Assembly: GCA_029558515.1 (NCBI GenBank)
Contig: JAKQEM010000024.1
Location: 57,164 to 121,163 of the forward strand
Source of the DNA: a bacterium
Lineage (GTDB): Bacteria > Patescibacteriota > Gracilibacteria > Peribacterales > Peribacteraceae
Direction: 5' to 3'
DNA length: 64,000 nucleotides
How positions within the stretch are numbered: the stretch's first letter is position 1; each line of letters begins with the position of its first letter. Position numbers and translations under genes: made by a program. Under the pieces are notes generated by a model. It saw only the letters and a list, made by a program, of their open reading frames with translations, made no database searches and was not told the DNA's origin. Shown here piece after piece: positions 1-64,000 of the stretch.

Positions 1-402
1 ATTTCCACGACGCCGGAATCGACGATCGCAGGACTCGATGCTCTGGACGATCGTGTCACGACCATCATTCTGGGGGGCCAAGACCGCGGCTACGATTTCA
101 CGGCATTGGCAAAACGCCTCGCGACATCTTCCGTACGCACCGCCATCCTCTTCCCCGGCTCCGGCCCCCGCATCCGCGCAGCGATCGAACAGCAAAAAGC
201 AGAAATCCGACTCTTCGACGCCCCATCGATGGAAGAAGCCGTCTTCATTGCCAAACGAGAAACAAACAACGAGCAACGAAGAACGCATGCGCGAGCACCG
301 ATCGTTCTGCTATCGACTGCGTCTCCCAGCTACGGCATGTTCAAGAATTTTGAGGAGAAGGGGGATGCATTTCAAAAGTGTGTACGAGGAGTAACGGAAT
401 AA
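1..402 (+). CDS. murD: UDP-N-acetylmuramoylalanine--D-glutamate ligase MurD, C-terminal part (5' end outside window)
   Basis: Frame 1 is open from base 1 to TAA at 400-402. ILGGQDRGYDF ... VLLSTASPSYGMFKNFEEKGDAF is the MurD C-terminal signature. It contains an AACGAA-word insertion (KRETNNEQRRT, 253-287), and the last 4 codons lie in repeat words. Confidence 0.8.
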   Translation: MSTTPESTIAGLDALDDRVTTIILGGQDRGYDFTALAKRLATSSVRTAILFPGSGPRIRAAIEQQKAEIRLFDAPSMEEAVFIAKRETNNEQRRTHARAPIVLLSTASPSYGMFKNFEEKGDAFQKCVRGVTE

Positions 403-521
403 CGGAATATCGGAATATAGGAGTAACGGGAGCGAAAAACCCACGCAGCACATCCCTGTTATTCCGTTACTCTGTTCCTCTGTTATTCCCCTGATCCTTC
501 GTCCCTCGTCCTTCGTCCTCC
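388..521. repeat. Inverted pair of 8/7-nt word arrays between convergent murD and grpE
   Basis: Left arm is TAACGGAA TAACGGAA TATCGGAA TATAGGAG TAACGGGA. Right arm is TGTTATTC CGTTACTC TGTTCCTC TGTTATTC followed by TCGTCC words. GTAACGGAATAAC (391-403) is a perfect reverse complement of 458-470. Both stop codons (400-402, 467-469) lie inside the arms. Confidence 0.85.
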
Positions 522-1066
522 GCCGCAGCGGCCCCGTCTCCCGCTCGCACTTTCGCCGGGCGCAGTACTTTTCCGTGCAACAGGTAGCCTTCCTCAAATA
601 CCTCCGTCACGATCCCCTCTTGTCCCGGGCCCATCGTGAGCACTTCGTGAAACTGCGGATCGACGACGGTCCCCATCGAGTCCATCCGCTTCAATCCGGC
701 GTCCGTCACCGTGCGCATCAATTCCTGCTCGATGACCGCCACGCCCTTCACCCATTCGTGCCCCTGCAAATCGTCCGGCACGTGCTGGAAGGCACGCTGA
801 AAGTTATCGAGTGTGGGGAGTAAACGGCGGATGATGGACTCCGTCGCAAACGCACGAATATCGGACGCTTCGCGCTCTGCCCGCGCCTTGGCATTCTGCA
901 AATCGGCCTGCGCCCTGCCCGCCAGATCCCGGAGTTTCTGCAGCTCCTCCTGCAAAGCGTTCCAATCCTGCTTGGCACCATCGTCGCTCGTCGATGCCTG
1001 CGCGACAGGGACGTCCTGCTGCGCCGCACCCTGCCCCGTGCCGTTCGTGTCATCCTGTTGCTGCAT
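467..1066 (-). CDS. grpE: Nucleotide exchange factor GrpE
   Basis: Coiled-coil N-terminus followed by IIRRLLPTLDNFQRA ... GTVVDPQFHEVL ... GYLLHGKVLRPAKV, typical of GrpE. Start is placed at the ATG at 1066 (MQQQDD). The C-terminal tail EDEGRGTKDQGNNRGTE is read from repeat words. Confidence 0.85.
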   Translation of the reverse strand: MQQQDDTNGTGQGAAQQDVPVAQASTSDDGAKQDWNALQEELQKLRDLAGRAQADLQNAKARAEREASDIRAFATESIIRRLLPTLDNFQRAFQHVPDDLQGHEWVKGVAVIEQELMRTVTDAGLKRMDSMGTVVDPQFHEVLTMGPGQEGIVTEVFEEGYLLHGKVLRPAKVRAGDGAAAAEDEGRGTKDQGNNRGTE

Positions 1067-1258
1067 GCACCCATGGTACTGAATCCAAGCCGCACGACAA
1101 GCGCAAGGCACGGATCCGACTCTCCCCGCCGGCCACATCATGAGGAGCAGATGCCGAAAACGGACACTCAAAACAGAGGGACCCGCTCCTTTGTGTGCAT
1201 TGCCCCGGAGAGGCAAACGCGGTATCGTCCACCGGCGCTACAAGAGATTTTTCTCATC

Positions 1259-1335
1259 GCCACGGTAGCTCAGTAGGTTAGAGCGCGGGACTCATAAGCC
1301 CGAGGTCGCCGGTTCAATTCCGGCCCGTGGCACCA
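1259..1335 (+). tRNA. tRNA-Met (anticodon CAT), elongator-type or lysidine-Ile2
   Basis: Acceptor GCCACGG/CCGTGGC, anticodon loop CTCATAA, T-arm GCCGG-TTCAATT-CCGGC, encoded CCA. G1-C72 is paired, so it is not an initiator. There is an A-G mismatch at 31-39. Confidence 0.9.
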
Positions 1336-1377
1336 CGTAAAACTGCGCGCAGCGAAGTGAGCAGCTGTTTTACGTGG
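1333..1377 (+). other. Hairpin starting in the tRNA-Met CCA end
   Basis: CCACGTAAAAC (1333-1343) pairs perfectly with GTTTTACGTGG (1367-1377) across a 23-nt loop. There is no T-run, so its role (processing or termination) is unknown. Confidence 0.35.
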
Positions 1378-1415
1378 GACGTGGCCGCGTAGCGGCTTTA
1401 CGTCCCTGCGCGCAG

Positions 1416-1463
1416 TCACGTGGCGCCGCCCCGTATAATGCGTCCGCATCACGTGGCGCCGCC
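1416..1463 (+). promoter_or_regulatory. TATAAT box flanked by a 15-nt direct repeat with a CACGTG core
   Basis: TCACGTGGCGCCGCC occurs at 1416-1430 and again at 1449-1463, bracketing TATAAT at 1434-1439. Further ACGTGG copies lie at 1373-1385. The site is upstream of the GIY-YIG ORF. Confidence 0.35.
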
Positions 1464-1490
1464 ATCAACATCACACTACAATCGTCCGCC

Positions 1491-1754
1491 ATGCACCACG
1501 TTTATCTCATCGAGAGCGAAATCACAGGCAAACAATACATTGGTTATACAACTGATCTAAAACGGAGACTGGCTGAACACAACAATCATAAGAATGTATC
1601 AACGTCAAAAGAACAGAAATGGAAACTCATCTACTGTGAAACCTACGTGAACAAGATGGATGCGCTTGGACGAGAGAAATTTCTGAAAAGCGGTTCTGGC
1701 TGGAGGTTTTTAAAAAAGCAACTGCAACACTATCTCAATGAGAATAATTGTTGA
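1491..1754 (+). CDS. Small GIY-YIG nuclease-domain protein (YhbQ/UPF0213-like)
   Basis: HHVYLIES..GKQYIGYTTDLKRRLAEHN ... matches the GIY-YIG core. It is AT-richer than its flanks and lies 155 nt downstream of tRNA-Met on the same strand. Confidence 0.75.
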   Translation: MHHVYLIESEITGKQYIGYTTDLKRRLAEHNNHKNVSTSKEQKWKLIYCETYVNKMDALGREKFLKSGSGWRFLKKQLQHYLNENNC

Positions 1755-1878
1755 CTATAAAATACTATTATATATTGCAAACCTATGCAATTAATAAGTA
1801 CAGACGCGAATCCCAGATAAAGGGATGGACGAGGGGGAAGGAGGTGCGGTATGGACGCAGTATGGCTACACTGACGGT

Positions 1879-2625
1879 ATGTCCCGCATCCTACTGTGTC
1901 TGCACGGCTGGGGAGGATCCAAAGAGTCCTTTCGGGAATTGCGCGACGCATTGAAGGAAACGGATCTGCTCATCCTGACACCGGATCTGCCGGGATTCGG
2001 AGACGAGCCGGAACCGGATCGTCCGTGGTCCGTGGATGAGTACGCCGACTGGGTGGAACAGTGGTACAAGAGGCAATCTGACACGAGCCAACAGCCAATA
2101 GCCCTACTGGGCCACTCCCACGGCGGCCGCATCGCCATCAAACTTGCCGCCCGCCACTCACCACTCACTACTCACAACTCACCACTTCTTATTTCTCACC
2201 TCTACCTTTGCGCCGCCGCAGGCATCCACCACCCGCGCGTGCTCCGACGATCTGTCGGTTTTCTCTTGGCTAAAATCGGCGCACTCGTTTTCCGTATCCC
2301 CGGCATCCGCGCACTGGAGCCACAGGGGAAAAAAGTGCTCTACCGCTTGATGCGCGTGCACGATTACGAGCGGGCGTCGCCGATCATGCGTGAGACGATG
2401 CGACGTGTTCGGAATGAAGATCTGACGACGCACCTCTCCTCCATCACCGTTCCCACCGATATCTTCTGGGGCACGGACGATACGATGACACCCCTGAAAG
2501 ACGGCCGCCTGATGCATCGGCTGATCAAAGGGAGTCACCTGCACGTCTTCCCGGGCATCCGCCACCGCGTCCACCGCGATAAGGCGCAGGACATTGCATC
2601 CGTGATTCGGTCACAGGTTGGGTAG
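1879..2625 (+). CDS. Alpha/beta-fold hydrolase
   Basis: ILLCLHGWGGS, nucleophile elbow GHSHGG, and a C-terminal H in GIRHRVH. The ORF opens at 1825 and the ATG at 1879 was chosen by typical N-terminal length. It contains an in-frame heptamer array. Confidence 0.7.
   Translation: MSRILLCLHGWGGSKESFRELRDALKETDLLILTPDLPGFGDEPEPDRPWSVDEYADWVEQWYKRQSDTSQQPIALLGHSHGGRIAIKLAARHSPLTTHNSPLLISHLYLCAAAGIHHPRVLRRSVGFLLAKIGALVFRIPGIRALEPQGKKVLYRLMRVHDYERASPIMRETMRRVRNEDLTTHLSSITVPTDIFWGTDDTMTPLKDGRLMHRLIKGSHLHVFPGIRHRVHRDKAQDIASVIRSQVG
2155..2203. repeat. In-frame heptamer array inside the hydrolase gene
   Basis: CACTCAC CACTCAC TACTCAC AACTCAC CACTTCT TATTTCT CACCTCT: seven phased 7-mers, translated HSPLTTHNSPLLISHLY. 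Confidence 0.85.
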
Positions 2626-2784
2626 CAGCACAAACATGTACACGAAGTACATGGATGCCAGAACGAAACCTGCGGCAGTCTGCTCGAATGCCGTCGGTGC
2701 GCGTCGCGTGAGCTTCATAGAGAAGGTGGGTATGTGCTGATATAATAACATAAATCAGTATTATATGCAATATCCTGATGCGCT

Positions 2785-4491
2785 ATGCTTCCCATCTTCA
2801 TGGCTTTGATCCTCTCGCTCCTCGTCCTCCTGGCCTCCCTCTCCCCTCTGCTCACGTTCAGCAGACTCTTTCAAATGAAAGAATGGCGCCTCGACCGCCT
2901 GCGTGAGCAACTTCGACAGGAAGGATGGAGCAATACTCTGCTCAGCAAAACCAGAATCTATGCCGGATTTGGATGGATGCTTTTCGTCCTCGTTGCGCTA
3001 CTCCTGCACGTCTTGCGTGTGACGGATATCTGGGAATATCGCATGATCAGTACGGGAAGCACCGCTCTCGTAGAACAATGGTACAAAGGGCTGCTCATCA
3101 TACTCTCGCTGACGGGACTCATGCAGTTCATACGAGGCAAACAGCACGTGCCCATTTTTACGAGGAAAGCGATGCTCATCCTGTGCGTGACTCTTGGCAT
3201 CAACCTGCTGATGGTGTACTTGCTCTCCGCATACACTCTGTGGGTACTCGATACACCGGGCAACCCGATACCGGTGCAACCGCTCCAATGGATGGTGATA
3301 TTCCTGCCCTTTGTGCAGCCATTCATCGTTCTTGTTGCTTGGATGCTACTCCTCCCTCTCGATCGCCTCCTCAAGAATCGTATCTTCGCACAAGCAAAAA
3401 CCTTGCGAGCGCAATGGAAGAATCCCATCGTCATCGGCATCGCGGGGAGCGTCGGGAAGACGACGGTGAAGGAATTGCTCGCAACGGTCCTCGCGGATCT
3501 GCACCCGCTGACCACGCCGGAACATGTGAACACGGAAATGGGTGTCTCCCAGTGGCTCATGAGGGAAATGAAAAACGAACAACGAACAACGAAAAACGAT
3601 GGTGTGCTCATCATCGAAATGGGTGCCTATCGCAGAGGAGAAATCGCGCTCCTCAGTTCGATCATCCGCCCGACTATCGGCGTCATCACGGCGCTGGGCT
3701 CGGATCACCTGGCGCTCTTTGGATCGGAAGAAGCCATCGTGCAGGCCAATGGAGAATTGATTGAAGCACTGCCACGAGACGGACACGCATTCCTCTACGG
3801 CGACAATACTGCCACCCGATCGCTGAAAAATCGTGCACCCTGCCCCGTCACCCTCGTGGGCACACAGCCTCACAACGATCAGCAAGCGAATGCAATCACA
3901 GAAAATGAACATGCTGTATCGTTTGAAACGAGGACACGAAATAACGAAATAACGATGTCTTCCATCTCCGTCCCCCTCCACGGCCTCCATAACGTAAACA
4001 ACATTCTCCTCGCCGTCGCCGTCGCCCGCCATCTCGGGATCACCGATGACCGCATCCGAGAGCTTCTCGCGGCACATCGTCCCCTCCGGACGACATTCCA
4101 TGTGCGGCATGAGCAAGGTGTTTGTCTCCTGGATGACACGTACAACATCAGTCCCTTGAGCCTGCGTGCCGCCATCGATTGGGCGGGGAATCAAACGCAA
4201 CGACCGCGTATACTGCTCACGAGCGGACTGCTGGAAACCGGCAACGCGGAGGATCGATTTCATGAGGAATCGGGTACATTCGCACAAGGGAAACTGGAAC
4301 ACGTCATCTTCACATCTGACCGCGGACGAACGGCATTTGCGCAAGGTTACGGCAAGGATGTGGAACGACTGACGGATGTGACGGAACGTGCGGTACCCGG
4401 TGCGCTGCTCCTCTGCGTCGGACGCATGTCTCCTGCAACCGTGCAGCGTCTGCTGCCCCACCCATCAACGAACAACGAAGTAACGAAATAA
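2785..4491 (+). CDS. murF: UDP-N-acetylmuramoyl-tripeptide--D-alanyl-D-alanine ligase (MurF-type Mur ligase) with an N-terminal multi-TM domain
   Basis: The P-loop is GIAGSVGKTT. Further Mur ligase signatures are IIEMGA, GVITALGSDHL, LHGLHNVNNILLAVAVA and DDTYNISPLS. The first ~200 aa are hydrophobic helices. Confidence 0.8.
   Translation: MLPIFMALILSLLVLLASLSPLLTFSRLFQMKEWRLDRLREQLRQEGWSNTLLSKTRIYAGFGWMLFVLVALLLHVLRVTDIWEYRMISTGSTALVEQWYKGLLIILSLTGLMQFIRGKQHVPIFTRKAMLILCVTLGINLLMVYLLSAYTLWVLDTPGNPIPVQPLQWMVIFLPFVQPFIVLVAWMLLLPLDRLLKNRIFAQAKTLRAQWKNPIVIGIAGSVGKTTVKELLATVLADLHPLTTPEHVNTEMGVSQWLMREMKNEQRTTKNDGVLIIEMGAYRRGEIALLSSIIRPTIGVITALGSDHLALFGSEEAIVQANGELIEALPRDGHAFLYGDNTATRSLKNRAPCPVTLVGTQPHNDQQANAITENEHAVSFETRTRNNEITMSSISVPLHGLHNVNNILLAVAVARHLGITDDRIRELLAAHRPLRTTFHVRHEQGVCLLDDTYNISPLSLRAAIDWAGNQTQRPRILLTSGLLETGNAEDRFHEESGTFAQGKLEHVIFTSDRGRTAFAQGYGKDVERLTDVTERAVPGALLLCVGRMSPATVQRLLPHPSTNNEVTK
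3571..3600. repeat. In-frame AACGAAC heptamer array in murF
   Basis: AACGAAC AACGAAC AACGAAA AACGAT, translated KNEQRTTKND. Confidence 0.8.
3926..3957. repeat. In-frame ACGAAATA octamer repeat in murF
   Basis: ACGAGGAC ACGAAATA ACGAAATA ACGATG, translated TRTRNNEITM. Confidence 0.7.
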
Positions 4492-4520
4492 CGAACTAAC
4501 GAAGTAACGAACTAACGAAC
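4466..4520. repeat. Tandem TAACGAAN octamer array filling the murF-DegT spacer
   Basis: CAACGAA CAACGAAG TAACGAAA TAACGAAC TAACGAAG TAACGAAC TAACGAAC. The murF stop (4489-4491) is one of the TAA copies. The array ends 1 nt before the ATG at 4522. Confidence 0.9.
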
Positions 4521-4521
4521 C

Positions 4522-5817
4522 ATGTCCCCCCCCATTCACCACACCTTCGGCCCCCTGGCAAATACGCGGCACATGCTGTCGGCGTCCGGGCTCATCCTGC
4601 GACCGTGGCGGTGGCGATCGGGACCGGCGACGGCAGCATTGGCCCGAGGTATGGAAACGTGCATGAATGCCGCCACATCCTCCCCAAAGCCCGCGGTCTC
4701 GTTATGGGGATCCGGCCGCGAGGCTCTGTTGGTCGCACTGCGGGCAATCCCTGCACAACCCGGCGACGAGGTGATCGTCCAGGGCTACACCTGCGTCGTC
4801 GTCGTCAATGCGATCCGCGCCGCGGGCCTTCTGCCCGTGTTCGTCGACATCGATCCGGACACCCTCAATCTCGATCCCGCTGAAGTGGAAATGGCCGTCA
4901 GCCCGAAAACGCGCGCGATTCTGTGCCAACACACCTTCGGCATCCCCGGCCCCTTGAGAGAACTCAAAGAAATCTGCGATGCACATCACATCCTGCTCAT
5001 CGAAGACTGCGCGCACATCCTCCCCGACGATGCAAGACCATCGGGCATCGGCAAAACGGGACACATGGCGTTCTTCAGCTTCGGCCGCGACAAAGCGATC
5101 TCCGGCGTCACGGGCGGCGCGCTGATCGTGCGGGAGGAAGCGTACAGGGCCGCCGTGCAGAAACAGGCGGAGGAAGCCAAACCCCTCCCCCGTTCCGTCA
5201 TCCTGCGACTGCTCTGCTACCCGCTGCTCTACGTACTCCTGCGCCCGCTCTACGGACTATGGATCGGCAGAGCGATGCTGGCGCTCGCGGGCAAGACCGG
5301 TGTGCTCGTGCCCATCCTGACCCGGCGAGAGAAAGAAGGATCGATGTCACCCGCAGTCACCACCATGCCGAATGCCTGTGCGCATCTCGCATTGAAACAA
5401 CTGCACACTATTCGCACCATCAACGATCATCGCCGCATGCTGACACGATTCTATCTGGAAGAGATCGACCGAAGAGAATGGAGGATTGCCTCAAAACCGG
5501 ACGATACTGCTCATCCATACATCCCCGGGCGCATCACATCCGATCTCCCCCTGCAGAAATTCCCCCTCTTTGTGCCCGGCGCCGAGCGCATCCGGCAGCA
5601 ACTCAAGAAACAAAACATCCACCTCCACGACGGTTGGACCGGCTGCGTGATTTGCCCGCCTGCCGTGGACGCATCCGCACTGGGCTACAAGGATGGCCAA
5701 GACCCCGATGCCGAACTCTGCGGCACACAGATTTTAAGTCTGCCAACGCATCCGGGGATGACACATCAGCAGGCATTGAAGCTGATTGAAGCGATTGAAC
5801 AACATCTGAACACCTAA
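4522..5817 (+). CDS. DegT/DnrJ/EryC1/StrS-family PLP-dependent aminotransferase
   Basis: GSGREALLVAL, GDEVIVQGYTCVVVVNAI, IEDCAH and FSFGRDKAISGVTGGA (the Schiff-base Lys region) are typical of the family. Confidence 0.8.
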   Translation: MSPPIHHTFGPLANTRHMLSASGLILRPWRWRSGPATAALARGMETCMNAATSSPKPAVSLWGSGREALLVALRAIPAQPGDEVIVQGYTCVVVVNAIRAAGLLPVFVDIDPDTLNLDPAEVEMAVSPKTRAILCQHTFGIPGPLRELKEICDAHHILLIEDCAHILPDDARPSGIGKTGHMAFFSFGRDKAISGVTGGALIVREEAYRAAVQKQAEEAKPLPRSVILRLLCYPLLYVLLRPLYGLWIGRAMLALAGKTGVLVPILTRREKEGSMSPAVTTMPNACAHLALKQLHTIRTINDHRRMLTRFYLEEIDRREWRIASKPDDTAHPYIPGRITSDLPLQKFPLFVPGAERIRQQLKKQNIHLHDGWTGCVICPPAVDASALGYKDGQDPDAELCGTQILSLPTHPGMTHQQALKLIEAIEQHLNT

Positions 5818-5894
5818 AAATATGCGATACTTTGAAATAGGTAACAAATCCGGTTCGATGAAAGCAAACGAACAAAACGTACACAACGTCTGGG

Positions 5895-6058
5895 GGCGCC
5901 GCCACAGGGGGTGAAGGGGGAGCCCCGCCACAAAGCGTTCGCGAGGCGATTGTGACTGAAGCCTTGGAAGGAGCAATCGCCGAGCCGCGGGGCGGGCGGA
6001 GGGGCATTGGCGGCGCCGTCCTTTCTTGGTCACTTCTTTGGACGGGCAAAGAAGTGAC
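5895..6058 (+). other. Nested-stem structured element plus a 12-bp hairpin upstream of the FemAB gene
   Basis: GGCGCCGCC (5895-5903) pairs with GGCGGCGCC (6009-6017). GGCGATTG (5945-5952) pairs with CAATCGCC (5974-5981). GTCACTTCTTTG (6029-6040) pairs perfectly with CAAAGAAGTGAC (6047-6058). Confidence 0.35.
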
Positions 6059-6092
6059 AAATAAAGAAACAACTTCCGCTATCATCCTCCCG

Positions 6093-7223
6093 ATGCACGT
6101 CCAACCCGCCACCGATGCTCAAGCTTGGGAATCGTTCCTGACGAACCGCCCTGATGCCCTCTTTCTGCAAAGCTGGACGATGGGCGAAGTGTACCGGGAC
6201 ATCGGGCAGGAGCCCGTGCGATTGGAAATACGGAACGACTCGGGTGCCATCAGCGGCATCTGCCAAGCCATCGTGGTCCCGGCCCGGCGCGGCAGACACC
6301 TGATGGTGCAGTACGGACCGGTGCTGGAAGATCCCGCCGCCCTCTCTCCTCTCCTCGATACACTGAAAGACATCGCTCGAGATCATCATTGCTCTTTCCT
6401 TCGCATCAGCCCATTCTGGCCGGAATCCCAAATCCCAAATCCCAAATCCCAAATCCCCGATTCTCTTCCCTCACCGCTCCATCTGCTCTCTGAGTACACC
6501 TGGTACATTCCCCTGAGACAAATTGATCCATGGGCGGAATTACGAACAAGCGAATCAATGCATCAACGAATCAACGACTATGCGGCCCCCGTCACAGAAG
6601 AATCCATCCTGAAGAACATGCGCAAAACGACTCGCAACCTGATCGGCAGGGCACAACGTGAAGGCGTCACCGTCGTCGCCTCCTCCCATCCATCGGCAGA
6701 TCTGAACATCTACTTTCGGCTGCAGAAGGAAACGACGCACCGGCATGGATTCGTCCCGTATCGCGACTCCTTCATCCGCGCACAGGTGGCGCACTTCGCA
6801 CCCAAAGGACAAGCCATCGTGTACATCGCACGGTACAAAGACGAACCGGTCGCCGCATCGGTCCACATGAGCTACGCAAGCATCACCAGCTACCATCACG
6901 GCGCCTCCACGCACAAGTACGCCAAAATCCCCGCAAGTTACCTGCTGCAATGGACCGCGATTCGTGAAGCCCTGCATCGCGGCGACTGTGTCTACAACTT
7001 CTGGGGCATCGCTCCGCCGAGTCATGAGTCTCGAGTCTTGAGTGATGAGCAACCGCTCAAAACTCACCGCTCCGGACACCCCTTCGCCGGCGTCACCACG
7101 TTCAAAACTGGATTCGGCGGAAAACCTCTCCCGCTGATGCACTGCCGCGATGTGCCCCTTTCCCGCACGTACCGATTCACGCGAGCATTTGAGACGGTGC
7201 GCAAGTGGAAACGAGGATTCTAG
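6093..7223 (+). CDS. FemAB-family peptidoglycan interpeptide-bridge aminoacyltransferase
   Basis: FLQSWTMGEVY, NMRKTTRNLIGRAQREGV, YHHGAST, YLLQW and FKTGFGG match the FemAB/lipid II peptidyltransferase pattern. Start is at the ATG at 6093 (MHVQP). Confidence 0.75.
   Translation: MHVQPATDAQAWESFLTNRPDALFLQSWTMGEVYRDIGQEPVRLEIRNDSGAISGICQAIVVPARRGRHLMVQYGPVLEDPAALSPLLDTLKDIARDHHCSFLRISPFWPESQIPNPKSQIPDSLPSPLHLLSEYTWYIPLRQIDPWAELRTSESMHQRINDYAAPVTEESILKNMRKTTRNLIGRAQREGVTVVASSHPSADLNIYFRLQKETTHRHGFVPYRDSFIRAQVAHFAPKGQAIVYIARYKDEPVAASVHMSYASITSYHHGASTHKYAKIPASYLLQWTAIREALHRGDCVYNFWGIAPPSHESRVLSDEQPLKTHRSGHPFAGVTTFKTGFGGKPLPLMHCRDVPLSRTYRFTRAFETVRKWKRGF
6424..6458. repeat. In-frame AATCCCA heptamer array in the FemAB gene
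   Basis: AATCCCA x4 followed by AATCCCC, translated SQIPNPKSQIP. Confidence 0.9.
7023..7050. repeat. In-frame NNTGAGT heptamer array in the FemAB gene
   Basis: CATGAGT CTCGAGT CTTGAGT GATGAGC. This is the reverse complement of the AAGACT/GAGACT word family seen at 30448-30468 and 50255-50310. Confidence 0.7.
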
Positions 7224-7239
7224 AAGGTACACTCTCTGC

Positions 7240-7725
7240 ATGCCTCGCAAAGTCACCACCTCCGAAGAAAAATCCGCTGCCACTCCTTCCGGCGGTCCGG
7301 CCCCGGCCTCCGCACCGAAGATCCCCGCCCCGGCTCCGGAAGCGTCGACCCTCGCCGTTTCCACCGGGCTTGGCGAAGTGCAGGACCGCTTGGATATGGT
7401 GCTCCTGTATCTGCACAACATGGACCGTCGCGACAAGTGGCGCACAAGAGGAGGATTCCTGCGGGGTCTCATTTCGATCATCCCCGTCCTCATCGCCGTG
7501 TGGGCCGCGTGGTACTTCTACATGTACGGCGACATCCTCATGAAGAAACTCACCATGGAAGTGGTGCGCCAGTCGGCCGCCTACTCCGAGAACACCATGG
7601 AGAATCGCATCCAACAGCTCGTGCCCCTCATTGAGAATTTGACCATTCCCGATGACCGGCTCCCTCCTGCATCACCCCCCGCCGACTCAGAGCCACCTGC
7701 AGAAGCAGTGTTGCCGGAGGAATGA
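7240..7725 (+). CDS. Hypothetical membrane protein (one TM, Pro/Ala-rich N-terminus)
   Basis: ATG at 7240. The TM segment is LISIIPVLIAVWAAWYFYMY. No family was recognised. Confidence 0.5.
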   Translation: MPRKVTTSEEKSAATPSGGPAPASAPKIPAPAPEASTLAVSTGLGEVQDRLDMVLLYLHNMDRRDKWRTRGGFLRGLISIIPVLIAVWAAWYFYMYGDILMKKLTMEVVRQSAAYSENTMENRIQQLVPLIENLTIPDDRLPPASPPADSEPPAEAVLPEE

Positions 7726-7865
7726 TCAGGCAATCAGCGCCTTCCACTCGCTCCACGAAAGTCCTCTCCCGGGATACGCGGAATTCTTGAAGGGCCACGC
7801 ATCGTGCATCCACTGTCACACAGGGCAATACAACACGTCCTTGAGCCCGCTTTTTCCCCTATCCC

Positions 7866-7910
7866 ACCTCCTTCGTCCCTAGTCCCTAGTCCCCCGTCCT
7901 CATCCCTCCC
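7866..7910. repeat. TCGTCCC/TAGTCCC heptamer array at the 3' end of a convergent gene
   Basis: TCGTCCC TAGTCCC TAGTCCC CCGTCCT CATCCCT. The stop codon of the 7900..9336 gene lies inside the array. Confidence 0.8.
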
Positions 7911-9336
7911 CCTTCGCAAATTTCACCACCTCCTCCGCCGTCATGGTGGGAAAGACGGCGAATGCAGGAATGCGGAGGAACTCGGAGCGCGAGAACGTGC
8001 GCTTGCCGCCGTCGGTGATGCCAAAGAGATAGCCGGCACCGGCGGAAAGCGTGGCGATGCGATCATTGGTACCGCCCGAGGGATACGCGACGGCGAAAAC
8101 CGTCCTGCCGGTGACCTGCTCCAACAGAGCCCGACTCTGCGTGAGTTCCAATTCCGCCTGCGCATTGGTCAGCGCGCGCAGATCATCGCCCGTGTGCGTA
8201 CCCGACTGCAAATCGAAACCATTGGCCAGAAGCGTCTGCACCGTTTTCTCCGTGATGCCCGTCAACCCCAAATATTTGGAACTGATGAAGAGCGTCGCAT
8301 CGATACTGAGCGCATTGAGCGTATCGGAAATGGCAGAAACGTTGACAGGCGTCACACCCGATACCGCCACGACGATGCGGTTCTCCGGCAAACGAACGTC
8401 ACGACCCTGCTGCTCCAGAAGGAGTGCGTGAAACTGCCGCAGAGTGATGAACGTGTACCCCGCCTGCTTGAGAGCACCGACGTGCGCACCCATCGATTGC
8501 AGCGCCTCCTCCGTCGCCCCGTCCAAACGATAGAGGAGCACGGGAAGCGTAAACGTATCCTGTCGAACGAGGAAGTTGGGACGGATGGCTGTCAGATAGG
8601 ACAGCGATACGAAGCCTGATTTGCCTTCGTGCGTCACTGCCGCCCAACCGTTTTCCACAGCCGTCGGGCGCAGGAGCGTCTGCCCGGGAATTTCTCCCAA
8701 TTTCGCACTCTGCTGACTGGGTTCACTGCGAAAGTTCACAAATCTGTAACTCACCACATACAGATTGTCATACGCCTTCTGTTCCTCCTCCAGTCGTTCT
8801 TCACTGACGACCCTGCCGATGTACCGATGCGCCACGAAGCCTTCCGTCCCGTCCGGTAAGCGCACCTTGGCCCACTCGCCGTCGACAAATTCCACCAGAT
8901 CGAGCGGATCCCCCCGATCCAATCGTCTCAAAAATGCACCCCGGGCGGAGGGAGCATTGCGAAAATTGAGGAACGTATTGGTGACCTGGAAACGTTTCTG
9001 ATCCGTCGTGGGAGTGGTGCGCATCGCATCGAAGGCCGCAGCATTCGATATATCCAACACCGCCGTCCGCTGCCCTCCCGTTCCCGTCACGATCATGCCG
9101 GTTCCTCCGGCAATCGATTCCAGATACGGAACGGGAAGCTCTGACCCTGACGCGGCATCCCCCCCTTCCGCCAGATCGCGGTACCGGGCAACATCATCCT
9201 CTGTGAAACTATAGACATCCTCGGGCAGTTCCGGAGGCGCACACCCTGCAAAGAGGATGCCGAATGCCGCAAGCAGTAAAAACGCAATGAGCGGGCGGCG
9301 CGAGGAACAGCGACGGTGGACGACGAAACGTGACAT
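7900..9336 (-). CDS. Lipoprotein with two SH3b-like domains and a polysaccharide-deacetylase (NodB)-like C-terminal domain
   Basis: Lipobox LFAGC. There are two FRNAPS/FRSEPS ... GWAKV/GWAAV SH3b-like units. The C-terminus follows the NodB order (ATLFISSKYLG ... GFDLQSGTHTGDDL ... FAVAYPSGG), but TFDDG is replaced by VAVSGV. Confidence 0.55.
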   Translation of the reverse strand: MSRFVVHRRCSSRRPLIAFLLLAAFGILFAGCAPPELPEDVYSFTEDDVARYRDLAEGGDAASGSELPVPYLESIAGGTGMIVTGTGGQRTAVLDISNAAAFDAMRTTPTTDQKRFQVTNTFLNFRNAPSARGAFLRRLDRGDPLDLVEFVDGEWAKVRLPDGTEGFVAHRYIGRVVSEERLEEEQKAYDNLYVVSYRFVNFRSEPSQQSAKLGEIPGQTLLRPTAVENGWAAVTHEGKSGFVSLSYLTAIRPNFLVRQDTFTLPVLLYRLDGATEEALQSMGAHVGALKQAGYTFITLRQFHALLLEQQGRDVRLPENRIVVAVSGVTPVNVSAISDTLNALSIDATLFISSKYLGLTGITEKTVQTLLANGFDLQSGTHTGDDLRALTNAQAELELTQSRALLEQVTGRTVFAVAYPSGGTNDRIATLSAGAGYLFGITDGGKRTFSRSEFLRIPAFAVFPTMTAEEVVKFAKGEG

Positions 9337-9353
9337 AGGAGAACGGGGAAAAA

Positions 9354-11054
9354 TTACATCCGGTCGGGAACGCGGATGGTGAGAAGGGAAGCCCCCGTCC
9401 GCAGCATATCCGCGACGGAAGCAGTGAGGACCAGACGCAGGTCACGCAGCGGTGCAGTGGCCTGCAGAATGGGGACGCTGTTGTAAAATGAATTGAACGA
9501 TTGGCAGAGTGCGTACAAATAATTGGTCAACTTATGCGGCATACGCGCGTCACGACTCTCCGCGAGGACTATGGGAAACCGCAGTAACATGAGCAAAAGC
9601 TTCCTGTCTTCCGGTTCCAACACATCGACTGCAGGCAACACCGGATCACCCGCGAGAGCGGCTTTCCGCAGCACCGATCGAGCACGCGCATGCGTGTACT
9701 GCAGATACGGCGCGCTGTTGCCCTCGAAGCTGAGCATCCGATCCCAATCAAACACGATGTCCATGGCGCGGTTCTGACTGAGGATACCGTACGCCACCGC
9801 ACCGACACCCATCATCTCTGCCAGATCCTTCGGATCATCAGCCTGGATGGCATCTCCGCGTTCCGTGATGATATCTCCCGCTCGTTTCACGGCTTCATCC
9901 AAGAGTTGCCTCATGCGCAGCGAAGTCCCCTTGCGCGTACTCATGGCCGCTCCGGAAAAACGCATCCGACCGAAGACCGTGTGCTCATGCTCGGGCATCT
10001 CCCATCCCAGCAGCGCCGCCGTCGCAAAGACCTGCTGAAAATGCAGGCGTTGCGCCACATCAACAACGTAATACATGGCCGATGGATGTGCCGTGTCGAT
10101 ACGGTAGCGAATCATCGCCAGATCGCGCGTGGCGTAAAGCGTCGCTCCATCCCCCTTGCGAATCAGAAGCGGCGGCATGCCGGTCTCCTCCGCAAACGGC
10201 ACGATGAGCGAACCACCCTCTCCCTCCTGAAAAACTCCCTTCGCGATACCTTCTTCGATGATCGGCTGCATTCTGTTTTCGTAGAAACTCTCTCCCGTCT
10301 CACGATCGATGTGCACATGGAGACGCACATAAATTTCGTCCAAATCCTTCTTTGTCACCGCGACGGTATCCGCCCAGAATGAACGCAGTGCCGCATCGCC
10401 TTCTTCAATCTTGCGAAACGCGGCACGTGCCGCATCATCCAGCGTTGCATCCTTTTCCGCCTCCTCGTGGAAGCGAACATAGAGAGCCAATAAGTCCTCG
10501 ACGGTAACATCCTTGAGAGATTTCTTCTTATCCCCCCAGCGATCGTATGCGACCCACAGCTTTCCAAACTGCGTCCCCCAATCACCGGGGTAACTCCAAC
10601 CGATGACGTGCGCTCCCGTATGACGATAGAGGTTGATGATCGCCTGTCCGATGATGTGAGAGCCCAAATGATGCGCTCCCAGCGGTTTGGCGATGTTCGG
10701 ACCGCAGAAATCCACGATAACGGGATTCTCGTCGCGCTCGGAAACGGGAGCGATCGCCGCATGGGCTTCCTTCCACGCCTCCAGGAGTCTCGCCACCGTC
10801 AGACGGATATTCACGTACCCCGGTCCCGCCACCTCAGCATGCTCCACAGAAGGTGAAAGACTGATGGCATCCGCAATGGATCGTGCAATCTCCTGCGGTT
10901 TCTTCCCAAGCCCACCGGCGATCTTCAGTGCGACGGATGTGGAGAGATCTCCTTGCGAAGAATCCGGCGGGAACACCCACGCCACATCCGCATCGGGCAG
11001 CCCGTAGAGTGATGCGATGATCTGCCGGGTTTCGGTGGAAAGGTGCGTGAACAT
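9354..11054 (-). CDS. argS: Arginine--tRNA ligase
   Basis: Class I HIGH-like AHHLGSHIIG. The C-terminal anticodon-binding motif SFEGNSAPYLQYTHARARS is typical of ArgS. Confidence 0.9.
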   Translation of the reverse strand: MFTHLSTETRQIIASLYGLPDADVAWVFPPDSSQGDLSTSVALKIAGGLGKKPQEIARSIADAISLSPSVEHAEVAGPGYVNIRLTVARLLEAWKEAHAAIAPVSERDENPVIVDFCGPNIAKPLGAHHLGSHIIGQAIINLYRHTGAHVIGWSYPGDWGTQFGKLWVAYDRWGDKKKSLKDVTVEDLLALYVRFHEEAEKDATLDDAARAAFRKIEEGDAALRSFWADTVAVTKKDLDEIYVRLHVHIDRETGESFYENRMQPIIEEGIAKGVFQEGEGGSLIVPFAEETGMPPLLIRKGDGATLYATRDLAMIRYRIDTAHPSAMYYVVDVAQRLHFQQVFATAALLGWEMPEHEHTVFGRMRFSGAAMSTRKGTSLRMRQLLDEAVKRAGDIITERGDAIQADDPKDLAEMMGVGAVAYGILSQNRAMDIVFDWDRMLSFEGNSAPYLQYTHARARSVLRKAALAGDPVLPAVDVLEPEDRKLLLMLLRFPIVLAESRDARMPHKLTNYLYALCQSFNSFYNSVPILQATAPLRDLRLVLTASVADMLRTGASLLTIRVPDRM

Positions 11055-11204
11055 ACCGGAAGAACAAAAGTTCTATTCAAGAGACACCGGAGGACTATAG
11101 CAGGTCCGATAAGCCCATACATTCGGACACACCATTTGTTCTTGCACCAGGAATGAACTAATGTTTTGAACACAAATCCGGCCCGTATTCGACTATGCGG
11201 CTAA

Positions 11205-11233
11205 TTGCTGCCAAATAGATTTCATGGTATAAT
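11205..11233 (+). promoter_or_regulatory. Sigma70-like promoter that would give a leaderless transcript
   Basis: TTGCTG (11205-11210), a 17-nt spacer, TATAAT (11228-11233), with the GTG start at 11240, 7 nt downstream. Confidence 0.45.
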
Positions 11234-11239
11234 TGTACT

Positions 11240-12082
11240 GTGAATCGGAAACTACGCTCAGCGGTCCTCACAGCGTTCGTCGGCCTCCTGCTCGCAAGTT
11301 GCGCGCACGATGACGAGGAAACGGCGGAGGCGCCCACGGTGGCCGGCGCCGCATCCGGCGTGGAATGGTCCTGGCAGATTGCGCACGACCCGATCAACGT
11401 GCGCCGGCTGCGACCGTCTGCGCTGCTGGGCACGTACACAGCGCAGTACATCATCCAGCTGTCCACGTTCGGCAGCGCACTGGATGGCATTCAGGCGTAC
11501 GTGGATCTGCGGGGAGACACGGAAGCGAATCGTGACGAGGATTTTGCACTGCTCGAAACGCTGGGAGCAGCTCTGCAAACCGACATTCCGGATATGCTCA
11601 ACCGCAGTCCCGTGCGTGCCACGGCCTTCGATGCGTACGTCGGCAGTTTGGCGGATGTCATGCGTCGTGCAAACGCGCGACTCGAACGGCTGGAACAGGA
11701 GCTGGAGACGATCAACGACGATCGCAGGACGAGACGGCAGGAAGCCGGCGTGATCCAGCGCGAACTCAATGCGGCGCTGCGTGAGGACAAGTACGCGCTG
11801 GCCAGTGAAATCCAGCAACGGCTGCTGGCGGCTGAAATCGCCCTCTCGGAAATCGAAGCCAAGGAGGACACGCAACGCAGCCTCATACGGCTCTACGAAA
11901 AACTGCTGACCCTGGGAGAACGCCGCCTCGTTTCCATGCACGAGAACCGCGAAATACTCATTGCGGGACTGAAAGTCATCGAATTGCCCGGCATCGACGC
12001 CCTGGGCATCCTGGAGCAGGGTGACACCCGGGCGCTGCGCAGGGACGGCGGTCCGTATGAATTCCTGTTTGACGGGCTGTAA
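11240..12082 (+). CDS. Hypothetical coiled-coil lipoprotein, probably co-transcribed with the VirB4-like ATPase
   Basis: GTG start, lipobox LLLASC, and a long heptad-like helical C-terminus. Its stop is 5 nt before the next ATG. Confidence 0.55.
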   Translation: MNRKLRSAVLTAFVGLLLASCAHDDEETAEAPTVAGAASGVEWSWQIAHDPINVRRLRPSALLGTYTAQYIIQLSTFGSALDGIQAYVDLRGDTEANRDEDFALLETLGAALQTDIPDMLNRSPVRATAFDAYVGSLADVMRRANARLERLEQELETINDDRRTRRQEAGVIQRELNAALREDKYALASEIQQRLLAAEIALSEIEAKEDTQRSLIRLYEKLLTLGERRLVSMHENREILIAGLKVIELPGIDALGILEQGDTRALRRDGGPYEFLFDGL

Positions 12083-12087
12083 CCAAA

Positions 12088-14031
12088 TTGAAGAATGCAG
12101 TGTTTTCTGCTATGATAAGAGGAAAGTCACTTATGCCAAACACACAGAACTCCCCGCCGGCCTCTCCCCGTCCCCGTGCCGCGAACCCCGCCATCGAGGC
12201 CATCGATGAATTACTGGGGCTCCATGGCAAACCGGGGAAAGAGAACGAGCACGACAATCAGCCGGAAGACAAAACATTGACGCCGGAAGAGCGCGAACAA
12301 ATCAGGCACTACGAGCAAGGACTCCAGAAGATGCTCGATCTCATCGCCCCTGCGGGCATGCAGGTCCGTTCAAAAGAAATCGCGATGAATGACCAGCTCG
12401 TCCGGACGCTCTACTCGTTCAACTGGCCGAATTTCATCTACCCCAACTGGATGAGCACGACCATCAACCAGGACGTCACGATGGACATCGCGCACTACAT
12501 CTACCCGTCATCGAACAAAGCGATCATGAAAATGCTGCGCAAGAAGGTGGCGGAACTGCGCAGTTCCATTCGCATGCTGGAGCAACGAGGCATCGTCCGC
12601 GACCCCACGTTGGAAGCCGCGCTCCAGGACGCCGAGGAATTGCGTGATCTGCTCGCGCGCGGACAGGAGAAACTCTTCCAGTTCGGCATGTACGTCACGC
12701 TGTACGCCGATGACGAGGAGCGCCTGAAGAAGATCCAGACGGACGTGGAATCCGTACTGGGAGGGAAATTGATCCTCACCAAACCGGCGTACTTCCAAAT
12801 GGAGCACGGATGGACTTCCACGCTCCCCATCTGCCAGGACGAACTGGAGATCAACCGCAACATGAACACATCGCCGCTGGCCGCCAGCTTCCCCTTCTCC
12901 AGCAGCGATCTCACCGACGACCACGGCATTCTCTACGGCATCAACCGACACAACGACTCCCTCGTGATTTTCGATCGATTCGACATGCCCAACGCCAACA
13001 GCAACATCTTCGCGACCTCCGGCGCGGGTAAGTCCTTCACGGCCAAGCTGGAACTGCTGCGGTATCTGATGCAGGGGACCGAAGTACTCGTCATCGATCC
13101 GGAGAACGAATACACCAATTTGTGCGAAGCCGTCAGCGGCTCATTCATTCCCCTCTCCATCCAGAGCCCCTTCCGCATCAACCCCTTCGATCTGCCCACC
13201 GCCATCCGCGGCGATGATGCGGAGACGGGCGAAGTGCTGCGTGCATCCGTCGTGAACCTCCACGGTCTCCTGCGTCTGATGCTCGGGCCCATCACGCCAT
13301 CGGAAGACGGTATTCTGGACAAAGCAATCCTCGATACCTACGCGCTCAACGGCATCTCACTGACGACGGAGAATCCCGGCGCCATCGAACCGCCCACGCT
13401 GGGGCAATTGGTCGATGTGCTGATGACGAGTGAAGGCGGCGAGAACATGGCTCGCATCCTGCAGAAGTACACGACGGGCAGCTTCGCGGGACTCTTTGAT
13501 CAAAAGACGAACGTGGAACTCGACCGGCAGATGATCGTCTTCCAGATTCGCGATTTGGAGGAGCAACTGCGCCCCATCGCCATTTACATCGTCCTGAATT
13601 TCCTCTGGAACCGCATCCGCTCCCAGATGCGCAAGCGCATCCTGGTGATCGACGAAGCCTGGAACCTGATGCAGCACGAGGACTCCGCGCGCTTCCTCTT
13701 CGGCATCGTGAAACGCGCACGCAAGTACTACCTGGGTGTCACCACCATCACGCAGGACGTGGACGACTTCGTGGAATCACCCTTCGGCAAAGCCATCATC
13801 ACAAACTCTTCGCTGCAAATCCTGCTCAAACAATCCCCCACCACTGTCGATAACCTGCAGAAACTCTTCTACCTGACGGACGGCGAGAAGAACGTCCTGC
13901 TCAATTCCGACGTGGGCCAGGGCATCATCTTCGCGGGATACAAGCACGTCGCGGTGCAGATCATCGCCGGGCCGGAGGAAGCCACGTTCATTACGACCAA
14001 GCCGTCGGAAATCATGAAGAAGAAAGAGTAA
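12088..14031 (+). CDS. VirB4/TraC (Tn916 Orf16/PrgJ)-like secretion ATPase lacking the N-terminal domain
   Basis: Middle domain is LIAPAGMQV ... YSFNWP ... DIAHYIYP. Walker A is TSGAGKSFT and Walker B is ILVIDEAW. YYLGVTTITQD is also present. Confidence 0.8.
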   Translation: MKNAVFSAMIRGKSLMPNTQNSPPASPRPRAANPAIEAIDELLGLHGKPGKENEHDNQPEDKTLTPEEREQIRHYEQGLQKMLDLIAPAGMQVRSKEIAMNDQLVRTLYSFNWPNFIYPNWMSTTINQDVTMDIAHYIYPSSNKAIMKMLRKKVAELRSSIRMLEQRGIVRDPTLEAALQDAEELRDLLARGQEKLFQFGMYVTLYADDEERLKKIQTDVESVLGGKLILTKPAYFQMEHGWTSTLPICQDELEINRNMNTSPLAASFPFSSSDLTDDHGILYGINRHNDSLVIFDRFDMPNANSNIFATSGAGKSFTAKLELLRYLMQGTEVLVIDPENEYTNLCEAVSGSFIPLSIQSPFRINPFDLPTAIRGDDAETGEVLRASVVNLHGLLRLMLGPITPSEDGILDKAILDTYALNGISLTTENPGAIEPPTLGQLVDVLMTSEGGENMARILQKYTTGSFAGLFDQKTNVELDRQMIVFQIRDLEEQLRPIAIYIVLNFLWNRIRSQMRKRILVIDEAWNLMQHEDSARFLFGIVKRARKYYLGVTTITQDVDDFVESPFGKAIITNSSLQILLKQSPTTVDNLQKLFYLTDGEKNVLLNSDVGQGIIFAGYKHVAVQIIAGPEEATFITTKPSEIMKKKE

Positions 14032-14165
14032 CCAGACGGGGAAAACGGAGTAACAGGACGGGAATAAGAGTAACAGAGTAACAGAGTAACAGAGTAACAG
14101 GTCTGTATTGAACGGGGCTTCCAACCCTGTTACTCAGTTATTCGGTTATTCCGATACTCCCTCCT
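14026..14165. repeat. Inverted octamer arrays between the convergent VirB4-like and DHH genes
   Basis: GAGTAACA occurs as 4 tandem copies (14068-14099). GAGTAACAGG (14092-14101) pairs perfectly with CCTGTTACTC (14126-14135). The right arm is TGTTACTC AGTTATTC GGTTATTC CGATACTC. Both stop codons (14029-14031, 14146-14148) lie inside the arms. Confidence 0.9.
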
Positions 14166-15135
14166 CCTCCTTCCGCTCCACCACTTTCCACCTGAGTTCC
14201 GGTCGAAGCTTCCCCGCCACGGCGAACCCCGCCGCTTTTTTGTGTCCGCCGCCCTGCAGTTTGCTCGCCATCTCGGAGACATCCACGTCGTCACGCAGCG
14301 TCCGAATGCTGCCCTTCACCAGCCCACCGCGCTCGGAGAGCACCATGGAGAAGCGCATTCCCGGCACCGCGTTCACGTAATCGATGGCACCGGCCAGCTC
14401 CGAGTAATCGGCACCCGTCGCGCGAAAGTCCCCCTCCGTCACGGCCGACACCGCTCCGCCCTCCTCGCTGACGGAAATTTTTTCCAGCACGCGCCCCCAC
14501 AGCTTAAGCGTGCTCAGTTGCGCCGTGCGGAACACTGCGGAAATGATAAGCTGATGACGTGCTCCCGCCCGCAAGAGCCGCGCCACCGTTCGATACACCT
14601 CTGCGCTCGTGTTGCTATGCAGCAGCCCTCCCGTGTCGGTGTACACGCCCGTGAGCAGCGCCGTGGCAATGTCCCCCTGCATCCCCCATTCCAGCAGATC
14701 GGCAATCTGCACAACCACCTCACACGACGAAGCCGCCTCCGGCGTCACGATGTTCACCGAACCAAAGCGCGTATTGCTGGGATGATGGTCAATGTTGATG
14801 AGCGGAAGAGAGCCGTCGAACAGTCGCGGATGACTCTCCTGCAGATTGGTAAGCTTTGGCTCCGCGGTATCGATGACCACGGCGACGTCTCCGTCACTGA
14901 GCACCGGCGGTTCAATGATACGATGGACGGGAGACAGGTACAGAAACGTCTCCGGGACGGGATCGATGCAGGAAAGAACGACGGGCTTCTTGAGATGCTG
15001 CTCGATGAGGAGTCCCATGCCGATGAGCGAACCGATGGCATCGCCATCCGGACCGCGATGGCAGATGCACACGACACGCTGCGCTTTCTCCAATGTGCGC
15101 AGGATGGCCTGTGCTTGATCGCGCGTCACGGGCAT
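14146..15135 (-). CDS. DHH/DHHA1-family phosphoesterase (NrnA-like)
   Basis: HRGPDGDAIGS, NIDHHPSN and GGGHKKAAGF motifs. Confidence 0.85.
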   Translation of the reverse strand: MPVTRDQAQAILRTLEKAQRVVCICHRGPDGDAIGSLIGMGLLIEQHLKKPVVLSCIDPVPETFLYLSPVHRIIEPPVLSDGDVAVVIDTAEPKLTNLQESHPRLFDGSLPLINIDHHPSNTRFGSVNIVTPEAASSCEVVVQIADLLEWGMQGDIATALLTGVYTDTGGLLHSNTSAEVYRTVARLLRAGARHQLIISAVFRTAQLSTLKLWGRVLEKISVSEEGGAVSAVTEGDFRATGADYSELAGAIDYVNAVPGMRFSMVLSERGGLVKGSIRTLRDDVDVSEMASKLQGGGHKKAAGFAVAGKLRPELRWKVVERKEEEGVSE

Positions 15136-15285
15136 AAAAAGGGAGTAATCCTAGAATGTCGACGCAGGGGACTCAATGAACTGACATTGATAGTTTTGCA
15201 CAGTGGGTGTGTGACGATGGAATGTGAAGGGGGCTACGCGCAAGCTGTATTCCTGCAGAGTGAACTGTAGAATACGAAACGTCAC

Positions 15286-16155
15286 ATGTCTGCTTCCGTC
15301 ATCTTCTGCGGCACGCCCGCCTTCGCTGTTCCGTCACTGGAAGCGCTCGCCGCCGATCCGGCATTTGACGTGTCGCTCGTCATCACCCAGCCCGATCGCC
15401 CGGTGGGTCGCAGCAAAGAACTCATTGCCTCTCCCGTGAAACAAGCAGCGCAACGATTGCATCTTCCCGTCGCACAACCGGAGAATATCAATCACATGCT
15501 CGCAGATACCCAATACCCAATCCCCAATCCCCAATTTCTCATCGTCGTCGCCTACGGCCAAATCCTCTCGCAACACATCCTCGACCTTCCGCAGATCGCC
15601 CCCGTGAATGTCCACGGTTCGCTGCTCCCGCGCTGGCGCGGCGCTTCTCCCGTCGAACATGCGATCCTCGCGGGGGACACCGAAACCGGCGTGACCATTC
15701 AGATCATGGAGACGACGCTGGACACCGGCCCCATCCTCGCGATGCGCAAGACACCGATTGGTCCGCGCGACACGACGCTCCAACTCAAGGAACGTCTGTG
15801 TGTGATCGGTGCAGATCTCTTGGTGCAGACACTGAAAGCACCTCTCCGGCCCATCCCACAACCGACTGAAGGTATCACCGTCTGTCGCAAGCTCTCGCGG
15901 GAAGATGGCAGAGCCGAGCCGCAAACTATGACTGCGCAGCAAATCGATCGCATGGTCCGCGCACTGGTCCCCTGGCCGGGCGTCACCTGCTTCATCAATG
16001 GTCAAGCACTCAAACTCATCGCAACGGCACTCGAACCGACGGACACGTCGATTCCCCTCCCCTGCGCGCAGGGGACGACACTGCATCTCGTCACCGTGCA
16101 GGAAGCGGGGAAGAGGGCAATGACGGGGCAGGAGTGGGAGAGAGGGCAGCGTTAA
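15286..16155 (+). CDS. fmt: Methionyl-tRNA formyltransferase
   Basis: VIFCGTPAFAVPSL, ITQPDRPVGR and NVHGSLLPRWRGASPVEHAI are classic Fmt motifs. Confidence 0.9.
   Translation: MSASVIFCGTPAFAVPSLEALAADPAFDVSLVITQPDRPVGRSKELIASPVKQAAQRLHLPVAQPENINHMLADTQYPIPNPQFLIVVAYGQILSQHILDLPQIAPVNVHGSLLPRWRGASPVEHAILAGDTETGVTIQIMETTLDTGPILAMRKTPIGPRDTTLQLKERLCVIGADLLVQTLKAPLRPIPQPTEGITVCRKLSREDGRAEPQTMTAQQIDRMVRALVPWPGVTCFINGQALKLIATALEPTDTSIPLPCAQGTTLHLVTVQEAGKRAMTGQEWERGQR
15508..15535. repeat. In-frame ACCCAAT/CCCCAAT heptamer array in fmt
   Basis: ACCCAAT ACCCAAT CCCCAAT CCCCAAT, translated TQYPIPNPQ. Confidence 0.9.
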
Positions 16156-16182
16156 CCGGCGATTTCAATTGCCGGAAATGAA

Positions 16183-16204
16183 AAACGACCGTCTCCGGCC
16201 GTTT
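16183..16204 (+). terminator. Possible intrinsic terminator after fmt
   Basis: AAACGACCG-TCTC-CGGCCGTTT: an interrupted stem (5+3 bp) followed by a short T-run. Confidence 0.35.
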
Positions 16205-16238
16205 CCCAATACTCATAACTCTCAACTCTCAACTCTTC
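16204..16238. repeat. ACTCTCA heptamer array at a convergent gene end
   Basis: ACTCATA ACTCTCA ACTCTCA ACTCTTC. The stop of the 16237..16542 gene lies in the last word. The word family is the same as at 50332-50373. Confidence 0.85.
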
Positions 16239-16542
16239 AAATATGCCCCTTCATCTCCTGCAGCGCAGCGATCATCTGATCGAGGTCCTCGACGTCGAAC
16301 ATGATGGTCGTCTTCTGGCCACCGCGGGACTTCTCGGAGATCTTCAGGAACTTGCCGTTCCCGGACTCCTTCAAGTCAACGTAGAACGTGCGCTGTCGAC
16401 CGTGGATCGTCACGGAATGGACATCTTGGGCAAAACCGCCGCGACCGCCGCCCTGACCGCCTTGAAACCCGTGCGCAGGTCGTGGTTGGGAAGAGGGAGC
16501 GGGCGAGGGAGAGCCCGTCAATTCGGACATGGGATCAAACAT
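16237..16542 (-). CDS. PUR-like nucleic-acid-binding protein (DUF3276-like)
   Basis: Gly-rich N-terminus followed by RQRTFYVDLKESGNGKFLKISEKSRGG, which matches the PUR-repeat pattern. Confidence 0.6.
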   Translation of the reverse strand: MFDPMSELTGSPSPAPSSQPRPAHGFQGGQGGGRGGFAQDVHSVTIHGRQRTFYVDLKESGNGKFLKISEKSRGGQKTTIMFDVEDLDQMIAALQEMKGHI

Positions 16543-16679
16543 ACGAATATGTGGAAAAGAATAGGATGCTCCTCTTCTGGCTTCGTGCAGTCCCGCGACC
16601 GAAACATACGAGGTCGGAACACGCTCCGTCGTTCAAAGTGAGAGCGGGGAGAGCGTAGCAAACAACATGCAAAATGCAA

Positions 16680-18215
16680 CTACCGGGTAAGCGGCGCAAA
16701 GAGGATCTCTGCCTCCCCCACCGATTGCCACTCCGGGCATCCGCCCCACTGCTTCAAATTTTCCGTGATGACAAAGTCCTTGGAAAGCATGTGCTGCGCA
16801 TAGGGAACATTGAGCTGCTTAGAAATACGATAGGCGGTATCCGGGATGAAGGGCAGGAGCATGAGGGAAATGTGGCGCAGATTCTCCGCCAGCGCGGAGA
16901 GGATTACGTGTTTGTCTTCCTCCGATGCGACCTTCCACGGCGCCCGGTCATTCATGAACTTGTTGCTCTCCTCAATCCAATCAAAAATCACATGAATCGC
17001 CTTCCATTGATCGAAACTGTCGAGTGCATCGGCGAACTGAGTCCAGACGGTGTCACCCGCAATCCATGTCGGATCAGACGATACGACAATCCTGCGGTCC
17101 ATCTTGCCGAGCATGACCAGAACACGATTGAGCAGATTGCCGAGCTTATTGCGTAATTGCGCATCGTACAATTCTTCCAACCGCTTCCAGCTGAAGTCGC
17201 CGTCGTTCCCCACCGGAATCTCATGACTGAGGAAGAAACGCAGCGGATCGGGATTGCCCGCAAACCGTTTGAGGACATCTTCGGGATCCACCACGTTACC
17301 GATGGTCTTGCTCATTTTCTGCCCTTCATTCGTGACAAACCCGTGCATCAGTAAACGGTCAGGCGTGCGCACTCCCGCCTGCTTGAGCATGGCCGGCCAG
17401 ATGAGCGCATGAAACCGTGCGATATCTTTGCCGATGACATGCGTCACTTCGGCATCATCCCAGAAAGAAAGATCTGCGTGATCGGTCAGCAGTCCCAATC
17501 CCGAAATGTAATTGGTGAGCGCATCGCACCAGACGTACATCACCTGATTAGGATCATCGGGCACGGGAATACCCCAGGAAAGACTGGTTTTGGGTCGTGA
17601 AAAAGACACGTCTTCCAGGCCCTGCTCGATGAGCGTCATCACTTCCTGCGCGCGTGCAGGAGGAACGATGCGGAAGCCGCCCGCATCTTTGGTCAAAAGA
17701 TTCTTGAGCCAGTCACCTTCACGTTTGAGCAGGAAAAACCAATTCTCCTCAGTCACCTCTTTGGGAGCAGCATTATGGATCTGACACTTGCCATCAATCA
17801 AATCGCGTTTCGTCATGAACCGCTCGCACCCCAAACAGTAGTATCCGGTATACGTCCGTTTTTCCAGCGCTCCGGCGGCCCGCAGTCTGTTCCACAGTGC
17901 AATGACGGTCGGCCAATGCATGACCGTATCCGTCGTGCGAATGAACCGATCGAAAGAAATGTTCAATCGCTCGTATAAATTGTGATAGATCGGCGCCATT
18001 TTCTCGACCAATGCCGCAGGGGAGATCTGTTGCCTCTCGGCCGTTTCCTGAATTTTGATGCCATGCTCGTCCATGCCGATCTGAAACAGGACGGAATCGC
18101 CGCGCAATCGAAACCATCTGACAATCGTATCTGCCATGATTTTTTCCATGACATGCCCCATGTGCGGAACCGCATTCGCATAATCAATCGCCGTGGTGAC
18201 GTACTGACGTGACAT
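16680..18215 (-). CDS. metG: Methionine--tRNA ligase
   Basis: YVTTAIDYANAVPHMGHVME (the HIGH region), KMSKTIGNVV and a CxxC knuckle. The ORF opens at 18254 and the ATG at 18215 was chosen. Confidence 0.9.
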   Translation of the reverse strand: MSRQYVTTAIDYANAVPHMGHVMEKIMADTIVRWFRLRGDSVLFQIGMDEHGIKIQETAERQQISPAALVEKMAPIYHNLYERLNISFDRFIRTTDTVMHWPTVIALWNRLRAAGALEKRTYTGYYCLGCERFMTKRDLIDGKCQIHNAAPKEVTEENWFFLLKREGDWLKNLLTKDAGGFRIVPPARAQEVMTLIEQGLEDVSFSRPKTSLSWGIPVPDDPNQVMYVWCDALTNYISGLGLLTDHADLSFWDDAEVTHVIGKDIARFHALIWPAMLKQAGVRTPDRLLMHGFVTNEGQKMSKTIGNVVDPEDVLKRFAGNPDPLRFFLSHEIPVGNDGDFSWKRLEELYDAQLRNKLGNLLNRVLVMLGKMDRRIVVSSDPTWIAGDTVWTQFADALDSFDQWKAIHVIFDWIEESNKFMNDRAPWKVASEEDKHVILSALAENLRHISLMLLPFIPDTAYRISKQLNVPYAQHMLSKDFVITENLKQWGGCPEWQSVGEAEILFAPLTR

Positions 18216-18298
18216 GACCACAGTGTATCCCAAATGATTCCCATCTCCCATCACGTATTCCCCCTGTCCTTTGCCCGAACTCTCCCATCCCTCTCCGC

Positions 18299-18682
18299 TC
18301 AGCTCAGCAGGCTGTGCAGAATGCCCACCACGAATGCAACGGCGACGAAGGCAATGAGCGCAAGAACCACCCCGAAGAGAGTGTACTGCACGATTTTCTT
18401 GGCTTCATCCCTCCCCTCTTCCCCACCGAGAATCAAACGAATGCCCGCGTACATGACGAGCCCGACCGCCAATGCCCCGATGATGGAAAAGGCAAATGTG
18501 ATGATGCGCGATGTGAAGAACGCCACCGCCTCCGACGGACTCTTACCGGAGAGAGAGAATTGACCGGTAATCATCTGCCACATCGCACTGACCCCCGCAC
18601 CCCGCGTTCCGACAGTATCGAGCGTATTGGCATGCGCGACGGAAGAGGACAGGAAAAGCCGGACGAGCGAAGCAATGAACAT
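18299..18682 (-). CDS. Small two-TM secreted protein, T4SS-pilin-like (third of a tandem trio)
   Basis: Signal-like N-terminus followed by two hydrophobic helices separated by GGEEGRDEAKK, the TrbC/VirB2-like architecture common in CPR. ATG at 18682. Confidence 0.6.
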   Translation of the reverse strand: MFIASLVRLFLSSSVAHANTLDTVGTRGAGVSAMWQMITGQFSLSGKSPSEAVAFFTSRIITFAFSIIGALAVGLVMYAGIRLILGGEEGRDEAKKIVQYTLFGVVLALIAFVAVAFVVGILHSLLS

Positions 18683-18690
18683 GGAAGAAA

Positions 18691-19296
18691 TCAGGGAAAG
18701 AGAACGGCAAGCGCGCGAAGAAGCGCGGGACCGAGGTTGATGGCAAGAGCGCCGAAGATGGCGCCGATGATCATCGTTTTGCCTTTGGTGAATTCCTCCT
18801 GCTTGCCCTGGGCGTACACCATGCGAATGCCGGCGATCACCGTCACGATGACGAAGGTGATATTGAGAATGACGCGCGCCGAAGTGATGAACGCAGCGAA
18901 GAGATTCCCGACGAGAGTCAGCGGATCGCCGGTCGCCTGTCCGAAATCGGTCGTCCCCACGACGCTCACGATGACCTGCGCCGAAATGACGAGCACGAGC
19001 CCCAGGAGCGCGTAGAGCACATTCCAACGCCCTTTGCTGATCTTGCTCTCATCACCCATGGAGAGCAGCATGGTGAACCCCGACCAGATGATGACTGCCA
19101 GGGCGATGGCCGTGGCGATGTTCAGCATCCACACGAGCACGATCGGCGCATTCTTGGCCACAATGTTCGCGGTGCCGCTCCCGCAACCGATGAGCGGATT
19201 ACATACGATCGTAGGAGGGGGCGGAATCGGCTGCGCCCACGCCGTCTCCGGCGCAAGGAATCGTACGAAGCCGTTGAAAACCGATGCGATCGTCAC
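18691..19296 (-). CDS. T4SS-pilin-like membrane protein (second of the trio; longer, four hydrophobic segments)
   Basis: GTG start at 19296 overlaps the upstream TGA (GTGA). Signal-like VTIASVFNGFVRFLAPETAWA. SMGDESKISKGR lies between helices. Confidence 0.55.
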   Translation of the reverse strand: MTIASVFNGFVRFLAPETAWAQPIPPPPTIVCNPLIGCGSGTANIVAKNAPIVLVWMLNIATAIALAVIIWSGFTMLLSMGDESKISKGRWNVLYALLGLVLVISAQVIVSVVGTTDFGQATGDPLTLVGNLFAAFITSARVILNITFVIVTVIAGIRMVYAQGKQEEFTKGKTMIIGAIFGALAINLGPALLRALAVLFP

Positions 19297-19733
19297 GGAG
19301 CGTCGATGTAGAAAATCGGATTGAGCGTACTCAGGATGATATCGGCAAGGCCGATGATGAGGAGCCCGGCGAGCGCCCACAGGAGCCGTTCCTGCCCCGC
19401 GCTCCGCATGGTCGTGTTATCACCCGAGAGCATGATCTGGATGCCGCCGATGAGCGCCCACAGCACCGCGATGCCCGCCGCGCTCCCCAGCACCCACGGC
19501 CAAGTCGCATTGAAGTACTGAAAGAGCATGTTCATGCCGGCTGACGGCGGAAACTGCGTCACGTTCGGATCGACGGGCTCCAGCAGAATGAGGTTGGTGG
19601 GCGGCACGAATCCGGCGGATTGCGCGGACACTTGCAGCGACAGAGAACAGGTTCCGAATGCAATGACAAGTGAGAGAACACCGATGGAGAGCAATCGGGT
19701 CACCATCCGTTGGTGGTGCGGGTGTATGTGCAT
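19293..19733 (-). CDS. T4SS-pilin-like membrane protein (first of the trio)
   Basis: Signal peptide ...LQVSAQS followed by two helices flanking LSGDNTTMRSAGQER. Confidence 0.6.
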   Translation of the reverse strand: MHIHPHHQRMVTRLLSIGVLSLVIAFGTCSLSLQVSAQSAGFVPPTNLILLEPVDPNVTQFPPSAGMNMLFQYFNATWPWVLGSAAGIAVLWALIGGIQIMLSGDNTTMRSAGQERLLWALAGLLIIGLADIILSTLNPIFYIDAP

Positions 19734-19840
19734 TCCGACTATTGTACCACAGATTGCGATAAAACGGTAGATTCAGATGAGGGTATTATTTGGGAGATAT
19801 TGCATGCGGAAGCGATTCTCCGTAGGATACCTCCGCTCCT

Positions 19841-19917
19841 GCGGATGTAGCTCAATTGGCTAGAGCGACGCCTTGCCATGGCGTAGGTTGCGGGTTCGAG
19901 TCCCGTCATCCGCTCCA
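19841..19917 (+). tRNA. tRNA-Gly (GCC)
   Basis: Acceptor GCGGATG/CATCCGC, anticodon stem ACGCC/GGCGT with loop TTGCCAT, T-loop TTCGAGT, encoded CCA. Confidence 0.92.
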
Positions 19918-20050
19918 CAGGCGCATTGCAGACGAACGAGGAGTCTGCCGCAGCTGACGACGAGGCGAGTCGCAAGATCCTGTATCCCACATCAGTCTAA
20001 GCACAGTGGAGGCTTGATGCGGGGCAACCTGTACCGGCTCTTTCCACTTT

Positions 20051-20124
20051 GCGGGATTAGTACAGTGGTAGTACGCGAGCTTCCCAAGCTTGAGACGCGG
20101 GTTCGATTCCCGTATCCCGCTCCA
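20051..20124 (+). tRNA. tRNA-Gly (CCC)
   Basis: Acceptor GCGGGAT/ATCCCGC, anticodon loop TTCCCAA, T-loop TTCGATT, encoded CCA. Confidence 0.9.
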
Positions 20125-20192
20125 TGCACTTAGCCAAGTCTGCATTGCATGCACAATGGTCTGTTCCTCATAAGCTCCAGTATCCCGATCGA

Positions 20193-20220
20193 TTGACAGA
20201 TTGATTAAAAAGAATAAAAT
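20193..20220 (+). promoter_or_regulatory. Promoter-like site that would give a leaderless transcript
   Basis: TTGACA (20193-20198), a 16-nt spacer, TAAAAT (20215-20220), with the ATG at 20227, 7 nt downstream. Confidence 0.4.
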
Positions 20221-20226
20221 ACTCAT

Positions 20227-20544
20227 ATGCGTATCGATGATATTGAAGAGGGAACAGTTGATGATGCACAGGATCAAGCAAGTGGATCCCCTTCATTCCC
20301 CGGCAGTGGCACTCTCGAAAATCCATTTCTTCCGGCAGCATTCGATGACAATTTTCGCTACATTGCAGATCTGGCGCAGCAGAGGGGAGAACCTCAGTAT
20401 TGTGAGTTCGAAATATCACGGTTTCGGATCTCGCCCGATGGAAAAGTGGAGTGGGGGCACAACATGCCTCCCCTGCGCGACAACATTGCATCAATCATTG
20501 AAACGGCGCTGCAACAGTGGCGAGAACAATTGCAGCAATCGTAA
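20227..20544 (+). CDS. Hypothetical protein (AT-richer segment after the tRNA-Gly pair)
   Basis: 105-aa ORF, acidic N-terminus, no recognised family. Confidence 0.4.
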   Translation: MRIDDIEEGTVDDAQDQASGSPSFPGSGTLENPFLPAAFDDNFRYIADLAQQRGEPQYCEFEISRFRISPDGKVEWGHNMPPLRDNIASIIETALQQWREQLQQS

Positions 20545-20571
20545 GAGATAGCCGTGTCGAAAAGATGACAA

Positions 20572-21894
20572 TTACATCGCCGCGCAGTTCTCCGGACGCC
20601 GGAAACTCGGCATGGCCGCGTACGTCGGCGCGTAGTTGTTCCCCGCGCTCCACACTTGGAAACCGCAGACGCCCGCATCGGTGAGCGCCTGCATCTGATC
20701 TTTCATGTTCTGCGTGGTGACGCCGTACCCCTGGATCCACGGACGAATCTTCTTGCTGTGCTCGGGACCCAGCAATTCCTGATAGCCCGTCATCGTGCGA
20801 TACACCAGCCAGTACATGCGGCTGCCGGGATTGCGGCCGGGCACGTAGTACTCGGGACTCGTGAAGGTGGCCGGATACGCCATGGGGGAAATGATGTCGA
20901 CCATCGGCGCGAACGCCACGATGTCCTGTCCGAGCGTCTCCAGATTCACGGGGTAATTCCATCCGAGAATGGCGTATGAGCTCATACCAAAGAGCGTCTT
21001 CGGGCCGCACTCGTCGATGGTCGCGCGCGTCATCTCCACGAATTTTCGCACCTTCTCCGCTTTCTCCTGCCCGGTCCAGACCTTGAGCGCGCCGAAGTTC
21101 GCCGTGGAGAAGCGAATGTAATCGAGGTTGATTTCATCGATGCCCATCTTGGCCAGCGAACAGATCACCTCGCGGTTGTACTGCAGCGCCAGTTCATTGG
21201 ACGGATCGATCCAACCGTAACTGAGGACCGCATTGGACACGGGATGCCGCACGAGCGTTTCGGGAGCACGGGACGTGATGCCGTCATCCTTCACCGCGAT
21301 GAGACGACCCATGACGTACAACCCCTCCGCATGCGCTTTCTCGATGATCGCAGGCAGATCGTACATCGGCTGCACCAACTCATACTGATTGGCGAGCGAG
21401 GCGTCGGTGGAGAAGTACACGCGCGATCCTTTCACATCGATGATGATGGCATTGCCTCCGGCCGCCTTCACATCACGCATGGTATCATCCAGAAACTGCG
21501 CTCTCCCCGCGCTGCCGGATGTCAGGAAAACACCCGTCACATTCCGCATGATCTCCTGATGCGACGGTCCGGTGAAGACGGGAACAGGCGGCGTCTCGGG
21601 GGCAGGGGGCAATCCGGCCGCTTTTCTGCGCTGCATCATGCGTTCCAGAATGCGAGAAACTACTCCGGCTCTTTTGATGGAACCGGTCGCAGAAGCAGTC
21701 GAAGGCAGCGGGCCCTGCATAATGCCGGAGTTTTTGAGTTGTTGCTGCGCACGGGGAGAGATGACCGCCGCCTGCCCGAACTCGGCGAATGTTTCCATGC
21801 GGTACGCCAGCATCTCCACCGGCTCGGCATCCGCAATTTGGATGGCGGCAAAAGGAGCAAGGAGCAATGCGGGCACGGCAAGAGAGGCAAACAT
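20572..21894 (-). CDS. Secreted putative glycoside hydrolase-like TIM-barrel protein (DUF4015-like)
   Basis: The signal peptide is MFASLAVPALLLAPFAAIQIADA. GVFLTSGSAG..NAIIIDVKG..., LYVMGRLIAVKDD, WIDPSN and IDEINLDYIRF match the DUF4015 pattern. Confidence 0.65.
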   Translation of the reverse strand: MFASLAVPALLLAPFAAIQIADAEPVEMLAYRMETFAEFGQAAVISPRAQQQLKNSGIMQGPLPSTASATGSIKRAGVVSRILERMMQRRKAAGLPPAPETPPVPVFTGPSHQEIMRNVTGVFLTSGSAGRAQFLDDTMRDVKAAGGNAIIIDVKGSRVYFSTDASLANQYELVQPMYDLPAIIEKAHAEGLYVMGRLIAVKDDGITSRAPETLVRHPVSNAVLSYGWIDPSNELALQYNREVICSLAKMGIDEINLDYIRFSTANFGALKVWTGQEKAEKVRKFVEMTRATIDECGPKTLFGMSSYAILGWNYPVNLETLGQDIVAFAPMVDIISPMAYPATFTSPEYYVPGRNPGSRMYWLVYRTMTGYQELLGPEHSKKIRPWIQGYGVTTQNMKDQMQALTDAGVCGFQVWSAGNNYAPTYAAMPSFRRPENCAAM

Positions 21895-22075
21895 GGGACG
21901 GACGGAAAGAGAAAAAAAATCCTGCGAATGCGGGACGGAAGAATCGATCGGAGAAGCATCTTGGTGTCGACGCATACGGGCGCAGTGTAGGGAGTGTGGG
22001 AAGTGACCGCAACGCGCTCGACAATGACCGACGACTTTGCGCAAACACAAAATGCATGACACTATACGCCGCACA

Positions 22076-22150
22076 GCCCCCGTAGGTTAACGGATAGACC
22101 GCTGGCCTCCGAAGCCGGAAACGCAGGTTCGATTCCTGCCGGGGGCACCA
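22076..22150 (+). tRNA. tRNA-Arg (CCG)
   Basis: Acceptor GCCCCCG/CGGGGGC, anticodon loop CTCCGAA, T-loop TTCGATT, encoded CCA. Confidence 0.9.
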
Positions 22151-22915
22151 TCATCGCATCAACCCGAAGAACTCCACCGCATTCCGGGTCGTCACCTCCT
22201 CGACTTCCTCCACACTGACCCCTTTGAGCTTGGCGACGAGACGCAGCACCTCCGCGACGAATGCGGGTTCATTGCGCTTGCCGCGATGCACAGCGGGGGC
22301 CAGATACGGACTGTCCGTCTCGATCATGATCTGCGTGAGAGGCGTTTGCTCAATTGTGCGACGAATAACCTTCGCATCCGGATAGGTGGCAATGCCGGTG
22401 AAGGAAAGAGAATGACCCAGCTCGATCAACCACGCAATGTCCTCCCACTTTTCCGTGCAACAGTGCAGCACCATCTGCAGAGGTTCCACCTCGCGCACGA
22501 TCGTCTCGATATCCTTGATGGCCTCTCTGCAATGCACCACCGCCGGCAATCCGATCTCACGACTCAACGTGAGTTCTTCCAGAAAGACACCGCGCTGCAC
22601 GCTCTTCGGGGAGTGGTTGTAGTGATAATCAAGCCCGATCTCCCCGATGGCACGCACTTTCTTCGACTGCATGACCATTTCCTTCAGACGTTCCGCATCC
22701 CCCGGTTTCCAATCTTTGGCATTGTGCGGATGCACCCCGACGGTACAAAACACGTCCGCAAACGTATCCGCAATCGCAATGCACGCTTCGGCTTCGTCCA
22801 TGGAATCAGCAATCGTGATCATCCGCTCGACTCCCGCTTCCTTCGCTCGCGCGATGACTGCGGGAAGATCTTTCTCAAACTTTATATCCGCCAGGTGACA
22901 GTGGGTGTCGATCAT
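22151..22915 (-). CDS. tatD: TatD-family metal-dependent hydrolase
   Basis: MIDTHCHL start motif, GEIGLDYHY, and HCREA...HC. The stop codon abuts the tRNA-Arg CCA end. Confidence 0.9.
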   Translation of the reverse strand: MIDTHCHLADIKFEKDLPAVIARAKEAGVERMITIADSMDEAEACIAIADTFADVFCTVGVHPHNAKDWKPGDAERLKEMVMQSKKVRAIGEIGLDYHYNHSPKSVQRGVFLEELTLSREIGLPAVVHCREAIKDIETIVREVEPLQMVLHCCTEKWEDIAWLIELGHSLSFTGIATYPDAKVIRRTIEQTPLTQIMIETDSPYLAPAVHRGKRNEPAFVAEVLRLVAKLKGVSVEEVEEVTTRNAVEFFGLMR

Positions 22916-22968
22916 GTGAGGAGGATAGCATGTGAACATGATCCCGTCGTATTTCCTCCATCCCCCTT

Positions 22969-23041
22969 CCCCTTCCTCCAATGGAGGAAGGGGTGTCTGC
23001 GTCCGGTACCCGCTCTCCCCCTCCTCCCCCGGAGGAGGGGG
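22969..23041. repeat. Two GC-rich perfect palindromic hairpins after msrA
   Basis: CCCCTTCCTCCA-A-TGGAGGAAGGGG spans 22969-22993. CCCCCTCCTCC-CCC-GGAGGAGGGGG spans 23017-23041. Neither is followed by a U-tract. Confidence 0.8.
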
Positions 23042-23056
23042 CCGGGGGTGGAGGAA

Positions 23057-23593
23057 TCAATGCTCTGAATGGAGCAATTCCGGCAACTTCTCCCTGAGCT
23101 TTTTCACCTTCGGATCAATCACAATCTGACAGTACGCCGGCTGCGGATTCTTCCGATAATACTCCCGATGCTCCTCTTCGGCTTCTGTGAACGAGGCATA
23201 GGGCTGCACCTCCGTCACGATGGGATTGCGGAACTGTGTCCGGATCTCCTCGATGAAATCAACCGCCTCCTTCTCCTGCCGCGCATTCGTCGCGAGGATG
23301 ATCGATCGATACTGCGTCCCCGTGTCCGCACCTTGGACATTGAGCGTGGTCGGATCATGCGTGGCAAAGAACACCGTGAGAAGATCCTTGTAGGAAACGG
23401 TATCCGCATCAAACCGCACCCGCACCACCTCTGCGTGCCCCGTGGTCCCCGTGCTGACGGTGAAGTACGTGGGACGATCCGTCACCCCGCCCGCATACCC
23501 CGGCGTCACCTCCAAAACGCCACGCACCATCCGGAAGATCGCCTCCGTGCACCAGAAGCACCCGCCGCCGACGTAAGCAACCTGTTCGTTCAT
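23057..23593 (-). CDS. msrA: Peptide-methionine (S)-S-oxide reductase
   Basis: GGGCFWCTEAIF, GYAGG, HAEVVRV and TQYRS motifs. ATG at 23593 overlaps the msrB stop (ATGA). Confidence 0.9.
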   Translation of the reverse strand: MNEQVAYVGGGCFWCTEAIFRMVRGVLEVTPGYAGGVTDRPTYFTVSTGTTGHAEVVRVRFDADTVSYKDLLTVFFATHDPTTLNVQGADTGTQYRSIILATNARQEKEAVDFIEEIRTQFRNPIVTEVQPYASFTEAEEEHREYYRKNPQPAYCQIVIDPKVKKLREKLPELLHSEH

Positions 23594-23970
23594 GCGGCTT
23601 GATCGCGCGGTACAAAGCGCAGGGAAAGCGAATTCACGCAGTGTCGCGTATCTTTGGCTGTCATGTTCTCTCCCGCAAAAACGTGCCCCAAGTGCCCGTC
23701 GCAACTTGCGCAGCGAATCTCCGTCCGCAGACCGTCTCTGTCCGGAATCCTCGTAACCGCACCCGGCATTTCCTCATCGAAACTGGGCCACCCGCACCCG
23801 GCATCAAACTTCGCTTTCGCGTCAAAGAGGGGCGCAGAGCACCGCCGGCACACGTACATCCCATCCGCGAAGAACGCATCGTACTCTCCGCTCCCGGGCG
23901 GCTCCGTCCCCCCATGGACGATCACGCGCTCCTCCTCCGGCGTCAGTGGATGAAAATGCGTGGAAGACAT
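23590..23970 (-). CDS. msrB: Peptide-methionine (R)-S-oxide reductase
   Basis: The zinc cysteines sit in YVCRRCSAPLF and RCASCDGHLGHVF. GWPSF and RHCVNS are also present. The ORF stays open upstream to 24117. Confidence 0.9.
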   Translation of the reverse strand: MSSTHFHPLTPEEERVIVHGGTEPPGSGEYDAFFADGMYVCRRCSAPLFDAKAKFDAGCGWPSFDEEMPGAVTRIPDRDGLRTEIRCASCDGHLGHVFAGENMTAKDTRHCVNSLSLRFVPRDQAA

Positions 23971-24117
23971 GATCGACCAGTATACCACCGACGAAATAAG
24001 CGCATGACTTTTTGGTCGATGCTCTTGCAGTCTTCTCTGCAGATTATTGGTGTGACCCACATAGTACGATCCATTGTCCAGCTCGAGAATGTATACATGA
24101 AACATGCGGCTTGCCAT
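23971..24117 (-). pseudogene. N-terminal GIY-YIG domain remnant, in-frame with msrB
   Basis: MFHVYILELDNGSYYVGHTNNLQRRLQEH covers only the first half of a GIY-YIG domain. It lies 36 nt downstream of tRNA-Lys on the same strand, and no stop separates it from the msrB ATG. Confidence 0.6.
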
Positions 24118-24153
24118 GAGGAGCCATGAACCGAACAGGTTTATGGCGACGAA

Positions 24154-24228
24154 TGGTGGGTCGGGAGGGATTCGAACCCTCGGCCAATGCCTTAAAAGGG
24201 CACTGCTCTACCGCTGAGCTACCGACCC
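24154..24228 (-). tRNA. tRNA-Lys (TTT)
   Basis: The reverse complement gives GGGTCGG..GTGCC-CTTTTAA-GGCAT..GAGGG-TTCGAAT-CCCTC-CCGACCC-A-CCA. Confidence 0.9.
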
Positions 24229-24267
24229 GTGTGCGTTCGTGTCAACAGTGTAGCAAAAGAAATCAGA

Positions 24268-24681
24268 TCAACGAATTTTTTGTATATCCTCAAAAATTAC
24301 CGTCGGACGCATGGCTTCGATTTCTGGACGAATCAGTGCGATATCGGGAATCGGATTCCAGAGGTAGATTTTCTGACCGAGCACGTGCGCGAAGCCGAGT
24401 TCCAGAAACGTGTTCCCGCCGATGTAGTTCTTGATCCCGTTGCGCTCCAGGTTCATGCAGAGCACCGCATCAGCGTCCTGCATCAGCCCCCAAAATTCCC
24501 TGATGGCATCGCGATGCATTTGATCCTCGATCTTGCGATGCTGTTTCTGCTCGTCATCTAACCCGACATACGGCTCCGCCAGCGTCGTCGCAAATGCATC
24601 GTGTCCCATCGCACGCAGCTGATCGCGTACGTCCAACATCTTTTCGGTGAAGTGCATGCTTCCGATAACACCAATTTTCAT
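24268..24681 (-). CDS. Nucleoside 2-deoxyribosyltransferase-like protein
   Basis: MKIGVIGS ... IGGNTFLELGFA resembles the NDT-like Rossmann family. The assignment is tentative. Confidence 0.45.
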   Translation of the reverse strand: MKIGVIGSMHFTEKMLDVRDQLRAMGHDAFATTLAEPYVGLDDEQKQHRKIEDQMHRDAIREFWGLMQDADAVLCMNLERNGIKNYIGGNTFLELGFAHVLGQKIYLWNPIPDIALIRPEIEAMRPTVIFEDIQKIR

Positions 24682-24732
24682 ATTGGTATTGTAGCAGATG
24701 ATGTGCACCACTCACGATTAATCGTTCACGGC

Positions 24733-25035
24733 CTACGCTGCTTGCTGCAACGAATAATCCAGAGGTTCATCAAATATTACGGGCAAAGGACTGGTTCCAC
24801 CTGCTTTCAACAAATCTTGAATTTTGCTTTGAATATGCAAATTTAATTGTGATAAATCAGCGCAATAATATGCTGGATCAATCTCAATATGCTGTCCTCT
24901 CCAAATAAATACTCCATTATCCGCTCTGTAGCCCAATGCAATTAAATTTTTATCAAGTGCACGGAAAATATCTTGAGATCCAGTTTGAGCTTGATCAGGC
25001 TGTTCACCAGCTATGCGTTCTGCAAGTATTTTCAT
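24733..25035 (-). CDS. Hypothetical protein (AT-rich)
   Basis: 100-aa ORF in an AT-rich stretch, where stop codons should be frequent. No family recognised. Confidence 0.4.
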   Translation of the reverse strand: MKILAERIAGEQPDQAQTGSQDIFRALDKNLIALGYRADNGVFIWRGQHIEIDPAYYCADLSQLNLHIQSKIQDLLKAGGTSPLPVIFDEPLDYSLQQAA

Positions 25036-25187
25036 AGAGCAAAAATGGGGAAATTCCCGCGCACTCTACCCCACTTCATTTATACGTCAATACCTCACGC
25101 ACACCAAAATTGATCGCGGAGCACACATCGGGCAACCTCGAGCATCACTCCCATGAAGTGTGATAGTCGCCCGAATGCAAGTGCGGC

Positions 25188-25193
25188 TACAAT
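25188..25193 (+). promoter_or_regulatory. -10-like box 6 nt upstream of the GT4 start codon
   Basis: TACAAT at 25188-25193 with the ATG at 25200. No convincing -35 element. Confidence 0.3.
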
Positions 25194-25199
25194 GCCCGC

Positions 25200-26387
25200 A
25201 TGAAAGTCGCTCTCGTCCATGAACTCCTCACTATGCGCGGCGGCGCCGAGCGCGTGCTGCGCGTCTTCGCACGACTATTTCCCGATGCGCCCATCTTTAC
25301 GCTCCTATATGACGAGAAGAAACTGGGCGACTGGTTTCCGCGAGAGCGCATCCGCACCAGCCCGCTGCAATCCAGAGCCCGCTTCCTGAATCATTTCGCA
25401 TTTCGCATTTCGCATTTCGCATTCGATCATCATCTCTACCTCCGCAGATTCCCCGCCGCAGTGGAATCCTGGGACTTCTCCGACTTCGATCTGGTCATTT
25501 CCAATTCATCCGCCTTCACCCACGGCATCCTGACCAACGGCAAACCCAAACACCTCTGCTTCGTGCAGTCTCCCGCCCGCTATCTGTGGGATCGGACGCA
25601 TGATGTGCTCTGGCAAGCGAGCACCGGTCCCTTTGGCCCGCTCAAGCGGTTCTATCTCTCACGCACATTCCATGACCTGCGCGTGTGGGATGCGGAAGCC
25701 GCCCCCCGCCCCGACGTGCTGCTGACATCCTCGCGCACGGTGCAACGTCGCATCCAATTGTACTGGAATCGCGAGAGCACGGTGCTCTATCCTCCCATTG
25801 ATGATTTCTGGTTTGAAAAGAAGCGAACAACGAACAACCCATTCGACACGCTCAGGGCAAGCGAACAACGAACAACATCGCCATTCCTCGTCGTCTCCAC
25901 CCTCGTTCCCTACAAGCGCATCGACATCGCCGTGGAAGCGTGTACGAGGGGGAACATTCCCCTGCTCATCGCCGGCGACGGGCCGGACCGGAAGAGACTG
26001 GAAAGAATAGCGGGACCGACCGTGCGGTTCCTCGGCTATCAACACAGTGAACAACTGAAGGAGCTGTATACGGAAGCCACGGCAACTCTCTTCGTCGGAC
26101 AGGAAGACTTCGGACTGGTCCCGCTGGAATCGATGGCATGCGGAACACCTGTGATCGCCTATCGTGCGGGAGGAGCGTTGGAAACGGTGATGGAGGGGGA
26201 AACGGGCACATTCTTTGATGAGCAAACGGCGGAAAACCTTCTGCGCACCATCCTCAACTTTGATCACAAAATATACTCAAAAGAAAAGTGCATAAAGAAC
26301 GCTGAAAAGTTCAGAGAATCAACGTTCGAACAACAATTGTTATCAAATATTGATGCATTGATGCATTCCGACGCCCGCAAAGGCTGA
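25200..26387 (+). CDS. GT4-family glycosyltransferase
   Basis: KVALVHELLTMRGGAERV is at the N-terminus. EDFGLVPLESMACGTPVIA..GGALETV is the E(x7)E region. Confidence 0.8.
   Translation: MKVALVHELLTMRGGAERVLRVFARLFPDAPIFTLLYDEKKLGDWFPRERIRTSPLQSRARFLNHFAFRISHFAFDHHLYLRRFPAAVESWDFSDFDLVISNSSAFTHGILTNGKPKHLCFVQSPARYLWDRTHDVLWQASTGPFGPLKRFYLSRTFHDLRVWDAEAAPRPDVLLTSSRTVQRRIQLYWNRESTVLYPPIDDFWFEKKRTTNNPFDTLRASEQRTTSPFLVVSTLVPYKRIDIAVEACTRGNIPLLIAGDGPDRKRLERIAGPTVRFLGYQHSEQLKELYTEATATLFVGQEDFGLVPLESMACGTPVIAYRAGGALETVMEGETGTFFDEQTAENLLRTILNFDHKIYSKEKCIKNAEKFRESTFEQQLLSNIDALMHSDARKG
25392..25426. repeat. In-frame CATTTCG heptamer array in the GT4 gene
   Basis: CATTTCG x4 followed by CATTCGA, translated HFAFRISHFAFD. 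The reverse complement of this word (GCGAAAT) recurs at 59357-59384. Confidence 0.9.
25821..25876. repeat. Two copies of AAGCGAACAACGAACAAC inside the GT4 gene
   Basis: An 18-nt direct repeat at 25821-25838 and 25859-25876, translated KRTTNN ... SEQRTTS. Confidence 0.85.
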
Positions 26388-26494
26388 TTTTGGCTAGACA
26401 ACAATCCACATTCGCATGCGTACCGCCTTGTATACATTTATTCTACAGGATAAGGTGTGCTGTGCTTGCTCACTCCGAATCTCCCTTCAGACGT

Positions 26495-26755
26495 ATGACA
26501 CATATTCTCCGTCGCATCGTCCTCACTTCCCTCACCCTGGCTTCGCTCGCACTGCCCCTGTCATCGGCTGCGTTCGGCGGAGAAATGAGCTGGGATCCCG
26601 CCGATACGGGCGGCGTGTTTCAAACTCCCGTTCGCATGCGCGGAGCGTATCTCTGGGTCACTCCTCTCTCCCGACGTGCCCATAGGATGCAACTGCGGCA
26701 GGAAAGACAAACGCGTCGCATGCTTCTCATGCACACAGCATTCCAAAGAAAATGA
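26495..26755 (+). CDS. Hypothetical small secreted protein
   Basis: Signal-like ILRRIVLTSLTLASLALPLSSAA. Weak call. Confidence 0.3.
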   Translation: MTHILRRIVLTSLTLASLALPLSSAAFGGEMSWDPADTGGVFQTPVRMRGAYLWVTPLSRRAHRMQLRQERQTRRMLLMHTAFQRK

Positions 26756-26789
26756 CTACGGGGAAACAACGGAGGTAAGTGCTACGCAG

Positions 26790-27176
26790 TCAGAGAACAA
26801 CCTCCGGATCGGGCATCGCTCTTTTTTTCTTTCGACGTGCGATCTGTTCACGAAACGCAGCGCAATATGTGTCTCCCTCATAACCCAATAACATGGAAAC
26901 GGCCGCATGTACGGCAAAAAGATCCAGAGTATCTTGTGAATCATGGGGTTTTGCCATTGTGCCAGTGATATCCAGTATCCTCTGTCTAACTGCCAGAGAT
27001 GTAGCCCATTGAGCATCCGAGCAACACCCCACCTTCCCAATGCCTATCCTATGCAATCCTTCCGCTACTGCTGCTGCCAATCCTCGCATGCGCTCAGTCA
27101 CGTCACAACCACAAGCGCCAATTTTATCGAGGATGGCCTGTGGTGTTAACTGATCCGGTAACTCCTGAGTGGGCAT
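26790..27176 (-). CDS. Hypothetical protein
   Basis: 128-aa ORF in an AT-richer segment. No family recognised. Confidence 0.4.
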   Translation of the reverse strand: MPTQELPDQLTPQAILDKIGACGCDVTERMRGLAAAVAEGLHRIGIGKVGCCSDAQWATSLAVRQRILDITGTMAKPHDSQDTLDLFAVHAAVSMLLGYEGDTYCAAFREQIARRKKKRAMPDPEVVL

Positions 27177-27265
27177 GATGCATACATTGAAGCATGCTAT
27201 ACATAGATGTCAATATCCGGTGACGCAGAACGAACTGATGAACAAACCAAAACCGGAGCATGTCG

Positions 27266-28351
27266 TCACAGCATCGCCTCCTGCACTCCCCCGGGCATCT
27301 GTCTGCCCAATTTTTCGTACGCACGCTTGGCGGCCATGCGGCCCTTCGGCGTGCGATGCACGTACCCGCGTTGCAGGAGGAACGGCTCGTACACGTCTTC
27401 GATCGTCTCCTGTTCCTCGGCCAACATCGCGGCGAGTGTGGAAAGCCCCACGGGCCCGCCTCCAAAGGTATCCACGATGATCGAGAGCAACTTGCGATCG
27501 GTGGCATCCAGCCCGTCGAAATCGATATCCAGAGAGGCAAGCGTCGATTCCACGCAGGCCAGATCGATGTGACTCTCTCCGCGAACTTGAGCGAAATCGC
27601 GAACAGCGCGCACCAGTCGGTTGCCGATGCGTGGCGTGGCGCGGCTTGCTCCGGCAATCAGGCGGGAAGCATCGTGATGCAACGCCGCTCCCAAAATGGA
27701 AGCGGACCGATCGACGATCTGCTTCATGTCGTCATCATCGTAAAATGCCAGCTTGAACGTGTGCAGGAAGCGGTCTCTGAGCGGCGCGGACACCGCCCCC
27801 GCTTTCGTGGTGGCGGCGACGAGCGTGAAGGGCTTGATGGTGAGACGCACGGACCGCGCGGTCGGCCCCTTGCCGATCATGATATCGAGGAGAAAATCTT
27901 CCATCGCGCCGTACAGCACTTCCTCAATGGCGGGGCGCAGGCGATGCACTTCATCGATGAAGAGTACGTCTCCCTCCGAAAGATTGGTGAGGATGGAAGC
28001 GAGATCCCCGGGCTTCTCGATGGCGGGGCCGCTGGTAACGCGAATCTGCGCATTCATCTCACTCGCGATGATGTTGGCGAGCGTGGTCTTCCCCAGGCCC
28101 GGCGGACCATGGAGGAGCGTATGCCCGAGCGGCTCACCCCTCAGGCGGGCAGCCTGCACGTGCACCAGAAGATGCTCTTTGATTTTGCTCTGTCCGACGT
28201 ATTCCTGCATGGAACGGGGGCGGAGGGATTGTTCCAACGCATCGCTCTCGTGCGGGAGTTTCGTCGGCTGCACCACGGTGGCTGCGTGAGCGGATTGCTG
28301 TCGCTGGATGACCATGGAGAGGAGCATACCAGAGAACGGTCGTGCACCCAT
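27266..28351 (-). CDS. ruvB: Holliday junction branch migration helicase RuvB
   Basis: LRPRSMQEYVGQ, LLHGPPGLGKTTLA and VLFIDEVHRL. The ORF opens at a TTG at 28366 and the ATG at 28351 was chosen. Confidence 0.9.
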   Translation of the reverse strand: MGARPFSGMLLSMVIQRQQSAHAATVVQPTKLPHESDALEQSLRPRSMQEYVGQSKIKEHLLVHVQAARLRGEPLGHTLLHGPPGLGKTTLANIIASEMNAQIRVTSGPAIEKPGDLASILTNLSEGDVLFIDEVHRLRPAIEEVLYGAMEDFLLDIMIGKGPTARSVRLTIKPFTLVAATTKAGAVSAPLRDRFLHTFKLAFYDDDDMKQIVDRSASILGAALHHDASRLIAGASRATPRIGNRLVRAVRDFAQVRGESHIDLACVESTLASLDIDFDGLDATDRKLLSIIVDTFGGGPVGLSTLAAMLAEEQETIEDVYEPFLLQRGYVHRTPKGRMAAKRAYEKLGRQMPGGVQEAML

Positions 28352-28436
28352 CGATAAGATTGACAAAATAGATGTTTAAATATTTAATAGTAATCCATCC
28401 GATGAGCCAGCGCTTCCCACGGCGCAATCTGACGGT

Positions 28437-29159
28437 ATGATGGAATCCTTCCCTTCTCCCTCCATGCACCCCGCTACCAAACTCTCCGTCACCCTCCTGC
28501 TCCTCGTCCTCCTCGGCGGGCTGGGAGCGGCGGATTACTTGCTGGCCGGCGGACGACTGACGGCGGATGTGACGACGGAAGAAACCGAGGGGACCGAGAG
28601 GACCGAAGTTCTCGAAGAGATCGAACCCACCGGGGATACCCGACAAAATGAGGTACCTGAGGAAACCGGGGCGACAACCCCGGGCGCTGAGACGGGAGAG
28701 ACGGTCCTCGCCCCCGCGGGAGCCGTCGCGAAAAATCAGGGAATCACGGTGGAACAAGCCGCGCAGCAGGAAGGATTCACCATGCAGGATACCGCTGAAC
28801 TGACACTGCTCTCGCAGATCATCACGGAGAACGTGCGCATCCGATCCGCGGTGCTCCTGAAGGATGGCGACCGTGCGGGCTCCGTGGCCTGGGTGGAATC
28901 CCCCGATGTCAAAAACATCTTCGTCGTACTGAAAGACTCGCTGATCACCGCGTTCTCGCCGCAGATGCGGGATCTGCGGGATGAGACGCTCCAGGAAACC
29001 GGCGCACCCGTCCGCAATATTCTCACCTTTCTCGATCCATCGCTCAGCGAAGAGCGCATCCTCTTCGTCCGTGTGCGCGAACGGCTCTTCGAATTCCACA
29101 TCGCATCCAAACAGGAGGAAGCCATGCAAACATTCGTCGACAGGTTGACGACGAGATGA
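28437..29159 (+). CDS. Hypothetical membrane-anchored protein
   Basis: N-terminal TM segment LSVTLLLLVLLGGLGAADYLL followed by an acidic Thr/Glu-rich linker. Confidence 0.5.
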   Translation: MMESFPSPSMHPATKLSVTLLLLVLLGGLGAADYLLAGGRLTADVTTEETEGTERTEVLEEIEPTGDTRQNEVPEETGATTPGAETGETVLAPAGAVAKNQGITVEQAAQQEGFTMQDTAELTLLSQIITENVRIRSAVLLKDGDRAGSVAWVESPDVKNIFVVLKDSLITAFSPQMRDLRDETLQETGAPVRNILTFLDPSLSEERILFVRVRERLFEFHIASKQEEAMQTFVDRLTTR

Positions 29160-29210
29160 GAACACACTACTCTGCGCCGCACCTCCGTTCGTTCCATCCC
29201 AGCGTCTCCT

Positions 29211-29633
29211 ATGGCAAAAGCGATCAAAAAAGTCATCAAAGTCATGGCAAAAGGCGGACAGGCGAACCCCGCCCCCCCGTTGGGACCTGCCCTCGGCCAA
29301 GCCGGCGTGGACATTCAGGGCTTCTGTACGCAATTCAACGCGGAAACCAAAGATCGCATGGGACAGCAGGTGCCCGTCGTGATCACCGTCTACGAGGATC
29401 GGAGTTTCTCCTTCGTCACCAAACAGCCGCCCGCATCGGAACTCATCAAGGAGAAAGCAAAAATCCAGAGCGGCAGCGGCGTTCCCAATAAAACGAAAGT
29501 CGGATCCATCTCCAAAGCGCAACTCCGTGAGATCGCTCAAACCAAGATGTCCGATCTCAACACGACGGATTTGGAGGCGGCGATGCAGTCCCTTGCCGGT
29601 ACCGCGCGGAGCATGGGAGTGACGGTGGAGTGA
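29211..29633 (+). CDS. rplK: 50S ribosomal protein L11
   Basis: [17 protein letters not shown] and [13 protein letters not shown] are the L11 signature. Confidence 0.95.
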
Positions 29634-29704
29634 GACGACGACAGAAGATAATTTTTATTTGTGGGAGCCCTTCGGGCATTTGCACCACATCCCCCCCATC
29701 CCCT

Positions 29705-30415
29705 ATGGCAGGAAACACCCGGAAGAGAAAAGCGAACGAACGGCCTCGTGGCAAGCAGTACCGCGAGAAAGCGGCACTCATCACGCAGGAGTGCTACCCG
29801 ATCGAGGAAGCAACGACGTTGCTCACGAAGCTTTCGACGACGAAATTCGACGCGACCGCAGAAGCCCACATCCGCATCAACGCCGATACCACCCAGGCCG
29901 ATCAGCTGGTGCGCACAACGGTCAACCTGCCTCATGGAACGGGTAAATCCGTTCGCATCGCCGCGTTTGTTCCGGATGATCAAATCAACGATGCCAAGAA
30001 AGCAGGCGCCGATCTGGCGGGCAGCGAGGAACTGATCAAAGCCATCGAGAGCGGTGAGATCAACTTCGACGTCGCCATCGCAATCCCCGCCATGATGAAG
30101 AGCTTGGGAAAGATCGCTAAAATCTTGGGGCAGAAAGGCATGATGCCAAACCCCAAGGCCGGCACGGTGACGGACAATATCGCCCAATCCATCGGCGAAC
30201 TCAAGAAGGGCCGCATCGAATGCCGCATGGACAAGTTCGGCATCATCCACGTTCCCTTCGGCAAGCTCTCTTTTGGCGGACAGAAACTGAAGGAGAATCT
30301 GGAAGCACTGCTTTCCGCGCTGGAGGAAGCCAAACCTTCCGGCATCAAGGGCACCTACATCCGCTCCCTCTCCATCGCCCCCACCATGGGACCGGGAGTG
30401 AAGGTGCAGATGTGA
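29705..30415 (+). CDS. rplA: 50S ribosomal protein L1
   Basis: The L1 pattern is KFDATAEAHIRIN, VNLPHGTGKSVRIAAF and MMPNPKAGTVT. ATG at 29705. Confidence 0.9.
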   Translation: MAGNTRKRKANERPRGKQYREKAALITQECYPIEEATTLLTKLSTTKFDATAEAHIRINADTTQADQLVRTTVNLPHGTGKSVRIAAFVPDDQINDAKKAGADLAGSEELIKAIESGEINFDVAIAIPAMMKSLGKIAKILGQKGMMPNPKAGTVTDNIAQSIGELKKGRIECRMDKFGIIHVPFGKLSFGGQKLKENLEALLSALEEAKPSGIKGTYIRSLSIAPTMGPGVKVQM

Positions 30416-31424
30416 GTGGAGAGTTGAGAGTGGAGAGTTTGATAGAACAAGACTCAAGACTCAAGACTTTCGTCACTTCCGCAAGCGTCTCCACCCGCAC
30501 CAACTTCTGCCGCAACTCTGCCGCGCCATCGAATCCTTTGACGTAACTCGCCAAGTGCCGGCGCATTTCCATCATGCCCCGCTTCTCCCCCTTCGTGGCG
30601 ACCGCGAGCGCGCAGTGCTCCAGTATAAGGGGGATTTTCTCCTGAAACGTGAGCCGATCCCTGCTTGAGACGGGATCTGCGTGTCCGCTCGCAAAGGCAT
30701 CGGCGACGTCCCGCAGGAGCCATGGATTGCCAAAGGTCGCGCGCCCCACCATGACGCCGTCGAGGTTGCCGATTTTTGCAAGAGCATCCGCCCCCGTCGC
30801 AATGTCACCGTTGCCGATGACGGGAATGGTACTGTGCCGCTTGAGTGCGTAGATCGGCTCCCAGTTCGCCGCGCCCCTGAATTGTTGTTGATACGTCCTG
30901 CCGTGGACGGAGAGCGCCTTCGCCCCGGCTTGCTCCAGAAGCGCGCCAAAGGAGAGCAATGTCTCCGCGCTGTCCCACCCCAACCGCGTTTTCACGCTGA
31001 CAGGGATGGAAACAGCCTGCACCGTGGCATGGACGAGTTCAGCCGCGAGCTCCGGTTGCCGGATGAGCGCCGCTCCATGACAGGAGGAGACAACTTTCGC
31101 CGCGGGACACCCCATGTTGATGTCAATCCCGTCAACACCCATCTGCTCGATCACCTTGGCGGCCTCCAGAAAATGCTCGGGCTTCTTCCCGAAGATCTGC
31201 ACGATGAACGGCCGTTCAACTACGGGATCGAAAGACAGCATGTGCATCGTCTTCTTCCCTTTGTGCGCGAGCGCATCCGTACTGAGGAGCTCCGTAAAGA
31301 CGACCGTCTGCGGTGCAAGACGCTTGATGAGCTGCCGATACGACGCATCCGTATAGCCGGCCATCGGCGCGAGCGCGAGGATGGGACGGGGGAGATCACC
31401 CCAGGAGAAGGAGGAAGTATGCAA
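30345..31424 (-). CDS. tRNA-dihydrouridine synthase with a repeat-derived C-terminal extension
   Basis: LAPMAGYTD and GIDINMGCPAAKV match the Dus family. The last ~40 codons run through a heptamer array and antisense into the rplA 3' end (71-nt overlap). Confidence 0.85.
   Translation of the reverse strand: MHTSSFSWGDLPRPILALAPMAGYTDASYRQLIKRLAPQTVVFTELLSTDALAHKGKKTMHMLSFDPVVERPFIVQIFGKKPEHFLEAAKVIEQMGVDGIDINMGCPAAKVVSSCHGAALIRQPELAAELVHATVQAVSIPVSVKTRLGWDSAETLLSFGALLEQAGAKALSVHGRTYQQQFRGAANWEPIYALKRHSTIPVIGNGDIATGADALAKIGNLDGVMVGRATFGNPWLLRDVADAFASGHADPVSSRDRLTFQEKIPLILEHCALAVATKGEKRGMMEMRRHLASYVKGFDGAAELRQKLVRVETLAEVTKVLSLESCSIKLSTLNSPLTSAPSLPVPWWGRWRGSGCRCP
30413..30468. repeat. Heptamer array between convergent rplA and dus
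   Basis: TGAGTGG AGAGTTG AGAGTGG AGAGTTT GATAGAA CAAGACT CAAGACT CAAGACT: 8 phased words starting at the rplA TGA. The first half is the reverse complement of the CACTCTC/AACTCTC family. Confidence 0.9.
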
Positions 31425-31513
31425 CGGAATAATGCGGAAAAAAAGCGAGCGTAAAACGCGTCACTCCCCTCCTAGAATAGCATGGGTATGCGTATCCTCG
31501 CAGATGAAAACCT

Positions 31514-31885
31514 ATGATGCGCTTTCGTTCTCTCATCGCGCTCCCCTCCCTGCTTGTTGCCCAAATGGCCTCTGCGCAACCGCTTCCTTCTGTAATCACG
31601 AACAAATGGGGAAACACCTGCGACTTCACCACGGGCAACCTCGATCCCTCCTGCATCCCCCTCTTCATCGGTCATCTCATTCAATTGGTGATGGGACTGG
31701 TCGGGACGTTCTTCCTGTTCAACATCATGTTCGCCGGTTATCAGATCGCCATCGGCGCGTGGAGCGGCGAGAAATCCAAGGGCAAGGACCGCTTGCTGTG
31801 GTCCGTCATCGGCCTGATCATCTGCGCCAGTGCGTTCCTGATCCTGGATGTCATACTGACAGTCGTGCTCGTTTCTCCCATCTGA
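31514..31885 (+). CDS. T4SS-pilin-like two-TM secreted protein
   Basis: Signal peptide ...AQMASAQ, followed by two helices flanking AWSGEKSKGKDR. Same architecture as 18299..19733. Confidence 0.6.
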   Translation: MMRFRSLIALPSLLVAQMASAQPLPSVITNKWGNTCDFTTGNLDPSCIPLFIGHLIQLVMGLVGTFFLFNIMFAGYQIAIGAWSGEKSKGKDRLLWSVIGLIICASAFLILDVILTVVLVSPI

Positions 31886-31898
31886 TCCCCCCGCTTCC

Positions 31899-33152
31899 AT
31901 GCCGAAGAAAAAAGATTCCGATTCGTTCACGTCCTTCCGCATCATCGGCAGAAAGGCACAGCAACTCCTGGAGCGAGCCGCGGAGTTGCGACAGAAAGAC
32001 ACAAGCGGAACCTCAACGCCGCCGCCCGTCGACCGGAAAGATACGCGAGAAGAGGTGACCGTACGCTTCTCCCTGGTCAACATTGCAGAAGTCGCGCTTC
32101 TGCTGCTGGCCATCGGCGTGGGCGTGACGCTGGTGGTGGTGCTCCGGGACAATATCATCGTGCTGCTGCTCGCTTTCTTTCTGGCAGCCATCATCGACCC
32201 GGGCGTACGCATGCTGGAGCGCAACGGTTTTCCCCGCGGCATCGCCGTGCTGCTCCAGTTTCTCCTCGCGATCTTCGTCTTCCTCTTCCTGCTGATCTCC
32301 CTCATTCCGATCCTCGCCTCGCAGTTGCAGCAAATCGCCATCCTCATCAATGACAGCGTCAACGCCTTCCTTCTTAATCCTCAAATCCATTTGCCGCTCG
32401 TCAGCGCCGAGCTGAACGTCCGTCTGACCACCTTGGTGGAAGCGACGCTGGCGAATCTCGCCATCACGCAATTCACGGACGCTCTACAGATCCTCAGCCA
32501 GAATATGTCCTCCGTCGCGCAGGGCTCCGTGCTCGTCCTCTCGCGCATCGCGGGCTCCGTCGGCAACTTCTTCATCACTCTCATCATCGTGCTGGTGCTG
32601 GCTTTCTTCATCCAGATCGAAAAAGAGCACATCCGCCAGTGGATCCGCAGCTTCTTCACTGCGCGCGGTCGCGCCTACATGGACCTGAAGGCGGATGCCA
32701 TCGGCGTGAAAATCGGACAGTGGGCGCGGGGACAGATACTGCTCGGAGTAGCCGTTGGCTTGCTCGTCTTCATCGCGCTCGCGATCCTCCGCATCCCGTA
32801 CGCCGCCACTCTCGCGGTGCTCGCGGGCTTCACGGAATTCATCCCGTACGTCGGCCCCCTCATCGCAGCCGTGCCCGCCGTGCTCATCGCGCTCACGGAA
32901 GGCGGCATTTTCTGGGCTCTCATCGTCATGGGCATCTACTACGTCATCCAGTGGTGTGAGAACAATCTGCTGGTACCGCTCATCATGAAACGCGCCGTCG
33001 GCCTCTCGCCCATCGCCATCATCTTCGCGATGCTCACGGGTCTCAGCTTCCCCTCCCTCATCCACCCCGTCCTCGGCCTCCTCCTCGCCGTTCCCGTCAC
33101 CACCATCATCGCCATCTTCCTGGATGATTACCGAGTGACGAAGAAAATTTGA
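31899..33152 (+). CDS. AI-2E family transporter (PerM-like permease)
   Basis: Multi-TM protein with GFTEFIPYVGPLIAAVPAVLIAL and NLLVPLIMKRAVGLSP motifs. Confidence 0.8.
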   Translation: MPKKKDSDSFTSFRIIGRKAQQLLERAAELRQKDTSGTSTPPPVDRKDTREEVTVRFSLVNIAEVALLLLAIGVGVTLVVVLRDNIIVLLLAFFLAAIIDPGVRMLERNGFPRGIAVLLQFLLAIFVFLFLLISLIPILASQLQQIAILINDSVNAFLLNPQIHLPLVSAELNVRLTTLVEATLANLAITQFTDALQILSQNMSSVAQGSVLVLSRIAGSVGNFFITLIIVLVLAFFIQIEKEHIRQWIRSFFTARGRAYMDLKADAIGVKIGQWARGQILLGVAVGLLVFIALAILRIPYAATLAVLAGFTEFIPYVGPLIAAVPAVLIALTEGGIFWALIVMGIYYVIQWCENNLLVPLIMKRAVGLSPIAIIFAMLTGLSFPSLIHPVLGLLLAVPVTTIIAIFLDDYRVTKKI

Positions 33153-33323
33153 GTGTTCCCAATGCAAATGTTGCGAATATATGACATTCCCCAATAAAAA
33201 CACTTTTTTAAGTTGCAGGAACTTCCCTTCTTTCGTCTCACTGTGGTAGAGTGCTACGAACTATCGTATGATTTATCACTCAAGAGAAATGAGTGACAAC
33301 GATAGCCTCTTTCTCCCCCCTTC

Positions 33324-35930
33324 ATGCATCCGTTCGATCGATTCACGCCAAACGCCAAACTCGCTCTGCAGATCGCCGAGCAGGAGGCCAAGGCCATGCA
33401 GAGCAGTTACATCGGGACCGAGCATCTGCTACTGGGGCTCCTGAGCATCCCGAAGTCTCTGGCCTTTTCCATTTTCACGGGCGCGGGCGTGACGCTCGAG
33501 AACGTACGAATCTTGCTGAAGGCATCCAAAAACTCCGCGATGGAAGGCAAGCATGTGAAGCACGGCCTCTCCACCTTCCTGCATGCGATCATCGAACAAT
33601 CGGTCGTCACGGCACACAAGTTCCGTCACGCCAACGTCGGCACGGAGCATCTGCTCTATGCCTTGGTCTCCACGGAGAGAAACGGCGCCACGATGCTGCT
33701 GGAGAGCATGCAGGTGGACCCGGCGGACCTGAAATTGCACATCGAAGAAATGTTCGGACAAATCAGTCAGTTCAGGCAACAGAACCGCAACGTGGAACAG
33801 TCGCTCGAAGCCTTCTTCCACGGCCTGCAGGGCGCGATTGCCGGTCTGCAGCAGGGGGGTATCGCCGGAGAGCCGGAAGGACTCAAGAGGCGGCGCTCCG
33901 AAGGCGCGAGCAAAACACCGGCCCTCGATTACTTCACGGATGACCTCGTCGCGCGCGCCAAGGAAGGCAAAATCGATCCGATCATCGGACGCGATACGGA
34001 GATCGAACGAATGATCCATATCCTCAATCGCAAAACGAAGAATAACCCCGTGCTCATCGGAGAACCCGGCGTCGGCAAGACCGCCATCGTGGAAGGGCTG
34101 GCGCAGCGCATCGCCGATGGCAAAGTACCCGAATCACTCCGAACCAAGCGGGTGCTGGTACTGAACATGGGATCGATGGTGGCGGGCACCAAGTATCGCG
34201 GCGAATTCGAGCAACGGTTCGAAGATATCATCAAGGAAGCGACCCAGAGCGAGAAGCAAATCATTCTCTTCATCGACGAAATCCATACGGTGGTGGGTGC
34301 GGGGGCGGCGGAGGGATCGCTGGATGCAGCCAATATCCTGAAACCGGCGCTCAGCCGCAGCTCCATCCAGGTCATCGGAGCCACGACGCTCAGCGAGTAC
34401 CGCACCGTGGAGAAAGATCGCGCTCTGGAACGCAGATTCCAGTCGGTCGCCGTGGAACCGTCCACCGTGCAAGATTCCATCTTGATTCTCAAAGGGGTAA
34501 AACAATCCTTCGAGCACTTCCATCACATCGCAATCAGCGATGAAGCGATCGAAGCAGCGGTGCAGATGAGCGACCGCTACCTGTCGGAACGCTTCCTGCC
34601 GGACAAAGCCATTGACGTTTTGGATGAAGCCGCGGCGGGAAAGAGCCTGCAGCACGCGCACGTCTCGCCCGAATTGCGGAAGGTCGAGGACGCACTCACT
34701 GAATTGGCGCGCAAGCAGCAGGACGCCGTGAAGGATCAGAAGTATCATCTGGCGCTGCGCCTCAAGCAGGAGCAGCAAGAACTGAAGGAGAAGCGGGAAA
34801 AATTGCTGGAGGAATCAGACGGTGACACGCGCTCCCCCGTCGGCATCACCTCCGATGACATCGCAACCGTCATCGCCCGTATGACCGGCGTACCCGTGAC
34901 CAAACTCCTCAAACCCGAGGCGCGACGACTCGCCAACTTGGAGCAGGTGCTGCGCAAGTTCGTCATCGGCCAGGACGAAGCGGTCCACAAAGTCGCGCGG
35001 GCCGTTCGTCGCTCGCGCGTGGGCATCGGCAATACCAAGCGGCCGATCGGCTCTTTCCTCTTCCTGGGCCCGACGGGCGTCGGCAAGACGGAACTGGTGC
35101 GAACGCTCGCACGCGAAATCTTCAATCGTGAGGACGCACTCATCAAAATCGACATGTCCGAGTTCATGGAGCGCCACAACGTCTCGCGTCTCATCGGCAC
35201 CACGGCCGGCTACGTCGGCTATGAGGAGGGCGGTCAACTGACGGAATCCGTGCGACGCAAACCGTACTCCGTCGTCCTCTTTGATGAAGTGGAGAAAGCC
35301 CATCCGGAGTTCTTCAATCTCCTGCTGCAGATCATGGAAGACGGCACGCTGACCGACGGGCAGGGAAAAGCGGTCGACTTCCGCAATACGATCATCGTGC
35401 TCACCAGCAATATCGGCGCCGAGAAACTCACGAAGCAGGCGGCGAAGATCGGCTTCAAACTGGATGAAGAAGCGAGCAGAGAGGAAAACGAGTACGAGGA
35501 GAAACGCGCGGAAGTGCTGAAAGAATTGAAGGACCATTTCCGACCGGAGTTTCTCAACCGCATCGACCACATCATGGTATTCAATGCCTTAAATCAGCAG
35601 CACATCCGCAAGATCGTCCGCACGCAGCTGGTAGAATTGGAGGAGCGACTCGCGGAGCAGGGGTATCGGCTGGACGTCGACCAGAAAGCGATCAACGTGC
35701 TCGCCGCGGAGGGATTCGATCCGGAGTACGGAGCGAGACCCGTGCGCCGCGTCATCCAAAACCGCATTGAGGACGAGATCGCAGAGCACATCCTGAAGGG
35801 AGTTTTCCGGCCCGGCGACACCATCCGCGTCATCCGAAAGAGGGATGATACGCTCGAATTCCTGCACGGAGAGAAGAGCGCGCGGGAGACGCAGGAAGCG
35901 GAAGAGCACGAAACTGCGAAAACGGCTTGA
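33324..35930 (+). CDS. clpC: Clp/Hsp100 AAA+ chaperone, ClpC-like
   Basis: Clp_N repeats (YIGTEHLLLGLL, NVGTEHLLYAL). Two Walker A sites (GEPGVGKT, GPTGVGKT). A short coiled middle domain. RPEFLNRID is also present. Confidence 0.85.
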   Translation: MHPFDRFTPNAKLALQIAEQEAKAMQSSYIGTEHLLLGLLSIPKSLAFSIFTGAGVTLENVRILLKASKNSAMEGKHVKHGLSTFLHAIIEQSVVTAHKFRHANVGTEHLLYALVSTERNGATMLLESMQVDPADLKLHIEEMFGQISQFRQQNRNVEQSLEAFFHGLQGAIAGLQQGGIAGEPEGLKRRRSEGASKTPALDYFTDDLVARAKEGKIDPIIGRDTEIERMIHILNRKTKNNPVLIGEPGVGKTAIVEGLAQRIADGKVPESLRTKRVLVLNMGSMVAGTKYRGEFEQRFEDIIKEATQSEKQIILFIDEIHTVVGAGAAEGSLDAANILKPALSRSSIQVIGATTLSEYRTVEKDRALERRFQSVAVEPSTVQDSILILKGVKQSFEHFHHIAISDEAIEAAVQMSDRYLSERFLPDKAIDVLDEAAAGKSLQHAHVSPELRKVEDALTELARKQQDAVKDQKYHLALRLKQEQQELKEKREKLLEESDGDTRSPVGITSDDIATVIARMTGVPVTKLLKPEARRLANLEQVLRKFVIGQDEAVHKVARAVRRSRVGIGNTKRPIGSFLFLGPTGVGKTELVRTLAREIFNREDALIKIDMSEFMERHNVSRLIGTTAGYVGYEEGGQLTESVRRKPYSVVLFDEVEKAHPEFFNLLLQIMEDGTLTDGQGKAVDFRNTIIVLTSNIGAEKLTKQAAKIGFKLDEEASREENEYEEKRAEVLKELKDHFRPEFLNRIDHIMVFNALNQQHIRKIVRTQLVELEERLAEQGYRLDVDQKAINVLAAEGFDPEYGARPVRRVIQNRIEDEIAEHILKGVFRPGDTIRVIRKRDDTLEFLHGEKSARETQEAEEHETAKTA

Positions 35931-36016
35931 AAGGGCTTTTTGATTGATCACCGACCAATTCCTCTTGGCAGAAATTTACGTCATCGGTCACGATCGCCGA
36001 GCCGGTGTTCCATGCC

Positions 36017-36046
36017 TTGGCCATCAGACCGCTTTTATGCTATACT
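36017..36046 (+). promoter_or_regulatory. Extended -10 promoter for the prgI/virB4-N pair
   Basis: TTGGCC (36017-36022), an 18-nt spacer, TGC-TATACT (TG at 36038-36039, -10 at 36041-36046), with the ATG at 36071. Confidence 0.4.
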
Positions 36047-36070
36047 GAAAGGATTTCTTGATCCCCTGCC

Positions 36071-36721
36071 ATGCCCATCGAACCGATCAAAATCCCGCAG
36101 AACGTCTACATCGAGGATCGCATCGTCGGTCCGCTGACGCTCAAGCAACTGATCATCAGCACCATCGGCTGCGGATTCAGCTACGCACTGTTCGCGGTCC
36201 TGAGCAAGGCCATGGGCGGCACCCCGCCGCTTCCCGTAACGATACTGGTGTGGATACCGGGCGCGCTCTCCATTCTCTTCGCTTTCGTGCGCATCAACGA
36301 CTTGAGCATGCTCCACCTCCTCCTGCTGCTGGTGGAAAAAGCCAACAAGCCCGCCACCCGCATATGGGCGCCCCGCCGGGGCATCACCATCAACTTCCGC
36401 ACAACCATGATGGAGAAACCGAAAGCAGCGACTCCCCAAACACCCGAACACAGCATGCCGCGCATCGATGAACTCAGCTCCATTCTGGATCTTCCTTCGG
36501 CTGCATCCATCGCGCGGCACACGCACAAAGAGGAGGCGAACCTCCCGGGAAATGCGCAGGAGGAAGAAGCACCATCAACGCCCCGTCCCGTCGATCCGTC
36601 GCGCATCGCTGTGACTCCGCTGCAGGATACCGACCTGATGGACATCACGCCCGCCAAGCCGGCTGCACCGACCGCAGGCACCGTCTCCATCTTCCGAGAT
36701 CTCTCCCCCCGCCGGGCATGA
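36071..36721 (+). CDS. PrgI-family (VirB3-like) membrane protein
   Basis: IPQNVYIEDRIVGPLTLKQLIISTIGCGFSYALF followed by a second TM segment is the PrgI pattern. The C-terminus is long and disordered. Confidence 0.7.
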   Translation: MPIEPIKIPQNVYIEDRIVGPLTLKQLIISTIGCGFSYALFAVLSKAMGGTPPLPVTILVWIPGALSILFAFVRINDLSMLHLLLLLVEKANKPATRIWAPRRGITINFRTTMMEKPKAATPQTPEHSMPRIDELSSILDLPSAASIARHTHKEEANLPGNAQEEEAPSTPRPVDPSRIAVTPLQDTDLMDITPAKPAAPTAGTVSIFRDLSPRRA

Positions 36722-37434
36722 GTACGCCAAAACTGACCGGCACCGTGCGCACACGCAAGAGGAGCGTCACCACCGCCACCCAGCGGTTCCTGCCGATTGC
36801 CGAAATCCGCAACGATTCCGTCATCCTGAAGAACGGGGGTCTGCGCGCCGTCATCGAGGTGGAAGCACTGAACTTCAACTTGAAGAGCGAAACGGAACAG
36901 CAGGCCATCATCGCCGGATACGGCGCATTCATGAATACCCTCACCTTCCCGCTGCAGATCGTCATTCGTTCCACCAAGACAAACATCGATGACTACCTGA
37001 CGACGATCCGCACGCTGGGGGAGAAACAGGACAATGTGCTGCTGAAGAATCAAACGTTGGCCTACGCCGACTTCATGCAGCGGCTCATTGAAGTCGCCGA
37101 AATCATGCAGAAGCGCTTCCTGATCGTCGTTCCCATGGACCATGGGATGCGCAAAAAGACACTCATCGAGCAATTCTTCGACTGGCTCAATCCCGATGAC
37201 ACGGCCTCCAAAGCAACGGTCCGACGCCGAGATTTCAACAGCGGCATCAAGCTCCTCAATGAGCGCGTCGAACTCGTTTCCTCGGGACTGAGCAACATCG
37301 GTCTGCATCTCAAGCGCCTCTCCACCCGTCAGCTCATCGAACTCTACTATCAGATCTACAACCCGAAGAACGCCCAGACGCAAAAGATCCCGAACAATGA
37401 GGAGCAGCTGCAGATGCAGGGGATGACATTGTGA
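36718..37434 (+). CDS. Stand-alone N-terminal domain of a VirB4/TraC (Orf16/PrgJ)-type ATPase
   Basis: QRFLPIAEIRNDSVILKNGGLRAVIEVEALNFNLKSETEQQAIIAGYGAFMNTLTFPLQIVIRS matches the N-terminal domain pattern of Gram-positive VirB4 proteins. There are no Walker motifs. The start overlaps the prgI stop (ATGA). Confidence 0.65.
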   Translation: MSTPKLTGTVRTRKRSVTTATQRFLPIAEIRNDSVILKNGGLRAVIEVEALNFNLKSETEQQAIIAGYGAFMNTLTFPLQIVIRSTKTNIDDYLTTIRTLGEKQDNVLLKNQTLAYADFMQRLIEVAEIMQKRFLIVVPMDHGMRKKTLIEQFFDWLNPDDTASKATVRRRDFNSGIKLLNERVELVSSGLSNIGLHLKRLSTRQLIELYYQIYNPKNAQTQKIPNNEEQLQMQGMTL

Positions 37435-37596
37435 AGAAGGGGCGAAAGGGTACGGGCGGGAACCGGGGTTTTGGGGAAATACCCTGATTCTTTTGACAAG
37501 TTCACTTCCCACTGGCAGAGTACTCGTCCCGGATACGGTTGCTCGTGCAAGGGCCGTATGCGCTTTCTATCTCTTCCGCTTGCACCCCCTCTTTCT

Positions 37597-39006
37597 ATGA
37601 CCAAACAACAATCCCGGACAACCGGCACAACCATCCTCATGGATCAACTGATGAAAGACTCCCCGCAAATTTTCCGGGCCCGCCCGGGAGAGCTGGTGGA
37701 TGGAACGGTCGTCTTCAGGGGAAAGAACAAGTTGCTCTTGGATATCCGCGGCGTCTCCACCGGCATCATTTCGGGTCGGGAACTGCGCGATTCCTTCAAC
37801 ACATTCCACGAACTGCAGGCCGGCGACATCGTCTCCGCGATGGTGCTGGAAGAGGAGAACGACGAAGGTCTGGTCGTGATGAGCCTCCGGATGGCCAGCC
37901 AGCGCAAGGCATGGGATAAGTTCCATAAGCTGATCGAGCAGGACGGCACCATGAAGTTCACGGCGCAGGAAGCCAATAAGGGCGGACTCATCACGAACAT
38001 CGACGGCATCCGCGCCTTCCTGCCCGTCTCGCAACTTGCACCCGTCAACTACCCGCGCGTCAGCAACGCCGACTCCACGGAAATCATCGGCCGCCTGCAG
38101 AAATTCGTCGGACACACGTTCACGGTGAAGATCGTCACGATGGATGAAGAGGCGGGAAAGATCGTCGTCTCCGAGCGCGATGCGATGGCCGAAGAACGGT
38201 CGAAGTCGTTGGAATTGCTCAAGATCGGCGACGTCAAGGACGGCGTGGTCTCCGGCGTCGTGAAGTTCGGTCTCTTCGTCACCTTCGACGGTCTGGAAGG
38301 ACTGGTGCACATCTCCGAGATCGCCTGGGGCCACGTGAAGAATCCCGCGGAGTTCGCGCAGATCGGCGACAGAGCGCGCGTGAAAGTCATCGGCGTGGAC
38401 GGCGATAAGCTCAGCCTCTCCATCAAGCAGCTCACGCAGGACCCGTGGGAAGAGGTGGCGGAGCGCTATCCCGTCGGCAAGAAGGTCACCGGCACCATCG
38501 TCCGATTCGCCGATTACGGCGCCTTCCTGAAGCTGGAGAAAGATATCAACGGACTCGTGCACCTCTCAGAAATCGCCCACCACAAAGTGACCGACCCGTC
38601 CGAAGTCCTCACCATCGGCCAGAAGATCGATGCGCAAGTCATCAACATCGATATCGACGAGCGCCGCATCGGACTTTCCATCAAGGCCCTCAAACCCATC
38701 GACCGGGAGACGATGGAACGAATTAAGAAAGAAGCGGCGGAAGCGAAGGGGGCGAAGGAAGTGAAGGAAGTGAAAGAGTCCGATGCAGACACGCCCAAAG
38801 CAAAGAAAGTTTCCAAGAAGGGAGAATCGTCGGTTGCCTCGGAATCATCTGCTGCTTCGGTTGCCCCGCAGGAAGGTTTTGTCGCTTCCAAATCCGGGAA
38901 GAAGTACTACCCGGCAGATTCCGCGGCAGGCAAGAAGATCGCTGAGGAGAACCGCGTGCACTTCAAGACGATGGAGGAAGCGGAGAAGGCGGGGTATGCG
39001 GCGTAG
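37597..39006 (+). CDS. rpsA: 30S ribosomal protein S1 (four S1 domains) with a Lys/Glu-rich C-terminal tail
   Basis: Repeated S1 OB-fold motifs (GELVDGTVV, GDIVSAMVL, GDVKDGVVSGVVKFGLFV, GKKVTGTIVRFADYGAFL). The tail ends KYYPADS..NRVHFKTMEEAEKAGYAA. The ORF opens at 37471. Confidence 0.85.
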   Translation: MTKQQSRTTGTTILMDQLMKDSPQIFRARPGELVDGTVVFRGKNKLLLDIRGVSTGIISGRELRDSFNTFHELQAGDIVSAMVLEEENDEGLVVMSLRMASQRKAWDKFHKLIEQDGTMKFTAQEANKGGLITNIDGIRAFLPVSQLAPVNYPRVSNADSTEIIGRLQKFVGHTFTVKIVTMDEEAGKIVVSERDAMAEERSKSLELLKIGDVKDGVVSGVVKFGLFVTFDGLEGLVHISEIAWGHVKNPAEFAQIGDRARVKVIGVDGDKLSLSIKQLTQDPWEEVAERYPVGKKVTGTIVRFADYGAFLKLEKDINGLVHLSEIAHHKVTDPSEVLTIGQKIDAQVINIDIDERRIGLSIKALKPIDRETMERIKKEAAEAKGAKEVKEVKESDADTPKAKKVSKKGESSVASESSAASVAPQEGFVASKSGKKYYPADSAAGKKIAEENRVHFKTMEEAEKAGYAA

Positions 39007-39116
39007 GGATTGGGAATTGGTCTATTGGGGATTGGGACGGATCTGAGCATGAACGAACCCTTTTAGATCGTCCTCTTCCCAATTCCAAATCCCAAACCCC
39101 GAATCCCCAATCCCCC
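39007..39116. repeat. Inverted heptamer arrays filling the rpsA-HAD spacer
   Basis: The left arm is GGGATTG GGAATTG GTCTATT GGGGATT GGGACGG. The right arm is CCCAATT CCAAATC CCAAACC CCGAATC CCCAATC CCCC. GGGGATTGGGA (39028-39038) is the perfect complement of TCCCAATCCCC (39105-39115). Confidence 0.9.
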
Positions 39117-39785
39117 ATGCACGCCTTCCTCTTCGACTTCGACGGGGTGATCGTGGACTCCGAGCGACACTGGGCGCAAGCGGATACGACGTTCTTTCCG
39201 ACGATCGCACCGGGGTATGACGCATCCGATGTGCGCAACATGATGGGATTGGGACTGCGATCGGGGTATGACTACCTGCGGAAACGACGAGGATTGTCAT
39301 TGTCTTTTGAGGAATACTCAACGGTAGTGGAGGCAGAAGTCGGCGACATCTACACGCAAAAGGCACAACTGCTCCCGGGAGCGGGCGCATTGATTGCGCG
39401 CATGCAGTCTCCGGAGATGCGCATCGGGATCGCCTCTTCGTCCAAGCGCGCCTGGATCGACGCCGCGCTGACCCGACTGGGCCTGGTTGATGCATTCCCC
39501 GTCATCGCCACCGCAGACGACGTGAACGGCCGCACCAAGCCCGATCCCGCCGTCTACCTGCACGCGGCGGACGCATTGCATGTGGAGCCGACGACTTGCA
39601 TCGCCCTGGAAGATTCCGACAACGGCATTGCGGCAGCCCTCAGCGCCGGCATGACTTGCATCGCACTCAGGACAGACATGAATCCGACGCAGACACTCAC
39701 ACAGGCGCACCACACTGTCTACGGCCTCGATGAGGTAACCGACGCACTACTGAAAAACCTTTCCCGGTCCATCCTCCGTCCGTAA
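39117..39785 (+). CDS. HAD-IA family hydrolase (beta-phosphoglucomutase-like)
   Basis: FLFDFDGVIVDSE (motif I), IASSS (motif II) and EDSDNGIAAA (motif IV). Confidence 0.85.
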   Translation: MHAFLFDFDGVIVDSERHWAQADTTFFPTIAPGYDASDVRNMMGLGLRSGYDYLRKRRGLSLSFEEYSTVVEAEVGDIYTQKAQLLPGAGALIARMQSPEMRIGIASSSKRAWIDAALTRLGLVDAFPVIATADDVNGRTKPDPAVYLHAADALHVEPTTCIALEDSDNGIAAALSAGMTCIALRTDMNPTQTLTQAHHTVYGLDEVTDALLKNLSRSILRP

Positions 39786-39795
39786 TCCGTCCGCC

Positions 39796-40140
39796 CTAGT
39801 TCTTCGCACCCTCCTCCACCATTTTCTCCTGCGAAAGGAAATGCAGATGCAGATAGTAGATTTCCTGTCCCCCGCCGCGGCCCACGTGGTAGACCAACTT
39901 ATACCCGTCGATACGATGAGCGGTGGCGAATTCTTTGGCTTTCAGGATGAGCATGCCGGGAATGTGCGCCGTCTCCGGCGTCAGTTCGGCGATGGATGCG
40001 ACGTACTGCTTGGGGACAAACAGTAGGTGCGTGGGCGCTTTGGGTCGGATATCCTTGAATGCCACCACGTCACCATCCTCATACACGATGTCTGCGGGCA
40101 ACTCATGGGCAATGATGCGGTGGAAAATAGTGCGCTCCAT
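39796..40140 (-). CDS. HIT-family (histidine triad) protein
   Basis: IFHRII..ELPADIVYEDGDVVAFKDI.PKAPTHLL and the triad HLHLHFL. ATG at 40140. Confidence 0.85.
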   Translation of the reverse strand: MERTIFHRIIAHELPADIVYEDGDVVAFKDIRPKAPTHLLFVPKQYVASIAELTPETAHIPGMLILKAKEFATAHRIDGYKLVYHVGRGGGQEIYYLHLHFLSQEKMVEEGAKN

Positions 40141-40258
40141 AGGCCTGTATTCTAGGAGAGAACGAGCGATCATCCAAGTAATGCCGGATTCAAAAAGAAG
40201 CGCCATTTCTGCTTGCATAAGCGATAAAACATTGAAATGTAGGCGAAATAAGCGCATA

Positions 40259-40765
40259 ATGGTACCCGGCATGGCCACACCGGAGCACAACAACGGGCAA
40301 CCCCGTTCTCCATCCGCACTCCCCGAGCGCGTGGTACAACCGACCATGCGATTGGATTTGAGCAATTCATTGGGCATGATCCTGGAAGAGGTCAATCGCA
40401 TCAGTGAATCGGCGGCTGCCGGACCCGGCGAACAGTGGAACGGTGGTGGTACGGCTGCTGCTGCAGCAAGCGGTGGATCTGCTGCGGCCGTCTCGGCCAG
40501 ACAACAGGCCATCGCCCGCCTCCCCGCGCCGCAAGTCATGCAGAAGCAATTGGAGAAGCACATCACGACCGAAGTGAAGAAACTCCGAAAGGAAGCAATG
40601 CACATCGCACGCCTGTCACGTCCCGGCGCCGCACATCGCCTCAATGTCCTCTATGCGCGCATCCGCAACCTCAACAGCCTCCTCAGTGAGCTGCTGCAGG
40701 CTTCCTACGACATCATCCAGCGATTCTTCATCCGCGTGTTCATCGATAAACAGCAAATACTGTAA
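40259..40765 (+). CDS. Hypothetical protein
   Basis: The ORF is open from 39923 but its 5' part is antisense to the HIT gene. The start is uncertain (40181, 40259 or 40271). The C-terminus is helical. Confidence 0.35.
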   Translation: MVPGMATPEHNNGQPRSPSALPERVVQPTMRLDLSNSLGMILEEVNRISESAAAGPGEQWNGGGTAAAAASGGSAAAVSARQQAIARLPAPQVMQKQLEKHITTEVKKLRKEAMHIARLSRPGAAHRLNVLYARIRNLNSLLSELLQASYDIIQRFFIRVFIDKQQIL

Positions 40766-40794
40766 ACAAGCGACGACGCCACGGCAGCCCCCTG

Positions 40795-41046
40795 TCACTT
40801 CTCTTTCTTCGTGTGATGCTTTTTGGCTTTCTCCTGCAAAAAAGATTGCATCCATTCCAACGCGCTGTCCGTCATGCTGAGAGGCTTCATGATCACCGTT
40901 TCGATCTCCCGCGTGACCCGCTCGACGCGCCTGGCCACCTTGCGCGCATCCACGGCAATGAAGATGATGTGATACAATGCGACGATGAGCATCACGGCGA
41001 CCGCGATGTACAGTCCCATCATGATGTCCTGCGGTGCCCACGTCAT
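40795..41046 (-). CDS. Hypothetical small single-TM protein
   Basis: The ATG is at 41046 and the product is 83 aa. The TM segment is MMGLYIAVAVMLIVALYHIIFIAV and the C-terminus is basic. Confidence 0.4.
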   Translation of the reverse strand: MTWAPQDIMMGLYIAVAVMLIVALYHIIFIAVDARKVARRVERVTREIETVIMKPLSMTDSALEWMQSFLQEKAKKHHTKKEK

Positions 41047-41073
41047 GTCACACAGTCTACCTACTCTCCGCGC

Positions 41074-41358
41074 ATGCGCAATCCGATCCGCACCATCATC
41101 GCGCTTCCACGCAACACCATACTGGCGTTCCTCACGCTGTACCAAGCCACGCTCTCCCCCGATCACGGCCCGCTCAAGCACCTGCATCCCTACGGGTACT
41201 GCCGTCATCATCCGACCTGCTCGCAGTACGCAAAAGAACAGATTGCATCCCGCGGCCTCCTCATCGGCGGGCTGCAAGGGCTGCGACAACTCCTCACCTG
41301 CCACCCGTGGCGCAAGCCCGATGAGGAGAGGATCCGAAAGGCACTGGACCGATTGTGA
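41074..41358 (+). CDS. yidD: Membrane protein insertion efficiency factor YidD
   Basis: LYQATLSP ... CRHHPTCSQYAKEQI ... LLTCHPW is the YidD signature. Confidence 0.8.
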   Translation: MRNPIRTIIALPRNTILAFLTLYQATLSPDHGPLKHLHPYGYCRHHPTCSQYAKEQIASRGLLIGGLQGLRQLLTCHPWRKPDEERIRKALDRL

Positions 41359-41457
41359 TGCACCGCATGCCGGTGGTGAACATGGAAAAATCATTTCTCT
41401 GTTACCCGGCTACTCTGTTATTCTGTCGCTTTGTTCCACTGTCATCCCCCCTCTCCC

Positions 41458-41823
41458 ATGCTCAAAGAATTCCGCGACTTCGCCATGAAAGGCAACGTAC
41501 TGGATCTTGCGATAGCCGTCATCATCGGTACCGCATTCGGCAAAATCGTCTCATCGCTGGTGGGAGATGTCATCATGCCGACGTTCGGACTACTGCTCGG
41601 CAAACTCGATTTTTCATCTCTCGCGCTGAACATCGGAGATGCGAGCATCAAGTATGGCATGTTCCTGCAATCCGTGGTGGATTTCATCATCATCGCCTTC
41701 TGCATCTTCCTGATGGTGAAGGCCCTGCGGCGCTTCAAGAAACCGGAACCCCCTCCCACGCCCGCAGCGCCGTCGGAGGAAGTGCGCCTCCTCACGGAGA
41801 TACGGGATGCATTGAAGAGATGA
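41458..41823 (+). CDS. mscL: Large-conductance mechanosensitive channel
   Basis: [41 protein letters not shown] is the canonical MscL N-terminus. Confidence 0.9.
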
Positions 41824-41950
41824 AATTCGATTGGCAAAATACCTGCGAGCTGGGATGAAAAGCATGGCGCAATCCACATCGTTGCGATGATTCCATCGGG
41901 AACCTTTTTCCAACTCACAAACATTCCAAACGCAACGATCCCCGCTCCGG

Positions 41951-42385
41951 CTACTTTGCAGCCTCTGCCTCCCTCTCCGCACACCGCTTGAAGGAATCCA
42001 AAATCGCCTGCCAGCCCTGCCGCTGCATTTCCACCGAATTCTCCTCTTCGGCATCAAACGTTTCGGTGATTGATGTTTCGCCTTCCCGATCCTCAAACTC
42101 CACGGTAACCGTCCGCCCGTCGTCCATGGTGTACGCAAGGCGCTGCTGCGGAATGACTTCCGTAAAGGTACCGGCAAAATCGAAGCCCTCACTCCCATCC
42201 TTCGCCTCCATCCGACTCATGAACGTGCCGCCTTCCCGCAAATCCGTCGTGGCGCGGGGCGTGTGCCAATCGTCGGATGCGGCGTTCCACCGCATGATAT
42301 GTTTGGGTTCCGTCCAGAATTTCCAAGCGGTTTCCACGGGAACGGCAACAGCGGTTTTGACGGTGATGCGGGTACGTTCAGTCAT
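41951..42385 (-). CDS. SRPBCC/AHSA1-like domain protein
   Basis: ITVKTAVAVPVETAWKFWTEPKHIMRWN ... GWQAILDSFK matches the Aha1/START-like fold pattern. Confidence 0.7.
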   Translation of the reverse strand: MTERTRITVKTAVAVPVETAWKFWTEPKHIMRWNAASDDWHTPRATTDLREGGTFMSRMEAKDGSEGFDFAGTFTEVIPQQRLAYTMDDGRTVTVEFEDREGETSITETFDAEEENSVEMQRQGWQAILDSFKRCAEREAEAAK

Positions 42386-42484
42386 CGGGAATAATGACGC
42401 ACACAGAGGGAAATCGTATACGAGAATCGTAAGGAAACTGCGGGCACTACGTCCTAGAATCATCGTTTTTCTCCCCCCTTTCCC

Positions 42485-42856
42485 ATGCGTTACGTTGATG
42501 GATTCGTCCTCGCGGTTCCCAGAAACAAGCTCGATGCGTACAAGAAAATGGCCGGCGACGGCGGCAAATTGTGGATGAAGCACGGCGCCCTGGAGTACGT
42601 GGAAGCCGTGGGTGATGACATGGAGCCGGACATGGGCGGCATGAAGGCACTGACATTCCCCAAGCTCACGAAGCTGCAGGATGACGAAGTCCCGATCTTC
42701 TCATTCATCGTGTATCGTTCCAAAGCGCACCGCGACCGTGTGAATGCGAGAGTCATGGAGGAAATGCAGGGTCAACCTCCTCCCGACATGCCCTTCGACA
42801 TGCAGCGCATGGCGTACGGCGGGTTTCAGGCGTTCGTAGATAAGGCACAGAAATAA
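42485..42856 (+). CDS. DUF1428-family protein
   Basis: MRYVDGFVLAVPRNKLDAYKKMA...WMKHGALEYVE...FSFIVYRSKAHRDRVN matches the DUF1428 pattern. Confidence 0.8.
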   Translation: MRYVDGFVLAVPRNKLDAYKKMAGDGGKLWMKHGALEYVEAVGDDMEPDMGGMKALTFPKLTKLQDDEVPIFSFIVYRSKAHRDRVNARVMEEMQGQPPPDMPFDMQRMAYGGFQAFVDKAQK

Positions 42857-42993
42857 CCTGCATCACCGCACCTCCCTTGCGCCGGCGGCGCGTGCGGCCC
42901 GGGTGAATATTGAAATATTTGGAGCGGGTTACTGGAAAGTATTACAACTATGGTGTTCCACGATAAGGTCTGTTCTTACAGTGGGCGATGCCG

Positions 42994-44106
42994 TTAGGTG
43001 CCGTATGAATCTTCTTGAATTTTTTGTATTCTCTCTAGCTCTTTCAGTAAAGTTTCCCGCGCTGCTGCCTCTAAGTTCATTGTGAGCAATCGCAAGATAT
43101 AGTGAGGCATAATTTTTGCTGCCGAGCATGTATTAAAACTCGGATCCCTTCGCATTACGCCACGAGTGTATTTGCGATCGTGACCCTCGGGTTCTCGGCC
43201 CCATGCAATTCCATTTGCATGTTCTAATGCTGCTGGCATGTGTTCGGATGTGACAAGCTCTTCGTTCTCTAAATATTCCCCAATAATTTTTTCCGCAGAT
43301 GCTTTGTGTTCTTCTGGTATTAATAATACGATGTTGTCATATCGTCGCGGAATATAATAGGGTTCAGAAGCTTTGCCAGTTACGGGAATCCCAGCATTCT
43401 TTAGTAGATTAATAAGTGCAATAAAATGGATACCCACATCATTTCTGTGTTCCGTATTCAGTGTGATATATAATCTCAAAACATTCGAATTACGCCAGAA
43501 ATCTACATTCTCCGGTTTATCAATATGCAGAAAGGAAAACCCTGATAACGTTGGATCGCAGATAAAGTGTTCTTCCGATCGAAACTGACCTGCCATTGCC
43601 TCAAGATTCGATGCAAACTCTTGAGTGTATACAGGAGGAAAAGAGGCATTGGTATTTCGGATTTCTTCAGCTCGTCTCTGAGCTTTCTCAATTGCCTCTT
43701 TCCGTAACGAAGCCCTTTGTGATTGATCTGGTTTCTCAGATGTGGGGCGTTCTACAAGCTGGTTATAGACATGATCCGCAATTCCCAAATGAGGAATTTC
43801 AAAACCTAAGCACTCTCGAACATCATCAATACTAAGGCCTACAAACTCTTTTGGAGTCTTCAGTTGCTCTGCAGGTATCGGGAAACTCATTGCCAGATCA
43901 TGATACTTTATCTCTTCTCCCTTTGGTTTAGAGCCGAGAAGATGATCAATATTGACTGTGAAATGAGTAGTGTTCACCCCGTCGGATGTGGGTGACATTG
44001 TATCTTTCGAGACGTCCTTGTCCGAATCTTGGTATTCGTTGTGCACTTGAATATTATAACATATATAAATATTATTACAATGGATCGGGTAACCCATTGT
44101 GTGCAC
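42994..44106 (-). CDS. Hypothetical protein in the AT-rich island
   Basis: A 370-codon ORF in AT-rich DNA. The LRLYITLN ... RRYDNIVLLIPEE segment is faintly reminiscent of HopA1-type effector-family proteins (unverified). The start is uncertain. Confidence 0.55.
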   Translation of the reverse strand: MHTMGYPIHCNNIYICYNIQVHNEYQDSDKDVSKDTMSPTSDGVNTTHFTVNIDHLLGSKPKGEEIKYHDLAMSFPIPAEQLKTPKEFVGLSIDDVRECLGFEIPHLGIADHVYNQLVERPTSEKPDQSQRASLRKEAIEKAQRRAEEIRNTNASFPPVYTQEFASNLEAMAGQFRSEEHFICDPTLSGFSFLHIDKPENVDFWRNSNVLRLYITLNTEHRNDVGIHFIALINLLKNAGIPVTGKASEPYYIPRRYDNIVLLIPEEHKASAEKIIGEYLENEELVTSEHMPAALEHANGIAWGREPEGHDRKYTRGVMRRDPSFNTCSAAKIMPHYILRLLTMNLEAAARETLLKELERIQKIQEDSYGT

Positions 44107-44114
44107 GATGCCCT

Positions 44115-44351
44115 CTATAAATGTTTCTTCGCGAATGCCCGGCCAGAGTGTGACTTGAGATACCGTTCGAACTTCTCTGCTCGTTTGCGATCTGTAAATG
44201 CGGTTAAGCTTTTCAGGTGCCAGGGTTTGTATTGATTCGTGTGGATTGACTTCCCATCATTATGCTCTGATAAGCGACACCGGACATCGTCAGTGATTCC
44301 TACATACCAGTGAATGCCGTCTTCGGAGTCGAGGGAGTAGACGAAAAACAT
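44115..44351 (-). CDS. Small GIY-YIG nuclease-domain protein (YhbQ/UPF0213-like)
   Basis: MFFVYSLDSEDGIHWYVGITDDVRCRLSEHN ... RKRAEKFERYLKS. ATG at 44351. Confidence 0.75.
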   Translation of the reverse strand: MFFVYSLDSEDGIHWYVGITDDVRCRLSEHNDGKSIHTNQYKPWHLKSLTAFTDRKRAEKFERYLKSHSGRAFAKKHL

Positions 44352-44487
44352 AGTGGTTGAGTATGCCCGGCTTCGTCCGATTTTGCCACGCAAAATCGAG
44401 ACTCCGCCGTGGCACCCTCGGTTTTTTGGGAAGACGTGGCAGCAGAAACCGCGGCGTAGTGCGACGAACGGAGTGAGTCGCACGGAA

Positions 44488-45051
44488 CTAAAATTCTTCA
44501 GAAAATCTCCTTCTTTGTTCTGCCACGATAACATTGATATTTTCAGTGGGTCTGACCAGAGTTCCGTCTGCGTACATAGTCCTTTCCATCTGTGCAACCT
44601 GTGTATGCACCTTCCTGAGAGTTGCAGGGTCTATACCATCCAAACCTTCATTGTAAACATCATCGGCATTTACCCCCGAAGGCAATTTTCCCTTCTGTTT
44701 GGAATAATCACGAAAATGAAACAGTTCCACCCCCTCAAAGCTCACACGAAATGTACCCGCCAAATCATCTGTAGATTTTGTTACTTCAATAGTCATAAAT
44801 GGAGGATTCTTTCTGTCATAAGCTGTCGCATTATCAGATACTTTTTTAATGATCGTGATCTCACCTCCATCAGGTGCATATCTTGTAACAATTCTTCTTG
44901 GATTTAATATATAAATGTAATTTTCATCTTCAATTCTTGTTCTATCCTTCGCTTTCAAAAGGTCACAAAGAATTGAATTTTGCAACAAAGATACGGTCTT
45001 CCTACGTTCTACAAGTTGGTCTGGTACTGATAAATTCGAGGGAGTATTCAT
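44488..45051 (-). CDS. Hypothetical protein in the AT-rich island
   Basis: ATG at 45051 (MNTPSNL). The longer ORF upstream is only the translated tRNA antisense. No family recognised. Confidence 0.5.
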   Translation of the reverse strand: MNTPSNLSVPDQLVERRKTVSLLQNSILCDLLKAKDRTRIEDENYIYILNPRRIVTRYAPDGGEITIIKKVSDNATAYDRKNPPFMTIEVTKSTDDLAGTFRVSFEGVELFHFRDYSKQKGKLPSGVNADDVYNEGLDGIDPATLRKVHTQVAQMERTMYADGTLVRPTENINVIVAEQRRRFSEEF

Positions 45052-45086
45052 GAAAATATAATAAACCTTATTACCTAATTTGTCAA

Positions 45087-45160
45087 TGGAGCGGGTAACG
45101 GGAATCGAACCCGTATCCTCAGCTTGGAAGGCTGATGTACTACCACTGTACGATACCCGC
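45087..45160 (-). tRNA. tRNA-Gly (TCC)
   Basis: The reverse complement gives GCGGGTA..TCAGC-CTTCCAA-GCTGA..ACGGG-TTCGATT-CCCGT-TACCCGC-T-CCA. Confidence 0.9.
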
Positions 45161-45243
45161 TGGGAGAAAGACCGAACGGACCAAAAAAACACCACATCCG
45201 ACCAAAGTATACGGCGTCCGGCCGTTCCTGTGAAGAATACAAA

Positions 45244-45501
45244 TCACCCCACACCCTTCGCCTCAGTCTGTTCCTGTCGCCAAAGCAGATATCCCCGTAC
45301 ATTCAGCAACGACAACCCGACATTGGCAATCAGTAAACCCGACGATTGGATCATCAACCCAATAACCAGCCACAGTATGTTGCCTACCAACGTACAAAGA
45401 AAACCTACCTTATATTTGTTACCCAATAGCCAAATGCCTGCGAACGTCACCGCCGTCGCGAGGAGATCGATCCCGTAGTACTGACTGAACCAAGAGAGCA
45501 A
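45244..45501 (-). CDS. 85-aa three-TM protein resembling the first repeat of a PnuC transporter
   Basis: TTG start. The pattern LLATAVTFAGIWLLGNKYKVGF..LVGNILW....LLIANVGLSLLNVRGYLLW mirrors the PnuC N-terminal three helices. Confidence 0.4.
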   Translation of the reverse strand: MLSWFSQYYGIDLLATAVTFAGIWLLGNKYKVGFLCTLVGNILWLVIGLMIQSSGLLIANVGLSLLNVRGYLLWRQEQTEAKGVG

Positions 45502-45510
45502 GCGCCTGCA

Positions 45511-45786
45511 TTATACAATTCCCTTCGCCTCTTCGTACACCGTGGAACGATGACCAAAGAGAAGGATCTCCACAACATCGCCGTGGAGGCGGTAGATAAT
45601 ACGATAATCGCCGACACGAAGTGCGCGACAGCCGCGCAGAGACTGCTGAAGCGGCTTGCCATAGTGCAGTGGGTCAACGGCCACCTTCTGCTCAAGAGCA
45701 TGCAGCAAACGCTTTTTGTCGTGCAGAGACAACTTCTCGAATCGCTTCCAATCGACAAACTCGCTATAGAGCAGACGGTACTTCAT
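45511..45786 (-). CDS. relE: Type II toxin, RelE/ParE family
   Basis: LRGCRALRVGDYRIIYRLHGDVVEILLFGHRSTVY is the RelE/ParE C-terminal signature. Confidence 0.8.
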   Translation of the reverse strand: MKYRLLYSEFVDWKRFEKLSLHDKKRLLHALEQKVAVDPLHYGKPLQQSLRGCRALRVGDYRIIYRLHGDVVEILLFGHRSTVYEEAKGIV

Positions 45787-46013
45787 AGCACTTGAGCCCA
45801 GAATTCCTCATGCGACAACCACTTGGTGGTTTTCTCCACTCTTTCATCGGCAATGGCACTGAAGTAGGCGTCCTCCTCGATCTCCAATGCTTTCTCAATG
45901 AGTTCCAACGCCTTCGCAGACTGCGAAACATCATCGCGCAACGCCATCTTCTCCAAGAATATCGCAGTATCATGCGGAAGAGTCAGGTTCAGTCGCTTCT
46001 TCTTTGTAGGCAT
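45783..46013 (-). CDS. Cognate antitoxin (ribbon-helix-helix-like)
   Basis: KKKRLNLTLPHDTAIFLEKMA is an RHH-like strand-helix start. Its stop overlaps the toxin ATG (ATGA). Confidence 0.65.
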   Translation of the reverse strand: MPTKKKRLNLTLPHDTAIFLEKMALRDDVSQSAKALELIEKALEIEEDAYFSAIADERVEKTTKWLSHEEFWAQVL

Positions 46014-46225
46014 GGGATCGGGGGAAAACTGCGATAAGTGTAACACCGGTGTTACACCTTTACAAGGTGCAAAGAGTCCACATCCCTCTCCCGATCCCCT
46101 ACACTCTCCCCGTGGTCATTTCTCATTTTGCATTTTTTACCCTGAGCGAGTCAGCCGCAGATGACGAGTCGAAGGGCGCATTTCTCCTCATCAATTATCA
46201 ATTTTCCATTATCCATTCCTCTCCG

Positions 46226-46864
46226 ATGCTCCTCACCCTCTTTTTCTCCCTCAATCTTTTCCTGACACCTTCCGTCTCCGCGCAGGAAGCCGCCTGCCTG
46301 CCGAGGATCACCGATGCCGTGCCTTCTTCTATTCAAATAGACCGAGTGGAGCGCGTGTGGCTCAGTTGGAACAATCGCCTCCGCCGCAGACTGAAACTGA
46401 CACCCTATGCACCCCATGCCGCCCTCACTGCCACGGCGACGGAGTGGTCTTTGCAAGCCAAGCAAAATGGCACCATCGACCATAAACGCTCTCCCGATGC
46501 CGCCTACTACGATTACACGATGATCGAGCAATGGTTTGCCGACCGCGGTTTGACGTTCGCCAATGTCAATCGTACCACCTTCACCGAAAATATCGGCTGG
46601 GGAACCTACACATGCACGACGGATGATTGCACGAGGTCGCTGATTCGCGCCGTGCGCAAGACCTTCAATTTTTACATGGCCGAGCGCTTGAAACCATCGC
46701 AGCCGCACTGGAAGAGTCTGGTGAATCCGGAGTTCCGACAGATCGGACTGGGGATTGCTGTGGACGAAGCGGCAGGACGCTACTACCTGACGGTTCACTA
46801 CGCCACGGAGATCACGTCGACTCCTCAGAGCTGCGCAGCGATGACTTATCGCACGGAGATATAA
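46226..46864 (+). CDS. Secreted CAP/SCP/PR1-like domain protein
   Basis: Signal peptide MLLTLFFSLNLFLTPSVSAQEA, followed by NIGWG and HWKSLVNPEFRQIGLGIA, which are CAP motifs. Confidence 0.7.
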   Translation: MLLTLFFSLNLFLTPSVSAQEAACLPRITDAVPSSIQIDRVERVWLSWNNRLRRRLKLTPYAPHAALTATATEWSLQAKQNGTIDHKRSPDAAYYDYTMIEQWFADRGLTFANVNRTTFTENIGWGTYTCTTDDCTRSLIRAVRKTFNFYMAERLKPSQPHWKSLVNPEFRQIGLGIAVDEAAGRYYLTVHYATEITSTPQSCAAMTYRTEI

Positions 46865-47960
46865 TCTTCTGTCGGCTTCTTGCTGAGGACGATTTGCCAC
46901 AATTGAATGCTACGCGCGCGAAACACCCCGGCGCAGGAGAGCAAGTAGTACCGCCACATGCGGCGGAAGCGCTCTCCGTATCGATCGGCAAACCGCGGCC
47001 AGGCGGCTTCGAAATTCCGATTCCACGCGAGAAGGGTTTGGTCGTAGTGCGCTCCGAAATTGTGCCAGTCTTCCAAGATAAAGAGACCCTCCGCAGCCCG
47101 CGTGATCTGCGCAGCGGACGGAAGATGGCTGTTGGGAAAGATGTAACGATTCAACCAACGATCTCCTGTCCGATGCATGACATTCGATCCGATGGTATGG
47201 AGTAGAAAGAGTCCTCCGTCACGCAGGCTGCGATGGGCGATCTCCATGAACGTGCGATAATTCCGGGAACCGACATGCTCAAACATCCCGACGGAGACGA
47301 CCGCGTCGAACATGCCCTGCACGTCACGGTAATCCTGCTGCACAATCTCCACGGGCAATCCCTTTGTCCGCCCCCGCGCGAACGCAATCTGCTCCCGGGA
47401 GATGTTGATACCCGTGACACTGCACCCGGCCTGCTCCGCCATGTACTGCGCCAATCCCCCCCCCACCCGCAACCGATATCCAACAAATGCATGTCGGAAG
47501 TAAGCTGTAATTTCCGCCGGATGAGATCGAGCTTCCGACGTTGTGCCTCCGCCAGATTGTCGGTATCCCGAAAGTAACCGCAGGAATACTGCATCAGAGG
47601 ATCGAGCATCGCGGAGTAGAAATCATTGCCCAGATCGTAGTGCCGCTCCGCCACTGCTTTCGACCGGTGCCGGCTTTGAGTGTTGCGAAGCAACGAAAGA
47701 CCAACTCGAAGCACTATCCGCCAATCCAAGCCCAGATGCGCATACAGATCCGCCCGCAACAACCGATCGATCAACTCATCGATGCACTCACACTCCCACC
47801 ATCCGTCCATGTATGCTTCACCGAAACCAAGTGTCCCCTGCGAGAGAACACGGTCGATCCACCGATCGTCCCGCACGGCTATATCCCACGGACGGACGCC
47901 GTCGAGTCGAATGTCAGCGGCATCCAAGAGGGATTGGAAGGGGGCGGGAAGGGCGCGCAT
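46846..47960 (-). pseudogene. cfa: Cyclopropane-fatty-acyl-phospholipid synthase interrupted by a frameshift in a G9 run
   Basis: The N-terminal ORF (to 47151) ends ...LLDIGCGWGG. The C-terminal ORF (46846..47472) continues LAQYMAEQAGCSVTGINIS...FEHVG. The frames meet at the C9 run at 47456-47464 (G9 on the coding strand). Confidence 0.8.
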
Positions 47961-48296
47961 GCCAAGGACGCAGTATACAGAAATTGCCCCCATTATCATA
48001 CTTCCGATCTTCACCGGCCTTCGTATGACAAGAATATTGTACTGACCAAATAGATATTACATCATATTTACGCAAAATTTTATGAAAGGAGTGAGTGTGT
48101 ACGACATGACAGAAATCAGCGCATGTATCTGTTATATGAACACACAATGTATTCAGAACAGAAATGTGGATATTCAGAAATGCGGAAGAGTTGCAGCCAT
48201 TTCTACCTTGAGTATGATGACACGATTTGCTTCAGGCAGATCAACACAGAGAACAAAGACAAACACGATCTTTTCTCACCAACGACAATCAGAAGA

Positions 48297-48708
48297 GAGA
48301 GCGGTGGTCATCGGAGCATCCTTGCTCGTTCCTCCCGGCCACTCACACGCCTCCTTGTGCAACCTCTGGGTATAGGATACGTGATCATTGGTTCTCCCCT
48401 GCGGGTGACTACCGCTCTCTCTGCTCTGCAATGATTCGTACGGAGAAGAGAGGTCAGCTCTCCGTGCGCATCCCCCTTTCTTCCCAGTGTCCGCCTCCGC
48501 CCTCATGGGTGTTGCGCTGGACCGGTCCGGGAACTTCGGCTGGTCCCGAGGAGAAACAAGAGACCGGAGCACGGCAGAGAATCGAGGGCTCCTCCCCTCA
48601 GTCTTCCTCCAGGCATGATCAGCGGCTCAATGGTCTTTGCACCATCGATAGTCGCGGAGGCAGACGAAACACCCAAACAAAAAGGCACCGAGGAGGTGTC
48701 TTTTTGTC
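48297..48708 (+). ncRNA. Candidate structured non-coding RNA (family unknown) ending in an intrinsic terminator
   Basis: There is no credible ORF. A 14-bp long-range stem pairs 48297-48310 with 48406-48419, and several GC hairpins follow. The element ends in the terminator at 48684-48708. The strand is inferred from the terminator T-run. Confidence 0.3.
48684..48708 (+). terminator. Intrinsic terminator, copy 1 of an identical 25-nt repeat
   Basis: AAAAA-GGCACC-GAGGA-GGTGTC-TTTTTGTC. The A-run upstream makes it potentially bidirectional. Confidence 0.6.
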
Positions 48709-48849
48709 ATGCAAAGATACTGTGCGAAGCGCGGGTCTCGTGGGTTCCCGCGCTGGAGCACTCCCGAAAGGAAGGGTGGGTTCACGGGAGGGAAACCATC
48801 GGTTTCCATCCCGTGCATCAAATTGGCACCGAGGAGGTGTCTTTTTGTC
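48709..48849 (+). ncRNA. Second candidate structured RNA or leader ending in the same terminator
   Basis: One hairpin is GCGCGGG-N11-CCCGCGC (48729-48753). A nested hairpin, CACGGGA-G-GGAAACC-ATC-GGTTTCC-A-TCCCGTG, spans 48783-48815. The terminator follows at 48825-48849. Confidence 0.3.
48825..48849 (+). terminator. Intrinsic terminator, copy 2 (identical 25 nt)
   Basis: GGCACCGAGGAGGTGTCTTTTTGTC is identical to 48684-48708. Confidence 0.6.
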
Positions 48850-48965
48850 GAAGCAAAAAATCCCAGTAAAAATGCGCATTCCTCATTAAGGAAATACATT
48901 GCAACACACTCAGACTATTTTGAAAGACCTGTGGATGGCAGGAAAATGGCTTTTTTGCTAGAATC

Positions 48966-48974
48966 AATAGATTA
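48966..48974 (+). promoter_or_regulatory. Extended -10 promoter element upstream of the glycogen cluster
   Basis: TGC-TAGAAT (TG at 48966-48967, -10 at 48969-48974), 25 nt before the ATG at 48999, in an AT-rich spacer. Confidence 0.4.
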
Positions 48975-48998
48975 ATTGACACAAAAAAACTAACACTC

Positions 48999-50243
48999 AT
49001 GTCTCTCCACACCCTCATGTTCGGATGGGAGTATCCCCCGCTTCACTCGGGAGGATTGGGGGTGGCCTGTCAGGGGCTGGTGAAGGGACTCTTGAAGAAC
49101 GGCACACGCGTCACACTGGTCCTGCCGATGAACGCATCGCATGACGAAGGAGCGCAGCTTGCCATGCGCGGACCGGGACAAGGCATGGACGGCGACGAGC
49201 CCGATATTCGGTTCATCGAGAGTGCGTTGCAACCCTACGAGGGAACGGCGGAGTATGAAGAGCGTATGATTGCGGCGGCGACTGCAAACGGCCAACCGTT
49301 CATCGATCTCTACGGACCGGATCTCGGTCAGGCAGTCGAGCGATTCACGGCCATGAGCATCGAAAAGACGAAAGACGTGCAAGCGGACGTCGTCCACTGC
49401 CACGATTGGATGACCTACGATGCTGGAATCCGCGCGGCAACATACCATCGTAAACCGCTGGTTGCACACATCCATGCCACGGAACTCGATCGTACGGACT
49501 TCCATCCCAATCAGTGGATCGCCGAGCGCGAACGATCGGGCTTCCTGCAAGCGGATCGCATCATTGCCGTCAGCCAGTACACAAAAAATATTCTGGTACG
49601 ACACTACGGCATCGCCGCGGACAAGATCAGCGTGGTCCACAACGGCCACAACGTATCCGCGCCCGTCGCGCATCACAACACCATCGTGTCCTCTGCCATC
49701 CACAAGCGTGCGCCGCTCGTGCTCTTTGTGGGACGTCTCACGCTGCAGAAGAACCCGCGACAATTTTTGGACACGGCGAAGATCGTGCACGAGCTGCGTC
49801 CTGATGTGCAATTCGTGATGGCCGGCGACGGCCCGATGCTCCCCGAACTCATGGACCACGCCTGCGCGCTGGGCCTCACCGACTGCGTGTCCTTCACGGG
49901 CACGGTCACTCGCAAGGAAGTCGATCAGCTCTATAAATCGGCGGACTGCTTCGTGATGCCCTCCTTGAGTGAACCCTTCGGATTGGTTGCACTGGAAGCC
50001 ATCGCCCAAGGGACGCCCGTCATTCTCAGCAAACAATCCGGTGCGGCGGAAGTCATCGAACACGGATTCAAAGTCGATTTCTGGGACACGGATAAATTCG
50101 CCGACTGCATCCTCACAATCCTGCGGGAGCAACCGCTGGCCGAACAGCTCATCGCCGAAGCTCCGTCCATACTCCACCGCCTCAACTGGCAAAACCAAGC
50201 GAACAACGTGATGTCGATCTATAGAGACTTACTGAAGACGTGA
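48999..50243 (+). CDS. Glycosyltransferase, glycogen-synthase-like (GT4/GT5 GT-B fold)
   Basis: FGWEYPPLHSGGLGVACQGL is at the N-terminus. Other motifs are HCHDWMT and PSLSEPFGLVALEAIAQGTPVI. Confidence 0.75.
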   Translation: MSLHTLMFGWEYPPLHSGGLGVACQGLVKGLLKNGTRVTLVLPMNASHDEGAQLAMRGPGQGMDGDEPDIRFIESALQPYEGTAEYEERMIAAATANGQPFIDLYGPDLGQAVERFTAMSIEKTKDVQADVVHCHDWMTYDAGIRAATYHRKPLVAHIHATELDRTDFHPNQWIAERERSGFLQADRIIAVSQYTKNILVRHYGIAADKISVVHNGHNVSAPVAHHNTIVSSAIHKRAPLVLFVGRLTLQKNPRQFLDTAKIVHELRPDVQFVMAGDGPMLPELMDHACALGLTDCVSFTGTVTRKEVDQLYKSADCFVMPSLSEPFGLVALEAIAQGTPVILSKQSGAAEVIEHGFKVDFWDTDKFADCILTILREQPLAEQLIAEAPSILHRLNWQNQANNVMSIYRDLLKT

Positions 50244-50422
50244 GTGATGACTTATGAGACGTGAGATATGAGACATAAGACGTAAGACACAAGTAACCAG
50301 ATACGAGACAACGAGATAACGAACTAACGAATTCTCTCCACTCTCAACTCTCAACTCTCCACTCTCAACTCCCCCGTCCTTCGTCCTTCGTCCCTCGTCC
50401 TTAGTCCTTCCTCCCCCGTCCC
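50241..50422. repeat. 26 phase-locked heptamer words filling the whole spacer
   Basis: The sequence parses without a phase slip from the TGA at 50241 to the base before the ATG at 50423 (word list in the findings). Confidence 0.95.
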
Positions 50423-51817
50423 ATGCCCGCCGTCTGCTTCTACTTCCAGGTCCATCAGCCCTACCGCCTCAAAGATCTGCGCATTCGACACATGGACTGT
50501 GAGCACCCTGCGTACTTCGACGAAGAGAAGAACCGACAGATCTTCCGGAAAGTCGCGGAGAAGTGCTATCTGCCGACCAACAAGCTGATGCTGGATCTGC
50601 TGAATCGACACAAGGATTTCCACATCGCATACTCGCTCTCCGGCGTCTTCCTCGACCAATGCAAGGAATACGGACCCGACGTACTGGCATCCTTCCAGGA
50701 GTTGGCAAAGACAGGCAAAGTAGAATTCCTCGCGGAAACCTATTACCACTCGCTCTCCGCCGTCGCATCGATCGGTGAATTCGCCGAACAAGTGGGCATG
50801 CACGTGCGTGCCATGGAAGAACTCTTCGGCCAAACCCCGCGCACCTTCCGCAATACCGAACTCATCTTCAACAATGAAATAGCCCAGATAGCGCGGCTCA
50901 TGGGCTTCTCCGGCATCATCGCCGAAGGCACTGACCATCTGCTGCGTGGCCGCAGTCCCAATAACCCCTTCCGCATCCCGCAGTTCCGCGTCAGCCGCGG
51001 CCAGGAGCGCGCCATCGGCACCAAGCGTCCTCTGGCGGAACGGGCGAAAGACATCACGGTCCTCTTGAAGAACTATCGCCTCAGCGATGACATCGCCTTC
51101 CGTTTCTCCGACCGCAACTGGTCCGGGCATCCCCTCTCCGCGGAAACGTACGCCGACTGGGTGCAGCACAATGACGGCCACACGGTCAATCTCTTCATGG
51201 ACTACGAAACCTTCGGCGAACATCAATGGGCCGATACGGGTATCTTCGATTTTTTGGAAGCATTGCCGCGCATACTGGGAGCGCGTGGCATCCCCTTCTT
51301 TACACCCGCACAAGCCATTGATACCTGGAAAAACAAACACCGTGACCTCTACGACGTTCACTCCACCATTTCCTGGGCGGATACCGAACGCGATCTCTCC
51401 GCGTGGACCGGAAATCGCATCCAGCAGAGCGCCCTGCATGCGGCATTCGCATTGGAACACGCCATCAAAGCATCGGAGGATGCAGAACTCCTGAACGTTT
51501 GGCGCAAACTCCTCACCTCAGACCACCTCTATTACATGAGCACCAAGTACTGGAATGACGGCGACGTACACAAATACTTCAGCCCGTACGAATCCCCCTA
51601 CGAAGCCTACCGCCGTTTCAGTCACGCGCTGTGCGACCTGAGGGAGCGCGTAACGATCGGCGCAACGAGTGCGGTGAAAACGAAACAACGCACCAAGAAA
51701 CACGCGACCATAAGCACGGGGCGGAAGATACAAGACGCAAGACACAAAAATGCGACGAAACGAGAAACGAATAAACGAAATAACGAAATAACGAACAAAC
51801 GAACTTCTATCTCCTGA
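50423..51817 (+). CDS. GH57-family glycoside hydrolase with a repeat-derived C-terminal tail
   Basis: VCFYFQVHQPYRL, and a GH57-like FMDYETFGEHQW region. The last ~30 codons are read from a heptamer array. Confidence 0.8.
   Translation: MPAVCFYFQVHQPYRLKDLRIRHMDCEHPAYFDEEKNRQIFRKVAEKCYLPTNKLMLDLLNRHKDFHIAYSLSGVFLDQCKEYGPDVLASFQELAKTGKVEFLAETYYHSLSAVASIGEFAEQVGMHVRAMEELFGQTPRTFRNTELIFNNEIAQIARLMGFSGIIAEGTDHLLRGRSPNNPFRIPQFRVSRGQERAIGTKRPLAERAKDITVLLKNYRLSDDIAFRFSDRNWSGHPLSAETYADWVQHNDGHTVNLFMDYETFGEHQWADTGIFDFLEALPRILGARGIPFFTPAQAIDTWKNKHRDLYDVHSTISWADTERDLSAWTGNRIQQSALHAAFALEHAIKASEDAELLNVWRKLLTSDHLYYMSTKYWNDGDVHKYFSPYESPYEAYRRFSHALCDLRERVTIGATSAVKTKQRTKKHATISTGRKIQDARHKNATKRETNKRNNEITNKRTSIS
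51727..51817. repeat. 13-word heptamer array forming the 3' end of the GH57 ORF
   Basis: GATACAA GACGCAA GACACAA AAATGCG ACGAAAC GAGAAAC GAATAAA CGAAATA ACGAAAT AACGAAC AAACGAA CTTCTAT CTCCTGA. Confidence 0.85.
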
Positions 51818-51833
51818 TTCAATCCCCTTCTTC

Positions 51834-53882
51834 ATGCCCCGTTCTCTCGTCCTCGGCAACGGCTCACTCCTCTGCACGTTCGACGCGAACATGGAGATGC
51901 GCGATCTCTACTTCCCGTTCGTGGGCATGGAGGATCACACGACCTACGGCAACGTCCATCGCATGGGCTTCTTCGTGGAACACAAAGGCTTCTCCTGGGT
52001 CAGCGACGGTACATGGCAAATCACACCGGGATACAAGCTGGATACGCTGGTGGGACAATCGACACTGCGCAATGACCGATTGGGACTCAGCATCGTGCTG
52101 GAAGACTGCGTTCACCCGGTGCACAACGTGCTGCTGCGACGCATGCGCATCTCCGCCACCGATGGAGAGGAAAAGGTCGTGAAGTGTTTCTTCCATCACA
52201 ATGTACACATCTACGGAGACAACCAGAAGGACACGGCGTTCTACGAACCCTACACCAATGCAGTCATTCATTTCCGCGAGCGACGGTACTTCCTGATCGG
52301 CGGCGTCACCAACCGCGCCATGGAATGCCGGATGCCCGTGAACGCAGGCAGCGCGGAATCCGTGCTGCACAGCAAGAGAAATCTCCTGAGCTCCGGCCTC
52401 AGTTCCTACTCCATCGGCAAGGCCAACTACCGCGGACTGGAAGGAACGTGGCGCGACGCCGAAGACGGAGAACTGAGCCGCAATCCCATCGAGCAGGGCT
52501 CCGTGGATTCCACCGTGGCCATCCATTGCCGCGTGAGTCCCGCGGAACCGACGGATGTGACACTGATGGTCTGCGTCGGACGCTCGCTGGATGAAGTCAT
52601 CAATCTGGAACAGATTGTGCTGGAGGAAACACCCGACCGCCTCTTCCGCAACTGCGCCAACTACTGGAAGAGCTGGGTGAACAAACTACCCCTCCCCGAA
52701 CAAGACATCGAAGCCGATATCCTCCATCTCTTCCGGAGAAGTCTCTTCATGATGCGCGCCCACGCAGATGCCAATGGCGGCATTCTGGCAGCGGCAGACA
52801 GTGATATCATGGCATTCAACCGCGACACCTACACCTACGTTTGGCCGCGCGACGGTGCATTCATCAGCCTCGCTCTGGATCAAGCGGGTTACAGCGAAGT
52901 CTCCCGGCGTTTTTTCGAATTCTGTCGACAGATTCAAACGCCTGACGGGTATCTGATGCACAAGTATAACCCCGATGGCTCCGTGGGTTCTTCGTGGCAC
53001 CCGTGGTTCCGACGAGGCGAACTGCAATTGCCCATTCAGGAAGATGAGACGGCGTTGGTGCTGGTCGCCCTCCTGCACCATTTCGAACACACGAAAGACT
53101 TTGAATTTTTGCAGAACATGTACGAGAGCTTCATCAAGAAAGCCGCGCAGTTCCTCTGCGACTATCGGGAAGATGAGACGGGGCTGCCGCTCCCCAGTTA
53201 CGACCCGTGGGAGGAGCACCGCGGCATCTTCACCTACACCAGCGCCACCACCATCGCCGGCCTCTCCGCCGCCGCGCAGATCTCGCAGATGCTGGGACAT
53301 GTCACGCATTCCGAAAAGTATCAGACTGCCGCAGACAACATGAAGCAAGCGATGCTCTTCCATCTCTTCGATGAGGAGACGAAGCGCTTTGTGAAGAAAA
53401 TCCAACGTCGCGACGGTCACACGATCGAAATCGACCGCACGCCCGATGCCAGCTTGGGAATCATCTGGAAGCTGGGTGTCCTGCCTCCGGATGACCCGCG
53501 CGTCATCTCCACCATGAACCAACTGAGAGACACCCTGACGGTACGCACATCGATCGGAGGTTTGGCCCGATTCACCAATGATTGGTACCACGCCGCCGTC
53601 ACCCCTTCCGCCGAAGTACCGGGCAATCCCTGGATCATCACGACGCTCTGGGACGCACAGTGGCGCATCGCCTTGGCCAGGAAACCGGAAGATCTGGCGC
53701 CCGCACGTGAAATCTTGGAATGGGCCGTCAGCCGCGCCTCCGTCGCAGGGCTCCTGCCCGAGCAAGTCCATCCATTCGACGGCACTCCCCTGTCCGTTTC
53801 TCCTCTCACCTGGAGCCACGCAGTCTTTGTGGAAACGGTACTGCAGTATGCGGAGAAATCTCAAGAATTCTCACATAAATAG
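51834..53882 (+). CDS. GH15-family glycoside hydrolase (glucoamylase/glucodextranase-like)
   Basis: LGNGSLLCTFD is at the N-terminus. YVWPRDGAFISLAL and DPWEE also fit. The length and domain order are typical of bacterial/archaeal GH15. Confidence 0.85.
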   Translation: MPRSLVLGNGSLLCTFDANMEMRDLYFPFVGMEDHTTYGNVHRMGFFVEHKGFSWVSDGTWQITPGYKLDTLVGQSTLRNDRLGLSIVLEDCVHPVHNVLLRRMRISATDGEEKVVKCFFHHNVHIYGDNQKDTAFYEPYTNAVIHFRERRYFLIGGVTNRAMECRMPVNAGSAESVLHSKRNLLSSGLSSYSIGKANYRGLEGTWRDAEDGELSRNPIEQGSVDSTVAIHCRVSPAEPTDVTLMVCVGRSLDEVINLEQIVLEETPDRLFRNCANYWKSWVNKLPLPEQDIEADILHLFRRSLFMMRAHADANGGILAAADSDIMAFNRDTYTYVWPRDGAFISLALDQAGYSEVSRRFFEFCRQIQTPDGYLMHKYNPDGSVGSSWHPWFRRGELQLPIQEDETALVLVALLHHFEHTKDFEFLQNMYESFIKKAAQFLCDYREDETGLPLPSYDPWEEHRGIFTYTSATTIAGLSAAAQISQMLGHVTHSEKYQTAADNMKQAMLFHLFDEETKRFVKKIQRRDGHTIEIDRTPDASLGIIWKLGVLPPDDPRVISTMNQLRDTLTVRTSIGGLARFTNDWYHAAVTPSAEVPGNPWIITTLWDAQWRIALARKPEDLAPAREILEWAVSRASVAGLLPEQVHPFDGTPLSVSPLTWSHAVFVETVLQYAEKSQEFSHK

Positions 53883-53900
53883 CCCTTCCCCCATTCATCA

Positions 53901-54962
53901 ATGCAACCCAAAGAAAACAACGAAACATTTTCACCGAATCGAGTGGTCGAATATGTCCGTAACCATGTGCAGGAATTCTCTCCGACAGAAGCAAAGGAAC
54001 TAATTGCTTTACTCCAGACAATAATCGAAGCAACAAACAATACGACGACAGCCACTCCTATATTGACGAGATCCCCACCCACAGAAATGCCGATTGATAC
54101 TATTCAAAAAGCGATCCACGACAAGCTACCCAACATAACGGATGAGAAAATTTGGAATGCATGGAGCAATGAACCACTGAAAATTGCGATAGGAACATTA
54201 AGTAACGAAGAAAAAAAGATCATTGAGAGTATGGCAGCCGCCCTGGTCCGTGATTGCAGCAACTTTACTATTACAGCGAGTAAGCCTATTGGGGACCCCA
54301 AAACACCCGACCATTTCGACCATTGCAGTTTCCGAATACGGGAAACATCCCAAGAACACACCCTCTCAGAACTTTCCGAATCTCTCAAAAAATGTCTGCC
54401 TAATGATGCACAACTACTCATGAATCATGGAGGAGATATGAGCACGGCGCGATCAATACTTCTCCTGAATCACCCGAATGATCCGAGTAAAACAATTATT
54501 TTATATCGGATGCTCAACCCCGGAGGAGCAAGTAGCTTGTGTCAACAACAGGATTCTAGGAAAAGTACACAAGCAGCAACCATCGTCATTGATTCTCATA
54601 GTCCCTTTTGCGATTTTTTGCGCAGTGGCAGCTACGGGAAACTCATTTCATTCATTTTGCGACATGCTGCAGTGCAAATGCATCCAAAGGCATTGGGATA
54701 TTTTGATGCAACACTGGAAGGATACCGAGCATACGGAAAAGAAAATCCACTCGTCATTTTGGATCAGGCACAACATAATGGCTACAGTTTCCTATGCACT
54801 GAGAATGAAAAAGATGCATGCAAAATAATTAAGAATGCCGATGCATCGCAGCTAGTCATTTTTGGAAAGAGTGCAGGCCTCAGATATGCGCAATTAGAAT
54901 ATAATCCACCCACTGTTGCGCCCAGATGGAGAGAATACATTCCGAATGTGAGCATACAATGA
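53901..54962 (+). CDS. Hypothetical protein (AT-rich orphan appended to the glycogen cluster)
   Basis: A 353-codon ORF in clearly AT-richer DNA. No motif recognised. Confidence 0.5.
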   Translation: MQPKENNETFSPNRVVEYVRNHVQEFSPTEAKELIALLQTIIEATNNTTTATPILTRSPPTEMPIDTIQKAIHDKLPNITDEKIWNAWSNEPLKIAIGTLSNEEKKIIESMAAALVRDCSNFTITASKPIGDPKTPDHFDHCSFRIRETSQEHTLSELSESLKKCLPNDAQLLMNHGGDMSTARSILLLNHPNDPSKTIILYRMLNPGGASSLCQQQDSRKSTQAATIVIDSHSPFCDFLRSGSYGKLISFILRHAAVQMHPKALGYFDATLEGYRAYGKENPLVILDQAQHNGYSFLCTENEKDACKIIKNADASQLVIFGKSAGLRYAQLEYNPPTVAPRWREYIPNVSIQ

Positions 54963-55010
54963 TCATCCCCTCGTTGTCTGTCATAAGAAGAAGGATAGTA
55001 ACCCATCCTA

Positions 55011-55346
55011 TCACGCCTTCCGCGCACTCTTCGCAAAGGCCAGAAAATACCGATCCAGAGAATCGGCTGTCGAATGGTACTCATTCTCCTCCACCAAGAA
55101 ATCGCAGAGCACCTCCCGCATCCGGCAGAGTTCCCGCAAACGACCGCGATGGCGGGGGTCACTGATCGTCAGATCCAATAATTCCAACGCGCGATGAAAC
55201 GCAGGCTCAAATCGAACGGAATGCTGTTCCCGTGCCCGTAGCGCACGACTCACTTCGCTTCCCACATTCCCCAGCTGCTCACTCAATGAGAGTGTCCGCC
55301 ACCGTCCCGCCGCGAGATCGTCGTGTACGGGTGTCATGTGATCCAT
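55011..55346 (-). CDS. Hypothetical all-helical protein
   Basis: 111 aa. LSLSEQLGNVGSEVSRAL faintly recalls MazG-like all-alpha NTP-pyrophosphohydrolase helices (unverified). It overlaps the upstream gene by 13 nt. Confidence 0.45.
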   Translation of the reverse strand: MDHMTPVHDDLAAGRWRTLSLSEQLGNVGSEVSRALRAREQHSVRFEPAFHRALELLDLTISDPRHRGRLRELCRMREVLCDFLVEENEYHSTADSLDRYFLAFAKSARKA

Positions 55347-55680
55347 TGGGAAACGACTGCGCGAATCCGTTGCTGCAACAAAGGATCCTCAACCGATCGG
55401 GAACGATTCCCCTGTCCGGGGCGAATATTGATCATGGAATCAAACTCCAGCCATTCCTCCCCTTTTTCCCGGGGATAGAGATTGATACCTCCACATCCGA
55501 TTGCGCAGACCCATCCTCCAATGGCAATTGCTCCGCATCCGCATGCAATTCACAGCCCACCGCCACAAGTTCACGCTTACAATCCACGACCGCCTTCACC
55601 ATATCGCCGAATCTCTCCTCCGCAAGTATACGCAAGTCATCGCGACGGAGACGATCCCGAAGAATGTGCAACGGCGACAT
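55334..55680 (-). pseudogene. Small conserved protein (I believe DUF5674-like) with a 1-nt frameshift
   Basis: Frame A reads MSPLHILRDRL...FGDMVKAVVDCKRELVAVGCELHADAEQLPLEDGSAQSDV. Frame A-1 continues GINLYPREKGEEWLEFDSMINIRPGQGNRSRSVEDPLLQQRIRAVVSQWIT. The switch lies near 55485-55492. Confidence 0.5.
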
Positions 55681-55756
55681 CGGCGGAATCAAAACAGGAA
55701 CATTGCACCTCGTCCCCCATTCCGTCATTCTGTTCTCCGCCATTCCCACCGTCTGC

Positions 55757-56620
55757 ATGCAGCACACGTTTCTCACCATCCTCCTCATTCTCGCATCCCT
55801 CACGGTCGTGCCGATGACGACATTGGCGCAGGAAACGACGGAAACGGGAAGCGGCATGACGGTGGAAGAAAGCGGATCGGGCAGAACGCTCAGAGATATG
55901 CTCGATGCCATACAAACGACACTGGGAACGCCGAAGGACGCTACACCCTCCACGATCGCCGTCGATGAGAAACTGCTGCAGGAATGGCAGACGGAATCCG
56001 TGCGTATGCGCAAGCGTATCACACAGAATCGACAGGACTGCGCCGAAGCGATACGTCGCGCAAACCGCGATACGCTGATGGAAACGGCCGCACGCTGCGT
56101 CCGCAACGATCTCCTGCAGGAAACGGCGTTGCTGCGTGCGCATCAGGAAGTGCTCGATGCCACTCCGCTCAGCAGTGAGGCGACACGCCTAAAGGTGCAG
56201 GAGGCGATGACCGCCTTCACCGATGCCTCGACCGCCATTCTCAACGCCATCGATGCGGGACTCTTCCGGCAGATGGACACGCTGCGACAGGCCACCCGCA
56301 ATCTCCACACGCAGTACCGACAAACGCTGCATAGCCAGTACACGCTCCTGCGCCTGGAACGGGAGAGGACGTGGATGCTCTCCCTGCGCGACAGGATGTC
56401 TGCGCTGCGCGAAGCCGATCCTGCCGCCGACGCGCTGCTTCTGCCCGGCGCCCTCTGTCTGGCAGACGCAGCCACCCTGCTGCAGGGGAAAAGCGGGACT
56501 GGCTACGGCATCGGATCCACCGATCATTTACAAATCGTGCGCATCCAAAACAACGAGTGTCGAATTTTGATGCAACAGGCTGTTTCTGCGGCGCGTACAC
56601 CCGAAAAACCGCTAGAGTAA
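55757..56620 (+). CDS. Hypothetical secreted helical protein
   Basis: Signal peptide MQHTFLTILLILASLTVVPMTTLAQE. The upstream part of the 55232 ORF is antisense to other genes. Confidence 0.5.
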   Translation: MQHTFLTILLILASLTVVPMTTLAQETTETGSGMTVEESGSGRTLRDMLDAIQTTLGTPKDATPSTIAVDEKLLQEWQTESVRMRKRITQNRQDCAEAIRRANRDTLMETAARCVRNDLLQETALLRAHQEVLDATPLSSEATRLKVQEAMTAFTDASTAILNAIDAGLFRQMDTLRQATRNLHTQYRQTLHSQYTLLRLERERTWMLSLRDRMSALREADPAADALLLPGALCLADAATLLQGKSGTGYGIGSTDHLQIVRIQNNECRILMQQAVSAARTPEKPLE

Positions 56621-56733
56621 GCCATGTGTGTGCCCATCAAAGAATCCGCTATTTTATAGTATTCTGAAACATTTTTTGGAAATAGAACACTTCCAGTCCC
56701 CCGTTTGGGAGCCTACGATCTGTGACCCCTCTC

Positions 56734-57432
56734 ATGGCAGACCGCAGTTTCCGCCACCGGGTTGAACACACGAGAAACAAGCATTCTCGCGCAATTTGCA
56801 AGGGCGATACCATCATCATCCGCTTGGCACGCAATCTCTCCCGCACCGAGGAGCAGGAACACATCCAAAACCTCCTCCGGCGCATGACGCACCTGGTCCT
56901 CCAAGAACGGCAGAAAACCATGATCAATCCCTTCGATCATCTGCTGAATGGCGGCCAGACGCAGACGGTGCGATTGGCCAGCGGGCGCAGAATGCATCTC
57001 TCGATGACCCCCGGACTGCGCACAAAAGCCGAGCGCACCGCGCGCGGCTGGAACATCGCCGTGAGTCCGCAGATTCGCCGCAAGGCTTTGCATCGCTTCC
57101 TCTGGTCTCTCGTCGCCAAGGCGGAGGAGGAGCGCATCGAAAAACTCGTCTGCAGCATCAACCAAGCGACGCTCCGCGTCCCCGTGCGAGAGGTGCGTCT
57201 GCGCTTCGCATCCACGCAGTGGGGCAGCTGCTCTCCCAAGGGCGTCCTGACGCTCAATGTCGCGCTTCTCTTCCTGCCGTCGTCGCTCCTGCGCTACGTG
57301 ATTATCCACGAACTGGCCCACCGCATCCATGCCAACCACTCCCCCGCCTACTGGCGCGAAGTCGAGCGCGTGCTGCCGCAGTACCGTCGCGCGTACAAGG
57401 CGCTGCAGGAGTACAGACTCCCGCAAGCGTAG
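56734..57432 (+). CDS. YgjP-like (DUF45/M48-related) zinc metallopeptidase
   Basis: QWGSCSPKGVLTLNVALLFLP..LRYVIIHELAHRIHANHSPAYW contains HExxH. The ORF opens at a GTG at 56722. Confidence 0.8.
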   Translation: MADRSFRHRVEHTRNKHSRAICKGDTIIIRLARNLSRTEEQEHIQNLLRRMTHLVLQERQKTMINPFDHLLNGGQTQTVRLASGRRMHLSMTPGLRTKAERTARGWNIAVSPQIRRKALHRFLWSLVAKAEEERIEKLVCSINQATLRVPVREVRLRFASTQWGSCSPKGVLTLNVALLFLPSSLLRYVIIHELAHRIHANHSPAYWREVERVLPQYRRAYKALQEYRLPQA

Positions 57433-57753
57433 GCAAGTGAATAATGCAAAACGAAACGTGACGATGGACTGAGGAACTATCTCCAATGAACATTGCACAT
57501 GTAGTACTTTGGATGTCGCATTTGCCACGCATCTTCGTTGTCAGACCGACAAGAATGGCAGTATACTGATCCGGCATGCTGAGCTCCATCTCCTCCACCG
57601 GCAGACGCGACGGCGACGACGATGACGAGAACGGCACCAAAGACAATCCTCTCCAGGGAACGGATACCGGTGTGGAAAGCGGTGAGTACAAACACCCTGT
57701 CGATCTCAATATCCCGGGAGATCCGGCAGAAGACAATTCGCAGCTCTGACTGC

Positions 57754-58332
57754 TCACAGAGCAATTGCCAATCCCACCTTCCGAGCAAGCTCCCCGAAGA
57801 GAAACACCGGGAATCCGACGATGCTCGTAAAGTCTCCTTCGATGCGTTCGATCATGAGTTGGCCGAGTCCGTCGATCTGAAAGGCGCCTGAGCGTCCCCG
57901 CCACAGGTCCGTACGCAACCACCAATCGATCTCATCGGCGGAGAGAGATTTGAAGGTGACGGACGATGAGCTGAGACCATCCATCATCACCCCTGCGGGA
58001 CTCAACACTGCAAGACCGGAATGCACGATCGATGTGCCGCCGCTCTGGAGCACAAGCATCCTGCGCGCGTCCGCTTCATCCAACGGTTTTTCCAAAAGAG
58101 AGCCATCCGGCGCAACCACGAGCGTATCGCACCCGATGATCCACTCGCCGCGATGGCGCTCCCCCACCTCCTGCGCCTTCTCCCGCGCCAACCGGACCGC
58201 ACGCTGCGCGGGATCCCTCTCCGTACACATTTCCTCTTCTATGCGACTGGGAATGGCGGAGAACGTCAGCCCCAGACCTGCGAGAAGCGCTGCACGCTGC
58301 GGACTGGCGGAGGCGAGAATGAGGGGATGCAT
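57754..58332 (-). CDS. maf: Maf-family nucleoside triphosphate pyrophosphatase
   Basis: LILASASPQRAALL, GCDTLV and GAFQIDG motifs. An alternative GTG at 58362 overlaps the trpS stop. Confidence 0.85.
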   Translation of the reverse strand: MHPLILASASPQRAALLAGLGLTFSAIPSRIEEEMCTERDPAQRAVRLAREKAQEVGERHRGEWIIGCDTLVVAPDGSLLEKPLDEADARRMLVLQSGGTSIVHSGLAVLSPAGVMMDGLSSSSVTFKSLSADEIDWWLRTDLWRGRSGAFQIDGLGQLMIERIEGDFTSIVGFPVFLFGELARKVGLAIAL

Positions 58333-58358
58333 GGAAAGAGGAGAAGAGGGCGCACAGT

Positions 58359-59339
58359 TCACTCCAACCCCACCGCCTTCATCACCCGCTCCAGCGTGAC
58401 ATCGGCGATCGCACGAGCCTTCGCCGCTCCTTCCGCAACAATCTTCGCAACGGCATCGGGTTTGGAAGCCAGCTCTTCGCGACGCAGGCGCATGGGAGCA
58501 AAGAAATCCATGTACGTCGTCAGTAAACGTTTTTTTCCTTCACCATACGGCAGGCCGCTCCTGTACTCGTCGGCCAGCGCCTTCTGATCGCCCTCGTCCA
58601 AAAACAGTTTGTGCATCTGATAGACGATGCACCCCTCGGGATTCTTGGGATCATGCACCGCGCAGGAATCCGTCACGATCCCCATGATCGCTTTCTTGAT
58701 GGCGGCATCGGACCCGAAGAGCGGAATCGTATTGCCATAGCTCTTGCTCATTTTTTGCCCGTCCGTCCCCGGCACCACCGCCGTACTCTCCCGGATCACC
58801 GGCTCGGGCATCGTGAACGTCTCACCGAATGTACCGTTGAATTTCCCTGCCAGATCCCGCGCGATCTCCACGTGCTGCTTCTGATCTTTGCCGACGGGCA
58901 CATGCGTCGCATCGTAGAGGAGAATATCCGCCGCCATGAGGACCGGATAAGTGAAGAGTCCGACGGACGCGGCGATCCCTTTCTCCACCTTCTCCTTGTA
59001 ACTCACCGCCCGCTCCAAAAGTCCCATCGGAGCGATGGTGGAGAGAATCCACAAGAGCTGTGCGTGAGCGGGAACGTGCGACTGGTAGAAGAGAATGGAT
59101 CGTTCCGGATCAAATCCGCACGCCAGATAGTCAAGAATAATGTCTGCACGGGCTCTCTCCAGCGCCGCGCGATCCTGCATGGTCGTCATCGCATGCAGAT
59201 CGGCAATGAAAAAAATGTTCTCGCCCCGTCCCGCCATCGCCAGATTTGGCTGAATGGCACCGAAGTAATTCCCAAGGTGTAACTGACCGGAGGGCTGGAT
59301 GCCCGAAAGAACGCGCTGGGGATGTGTGGAAGCAGCCAT
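58359..59339 (-). CDS. trpS: Tryptophan--tRNA ligase
   Basis: SGIQPSGQLHLGNYFGA (the HIGH-type region) and KMSKSYGN. ATG at 59339; the ORF upstream is translated repeat array. Confidence 0.9.
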   Translation of the reverse strand: MAASTHPQRVLSGIQPSGQLHLGNYFGAIQPNLAMAGRGENIFFIADLHAMTTMQDRAALERARADIILDYLACGFDPERSILFYQSHVPAHAQLLWILSTIAPMGLLERAVSYKEKVEKGIAASVGLFTYPVLMAADILLYDATHVPVGKDQKQHVEIARDLAGKFNGTFGETFTMPEPVIRESTAVVPGTDGQKMSKSYGNTIPLFGSDAAIKKAIMGIVTDSCAVHDPKNPEGCIVYQMHKLFLDEGDQKALADEYRSGLPYGEGKKRLLTTYMDFFAPMRLRREELASKPDAVAKIVAEGAAKARAIADVTLERVMKAVGLE

Positions 59340-59349
59340 ACCGATGCAT

Positions 59350-59566
59350 GATAAATGCGAAATGATAAATGCGAAATGCGAAAATGAATAATAGTGACAA
59401 GGACTGCAAGGATGACAAAGACTACAAGGAATACAAAAATGACGTCGATAACAATATTCCTCCTTCATTACACATACATACATATATCCTTGTCTTCTTT
59501 GTAATCTGTTCCCCTCATTATTTTCTACCCCCTACAACCTACCCCCAACCCCCTGCCCCCTTCATC
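59350..59566. repeat. Long low-complexity word array in the trpS-rluA spacer
   Basis: GATAAAT GCGAAAT GATAAAT GCGAAAT GCGAAAA ... then CAAGGA-type words ... then CTACCCC CTACAAC CTACCCC CAACCCC CTGCCCC. Both ends are 7-phased; the middle is less regular. Confidence 0.8.
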
Positions 59567-60248
59567 GTCCCCGCAACTCCTGCAACACCTCCTCAAACGC
59601 CTTGGGAAGCGGCGCATGGATGGTGAGGGGTGTGCCCGTGACGGGATGCGGCAGCGTGAGCGAAAACGCATGGAGGAAGAAGCGACGGTAATGGTGCGTG
59701 CGCTTGAAGACGCGATCGAGGCGCGGATCGCCGTAGAGCGCATCGAGCAGGAGCGGATACCCGATCATCTGCATATGCTTGCGAATTTGATGCTTTCGGC
59801 CCGTGCCGATGACGAGTTCCACGAACGACGCTTTGGGAAAGACGGCGAGTGTGCGAAAGTGCGTCACGGCATGCACTGGTTCCCCGGATGCCCGAGCCGG
59901 GAGTGCGCGCTCGATGACTCCTTCCTTCCGGTCCATCTTCCCCGTCACGATGGTGCGGTACGTCTTCTTCCACTCCGTAAAACCGCGCGCGCGGATCGCC
60001 GTGACGATAGCCGCGCTCTTGGCAAACACCAGCACGCCGGAGGTGGCGTAGTCCAATCGGTGCACCACGCGCAGGCCGGGATACGATTTGTGGAGGAAAT
60101 CATAGAGCGCTTCCTTGGACTTGCCTCCACTCCCGCCCTTCTTCAGCGGCCCATCGGCGCCGGCGACGGACAGTTCGCCGCATAGCTTATTGACGACGAG
60201 CAGGGCGTCATCCTCAAAGAGTATCCTATCGGGCGCGATGGTCTTCAT
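59562..60248 (-). CDS. RluA-family pseudouridine synthase
   Basis: LLVVNK and the catalytic VHRLDYATSGVLVFAKS. An alternative GTG at 60275 overlaps the upstream stop. Confidence 0.85.
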   Translation of the reverse strand: MKTIAPDRILFEDDALLVVNKLCGELSVAGADGPLKKGGSGGKSKEALYDFLHKSYPGLRVVHRLDYATSGVLVFAKSAAIVTAIRARGFTEWKKTYRTIVTGKMDRKEGVIERALPARASGEPVHAVTHFRTLAVFPKASFVELVIGTGRKHQIRKHMQMIGYPLLLDALYGDPRLDRVFKRTHHYRRFFLHAFSLTLPHPVTGTPLTIHAPLPKAFEEVLQELRGR

Positions 60249-60271
60249 GCGGGGAGTGTACAGCAAAAACG

Positions 60272-61135
60272 TCACGCATCGATGCCAAACGCCTGCCGCA
60301 CGGCAAATCCTATCCCGAAGTTCACCAGGGCGACTGTCAGACTGATGAGCGCCATCTGCAGGAAACGCGTGCGGAAAGACGTTCCCTTGGCAACGGACGT
60401 GTAGAACGTGAAGAGGAAGACGATGAGGATGGCAACGATCAGCGTGGCACCCAGCGCCTCAAAGGGATTGGCAACGAAGAAATAGGGCGAAATAAGCAGA
60501 ACAACCGTGATGAGGTACGAAATACCCGTCATGACCCCGGCCTGCATCGCATTCTTCCCTTCTTCCTCCTGCGTGGACAAGTATTCGGCCGCCGCCATGG
60601 ACATTGCCGCGGCGATGCCGGTAATCAATCCCACCATCGCAATCAATCGCGTATCGGCCAGTGCCAGCGTAAGACCCGCCAGCGCACCCGTCAGCTCGAC
60701 CAACGCATCATTGAGGCCGAGCACGAAGGAACTCACATACTGCAGAAACCTTTCATCGATCAATCCCAATAACTCCCGCTCATGTTTCTGCTCATCCTCC
60801 ATGATGGCCAGCGCCCCGCGGTCCTCCTCGCCGATCTTCGCGTAGGCTTGCTGCGCCATCTCTTCCCCGCGCTCCATCAAACGCAACGCAAAACTCAGAC
60901 CGAAGACGGATGCCAGGAAGGAATACCAACGAATCCTCCAATGCGAAGGAGCCACATCTTCATCGAGAAGAGCCGTCCAATGTGCGTAGTGCCACTTCTC
61001 CTGCTCCGCAATCTTCTCCAAAATGGCGCGATTCCCCGCATGCTTCGTCCGCGCGGCGATACGCCTGTAAATATGGTATTCGGTAATTTCGTTGCGTGCG
61101 GCGACCCGGACCCGTGAGCGAAGAGCGGCATCCAT
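60272..61135 (-). CDS. VIT1/CCC1-family iron/manganese transporter with an N-terminal ferritin-like domain
   Basis: EITEYHIYRRIA...EKWHY is the ferritin-like part. GLNDALVELTGALAGL and the C-terminal TM helices are the VIT part. Confidence 0.7.
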   Translation of the reverse strand: MDAALRSRVRVAARNEITEYHIYRRIAARTKHAGNRAILEKIAEQEKWHYAHWTALLDEDVAPSHWRIRWYSFLASVFGLSFALRLMERGEEMAQQAYAKIGEEDRGALAIMEDEQKHERELLGLIDERFLQYVSSFVLGLNDALVELTGALAGLTLALADTRLIAMVGLITGIAAAMSMAAAEYLSTQEEEGKNAMQAGVMTGISYLITVVLLISPYFFVANPFEALGATLIVAILIVFLFTFYTSVAKGTSFRTRFLQMALISLTVALVNFGIGFAVRQAFGIDA

Positions 61136-61192
61136 ACGATGGATGGTAACACAGAAAAAGAGCAGACACACCTCGAGTGCGATGGGACCGCT

Positions 61193-61453
61193 CTACCCCT
61201 CTGTTCCCAAACCCTGTAAAAGCTTCTGCATGCTCTCATGATACAAATCCTGCAACGAAATCGCTTCAGGATGATCCGATGCGGTAGCGGTCGGAGAATC
61301 TACGGTATTGGGAACGACTGTTTCCACATCAGCATGAAATTTCTTCTGCCATCCGCATAGTGCTGCCAAAATGAGCATGGCAGGAACCGCAAAGTTTTTT
61401 GCATAGGTAGAAGGAGAGAATACACCGGGGTATTTCATATAAATATTGTACAA
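61193..61453 (-). CDS. Hypothetical small membrane protein
   Basis: 86 aa with one TM segment (FAVPAMLILAALCGW). Confidence 0.35.
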   Translation of the reverse strand: MYNIYMKYPGVFSPSTYAKNFAVPAMLILAALCGWQKKFHADVETVVPNTVDSPTATASDHPEAISLQDLYHESMQKLLQGLGTEG

Positions 61454-61520
61454 TATTTGTTAAATTATGTCAAAACCGCCCCCTCACCGGGAGCGGTTTG
61501 GAACGTACCGACAGGTACGA

Positions 61521-61646
61521 TTACAGGGCGGGCGTCTCGGGAGTCGGCTCGGCGGGAGCGGCAGGAGCAGGCTCGGCGGGAGCGGCAGGAGCATCCGGCG
61601 TAGGAGCAGAAGTTGGCGTGCCCTCTTCATCAATGAACGTGAACAT
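61521..61646 (-). CDS. Possible 41-aa Pro/Ala-rich peptide
   Basis: The product is MFTFIDEEGTPTSAPTPDAPAAPAEPAPAAPAEPTPETPAL. It is below the ORF-track size cut-off. A 24-nt tandem repeat encodes PAAPAEPA twice. Weak call. Confidence 0.2.
   Translation of the reverse strand: MFTFIDEEGTPTSAPTPDAPAAPAEPAPAAPAEPTPETPAL
61547..61594. repeat. Tandem 24-nt repeat (2 copies, 23/24 identical)
   Basis: GCTCGGCGGGAGCGGCAGGAGCAG followed by GCTCGGCGGGAGCGGCAGGAGCAT. Confidence 0.9.
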
Positions 61647-61805
61647 AGGAAACAGGGGAAAGAAATACATGCATCGACCATAGGGGTGCATCTATCTCGC
61701 CGCAATAATTTACAAGTTGCGCAAATCCCGAGATGTCCTGGGATGACCCATTGGCATCAACTTCATTGCGCATAGAGATGAGGTTTGCTTCAATGTGCGG
61801 GCTTT

Positions 61806-61882
61806 GGACGATTAGCTCAGCTGGTTAGAGCGTGCGATTCACATTCGCAAGGTCACTGGTTCGAATCCAGTATCGTCCACCA
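61806..61882 (+). tRNA. tRNA-Val (CAC)
   Basis: Acceptor GGACGAT/ATCGTCC, anticodon stem TGCGA/TCGCA with loop TTCACAT, T-loop TTCGAAT, encoded CCA. Confidence 0.92.
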
Positions 61883-62042
61883 TTCGACTCGCTTCGCTCG
61901 CTCATGGTGAACCGACTGCAACTCCGAGCCATTTGTTGCAGTTCGAAGAGTCGAATGACAGTGAGCGAGGCCGCAGCCGAGTCGAACTGCCTCGTTCGTT
62001 CGGGTTCGAACGACATCCACTAACTTCCACCATTCGACTCGC
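61876..62042. repeat. 17-nt direct repeat that duplicates the tRNA-Val 3' end
   Basis: TCCACCATTCGACTCGC occurs at 61876-61892 (the last 7 nt of the tRNA plus 10 nt) and again at 62026-62042. The 133 nt between the copies is rich in GAGTCGAA/TTCGACTC words in both orientations. Confidence 0.85.
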
Positions 62043-62051
62043 AACTCGCAC

Positions 62052-62663
62052 TCACTTCCTCGCAAACTCCGGATCCACGGAGAGTCTGCTCTCCTCGGGC
62101 AGCACCTGCCCCTGGTACTTGCTGTTGGGCTTGACGTTGTACGGGGTCTCCGCAGGACTGCTCATGATTTCAAACGCGAGCTGACACACACGCATGCCGG
62201 GATACAGCGCCACGGGAAGGCGGTTTAAATTGCTGATTTCCAGCGTAATGGTGCCCGAGAAACCCGGATCCACGAACCCCGCCGTCGAGTGCACGATGAT
62301 GCCGAGGCGGCCCAGCGAACTCCTCCCCTCCACCCGCACCACCAGATCATCCGGGACGGTGATCTTCTCCATGGTGACGCCCAAGACAAATTCTCCCGGC
62401 TGTACGATGAACGGGTCGCCGTCCGGCACCGTGATGATCCGCATGTTCCCCGCAAAACTCTCCGGCTTCTTGGGATCGAGGACGGCGAACTTGCTGTGCT
62501 CGTAGAGCTTGAACGTGGAGCCCAGGCGCAGATCCATGGAACTGGCGTGAATGTGCATGAACGCGGTGACTTGCTCAGGCGTGGAGAGGTCAGGTTGATC
62601 TGATTCGATCTTCACATGGCCCGACTCGATGGCTTTGCGGATGTCGCGATCGGAGAGGATCAT
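62052..62663 (-). CDS. dcd: dCTP deaminase
   Basis: MILSDRDIRKAIESG, GRSSLGRLGI and PGFSG.ITLEI match Dcd. Confidence 0.9.
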   Translation of the reverse strand: MILSDRDIRKAIESGHVKIESDQPDLSTPEQVTAFMHIHASSMDLRLGSTFKLYEHSKFAVLDPKKPESFAGNMRIITVPDGDPFIVQPGEFVLGVTMEKITVPDDLVVRVEGRSSLGRLGIIVHSTAGFVDPGFSGTITLEISNLNRLPVALYPGMRVCQLAFEIMSSPAETPYNVKPNSKYQGQVLPEESRLSVDPEFARK

Positions 62664-62724
62664 AGAAACCGGAGGAAAAGAACGAGCAGAGAATAGTTTG
62701 AAATGAGCGGCGGGAGAAGGGATA

Positions 62725-64000
62725 ATGAATCACCCTCTGATGCGACCTTCCTCTCCTCCCCATTTTCCCCGCATAGCTTCTCCGCATCGTCCGGGGGACA
62801 TGGATGTCGATGGGGAGATCTCAGAGCATGAAAAACAAGCGCGACTGGAAGAACGACGTGAGAAGATCATCCGACAAGTACGCGAATTCGCGCACGAAAC
62901 ATTTCACAAACTGGGCGCGGCATCCAGACAGGAAACGGAGACCTTGCTGCAGGGCGTGGAATACCTGAAACTCGATGAGCAGGAAATCACCGGATGGGAA
63001 CAGTTCTGCGATGAACGCTTAACCGCCATGCTGGAATCAGCCCAGCAACTCTATTTCGACCAATTTATGGATCCCTTGCTGGGAGAACTGGGGAAAACGA
63101 TCTCCACGCGTGTCATTGAAGACTTGAACAGGAAATTTAAAGATGAGAATGTCGATTACAAGGCAAAGGAACAGTACATCCGCTTCACGCTACCCAAGCG
63201 CATCAAGGAATGGCGGGCATTGAAAACACGACGGGACGAACTCAAGAATAAACCGCTCTTCACGTCACTCACTACCACGCTTGTGCCACGTTTGGAAGAC
63301 TTTTTGAAAGAGGAAAAATTCATCGATCTGAAGTATCCCGATCGAAAAGGACTCACAGATCAGGTGGAAGCGGCAATGAATGCATTGAAAAGGCATCAAG
63401 AGAAGCAGTATGCAGATATACACGCGGAACTCACCACCTATGCGCAGGAAGAAGAAATCATGCACGCATCAAAAGTGGGCATGTGGCTCAAGCGCATTTT
63501 TGATGGCAAACGAACGCCCGAGGAAATCAATACCTATATGGAACAAGTGGTGCGTCCTTTTGTTCGCAACTGGCGGGAAGCCATGTATGGATCAGAGAAG
63601 TACAAAGGATTTATGGATTTGGAGGAAGCATTCGACATGCATGGCGTGCCCCGTGGCCTGCAGCGCAAGTCAAAGGACCAATTTCTCCTGATGAGCTATA
63701 AACAGAAAACGAGTTATCTGGCTCTCGCATGGACACGAATACACGACCCCGACGGATCACTGGAGAAAAACAAAGAACTCTCCACGCTGAAATTGCGGAT
63801 CCGACATAACCTGGATACCGAAGACTGGGAAGGCGCCGAACAGGAACTTGTCAGTGCTCAACGAATAGCACCCGACGATTCCGAACTCCGATCCATGCAG
63901 ACATTCCTGAACGATCACCGCCCCGATGAAAAGCAAGCTGAGAAGCAGGAACAACCCGAGCCGCACGCACTGTTGCAGGAAATGCGAGAAATCATCACTG
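62725..64000 (+). CDS. Hypothetical helical protein, 3' end outside the window
   Basis: I translated it manually and found no stop from the ATG at 62725 (alternative start at 62800) to base 64000. It is absent from the ORF track because it has no stop in the window. It is Lys/Glu-rich and helical. Confidence 0.55.
   Translation, partial: MNHPLMRPSSPPHFPRIASPHRPGDMDVDGEISEHEKQARLEERREKIIRQVREFAHETFHKLGAASRQETETLLQGVEYLKLDEQEITGWEQFCDERLTAMLESAQQLYFDQFMDPLLGELGKTISTRVIEDLNRKFKDENVDYKAKEQYIRFTLPKRIKEWRALKTRRDELKNKPLFTSLTTTLVPRLEDFLKEEKFIDLKYPDRKGLTDQVEAAMNALKRHQEKQYADIHAELTTYAQEEEIMHASKVGMWLKRIFDGKRTPEEINTYMEQVVRPFVRNWREAMYGSEKYKGFMDLEEAFDMHGVPRGLQRKSKDQFLLMSYKQKTSYLALAWTRIHDPDGSLEKNKELSTLKLRIRHNLDTEDWEGAEQELVSAQRIAPDDSELRSMQTFLNDHRPDEKQAEKQEQPEPHALLQEMREIIT

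Follow-up and report, generated by a model that had tools for sequence, protein, structure and literature searches.

Four abutting heptamer and octamer repeat arrays occupy a glycosyltransferase–GH57 intergenic gap

The gap between a GT4-family glycosyltransferase gene and the GH57 glycoside hydrolase gene that follows it is 179 nt long, and nearly all of it is made of four abutting runs of 7- or 8-nt tandem repeats. These are TGAGACR (7 nt), ACGARNTA (8 nt), CTCTCMA (7 nt) and CGTCCYT (7 nt) arrays, and the composite spacer that they form belongs to a population of 7- and 8-nt tandem repeats that extends through the genome. We consider it probable that the four adjacent simple sequence repeat (SSR) arrays, three heptameric and one octameric, were made by slippage and have no dedicated function, serving as a passive leader at most. 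Positions given below are those of the 64-kb window, by which we mean the whole stretch of DNA analysed.

Anatomy of the focal spacer

Positions 50241–50422 span 182 nt including the TGA stop of the GT4 gene (49017–50243, + strand; glycogen-synthase-like, Pfam Glycos_transf_1, Glyco_transf_4 and Glyco_transf_5, gene call of 408 aa in locus L082), and the last base directly precedes the ATG of GH57 (50423–51817, +; Pfam Glyco_hydro_57 at residues 6–311, gene call of 464 aa). The initial annotation had parsed this sequence into 26 seven-nucleotide words, which reproduce it exactly, and self-match is 0.65 at lag 7, 0.59 at lag 14 and 0.55 at lag 21, with 0.2–0.35 at other lags. Its description as a single ‘phase-locked’ array without a slip did not hold: 50303–50333 is octameric (TRF period 8), the block lengths (62 + 31 + 41 + 48 nt) include no multiple of 7, and clean period-7 arrays hold about 17–18 of the 26 words. 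Phase across the families is arbitrary and a common phase between unrelated word families is meaningless, so 182 = 26 × 7 is a 1-in-7 coincidence. Neighbouring words had also been said to differ by 1–2 substitutions, which does not hold in the middle of the spacer, where adjacent words 10–14 differ at 5–7 of 7 positions because 50303–50333 is an 8-nt array.

Block 1 (50241–50302, +) consists of purine-rich TGAGACR/TAAGACR heptamers (purine fraction 0.72), includes the GT4 stop and has a clean core at 50254–50289 (TRF period 7, 5.1 copies) with degenerate edges. Stop codons fall in all three frames at its 5′ end, as had been noted, with TGA or TAA at 50241, 50245, 50248, 50255, 50262, 50269, 50276 and 50283, within the first 50 nt. 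The block visibly repeats the end of GT4, whose final codons and stop are its seed: a 21-nt duplication, GACTTAcTGAaGACGTGAG / GACTTA-TGAGACGTGAG, links the gene end to the array (50226–50271, +; TRF period 21, 2.1 copies, 84% matches). A family search of the window found no other occurrence of these words as an array, and the block 1 family is confined to the focal locus.

The other three families recur elsewhere in the same genome with non-homologous flanks. Block 2 (50303–50333, +; TRF period 8 at 50303–50322) is built of the octamers ACGAGACA ACGAGATA ACGAACTA ACGAATT and belongs to a genome-wide AACGAANN family; AACGAANNAACGAA matches at 50310, 50318 and 4–5 other loci, all on the + strand. 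Block 3 (50334–50374, +) comprises about 5.9 copies of CTCTCMA (= AACTCTC / CACTCTC), with a G fraction of 0.00 (TRF 50334–50371, period 7, 5.4 copies, 90% matches), and its family reappears at 16217–16237 (+) and 30412–30439 (−). Block 4 (50375–50422, +) holds about 6.9 copies of the pyrimidine-rich CGTCCYT heptamer (purine fraction 0.15; TRF 50375–50414, period 7, 5.7 copies; 50370–50422, 7.6 copies), its final base adjoins the GH57 ATG, and its family is found again at 500–520 and 7867–7880. A dispersed mobile element carrying CGTCCYT or AACTCTC arrays was rejected, as the three loci of each family are alike only inside the repeats and their flanks are unlike.

Period-7 and period-8 arrays across the window

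We counted segments whose self-match reached 75% or more over 28 nt and used 200 local-composition block shuffles as the control. For lags 4–12, the 64-kb window contained 0, 0, 0, 13, 5, 1, 0, 0 and 0 segments, against a shuffle mean of 0.005–0.01 per lag (n = 200). An excess of period 7 over shuffled sequence had been set beforehand as the test, and it proved very large; the repeats are genuine and go far past what chance would give. Lag 7 also led in 65 loci of other phyla (14 segments), followed by lag 12 with 11. Array density is about 18 in 64 kb, or roughly one per 3.5 kb, with at least six unrelated word families coexisting within the window and arrays lying near genes of all kinds.

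The GH57 open reading frame itself carries tail arrays of AAGACAC and AAACGAAA (51725–51747 and 51757–51809, +; TRF). A sister array at 14067–14100 (+) contains four copies of AGAGTAAC, and the spacer from the S1 gene to a HAD gene (39004–39119, +; TRF) has four GGGATTG units after the stop, a loop and five complementary CAATCCC units, then the ATG. Some arrays are inside conserved enzymes (fmt, MurF and FemAB): the MurF array is a 7-aa loop insertion (21 nt, three units) relative to 4cvk, the fmt array substitutes for a variable helix with no gaps, and arrays within both genes preserve the reading frame. Their presence inside conserved enzymes indicates a process that disregards function, with the reading frame as its filter.

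Array polarity tracks the direction of transcription on both DNA strands, with purine fractions of 0.65–0.78 beside stops and 0.15–0.34 beside starts. On the sense strand, arrays that adjoin starts have little or no G, whichever DNA strand the gene is on, and relatives as well as a Bacteroidia locus show this arrangement too (L002, L004, L005 and L072). All 15 dimers of AACGAANN lie on the + (sense) strand.

Host and orthologous spacers

Judged by sequence, the host is a Peribacteria (CPR) bacterium and not a cyanobacterium, the latter as already suspected in the initial annotation. The best GH57 loci are Candidatus Peribacteria MAGs with conserved GT4–GH57–GH15(–YgjP) synteny, and the GT4–GH57–GH15 order is conserved in 15 Peribacteria loci. 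Orthologous GT4–GH57 spacers cannot be aligned; they are mostly 2–27 nt long, and some carry other heptamers (AACCCTA, CATTTTC), so the focal array is young and dispensable, neither conserved nor required. The CATTTTC/CAATTYT family is common to Peribacteria whose GH15 proteins are just 66–68% identical (pairwise BLASTP).

Assemblies and unit slippage

The focal spacer is identical base for base in the Logan assembly of SRR5007133 and in the JGI assemblies of 3300010356 and 3300009690, and no length variation was seen at the consensus level among the four samples compared. The sister array at 14067–14100 has five units rather than four in L088 (JGI 3300025859), the additional unit being 8 nt. 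This is the only difference between two samples across window positions 5294–26155 (20.8 kb), from which it follows that unit slippage is ongoing and is the fastest mutation class here. Array units are imperfect, with 75–90% unit identity, and Logan contigs end precisely where arrays are perfect (window positions 6428, 14071/14096 and 25394/25421); the arrays closest to perfection are 6424–6457, 25392–25423 and 14067–14100. In a metagenome-contig collection, a gapped-anchor pattern for strain variants of the focal spacer gave 0 matches and an anchor at the GH57 5′ end matched only an unrelated organism; a search for further samples covering the 5′ half of the window returned only the same JGI contig and a Logan contig.

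Explanations for the spacer

If the arrays are products of slippage, as we favour, they would have inflated an operon-internal GT4–GH57 gap from the 2–27 nt typical of relatives to 179 nt. Units would have originated by slipped-strand mispairing or unit-wise tandem duplication during replication and then diverged by point mutation. That origin is partly visible in block 1, which duplicates the GT4 end, and in the one-unit length polymorphism of the sister array, both of which bear out the earlier suggestion of growth by local duplication plus mutation. The spacer is probably transcribed within a GT4–GH57–GH15 mRNA and may be tolerated because selection filters which words survive where: beside the stop the words are purine-rich and rich in stop codons, and beside the start they are pyrimidine-rich and G-poor, hence without start codons and without structure. 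The 3′ half could give GH57, passively at most, an open leader on which ribosomes load, of the kind that all genes have in this Shine-Dalgarno (SD)-less genome. Array polarity by transcription direction needs selection or a transcription-linked bias and counts against this explanation, as does the constant length of the focal spacer in the four samples; against local random seeding stand the recurrence of three of the four families without homologous flanks and the sharing of CATTTTC/CAATTYT by distant Peribacteria.

An unlikely alternative is a selected translation-initiation leader, in which G-poor arrays are kept as unstructured pads free of start codons, on which ribosomal protein S1, for instance, could land. 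The level of GH57 expression would then be set or tuned by the number of repeat copies, with the stop-rich purine block shielding GH57 from GT4 translation. The mRNA leader formed by blocks 3 and 4 and the first 30 nt of GH57 (50334–50452, +) is indeed unfolded (MFE −1.5 kcal/mol over 119 nt, z = +1.44), and ATG, GTG and TTG are absent from 50334–50422, ahead of the true GH57 start. The G-free or G-poor state of ATG-adjoining arrays on both DNA strands, and the same layout in relatives and the Bacteroidia locus, also speak for selection. So does the lack of SD signals in a genome with an S1 gene (37597–39006): an SD-like 4-mer lies upstream of 5 of 68 genes, the 10 nt ahead of starts are 42% C and 28% T, and Ca. 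Peribacter riflensis is among the SD-scarce organisms without CCUCC (PMC10783764). The same idea has been proposed for TAACTGA repeats upstream of starts in Beggiatoaceae, with S1, Csp and CsrA as readers (PMC4679880). However, GH57 needs no array, because most orthologous spacers are 2–27 nt long without one, and ordinary, repeat-free leaders of the focal genome reach the same composition. Adjacency to the start is trivial when a short ancestral spacer expands, the same arrays occur inside coding regions, and copy number does not vary at the focal locus among the four samples at the consensus level. A specific leader motif, CCCGTCCC, was also discarded, with 6 matches against 2.65 expected and hence no enrichment.

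A broader version, which we hold to be distinctly unlikely, would make dispersed heptamer and octamer arrays a cis-regulatory system of SD-less bacteria (Peribacteria, and perhaps Bacteroidota, cyanobacteria and Beggiatoaceae). G-free mRNA arrays would serve as ribosome (S1) pads free of structure and start codons, complementary C-free arrays after the stop would pair with them into stop-to-start hairpins that make downstream translation dependent on upstream translation, and unit slippage would tune pad length and hairpin strength. If this were true, the focal spacer would represent an ‘open’ allele of the module, one whose arrays are unpaired.

We see little likelihood that the AACGAANN, CGTCCYT and AACTCTC families are site arrays of a multivalent platform for a sequence-specific RNA- or DNA-binding protein. 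Such a platform would explain the same words at unrelated loci and in related species, and it accords with families recurring without flank homology, with the uniform sense-strand orientation of AACGAANN dimers and with one family shared between Peribacteria as distant as 66–68% identity in GH15. Yet the 64 kb hold six or more unrelated families, block 1 words form an array at a single locus, words drift freely inside arrays and no candidate binding protein was identified; in coding regions, tolerance at the amino-acid level can account for the sense bias (AACGAA gives N/E/T/K/R).

A stop-to-start hairpin, with a purine-rich 5′ arm and a pyrimidine-rich 3′ arm, that would couple GH57 translation to that of GT4 or act as an RNase III site or a terminator, is very improbable. 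Array-armed hairpins do exist elsewhere: from stop to start at 39004–39119 (MFE −44.9, z = −3.1; z = −2.0 with half-wise shuffles), at 14029–14165 (z = −4.1) and 380–490 (z = −3.8), and in loci of relatives (L004:6725–6845, z = −3.96; L002:11215–11349, z = −2.5). The focal spacer has the same order, purine-rich then pyrimidine-rich, but folds no better than shuffled sequence (MFE −30.1 kcal/mol; z = +0.48 for dinucleotide shuffles and +0.61 for shuffles keeping the composition of each half), its MFE structure makes up 0.3% of the ensemble and its centroid is nearly empty. These z values speak against the hairpin at the focal spacer, although it is true of sister spacers, and with it against the RNA structure that the initial annotation had listed among candidate functions. 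A structured cis-RNA (terminator, attenuator or coupling hairpin) was likewise rejected: stability does not exceed that expected from composition, an Rfam gathering-threshold scan of the window returned 7 tRNAs only, none of them in the spacer, and a search of the spacer for promoter-like and terminator-like sites found none.

Equally improbable is a contingency (phase-variation) locus, at which frequent gain and loss of units would switch or grade glycogen-metabolism genes. Unit-wise polymorphism exists in the focal genome, and SSRs in 5′ untranslated regions modulate expression in Moraxella and Haemophilus, according to passages of PMC4679880 and PMC12721329. Against this, all four samples carry one and the same focal spacer at the consensus level, the imperfection of its units (75–90% identity) slows slippage, the neighbours are housekeeping carbohydrate enzymes and arrays are scattered near all kinds of gene; Rehm et al. 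were equally negative for their own heptamers (PMC4692102). An assembly or consensus artefact is next to impossible: assemblers struggle at perfect arrays, where Logan contigs break, but the arrays are identical in the assemblies of four samples, independently made, and are for that reason not artefacts, and arrays within genes keep frame.

Implications

The focal genome is a new host for such arrays and not one that would have been expected: it belongs to a CPR bacterium, has a small size and carries about one array per 3.5 kb. It also supplies direct evidence of units being gained and lost faster than point mutations arise. The anatomy is clean: purine-rich arrays after stops, G-free arrays before starts, sometimes complementary stop-to-start hairpins, and in-frame intrusions into essential enzymes. 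We know of no established reason for the 7-nt preference and of no established function of heptanucleotide repeats. As Peribacteria are without Shine-Dalgarno pairing, it becomes testable whether heptamer arrays are connected with SD-independent initiation, a connection for which Beggiatoaceae had given an earlier hint. In practice, such arrays break short-read assemblies and lengthen ORF calls, which is relevant to CPR genome annotation.

Comparison with known repeat systems

Mrazek, Guo and Shah reportedly described LSSR (long simple sequence repeats) in PNAS in 2007 as a 5–11 nt class dominated by heptanucleotides. The focal spacer resembles them in its head-to-tail 7-nt (here also 8-nt) units, iterated in tandem in the four TRF arrays given above (units of 7, 8, 7 and 7 nt, within the 1–11 nt range), and in being far longer than chance, with 13 lag-7 and 5 lag-8 segments exceeding what composition yields and 7 nt dominant among 5–11 nt units. 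Length change by whole units was seen at the sister array (14067–14100, four or five units) and not at the focal spacer. Further likenesses are enrichment in the intergenic DNA of a non-pathogen, ascription to polymerase slippage and the lack of an established function. The differences are the small-genome CPR host, the stacking of several unrelated families from stop to start and the presence of about 18 arrays in 64 kb; text searches of the literature found no description of LSSR-type repeats in the Peribacteria/CPR lineage.

Heptanucleotide repeats in prokaryotes have reportedly been known since 1990, with the STRR (short tandemly repeated repetitive) heptamers of heterocystous cyanobacteria said to have been described by Mazel et al. 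in that year. The STRR words are CCCCA(A/G)T (STRR1), TT(G/T)GTCA (STRR2) and CAACAGT (STRR3). Like STRR, the arrays here are dispersed tandem heptamer families, mostly intergenic and without an established function; unlike STRR, they are in a host that is not a cyanobacterium and include many more families, one of them octameric. The parallel drawn in the initial annotation is apt as a resemblance between short-tandem-repeat arrays and does not extend to membership, with 0 matches to STRR1, STRR2 or STRR3 words in 50241–50422. Its report of CCCCAAT in the window was accurate: this STRR1 word is in tandem only at 15515–15535 and 39024–39118, both outside the focal spacer, and the STRR2 and STRR3 words either occur no more often than by chance or are missing. 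STRR, the only comparable class that the initial annotation named, does not stand alone, because heptanucleotide repeats are a described and widespread prokaryotic class (Mrazek 2007, via passages of PMC4679880 and PMC4692102), the commonest long SSR class in prokaryotes according to the summary in PMC4679880, which ascribes them to polymerase slippage; Calothrix heptanucleotides are mentioned in PMC4692102.

Xanthomonas and Nostoc GGGNATC / GGGGAYT heptamers form G-quadruplexes (G4) and follow a polarity rule in which the G-rich strand is coding after or overlapping a stop and non-coding where the array lies immediately upstream of a start (Rehm et al. 2015, PMC4692102). The arrays here share the identical rule, co-oriented flanking ORFs and the absence of a link to surface genes, but the focal words (TGAGACG, AACTCTC/GAGAGTT, CGTCCTT/AAGGACG) are without GGG tracts at G4 spacing, and G4 formation is not expected. 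Elsewhere in the window, G4 formation is conceivable at 39006–39036 and 59525–59561 (− strand).

TAACTGA direct repeats are intergenic in marine Beggiatoaceae, some Cyanobacteria and Bacteroidetes (MacGregor 2015, PMC4679880). They too are heptamers a few nucleotides upstream of start codons, in spacers without canonical ribosome-binding sites; they form one family, whereas many are present here, with arrays also after stops and in coding regions, and (TAACTGA)2 with up to 2 mismatches gave 0 matches. Membership of the focal spacer among STRR, TAACTGA or G4 repeats was rejected on these word searches. Host-adapted pathogens have phase-variable SSRs in promoters and 5′ untranslated regions, as with the Moraxella uspA2 AGAT repeats and in Haemophilus (PMC4679880, PMC12721329). 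Such phase-variable SSRs resemble the focal spacer as slippage-prone tandem repeats between upstream signals and the start codon, but here the units are longer and imperfect, the neighbours are housekeeping genes and the focal locus shows no variation in four samples (consensus level). The repeat type is already known from cyanobacteria and other bacteria; what is new here is the host lineage.

Structure of the focal spacer

The spacer between the GT4 glycosyltransferase gene (49017-50243) and the GH57 hydrolase gene (50423-51817; followed by a GH15 gene, 51834-53882) was described in the initial annotation as 26 phase-locked heptamer words. These words reproduce the sequence of 50241-50422 exactly, and self-similarity within the spacer is 0.65 at lag 7 versus 0.2-0.35 at lags that are not multiples of 7. 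Using Tandem Repeats Finder (TRF) and direct reading, we resolved four blocks rather than a single array: purine-rich TGAGACR/TAAGACR heptamers (block 1, 50241-50302; clean core, 50254-50289), the octamers ACGAGACA ACGAGATA ACGAACTA ACGAATT (block 2, 50303-50333), CTCTCMA heptamers without G (block 3, 50334-50374) and CGTCCYT heptamers (block 4, 50375-50422). The blocks are 62, 31, 41 and 48 nt long. No length is divisible by 7, and phase carries no meaning across unrelated word families, so the phase lock is a 1-in-7 coincidence of the 182-nt total. Nor are neighbouring words uniformly close and free of phase slips, as had been stated: words 10-14 show mismatches to the adjacent words at 5-7 of the 7 positions. 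Direct reading did bear out stop codons in all three frames within block 1.

TRF also reported a period-21 repeat at 50226-50271, aligning the last GT4 codons and stop (GACTTAcTGAaGACGTGAG) with the adjoining GACTTA-TGAGACGTGAG, and elsewhere in the window the TGAGACG family does not form arrays; a duplication of the GT4 gene end therefore seeded block 1. The reading we favour, with moderate confidence, is that the spacer consists of four stacked simple sequence repeats generated by slippage and retained by compatible composition, any function being passive. Slippage would have stacked the four arrays, expanding a short operon-internal spacer, and the resulting composition would have been tolerated as compatible with the flanking signals, being stop-rich after GT4 and offering an open, G-poor, start-free sequence suited to the GH57 start.

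Distribution of arrays

Arrays were defined by a fixed criterion (self-match of at least 75% across 28 nt) and compared with 200 shuffles preserving local composition. The window contains 13 segments at lag 7, five at lag 8 and one at lag 9, with none at lags 4-6 and 10-12, against a shuffle mean of 0.005-0.01 segments per lag; the period-7 excess that the initial annotation had proposed checking is therefore present in the window. The non-coding 15% of the window holds about half of the segments, and the remainder lie within called genes. Against the 13 in this 64-kb window, period-7 segments number 12 in 252 kb of other Peribacteria and 14 in 1,063 kb of other phyla, where lag 7 remains the commonest period and lag 12 is close (11 segments), in broad agreement with Mrazek et al. 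2007 as far as summarised in PMC4679880.

All of the closest GH57 relatives (59-68% identity) come from Candidatus Peribacteria MAGs. The GT4-GH57-GH15 order is kept in 14 of these loci (the L015 contig ends before GH15), and in one, L002, synteny reaches two more genes, encoding YgjP (68%) and a hypothetical protein (32%). The host is therefore a CPR bacterium and not a cyanobacterium, in keeping with the earlier remark that nothing else in the window looked cyanobacterial. At the orthologous GT4-GH57 junctions, the stop-to-start gap is only 2-27 nt in most relatives; in L002 it consists of heptamers of another family (AACCCTA x4 directly before the ATG), and in a second Peribacteria locus, L004, of yet another (CATTTTC/CAATTCT x5). 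CAATTYT arrays directly precede the ATG at the GH57-GH15 junction in L002, L004 and L005, whose GH15 proteins share only 66-68% identity with each other. Within L004:5324-5518, a 41-nt heptamer spacer is followed by ATGCCTAACATCTGCTTCTACTTCCAG, encoding the N-terminus of GH57 (MPNICFYFQ), then by some 120 nt of palindromic, GC-rich sequence and a second GH57 start; the arrangement looks like an insertion with a duplicated GH57 5' end. Heptamer or octamer arrays also occur in Bacteroidia, Chryseolinea and Moraniibacteria loci (L072:9957-10003, with CATAATT x4 directly before the GH57 ATG; L076:14831-18085; L080:134-310), and our informal impression is that weak-SD (Shine-Dalgarno) lineages seem over-represented among array carriers.

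In-frame heptamer and octamer arrays were found within Pfam domains of an alpha/beta-hydrolase (2154-2186), a MurF-like ligase (3566-3599 and 3936-3955), FemAB (6424-6457 and 6542-6577), Met-tRNA formyltransferase (fmt; 15506-15535) and GT1 (25392-25423). Relative to P. aeruginosa MurF (4cvk), the first array of the MurF-like ligase inserts 7 residues (21 nt, three units) before the conserved IELGA motif, and the fmt array lines up gap-free with a variable helix of E. coli Fmt, leaving length unchanged. Since arrays lie inside conserved enzymes, the array-making process acts everywhere, with reading frame and protein tolerance as its filter, which argues for a mutational origin over a spacer-specific device.

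The GH57 ORF itself runs through two arrays (AAGACAC and AAACGAAA, 51725-51809), which gives the protein a basic C-terminal tail of low complexity (…ETNKRNNE…). Relatives either carry K/R-rich tails unrelated to this one or stop earlier, suggesting that array DNA is being taken up as coding sequence or mis-called as such. The called L1 (+ strand, ends 30415) and Dus (− strand, ends 30345) genes share a 70-nt overlap that crosses GAGTGGA and CAAGACT arrays (30345-30468); repeat DNA without stops has probably carried the Dus call beyond its true 3' end.

Polarity, translation context and word families

In co-directional spacers, stop-adjacent arrays are purine-rich on the sense strand (purine fraction R = 0.65-0.78) and start-adjacent arrays are pyrimidine-rich and G-poor (R = 0.15-0.34, several without G), on either DNA strand. 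The same polarity is seen in the GGGNATC heptamers of Xanthomonas and Nostoc reported by Rehm et al. (PMC4692102). Positions −10 to −1 before the 68 called starts in the window average 42% C, 28% T, 15% G and 16% A; an SD-like 4-mer occurs within 30 nt upstream of only 5 of these 68, and Ca. Peribacter riflensis is listed as SD-scarce and without the CCUCC anti-SD (PMC10783764). Leaders often carry a C4-6 run and YCC directly before the ATG (as in CCCCCCTCTCCCATG, CCCCCCTTTCCCATG and CTCCCCCGTCCCATG), and the C/T-rich leader may be a lineage-specific initiation context. Being pyrimidine-rich, blocks 3-4 therefore resemble any leader of this genome, merely longer. G-poverty automatically brings an absence of upstream start codons and of stable structure, and we infer that this constraint decides which repeat words survive beside a start. 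That the spacer is instead a selected, tunable SD-independent leader is possible, though we think it unlikely.

Unlike that of block 1, the word families of the other three blocks recur in the window: CGTCCYT (block 4) at 500-520 and 7867-7880; AACTCTC (block 3) at 16217-16237 (+) and 30412-30439 (−); and AACGAANN (block 2) at 3935-3956, 4474-4519, 6565-6578 and 51766-51803, with 15 of 15 dimer matches on the + strand. No homology was found between flanks of same-family arrays, so there is no evidence of a mobile element carrying them. This recurrence, which purely random local seeding leaves unexplained, weighs more than any other observation against a fully neutral account. A multivalent protein-binding platform, another reading of the spacer, we regard as improbable.

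RNA structure and array-armed hairpins

An RNA structure, a candidate role in the initial annotation, is very unlikely for the focal spacer, which folds (MFE −30.1 kcal/mol) no more stably than dinucleotide shuffles (z = +0.48) or shuffles keeping each half's composition (z = +0.61). Structure in its 5' half is weak (−7.1 kcal/mol, z = −0.6). Folded separately, the 3' half together with the opening 30 nt of GH57 (50334-50452, 119 nt) reaches only −1.5 kcal/mol, and direct reading found no ATG, GTG or TTG there ahead of the true start. No promoter-like or terminator-like site lies within the spacer; promoter-like sites occur upstream of GT4 (48920-48964), and an Rfam scan of the window returned only tRNAs.

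In the window, three further spacers with arrays form significant hairpins with complementary arrays as arms: one running from the stop of S1 to the start of HAD (39004-39119) and two between convergent genes (14029-14165 and 380-490). In the L002 and L004 GH57-GH15 spacers, an upstream GAAAATG array complements the start-side array and the entire spacer is a hairpin (L004:6725-6845, MFE −35.2, z = −3.96; L002:11215-11349, z = −2.5). Arm pairs include GGGATTG x4/CAATCCC x5, AGAGTAAC/GTTAYTC and GAAAATG/CATTTTC, with z-scores of −2 to −4 across the window and L002/L004 spacers. Where the genes are co-directional, the stem extends from the upstream stop to the start codon that follows, an architecture conserved across deeply diverged Peribacteria.

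Unit slippage and assembly integrity

Exact-protein look-ups recovered the same genome from the SRR5007133 Logan assembly and three JGI metagenomes. One JGI 3300025859 contig (L088) matches window 5294-26155 (20.8 kb) with 0 substitutions, the only difference being one additional AGAGTAAC unit (8 nt; five units at L088:8781-8815 versus four at 14067-14100). Unit gain and loss thus outpaces point mutation in this lineage, as slipped-strand mispairing predicts. That the focal spacer is a contingency locus we consider similarly remote to a structured RNA. An assembly or consensus artefact, which the initial annotation had named as grounds for refutation, can be dismissed almost entirely, as the spacer is identical at every base in three further contigs (L081, L082 and L083).

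Three Logan contigs (L085, L086 and L089) stop exactly at perfect arrays (window 6428, 14071/14096 and 25394/25421), a de Bruijn-graph effect, so perfect arrays break up k-mer assemblies of the genome. At 48678-48857 (ORF 48615-48869) lies a tandem unit of 141 nt (47 codons) that has extra copies in the JGI 3300010356 contig (L082:6563-7016), where the hypothetical protein has 178 aa versus 84 aa in the window.

Comparison with known repeat classes

A limited literature search turned up no account of repeats of this kind in Peribacteria or in other CPR bacteria. Likening the spacer to the cyanobacterial STRR heptamers holds for behaviour but not for sequence, as the defining STRR words do not occur in it. 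The STRR1 word CCCCAAT was correctly noted elsewhere in the window, as tandem (CCCCAAT)2 inside the fmt coding region (15515-15535) and the S1-HAD spacer (39024-39118). Sense-strand G3-5 tract runs follow two stop codons (59525-59561 and 7857-7899, both − strand) and have predicted G-quadruplex potential. Of greater interest are the stop-to-start hairpins, the in-gene arrays and a possible link to SD-less initiation. Although alike in behaviour, the focal element fails on the defining words of the STRR, TAACTGA and G4-repeat classes, whereas it has every tested defining feature of the heptanucleotide-dominated class of long simple sequence repeats (LSSR).
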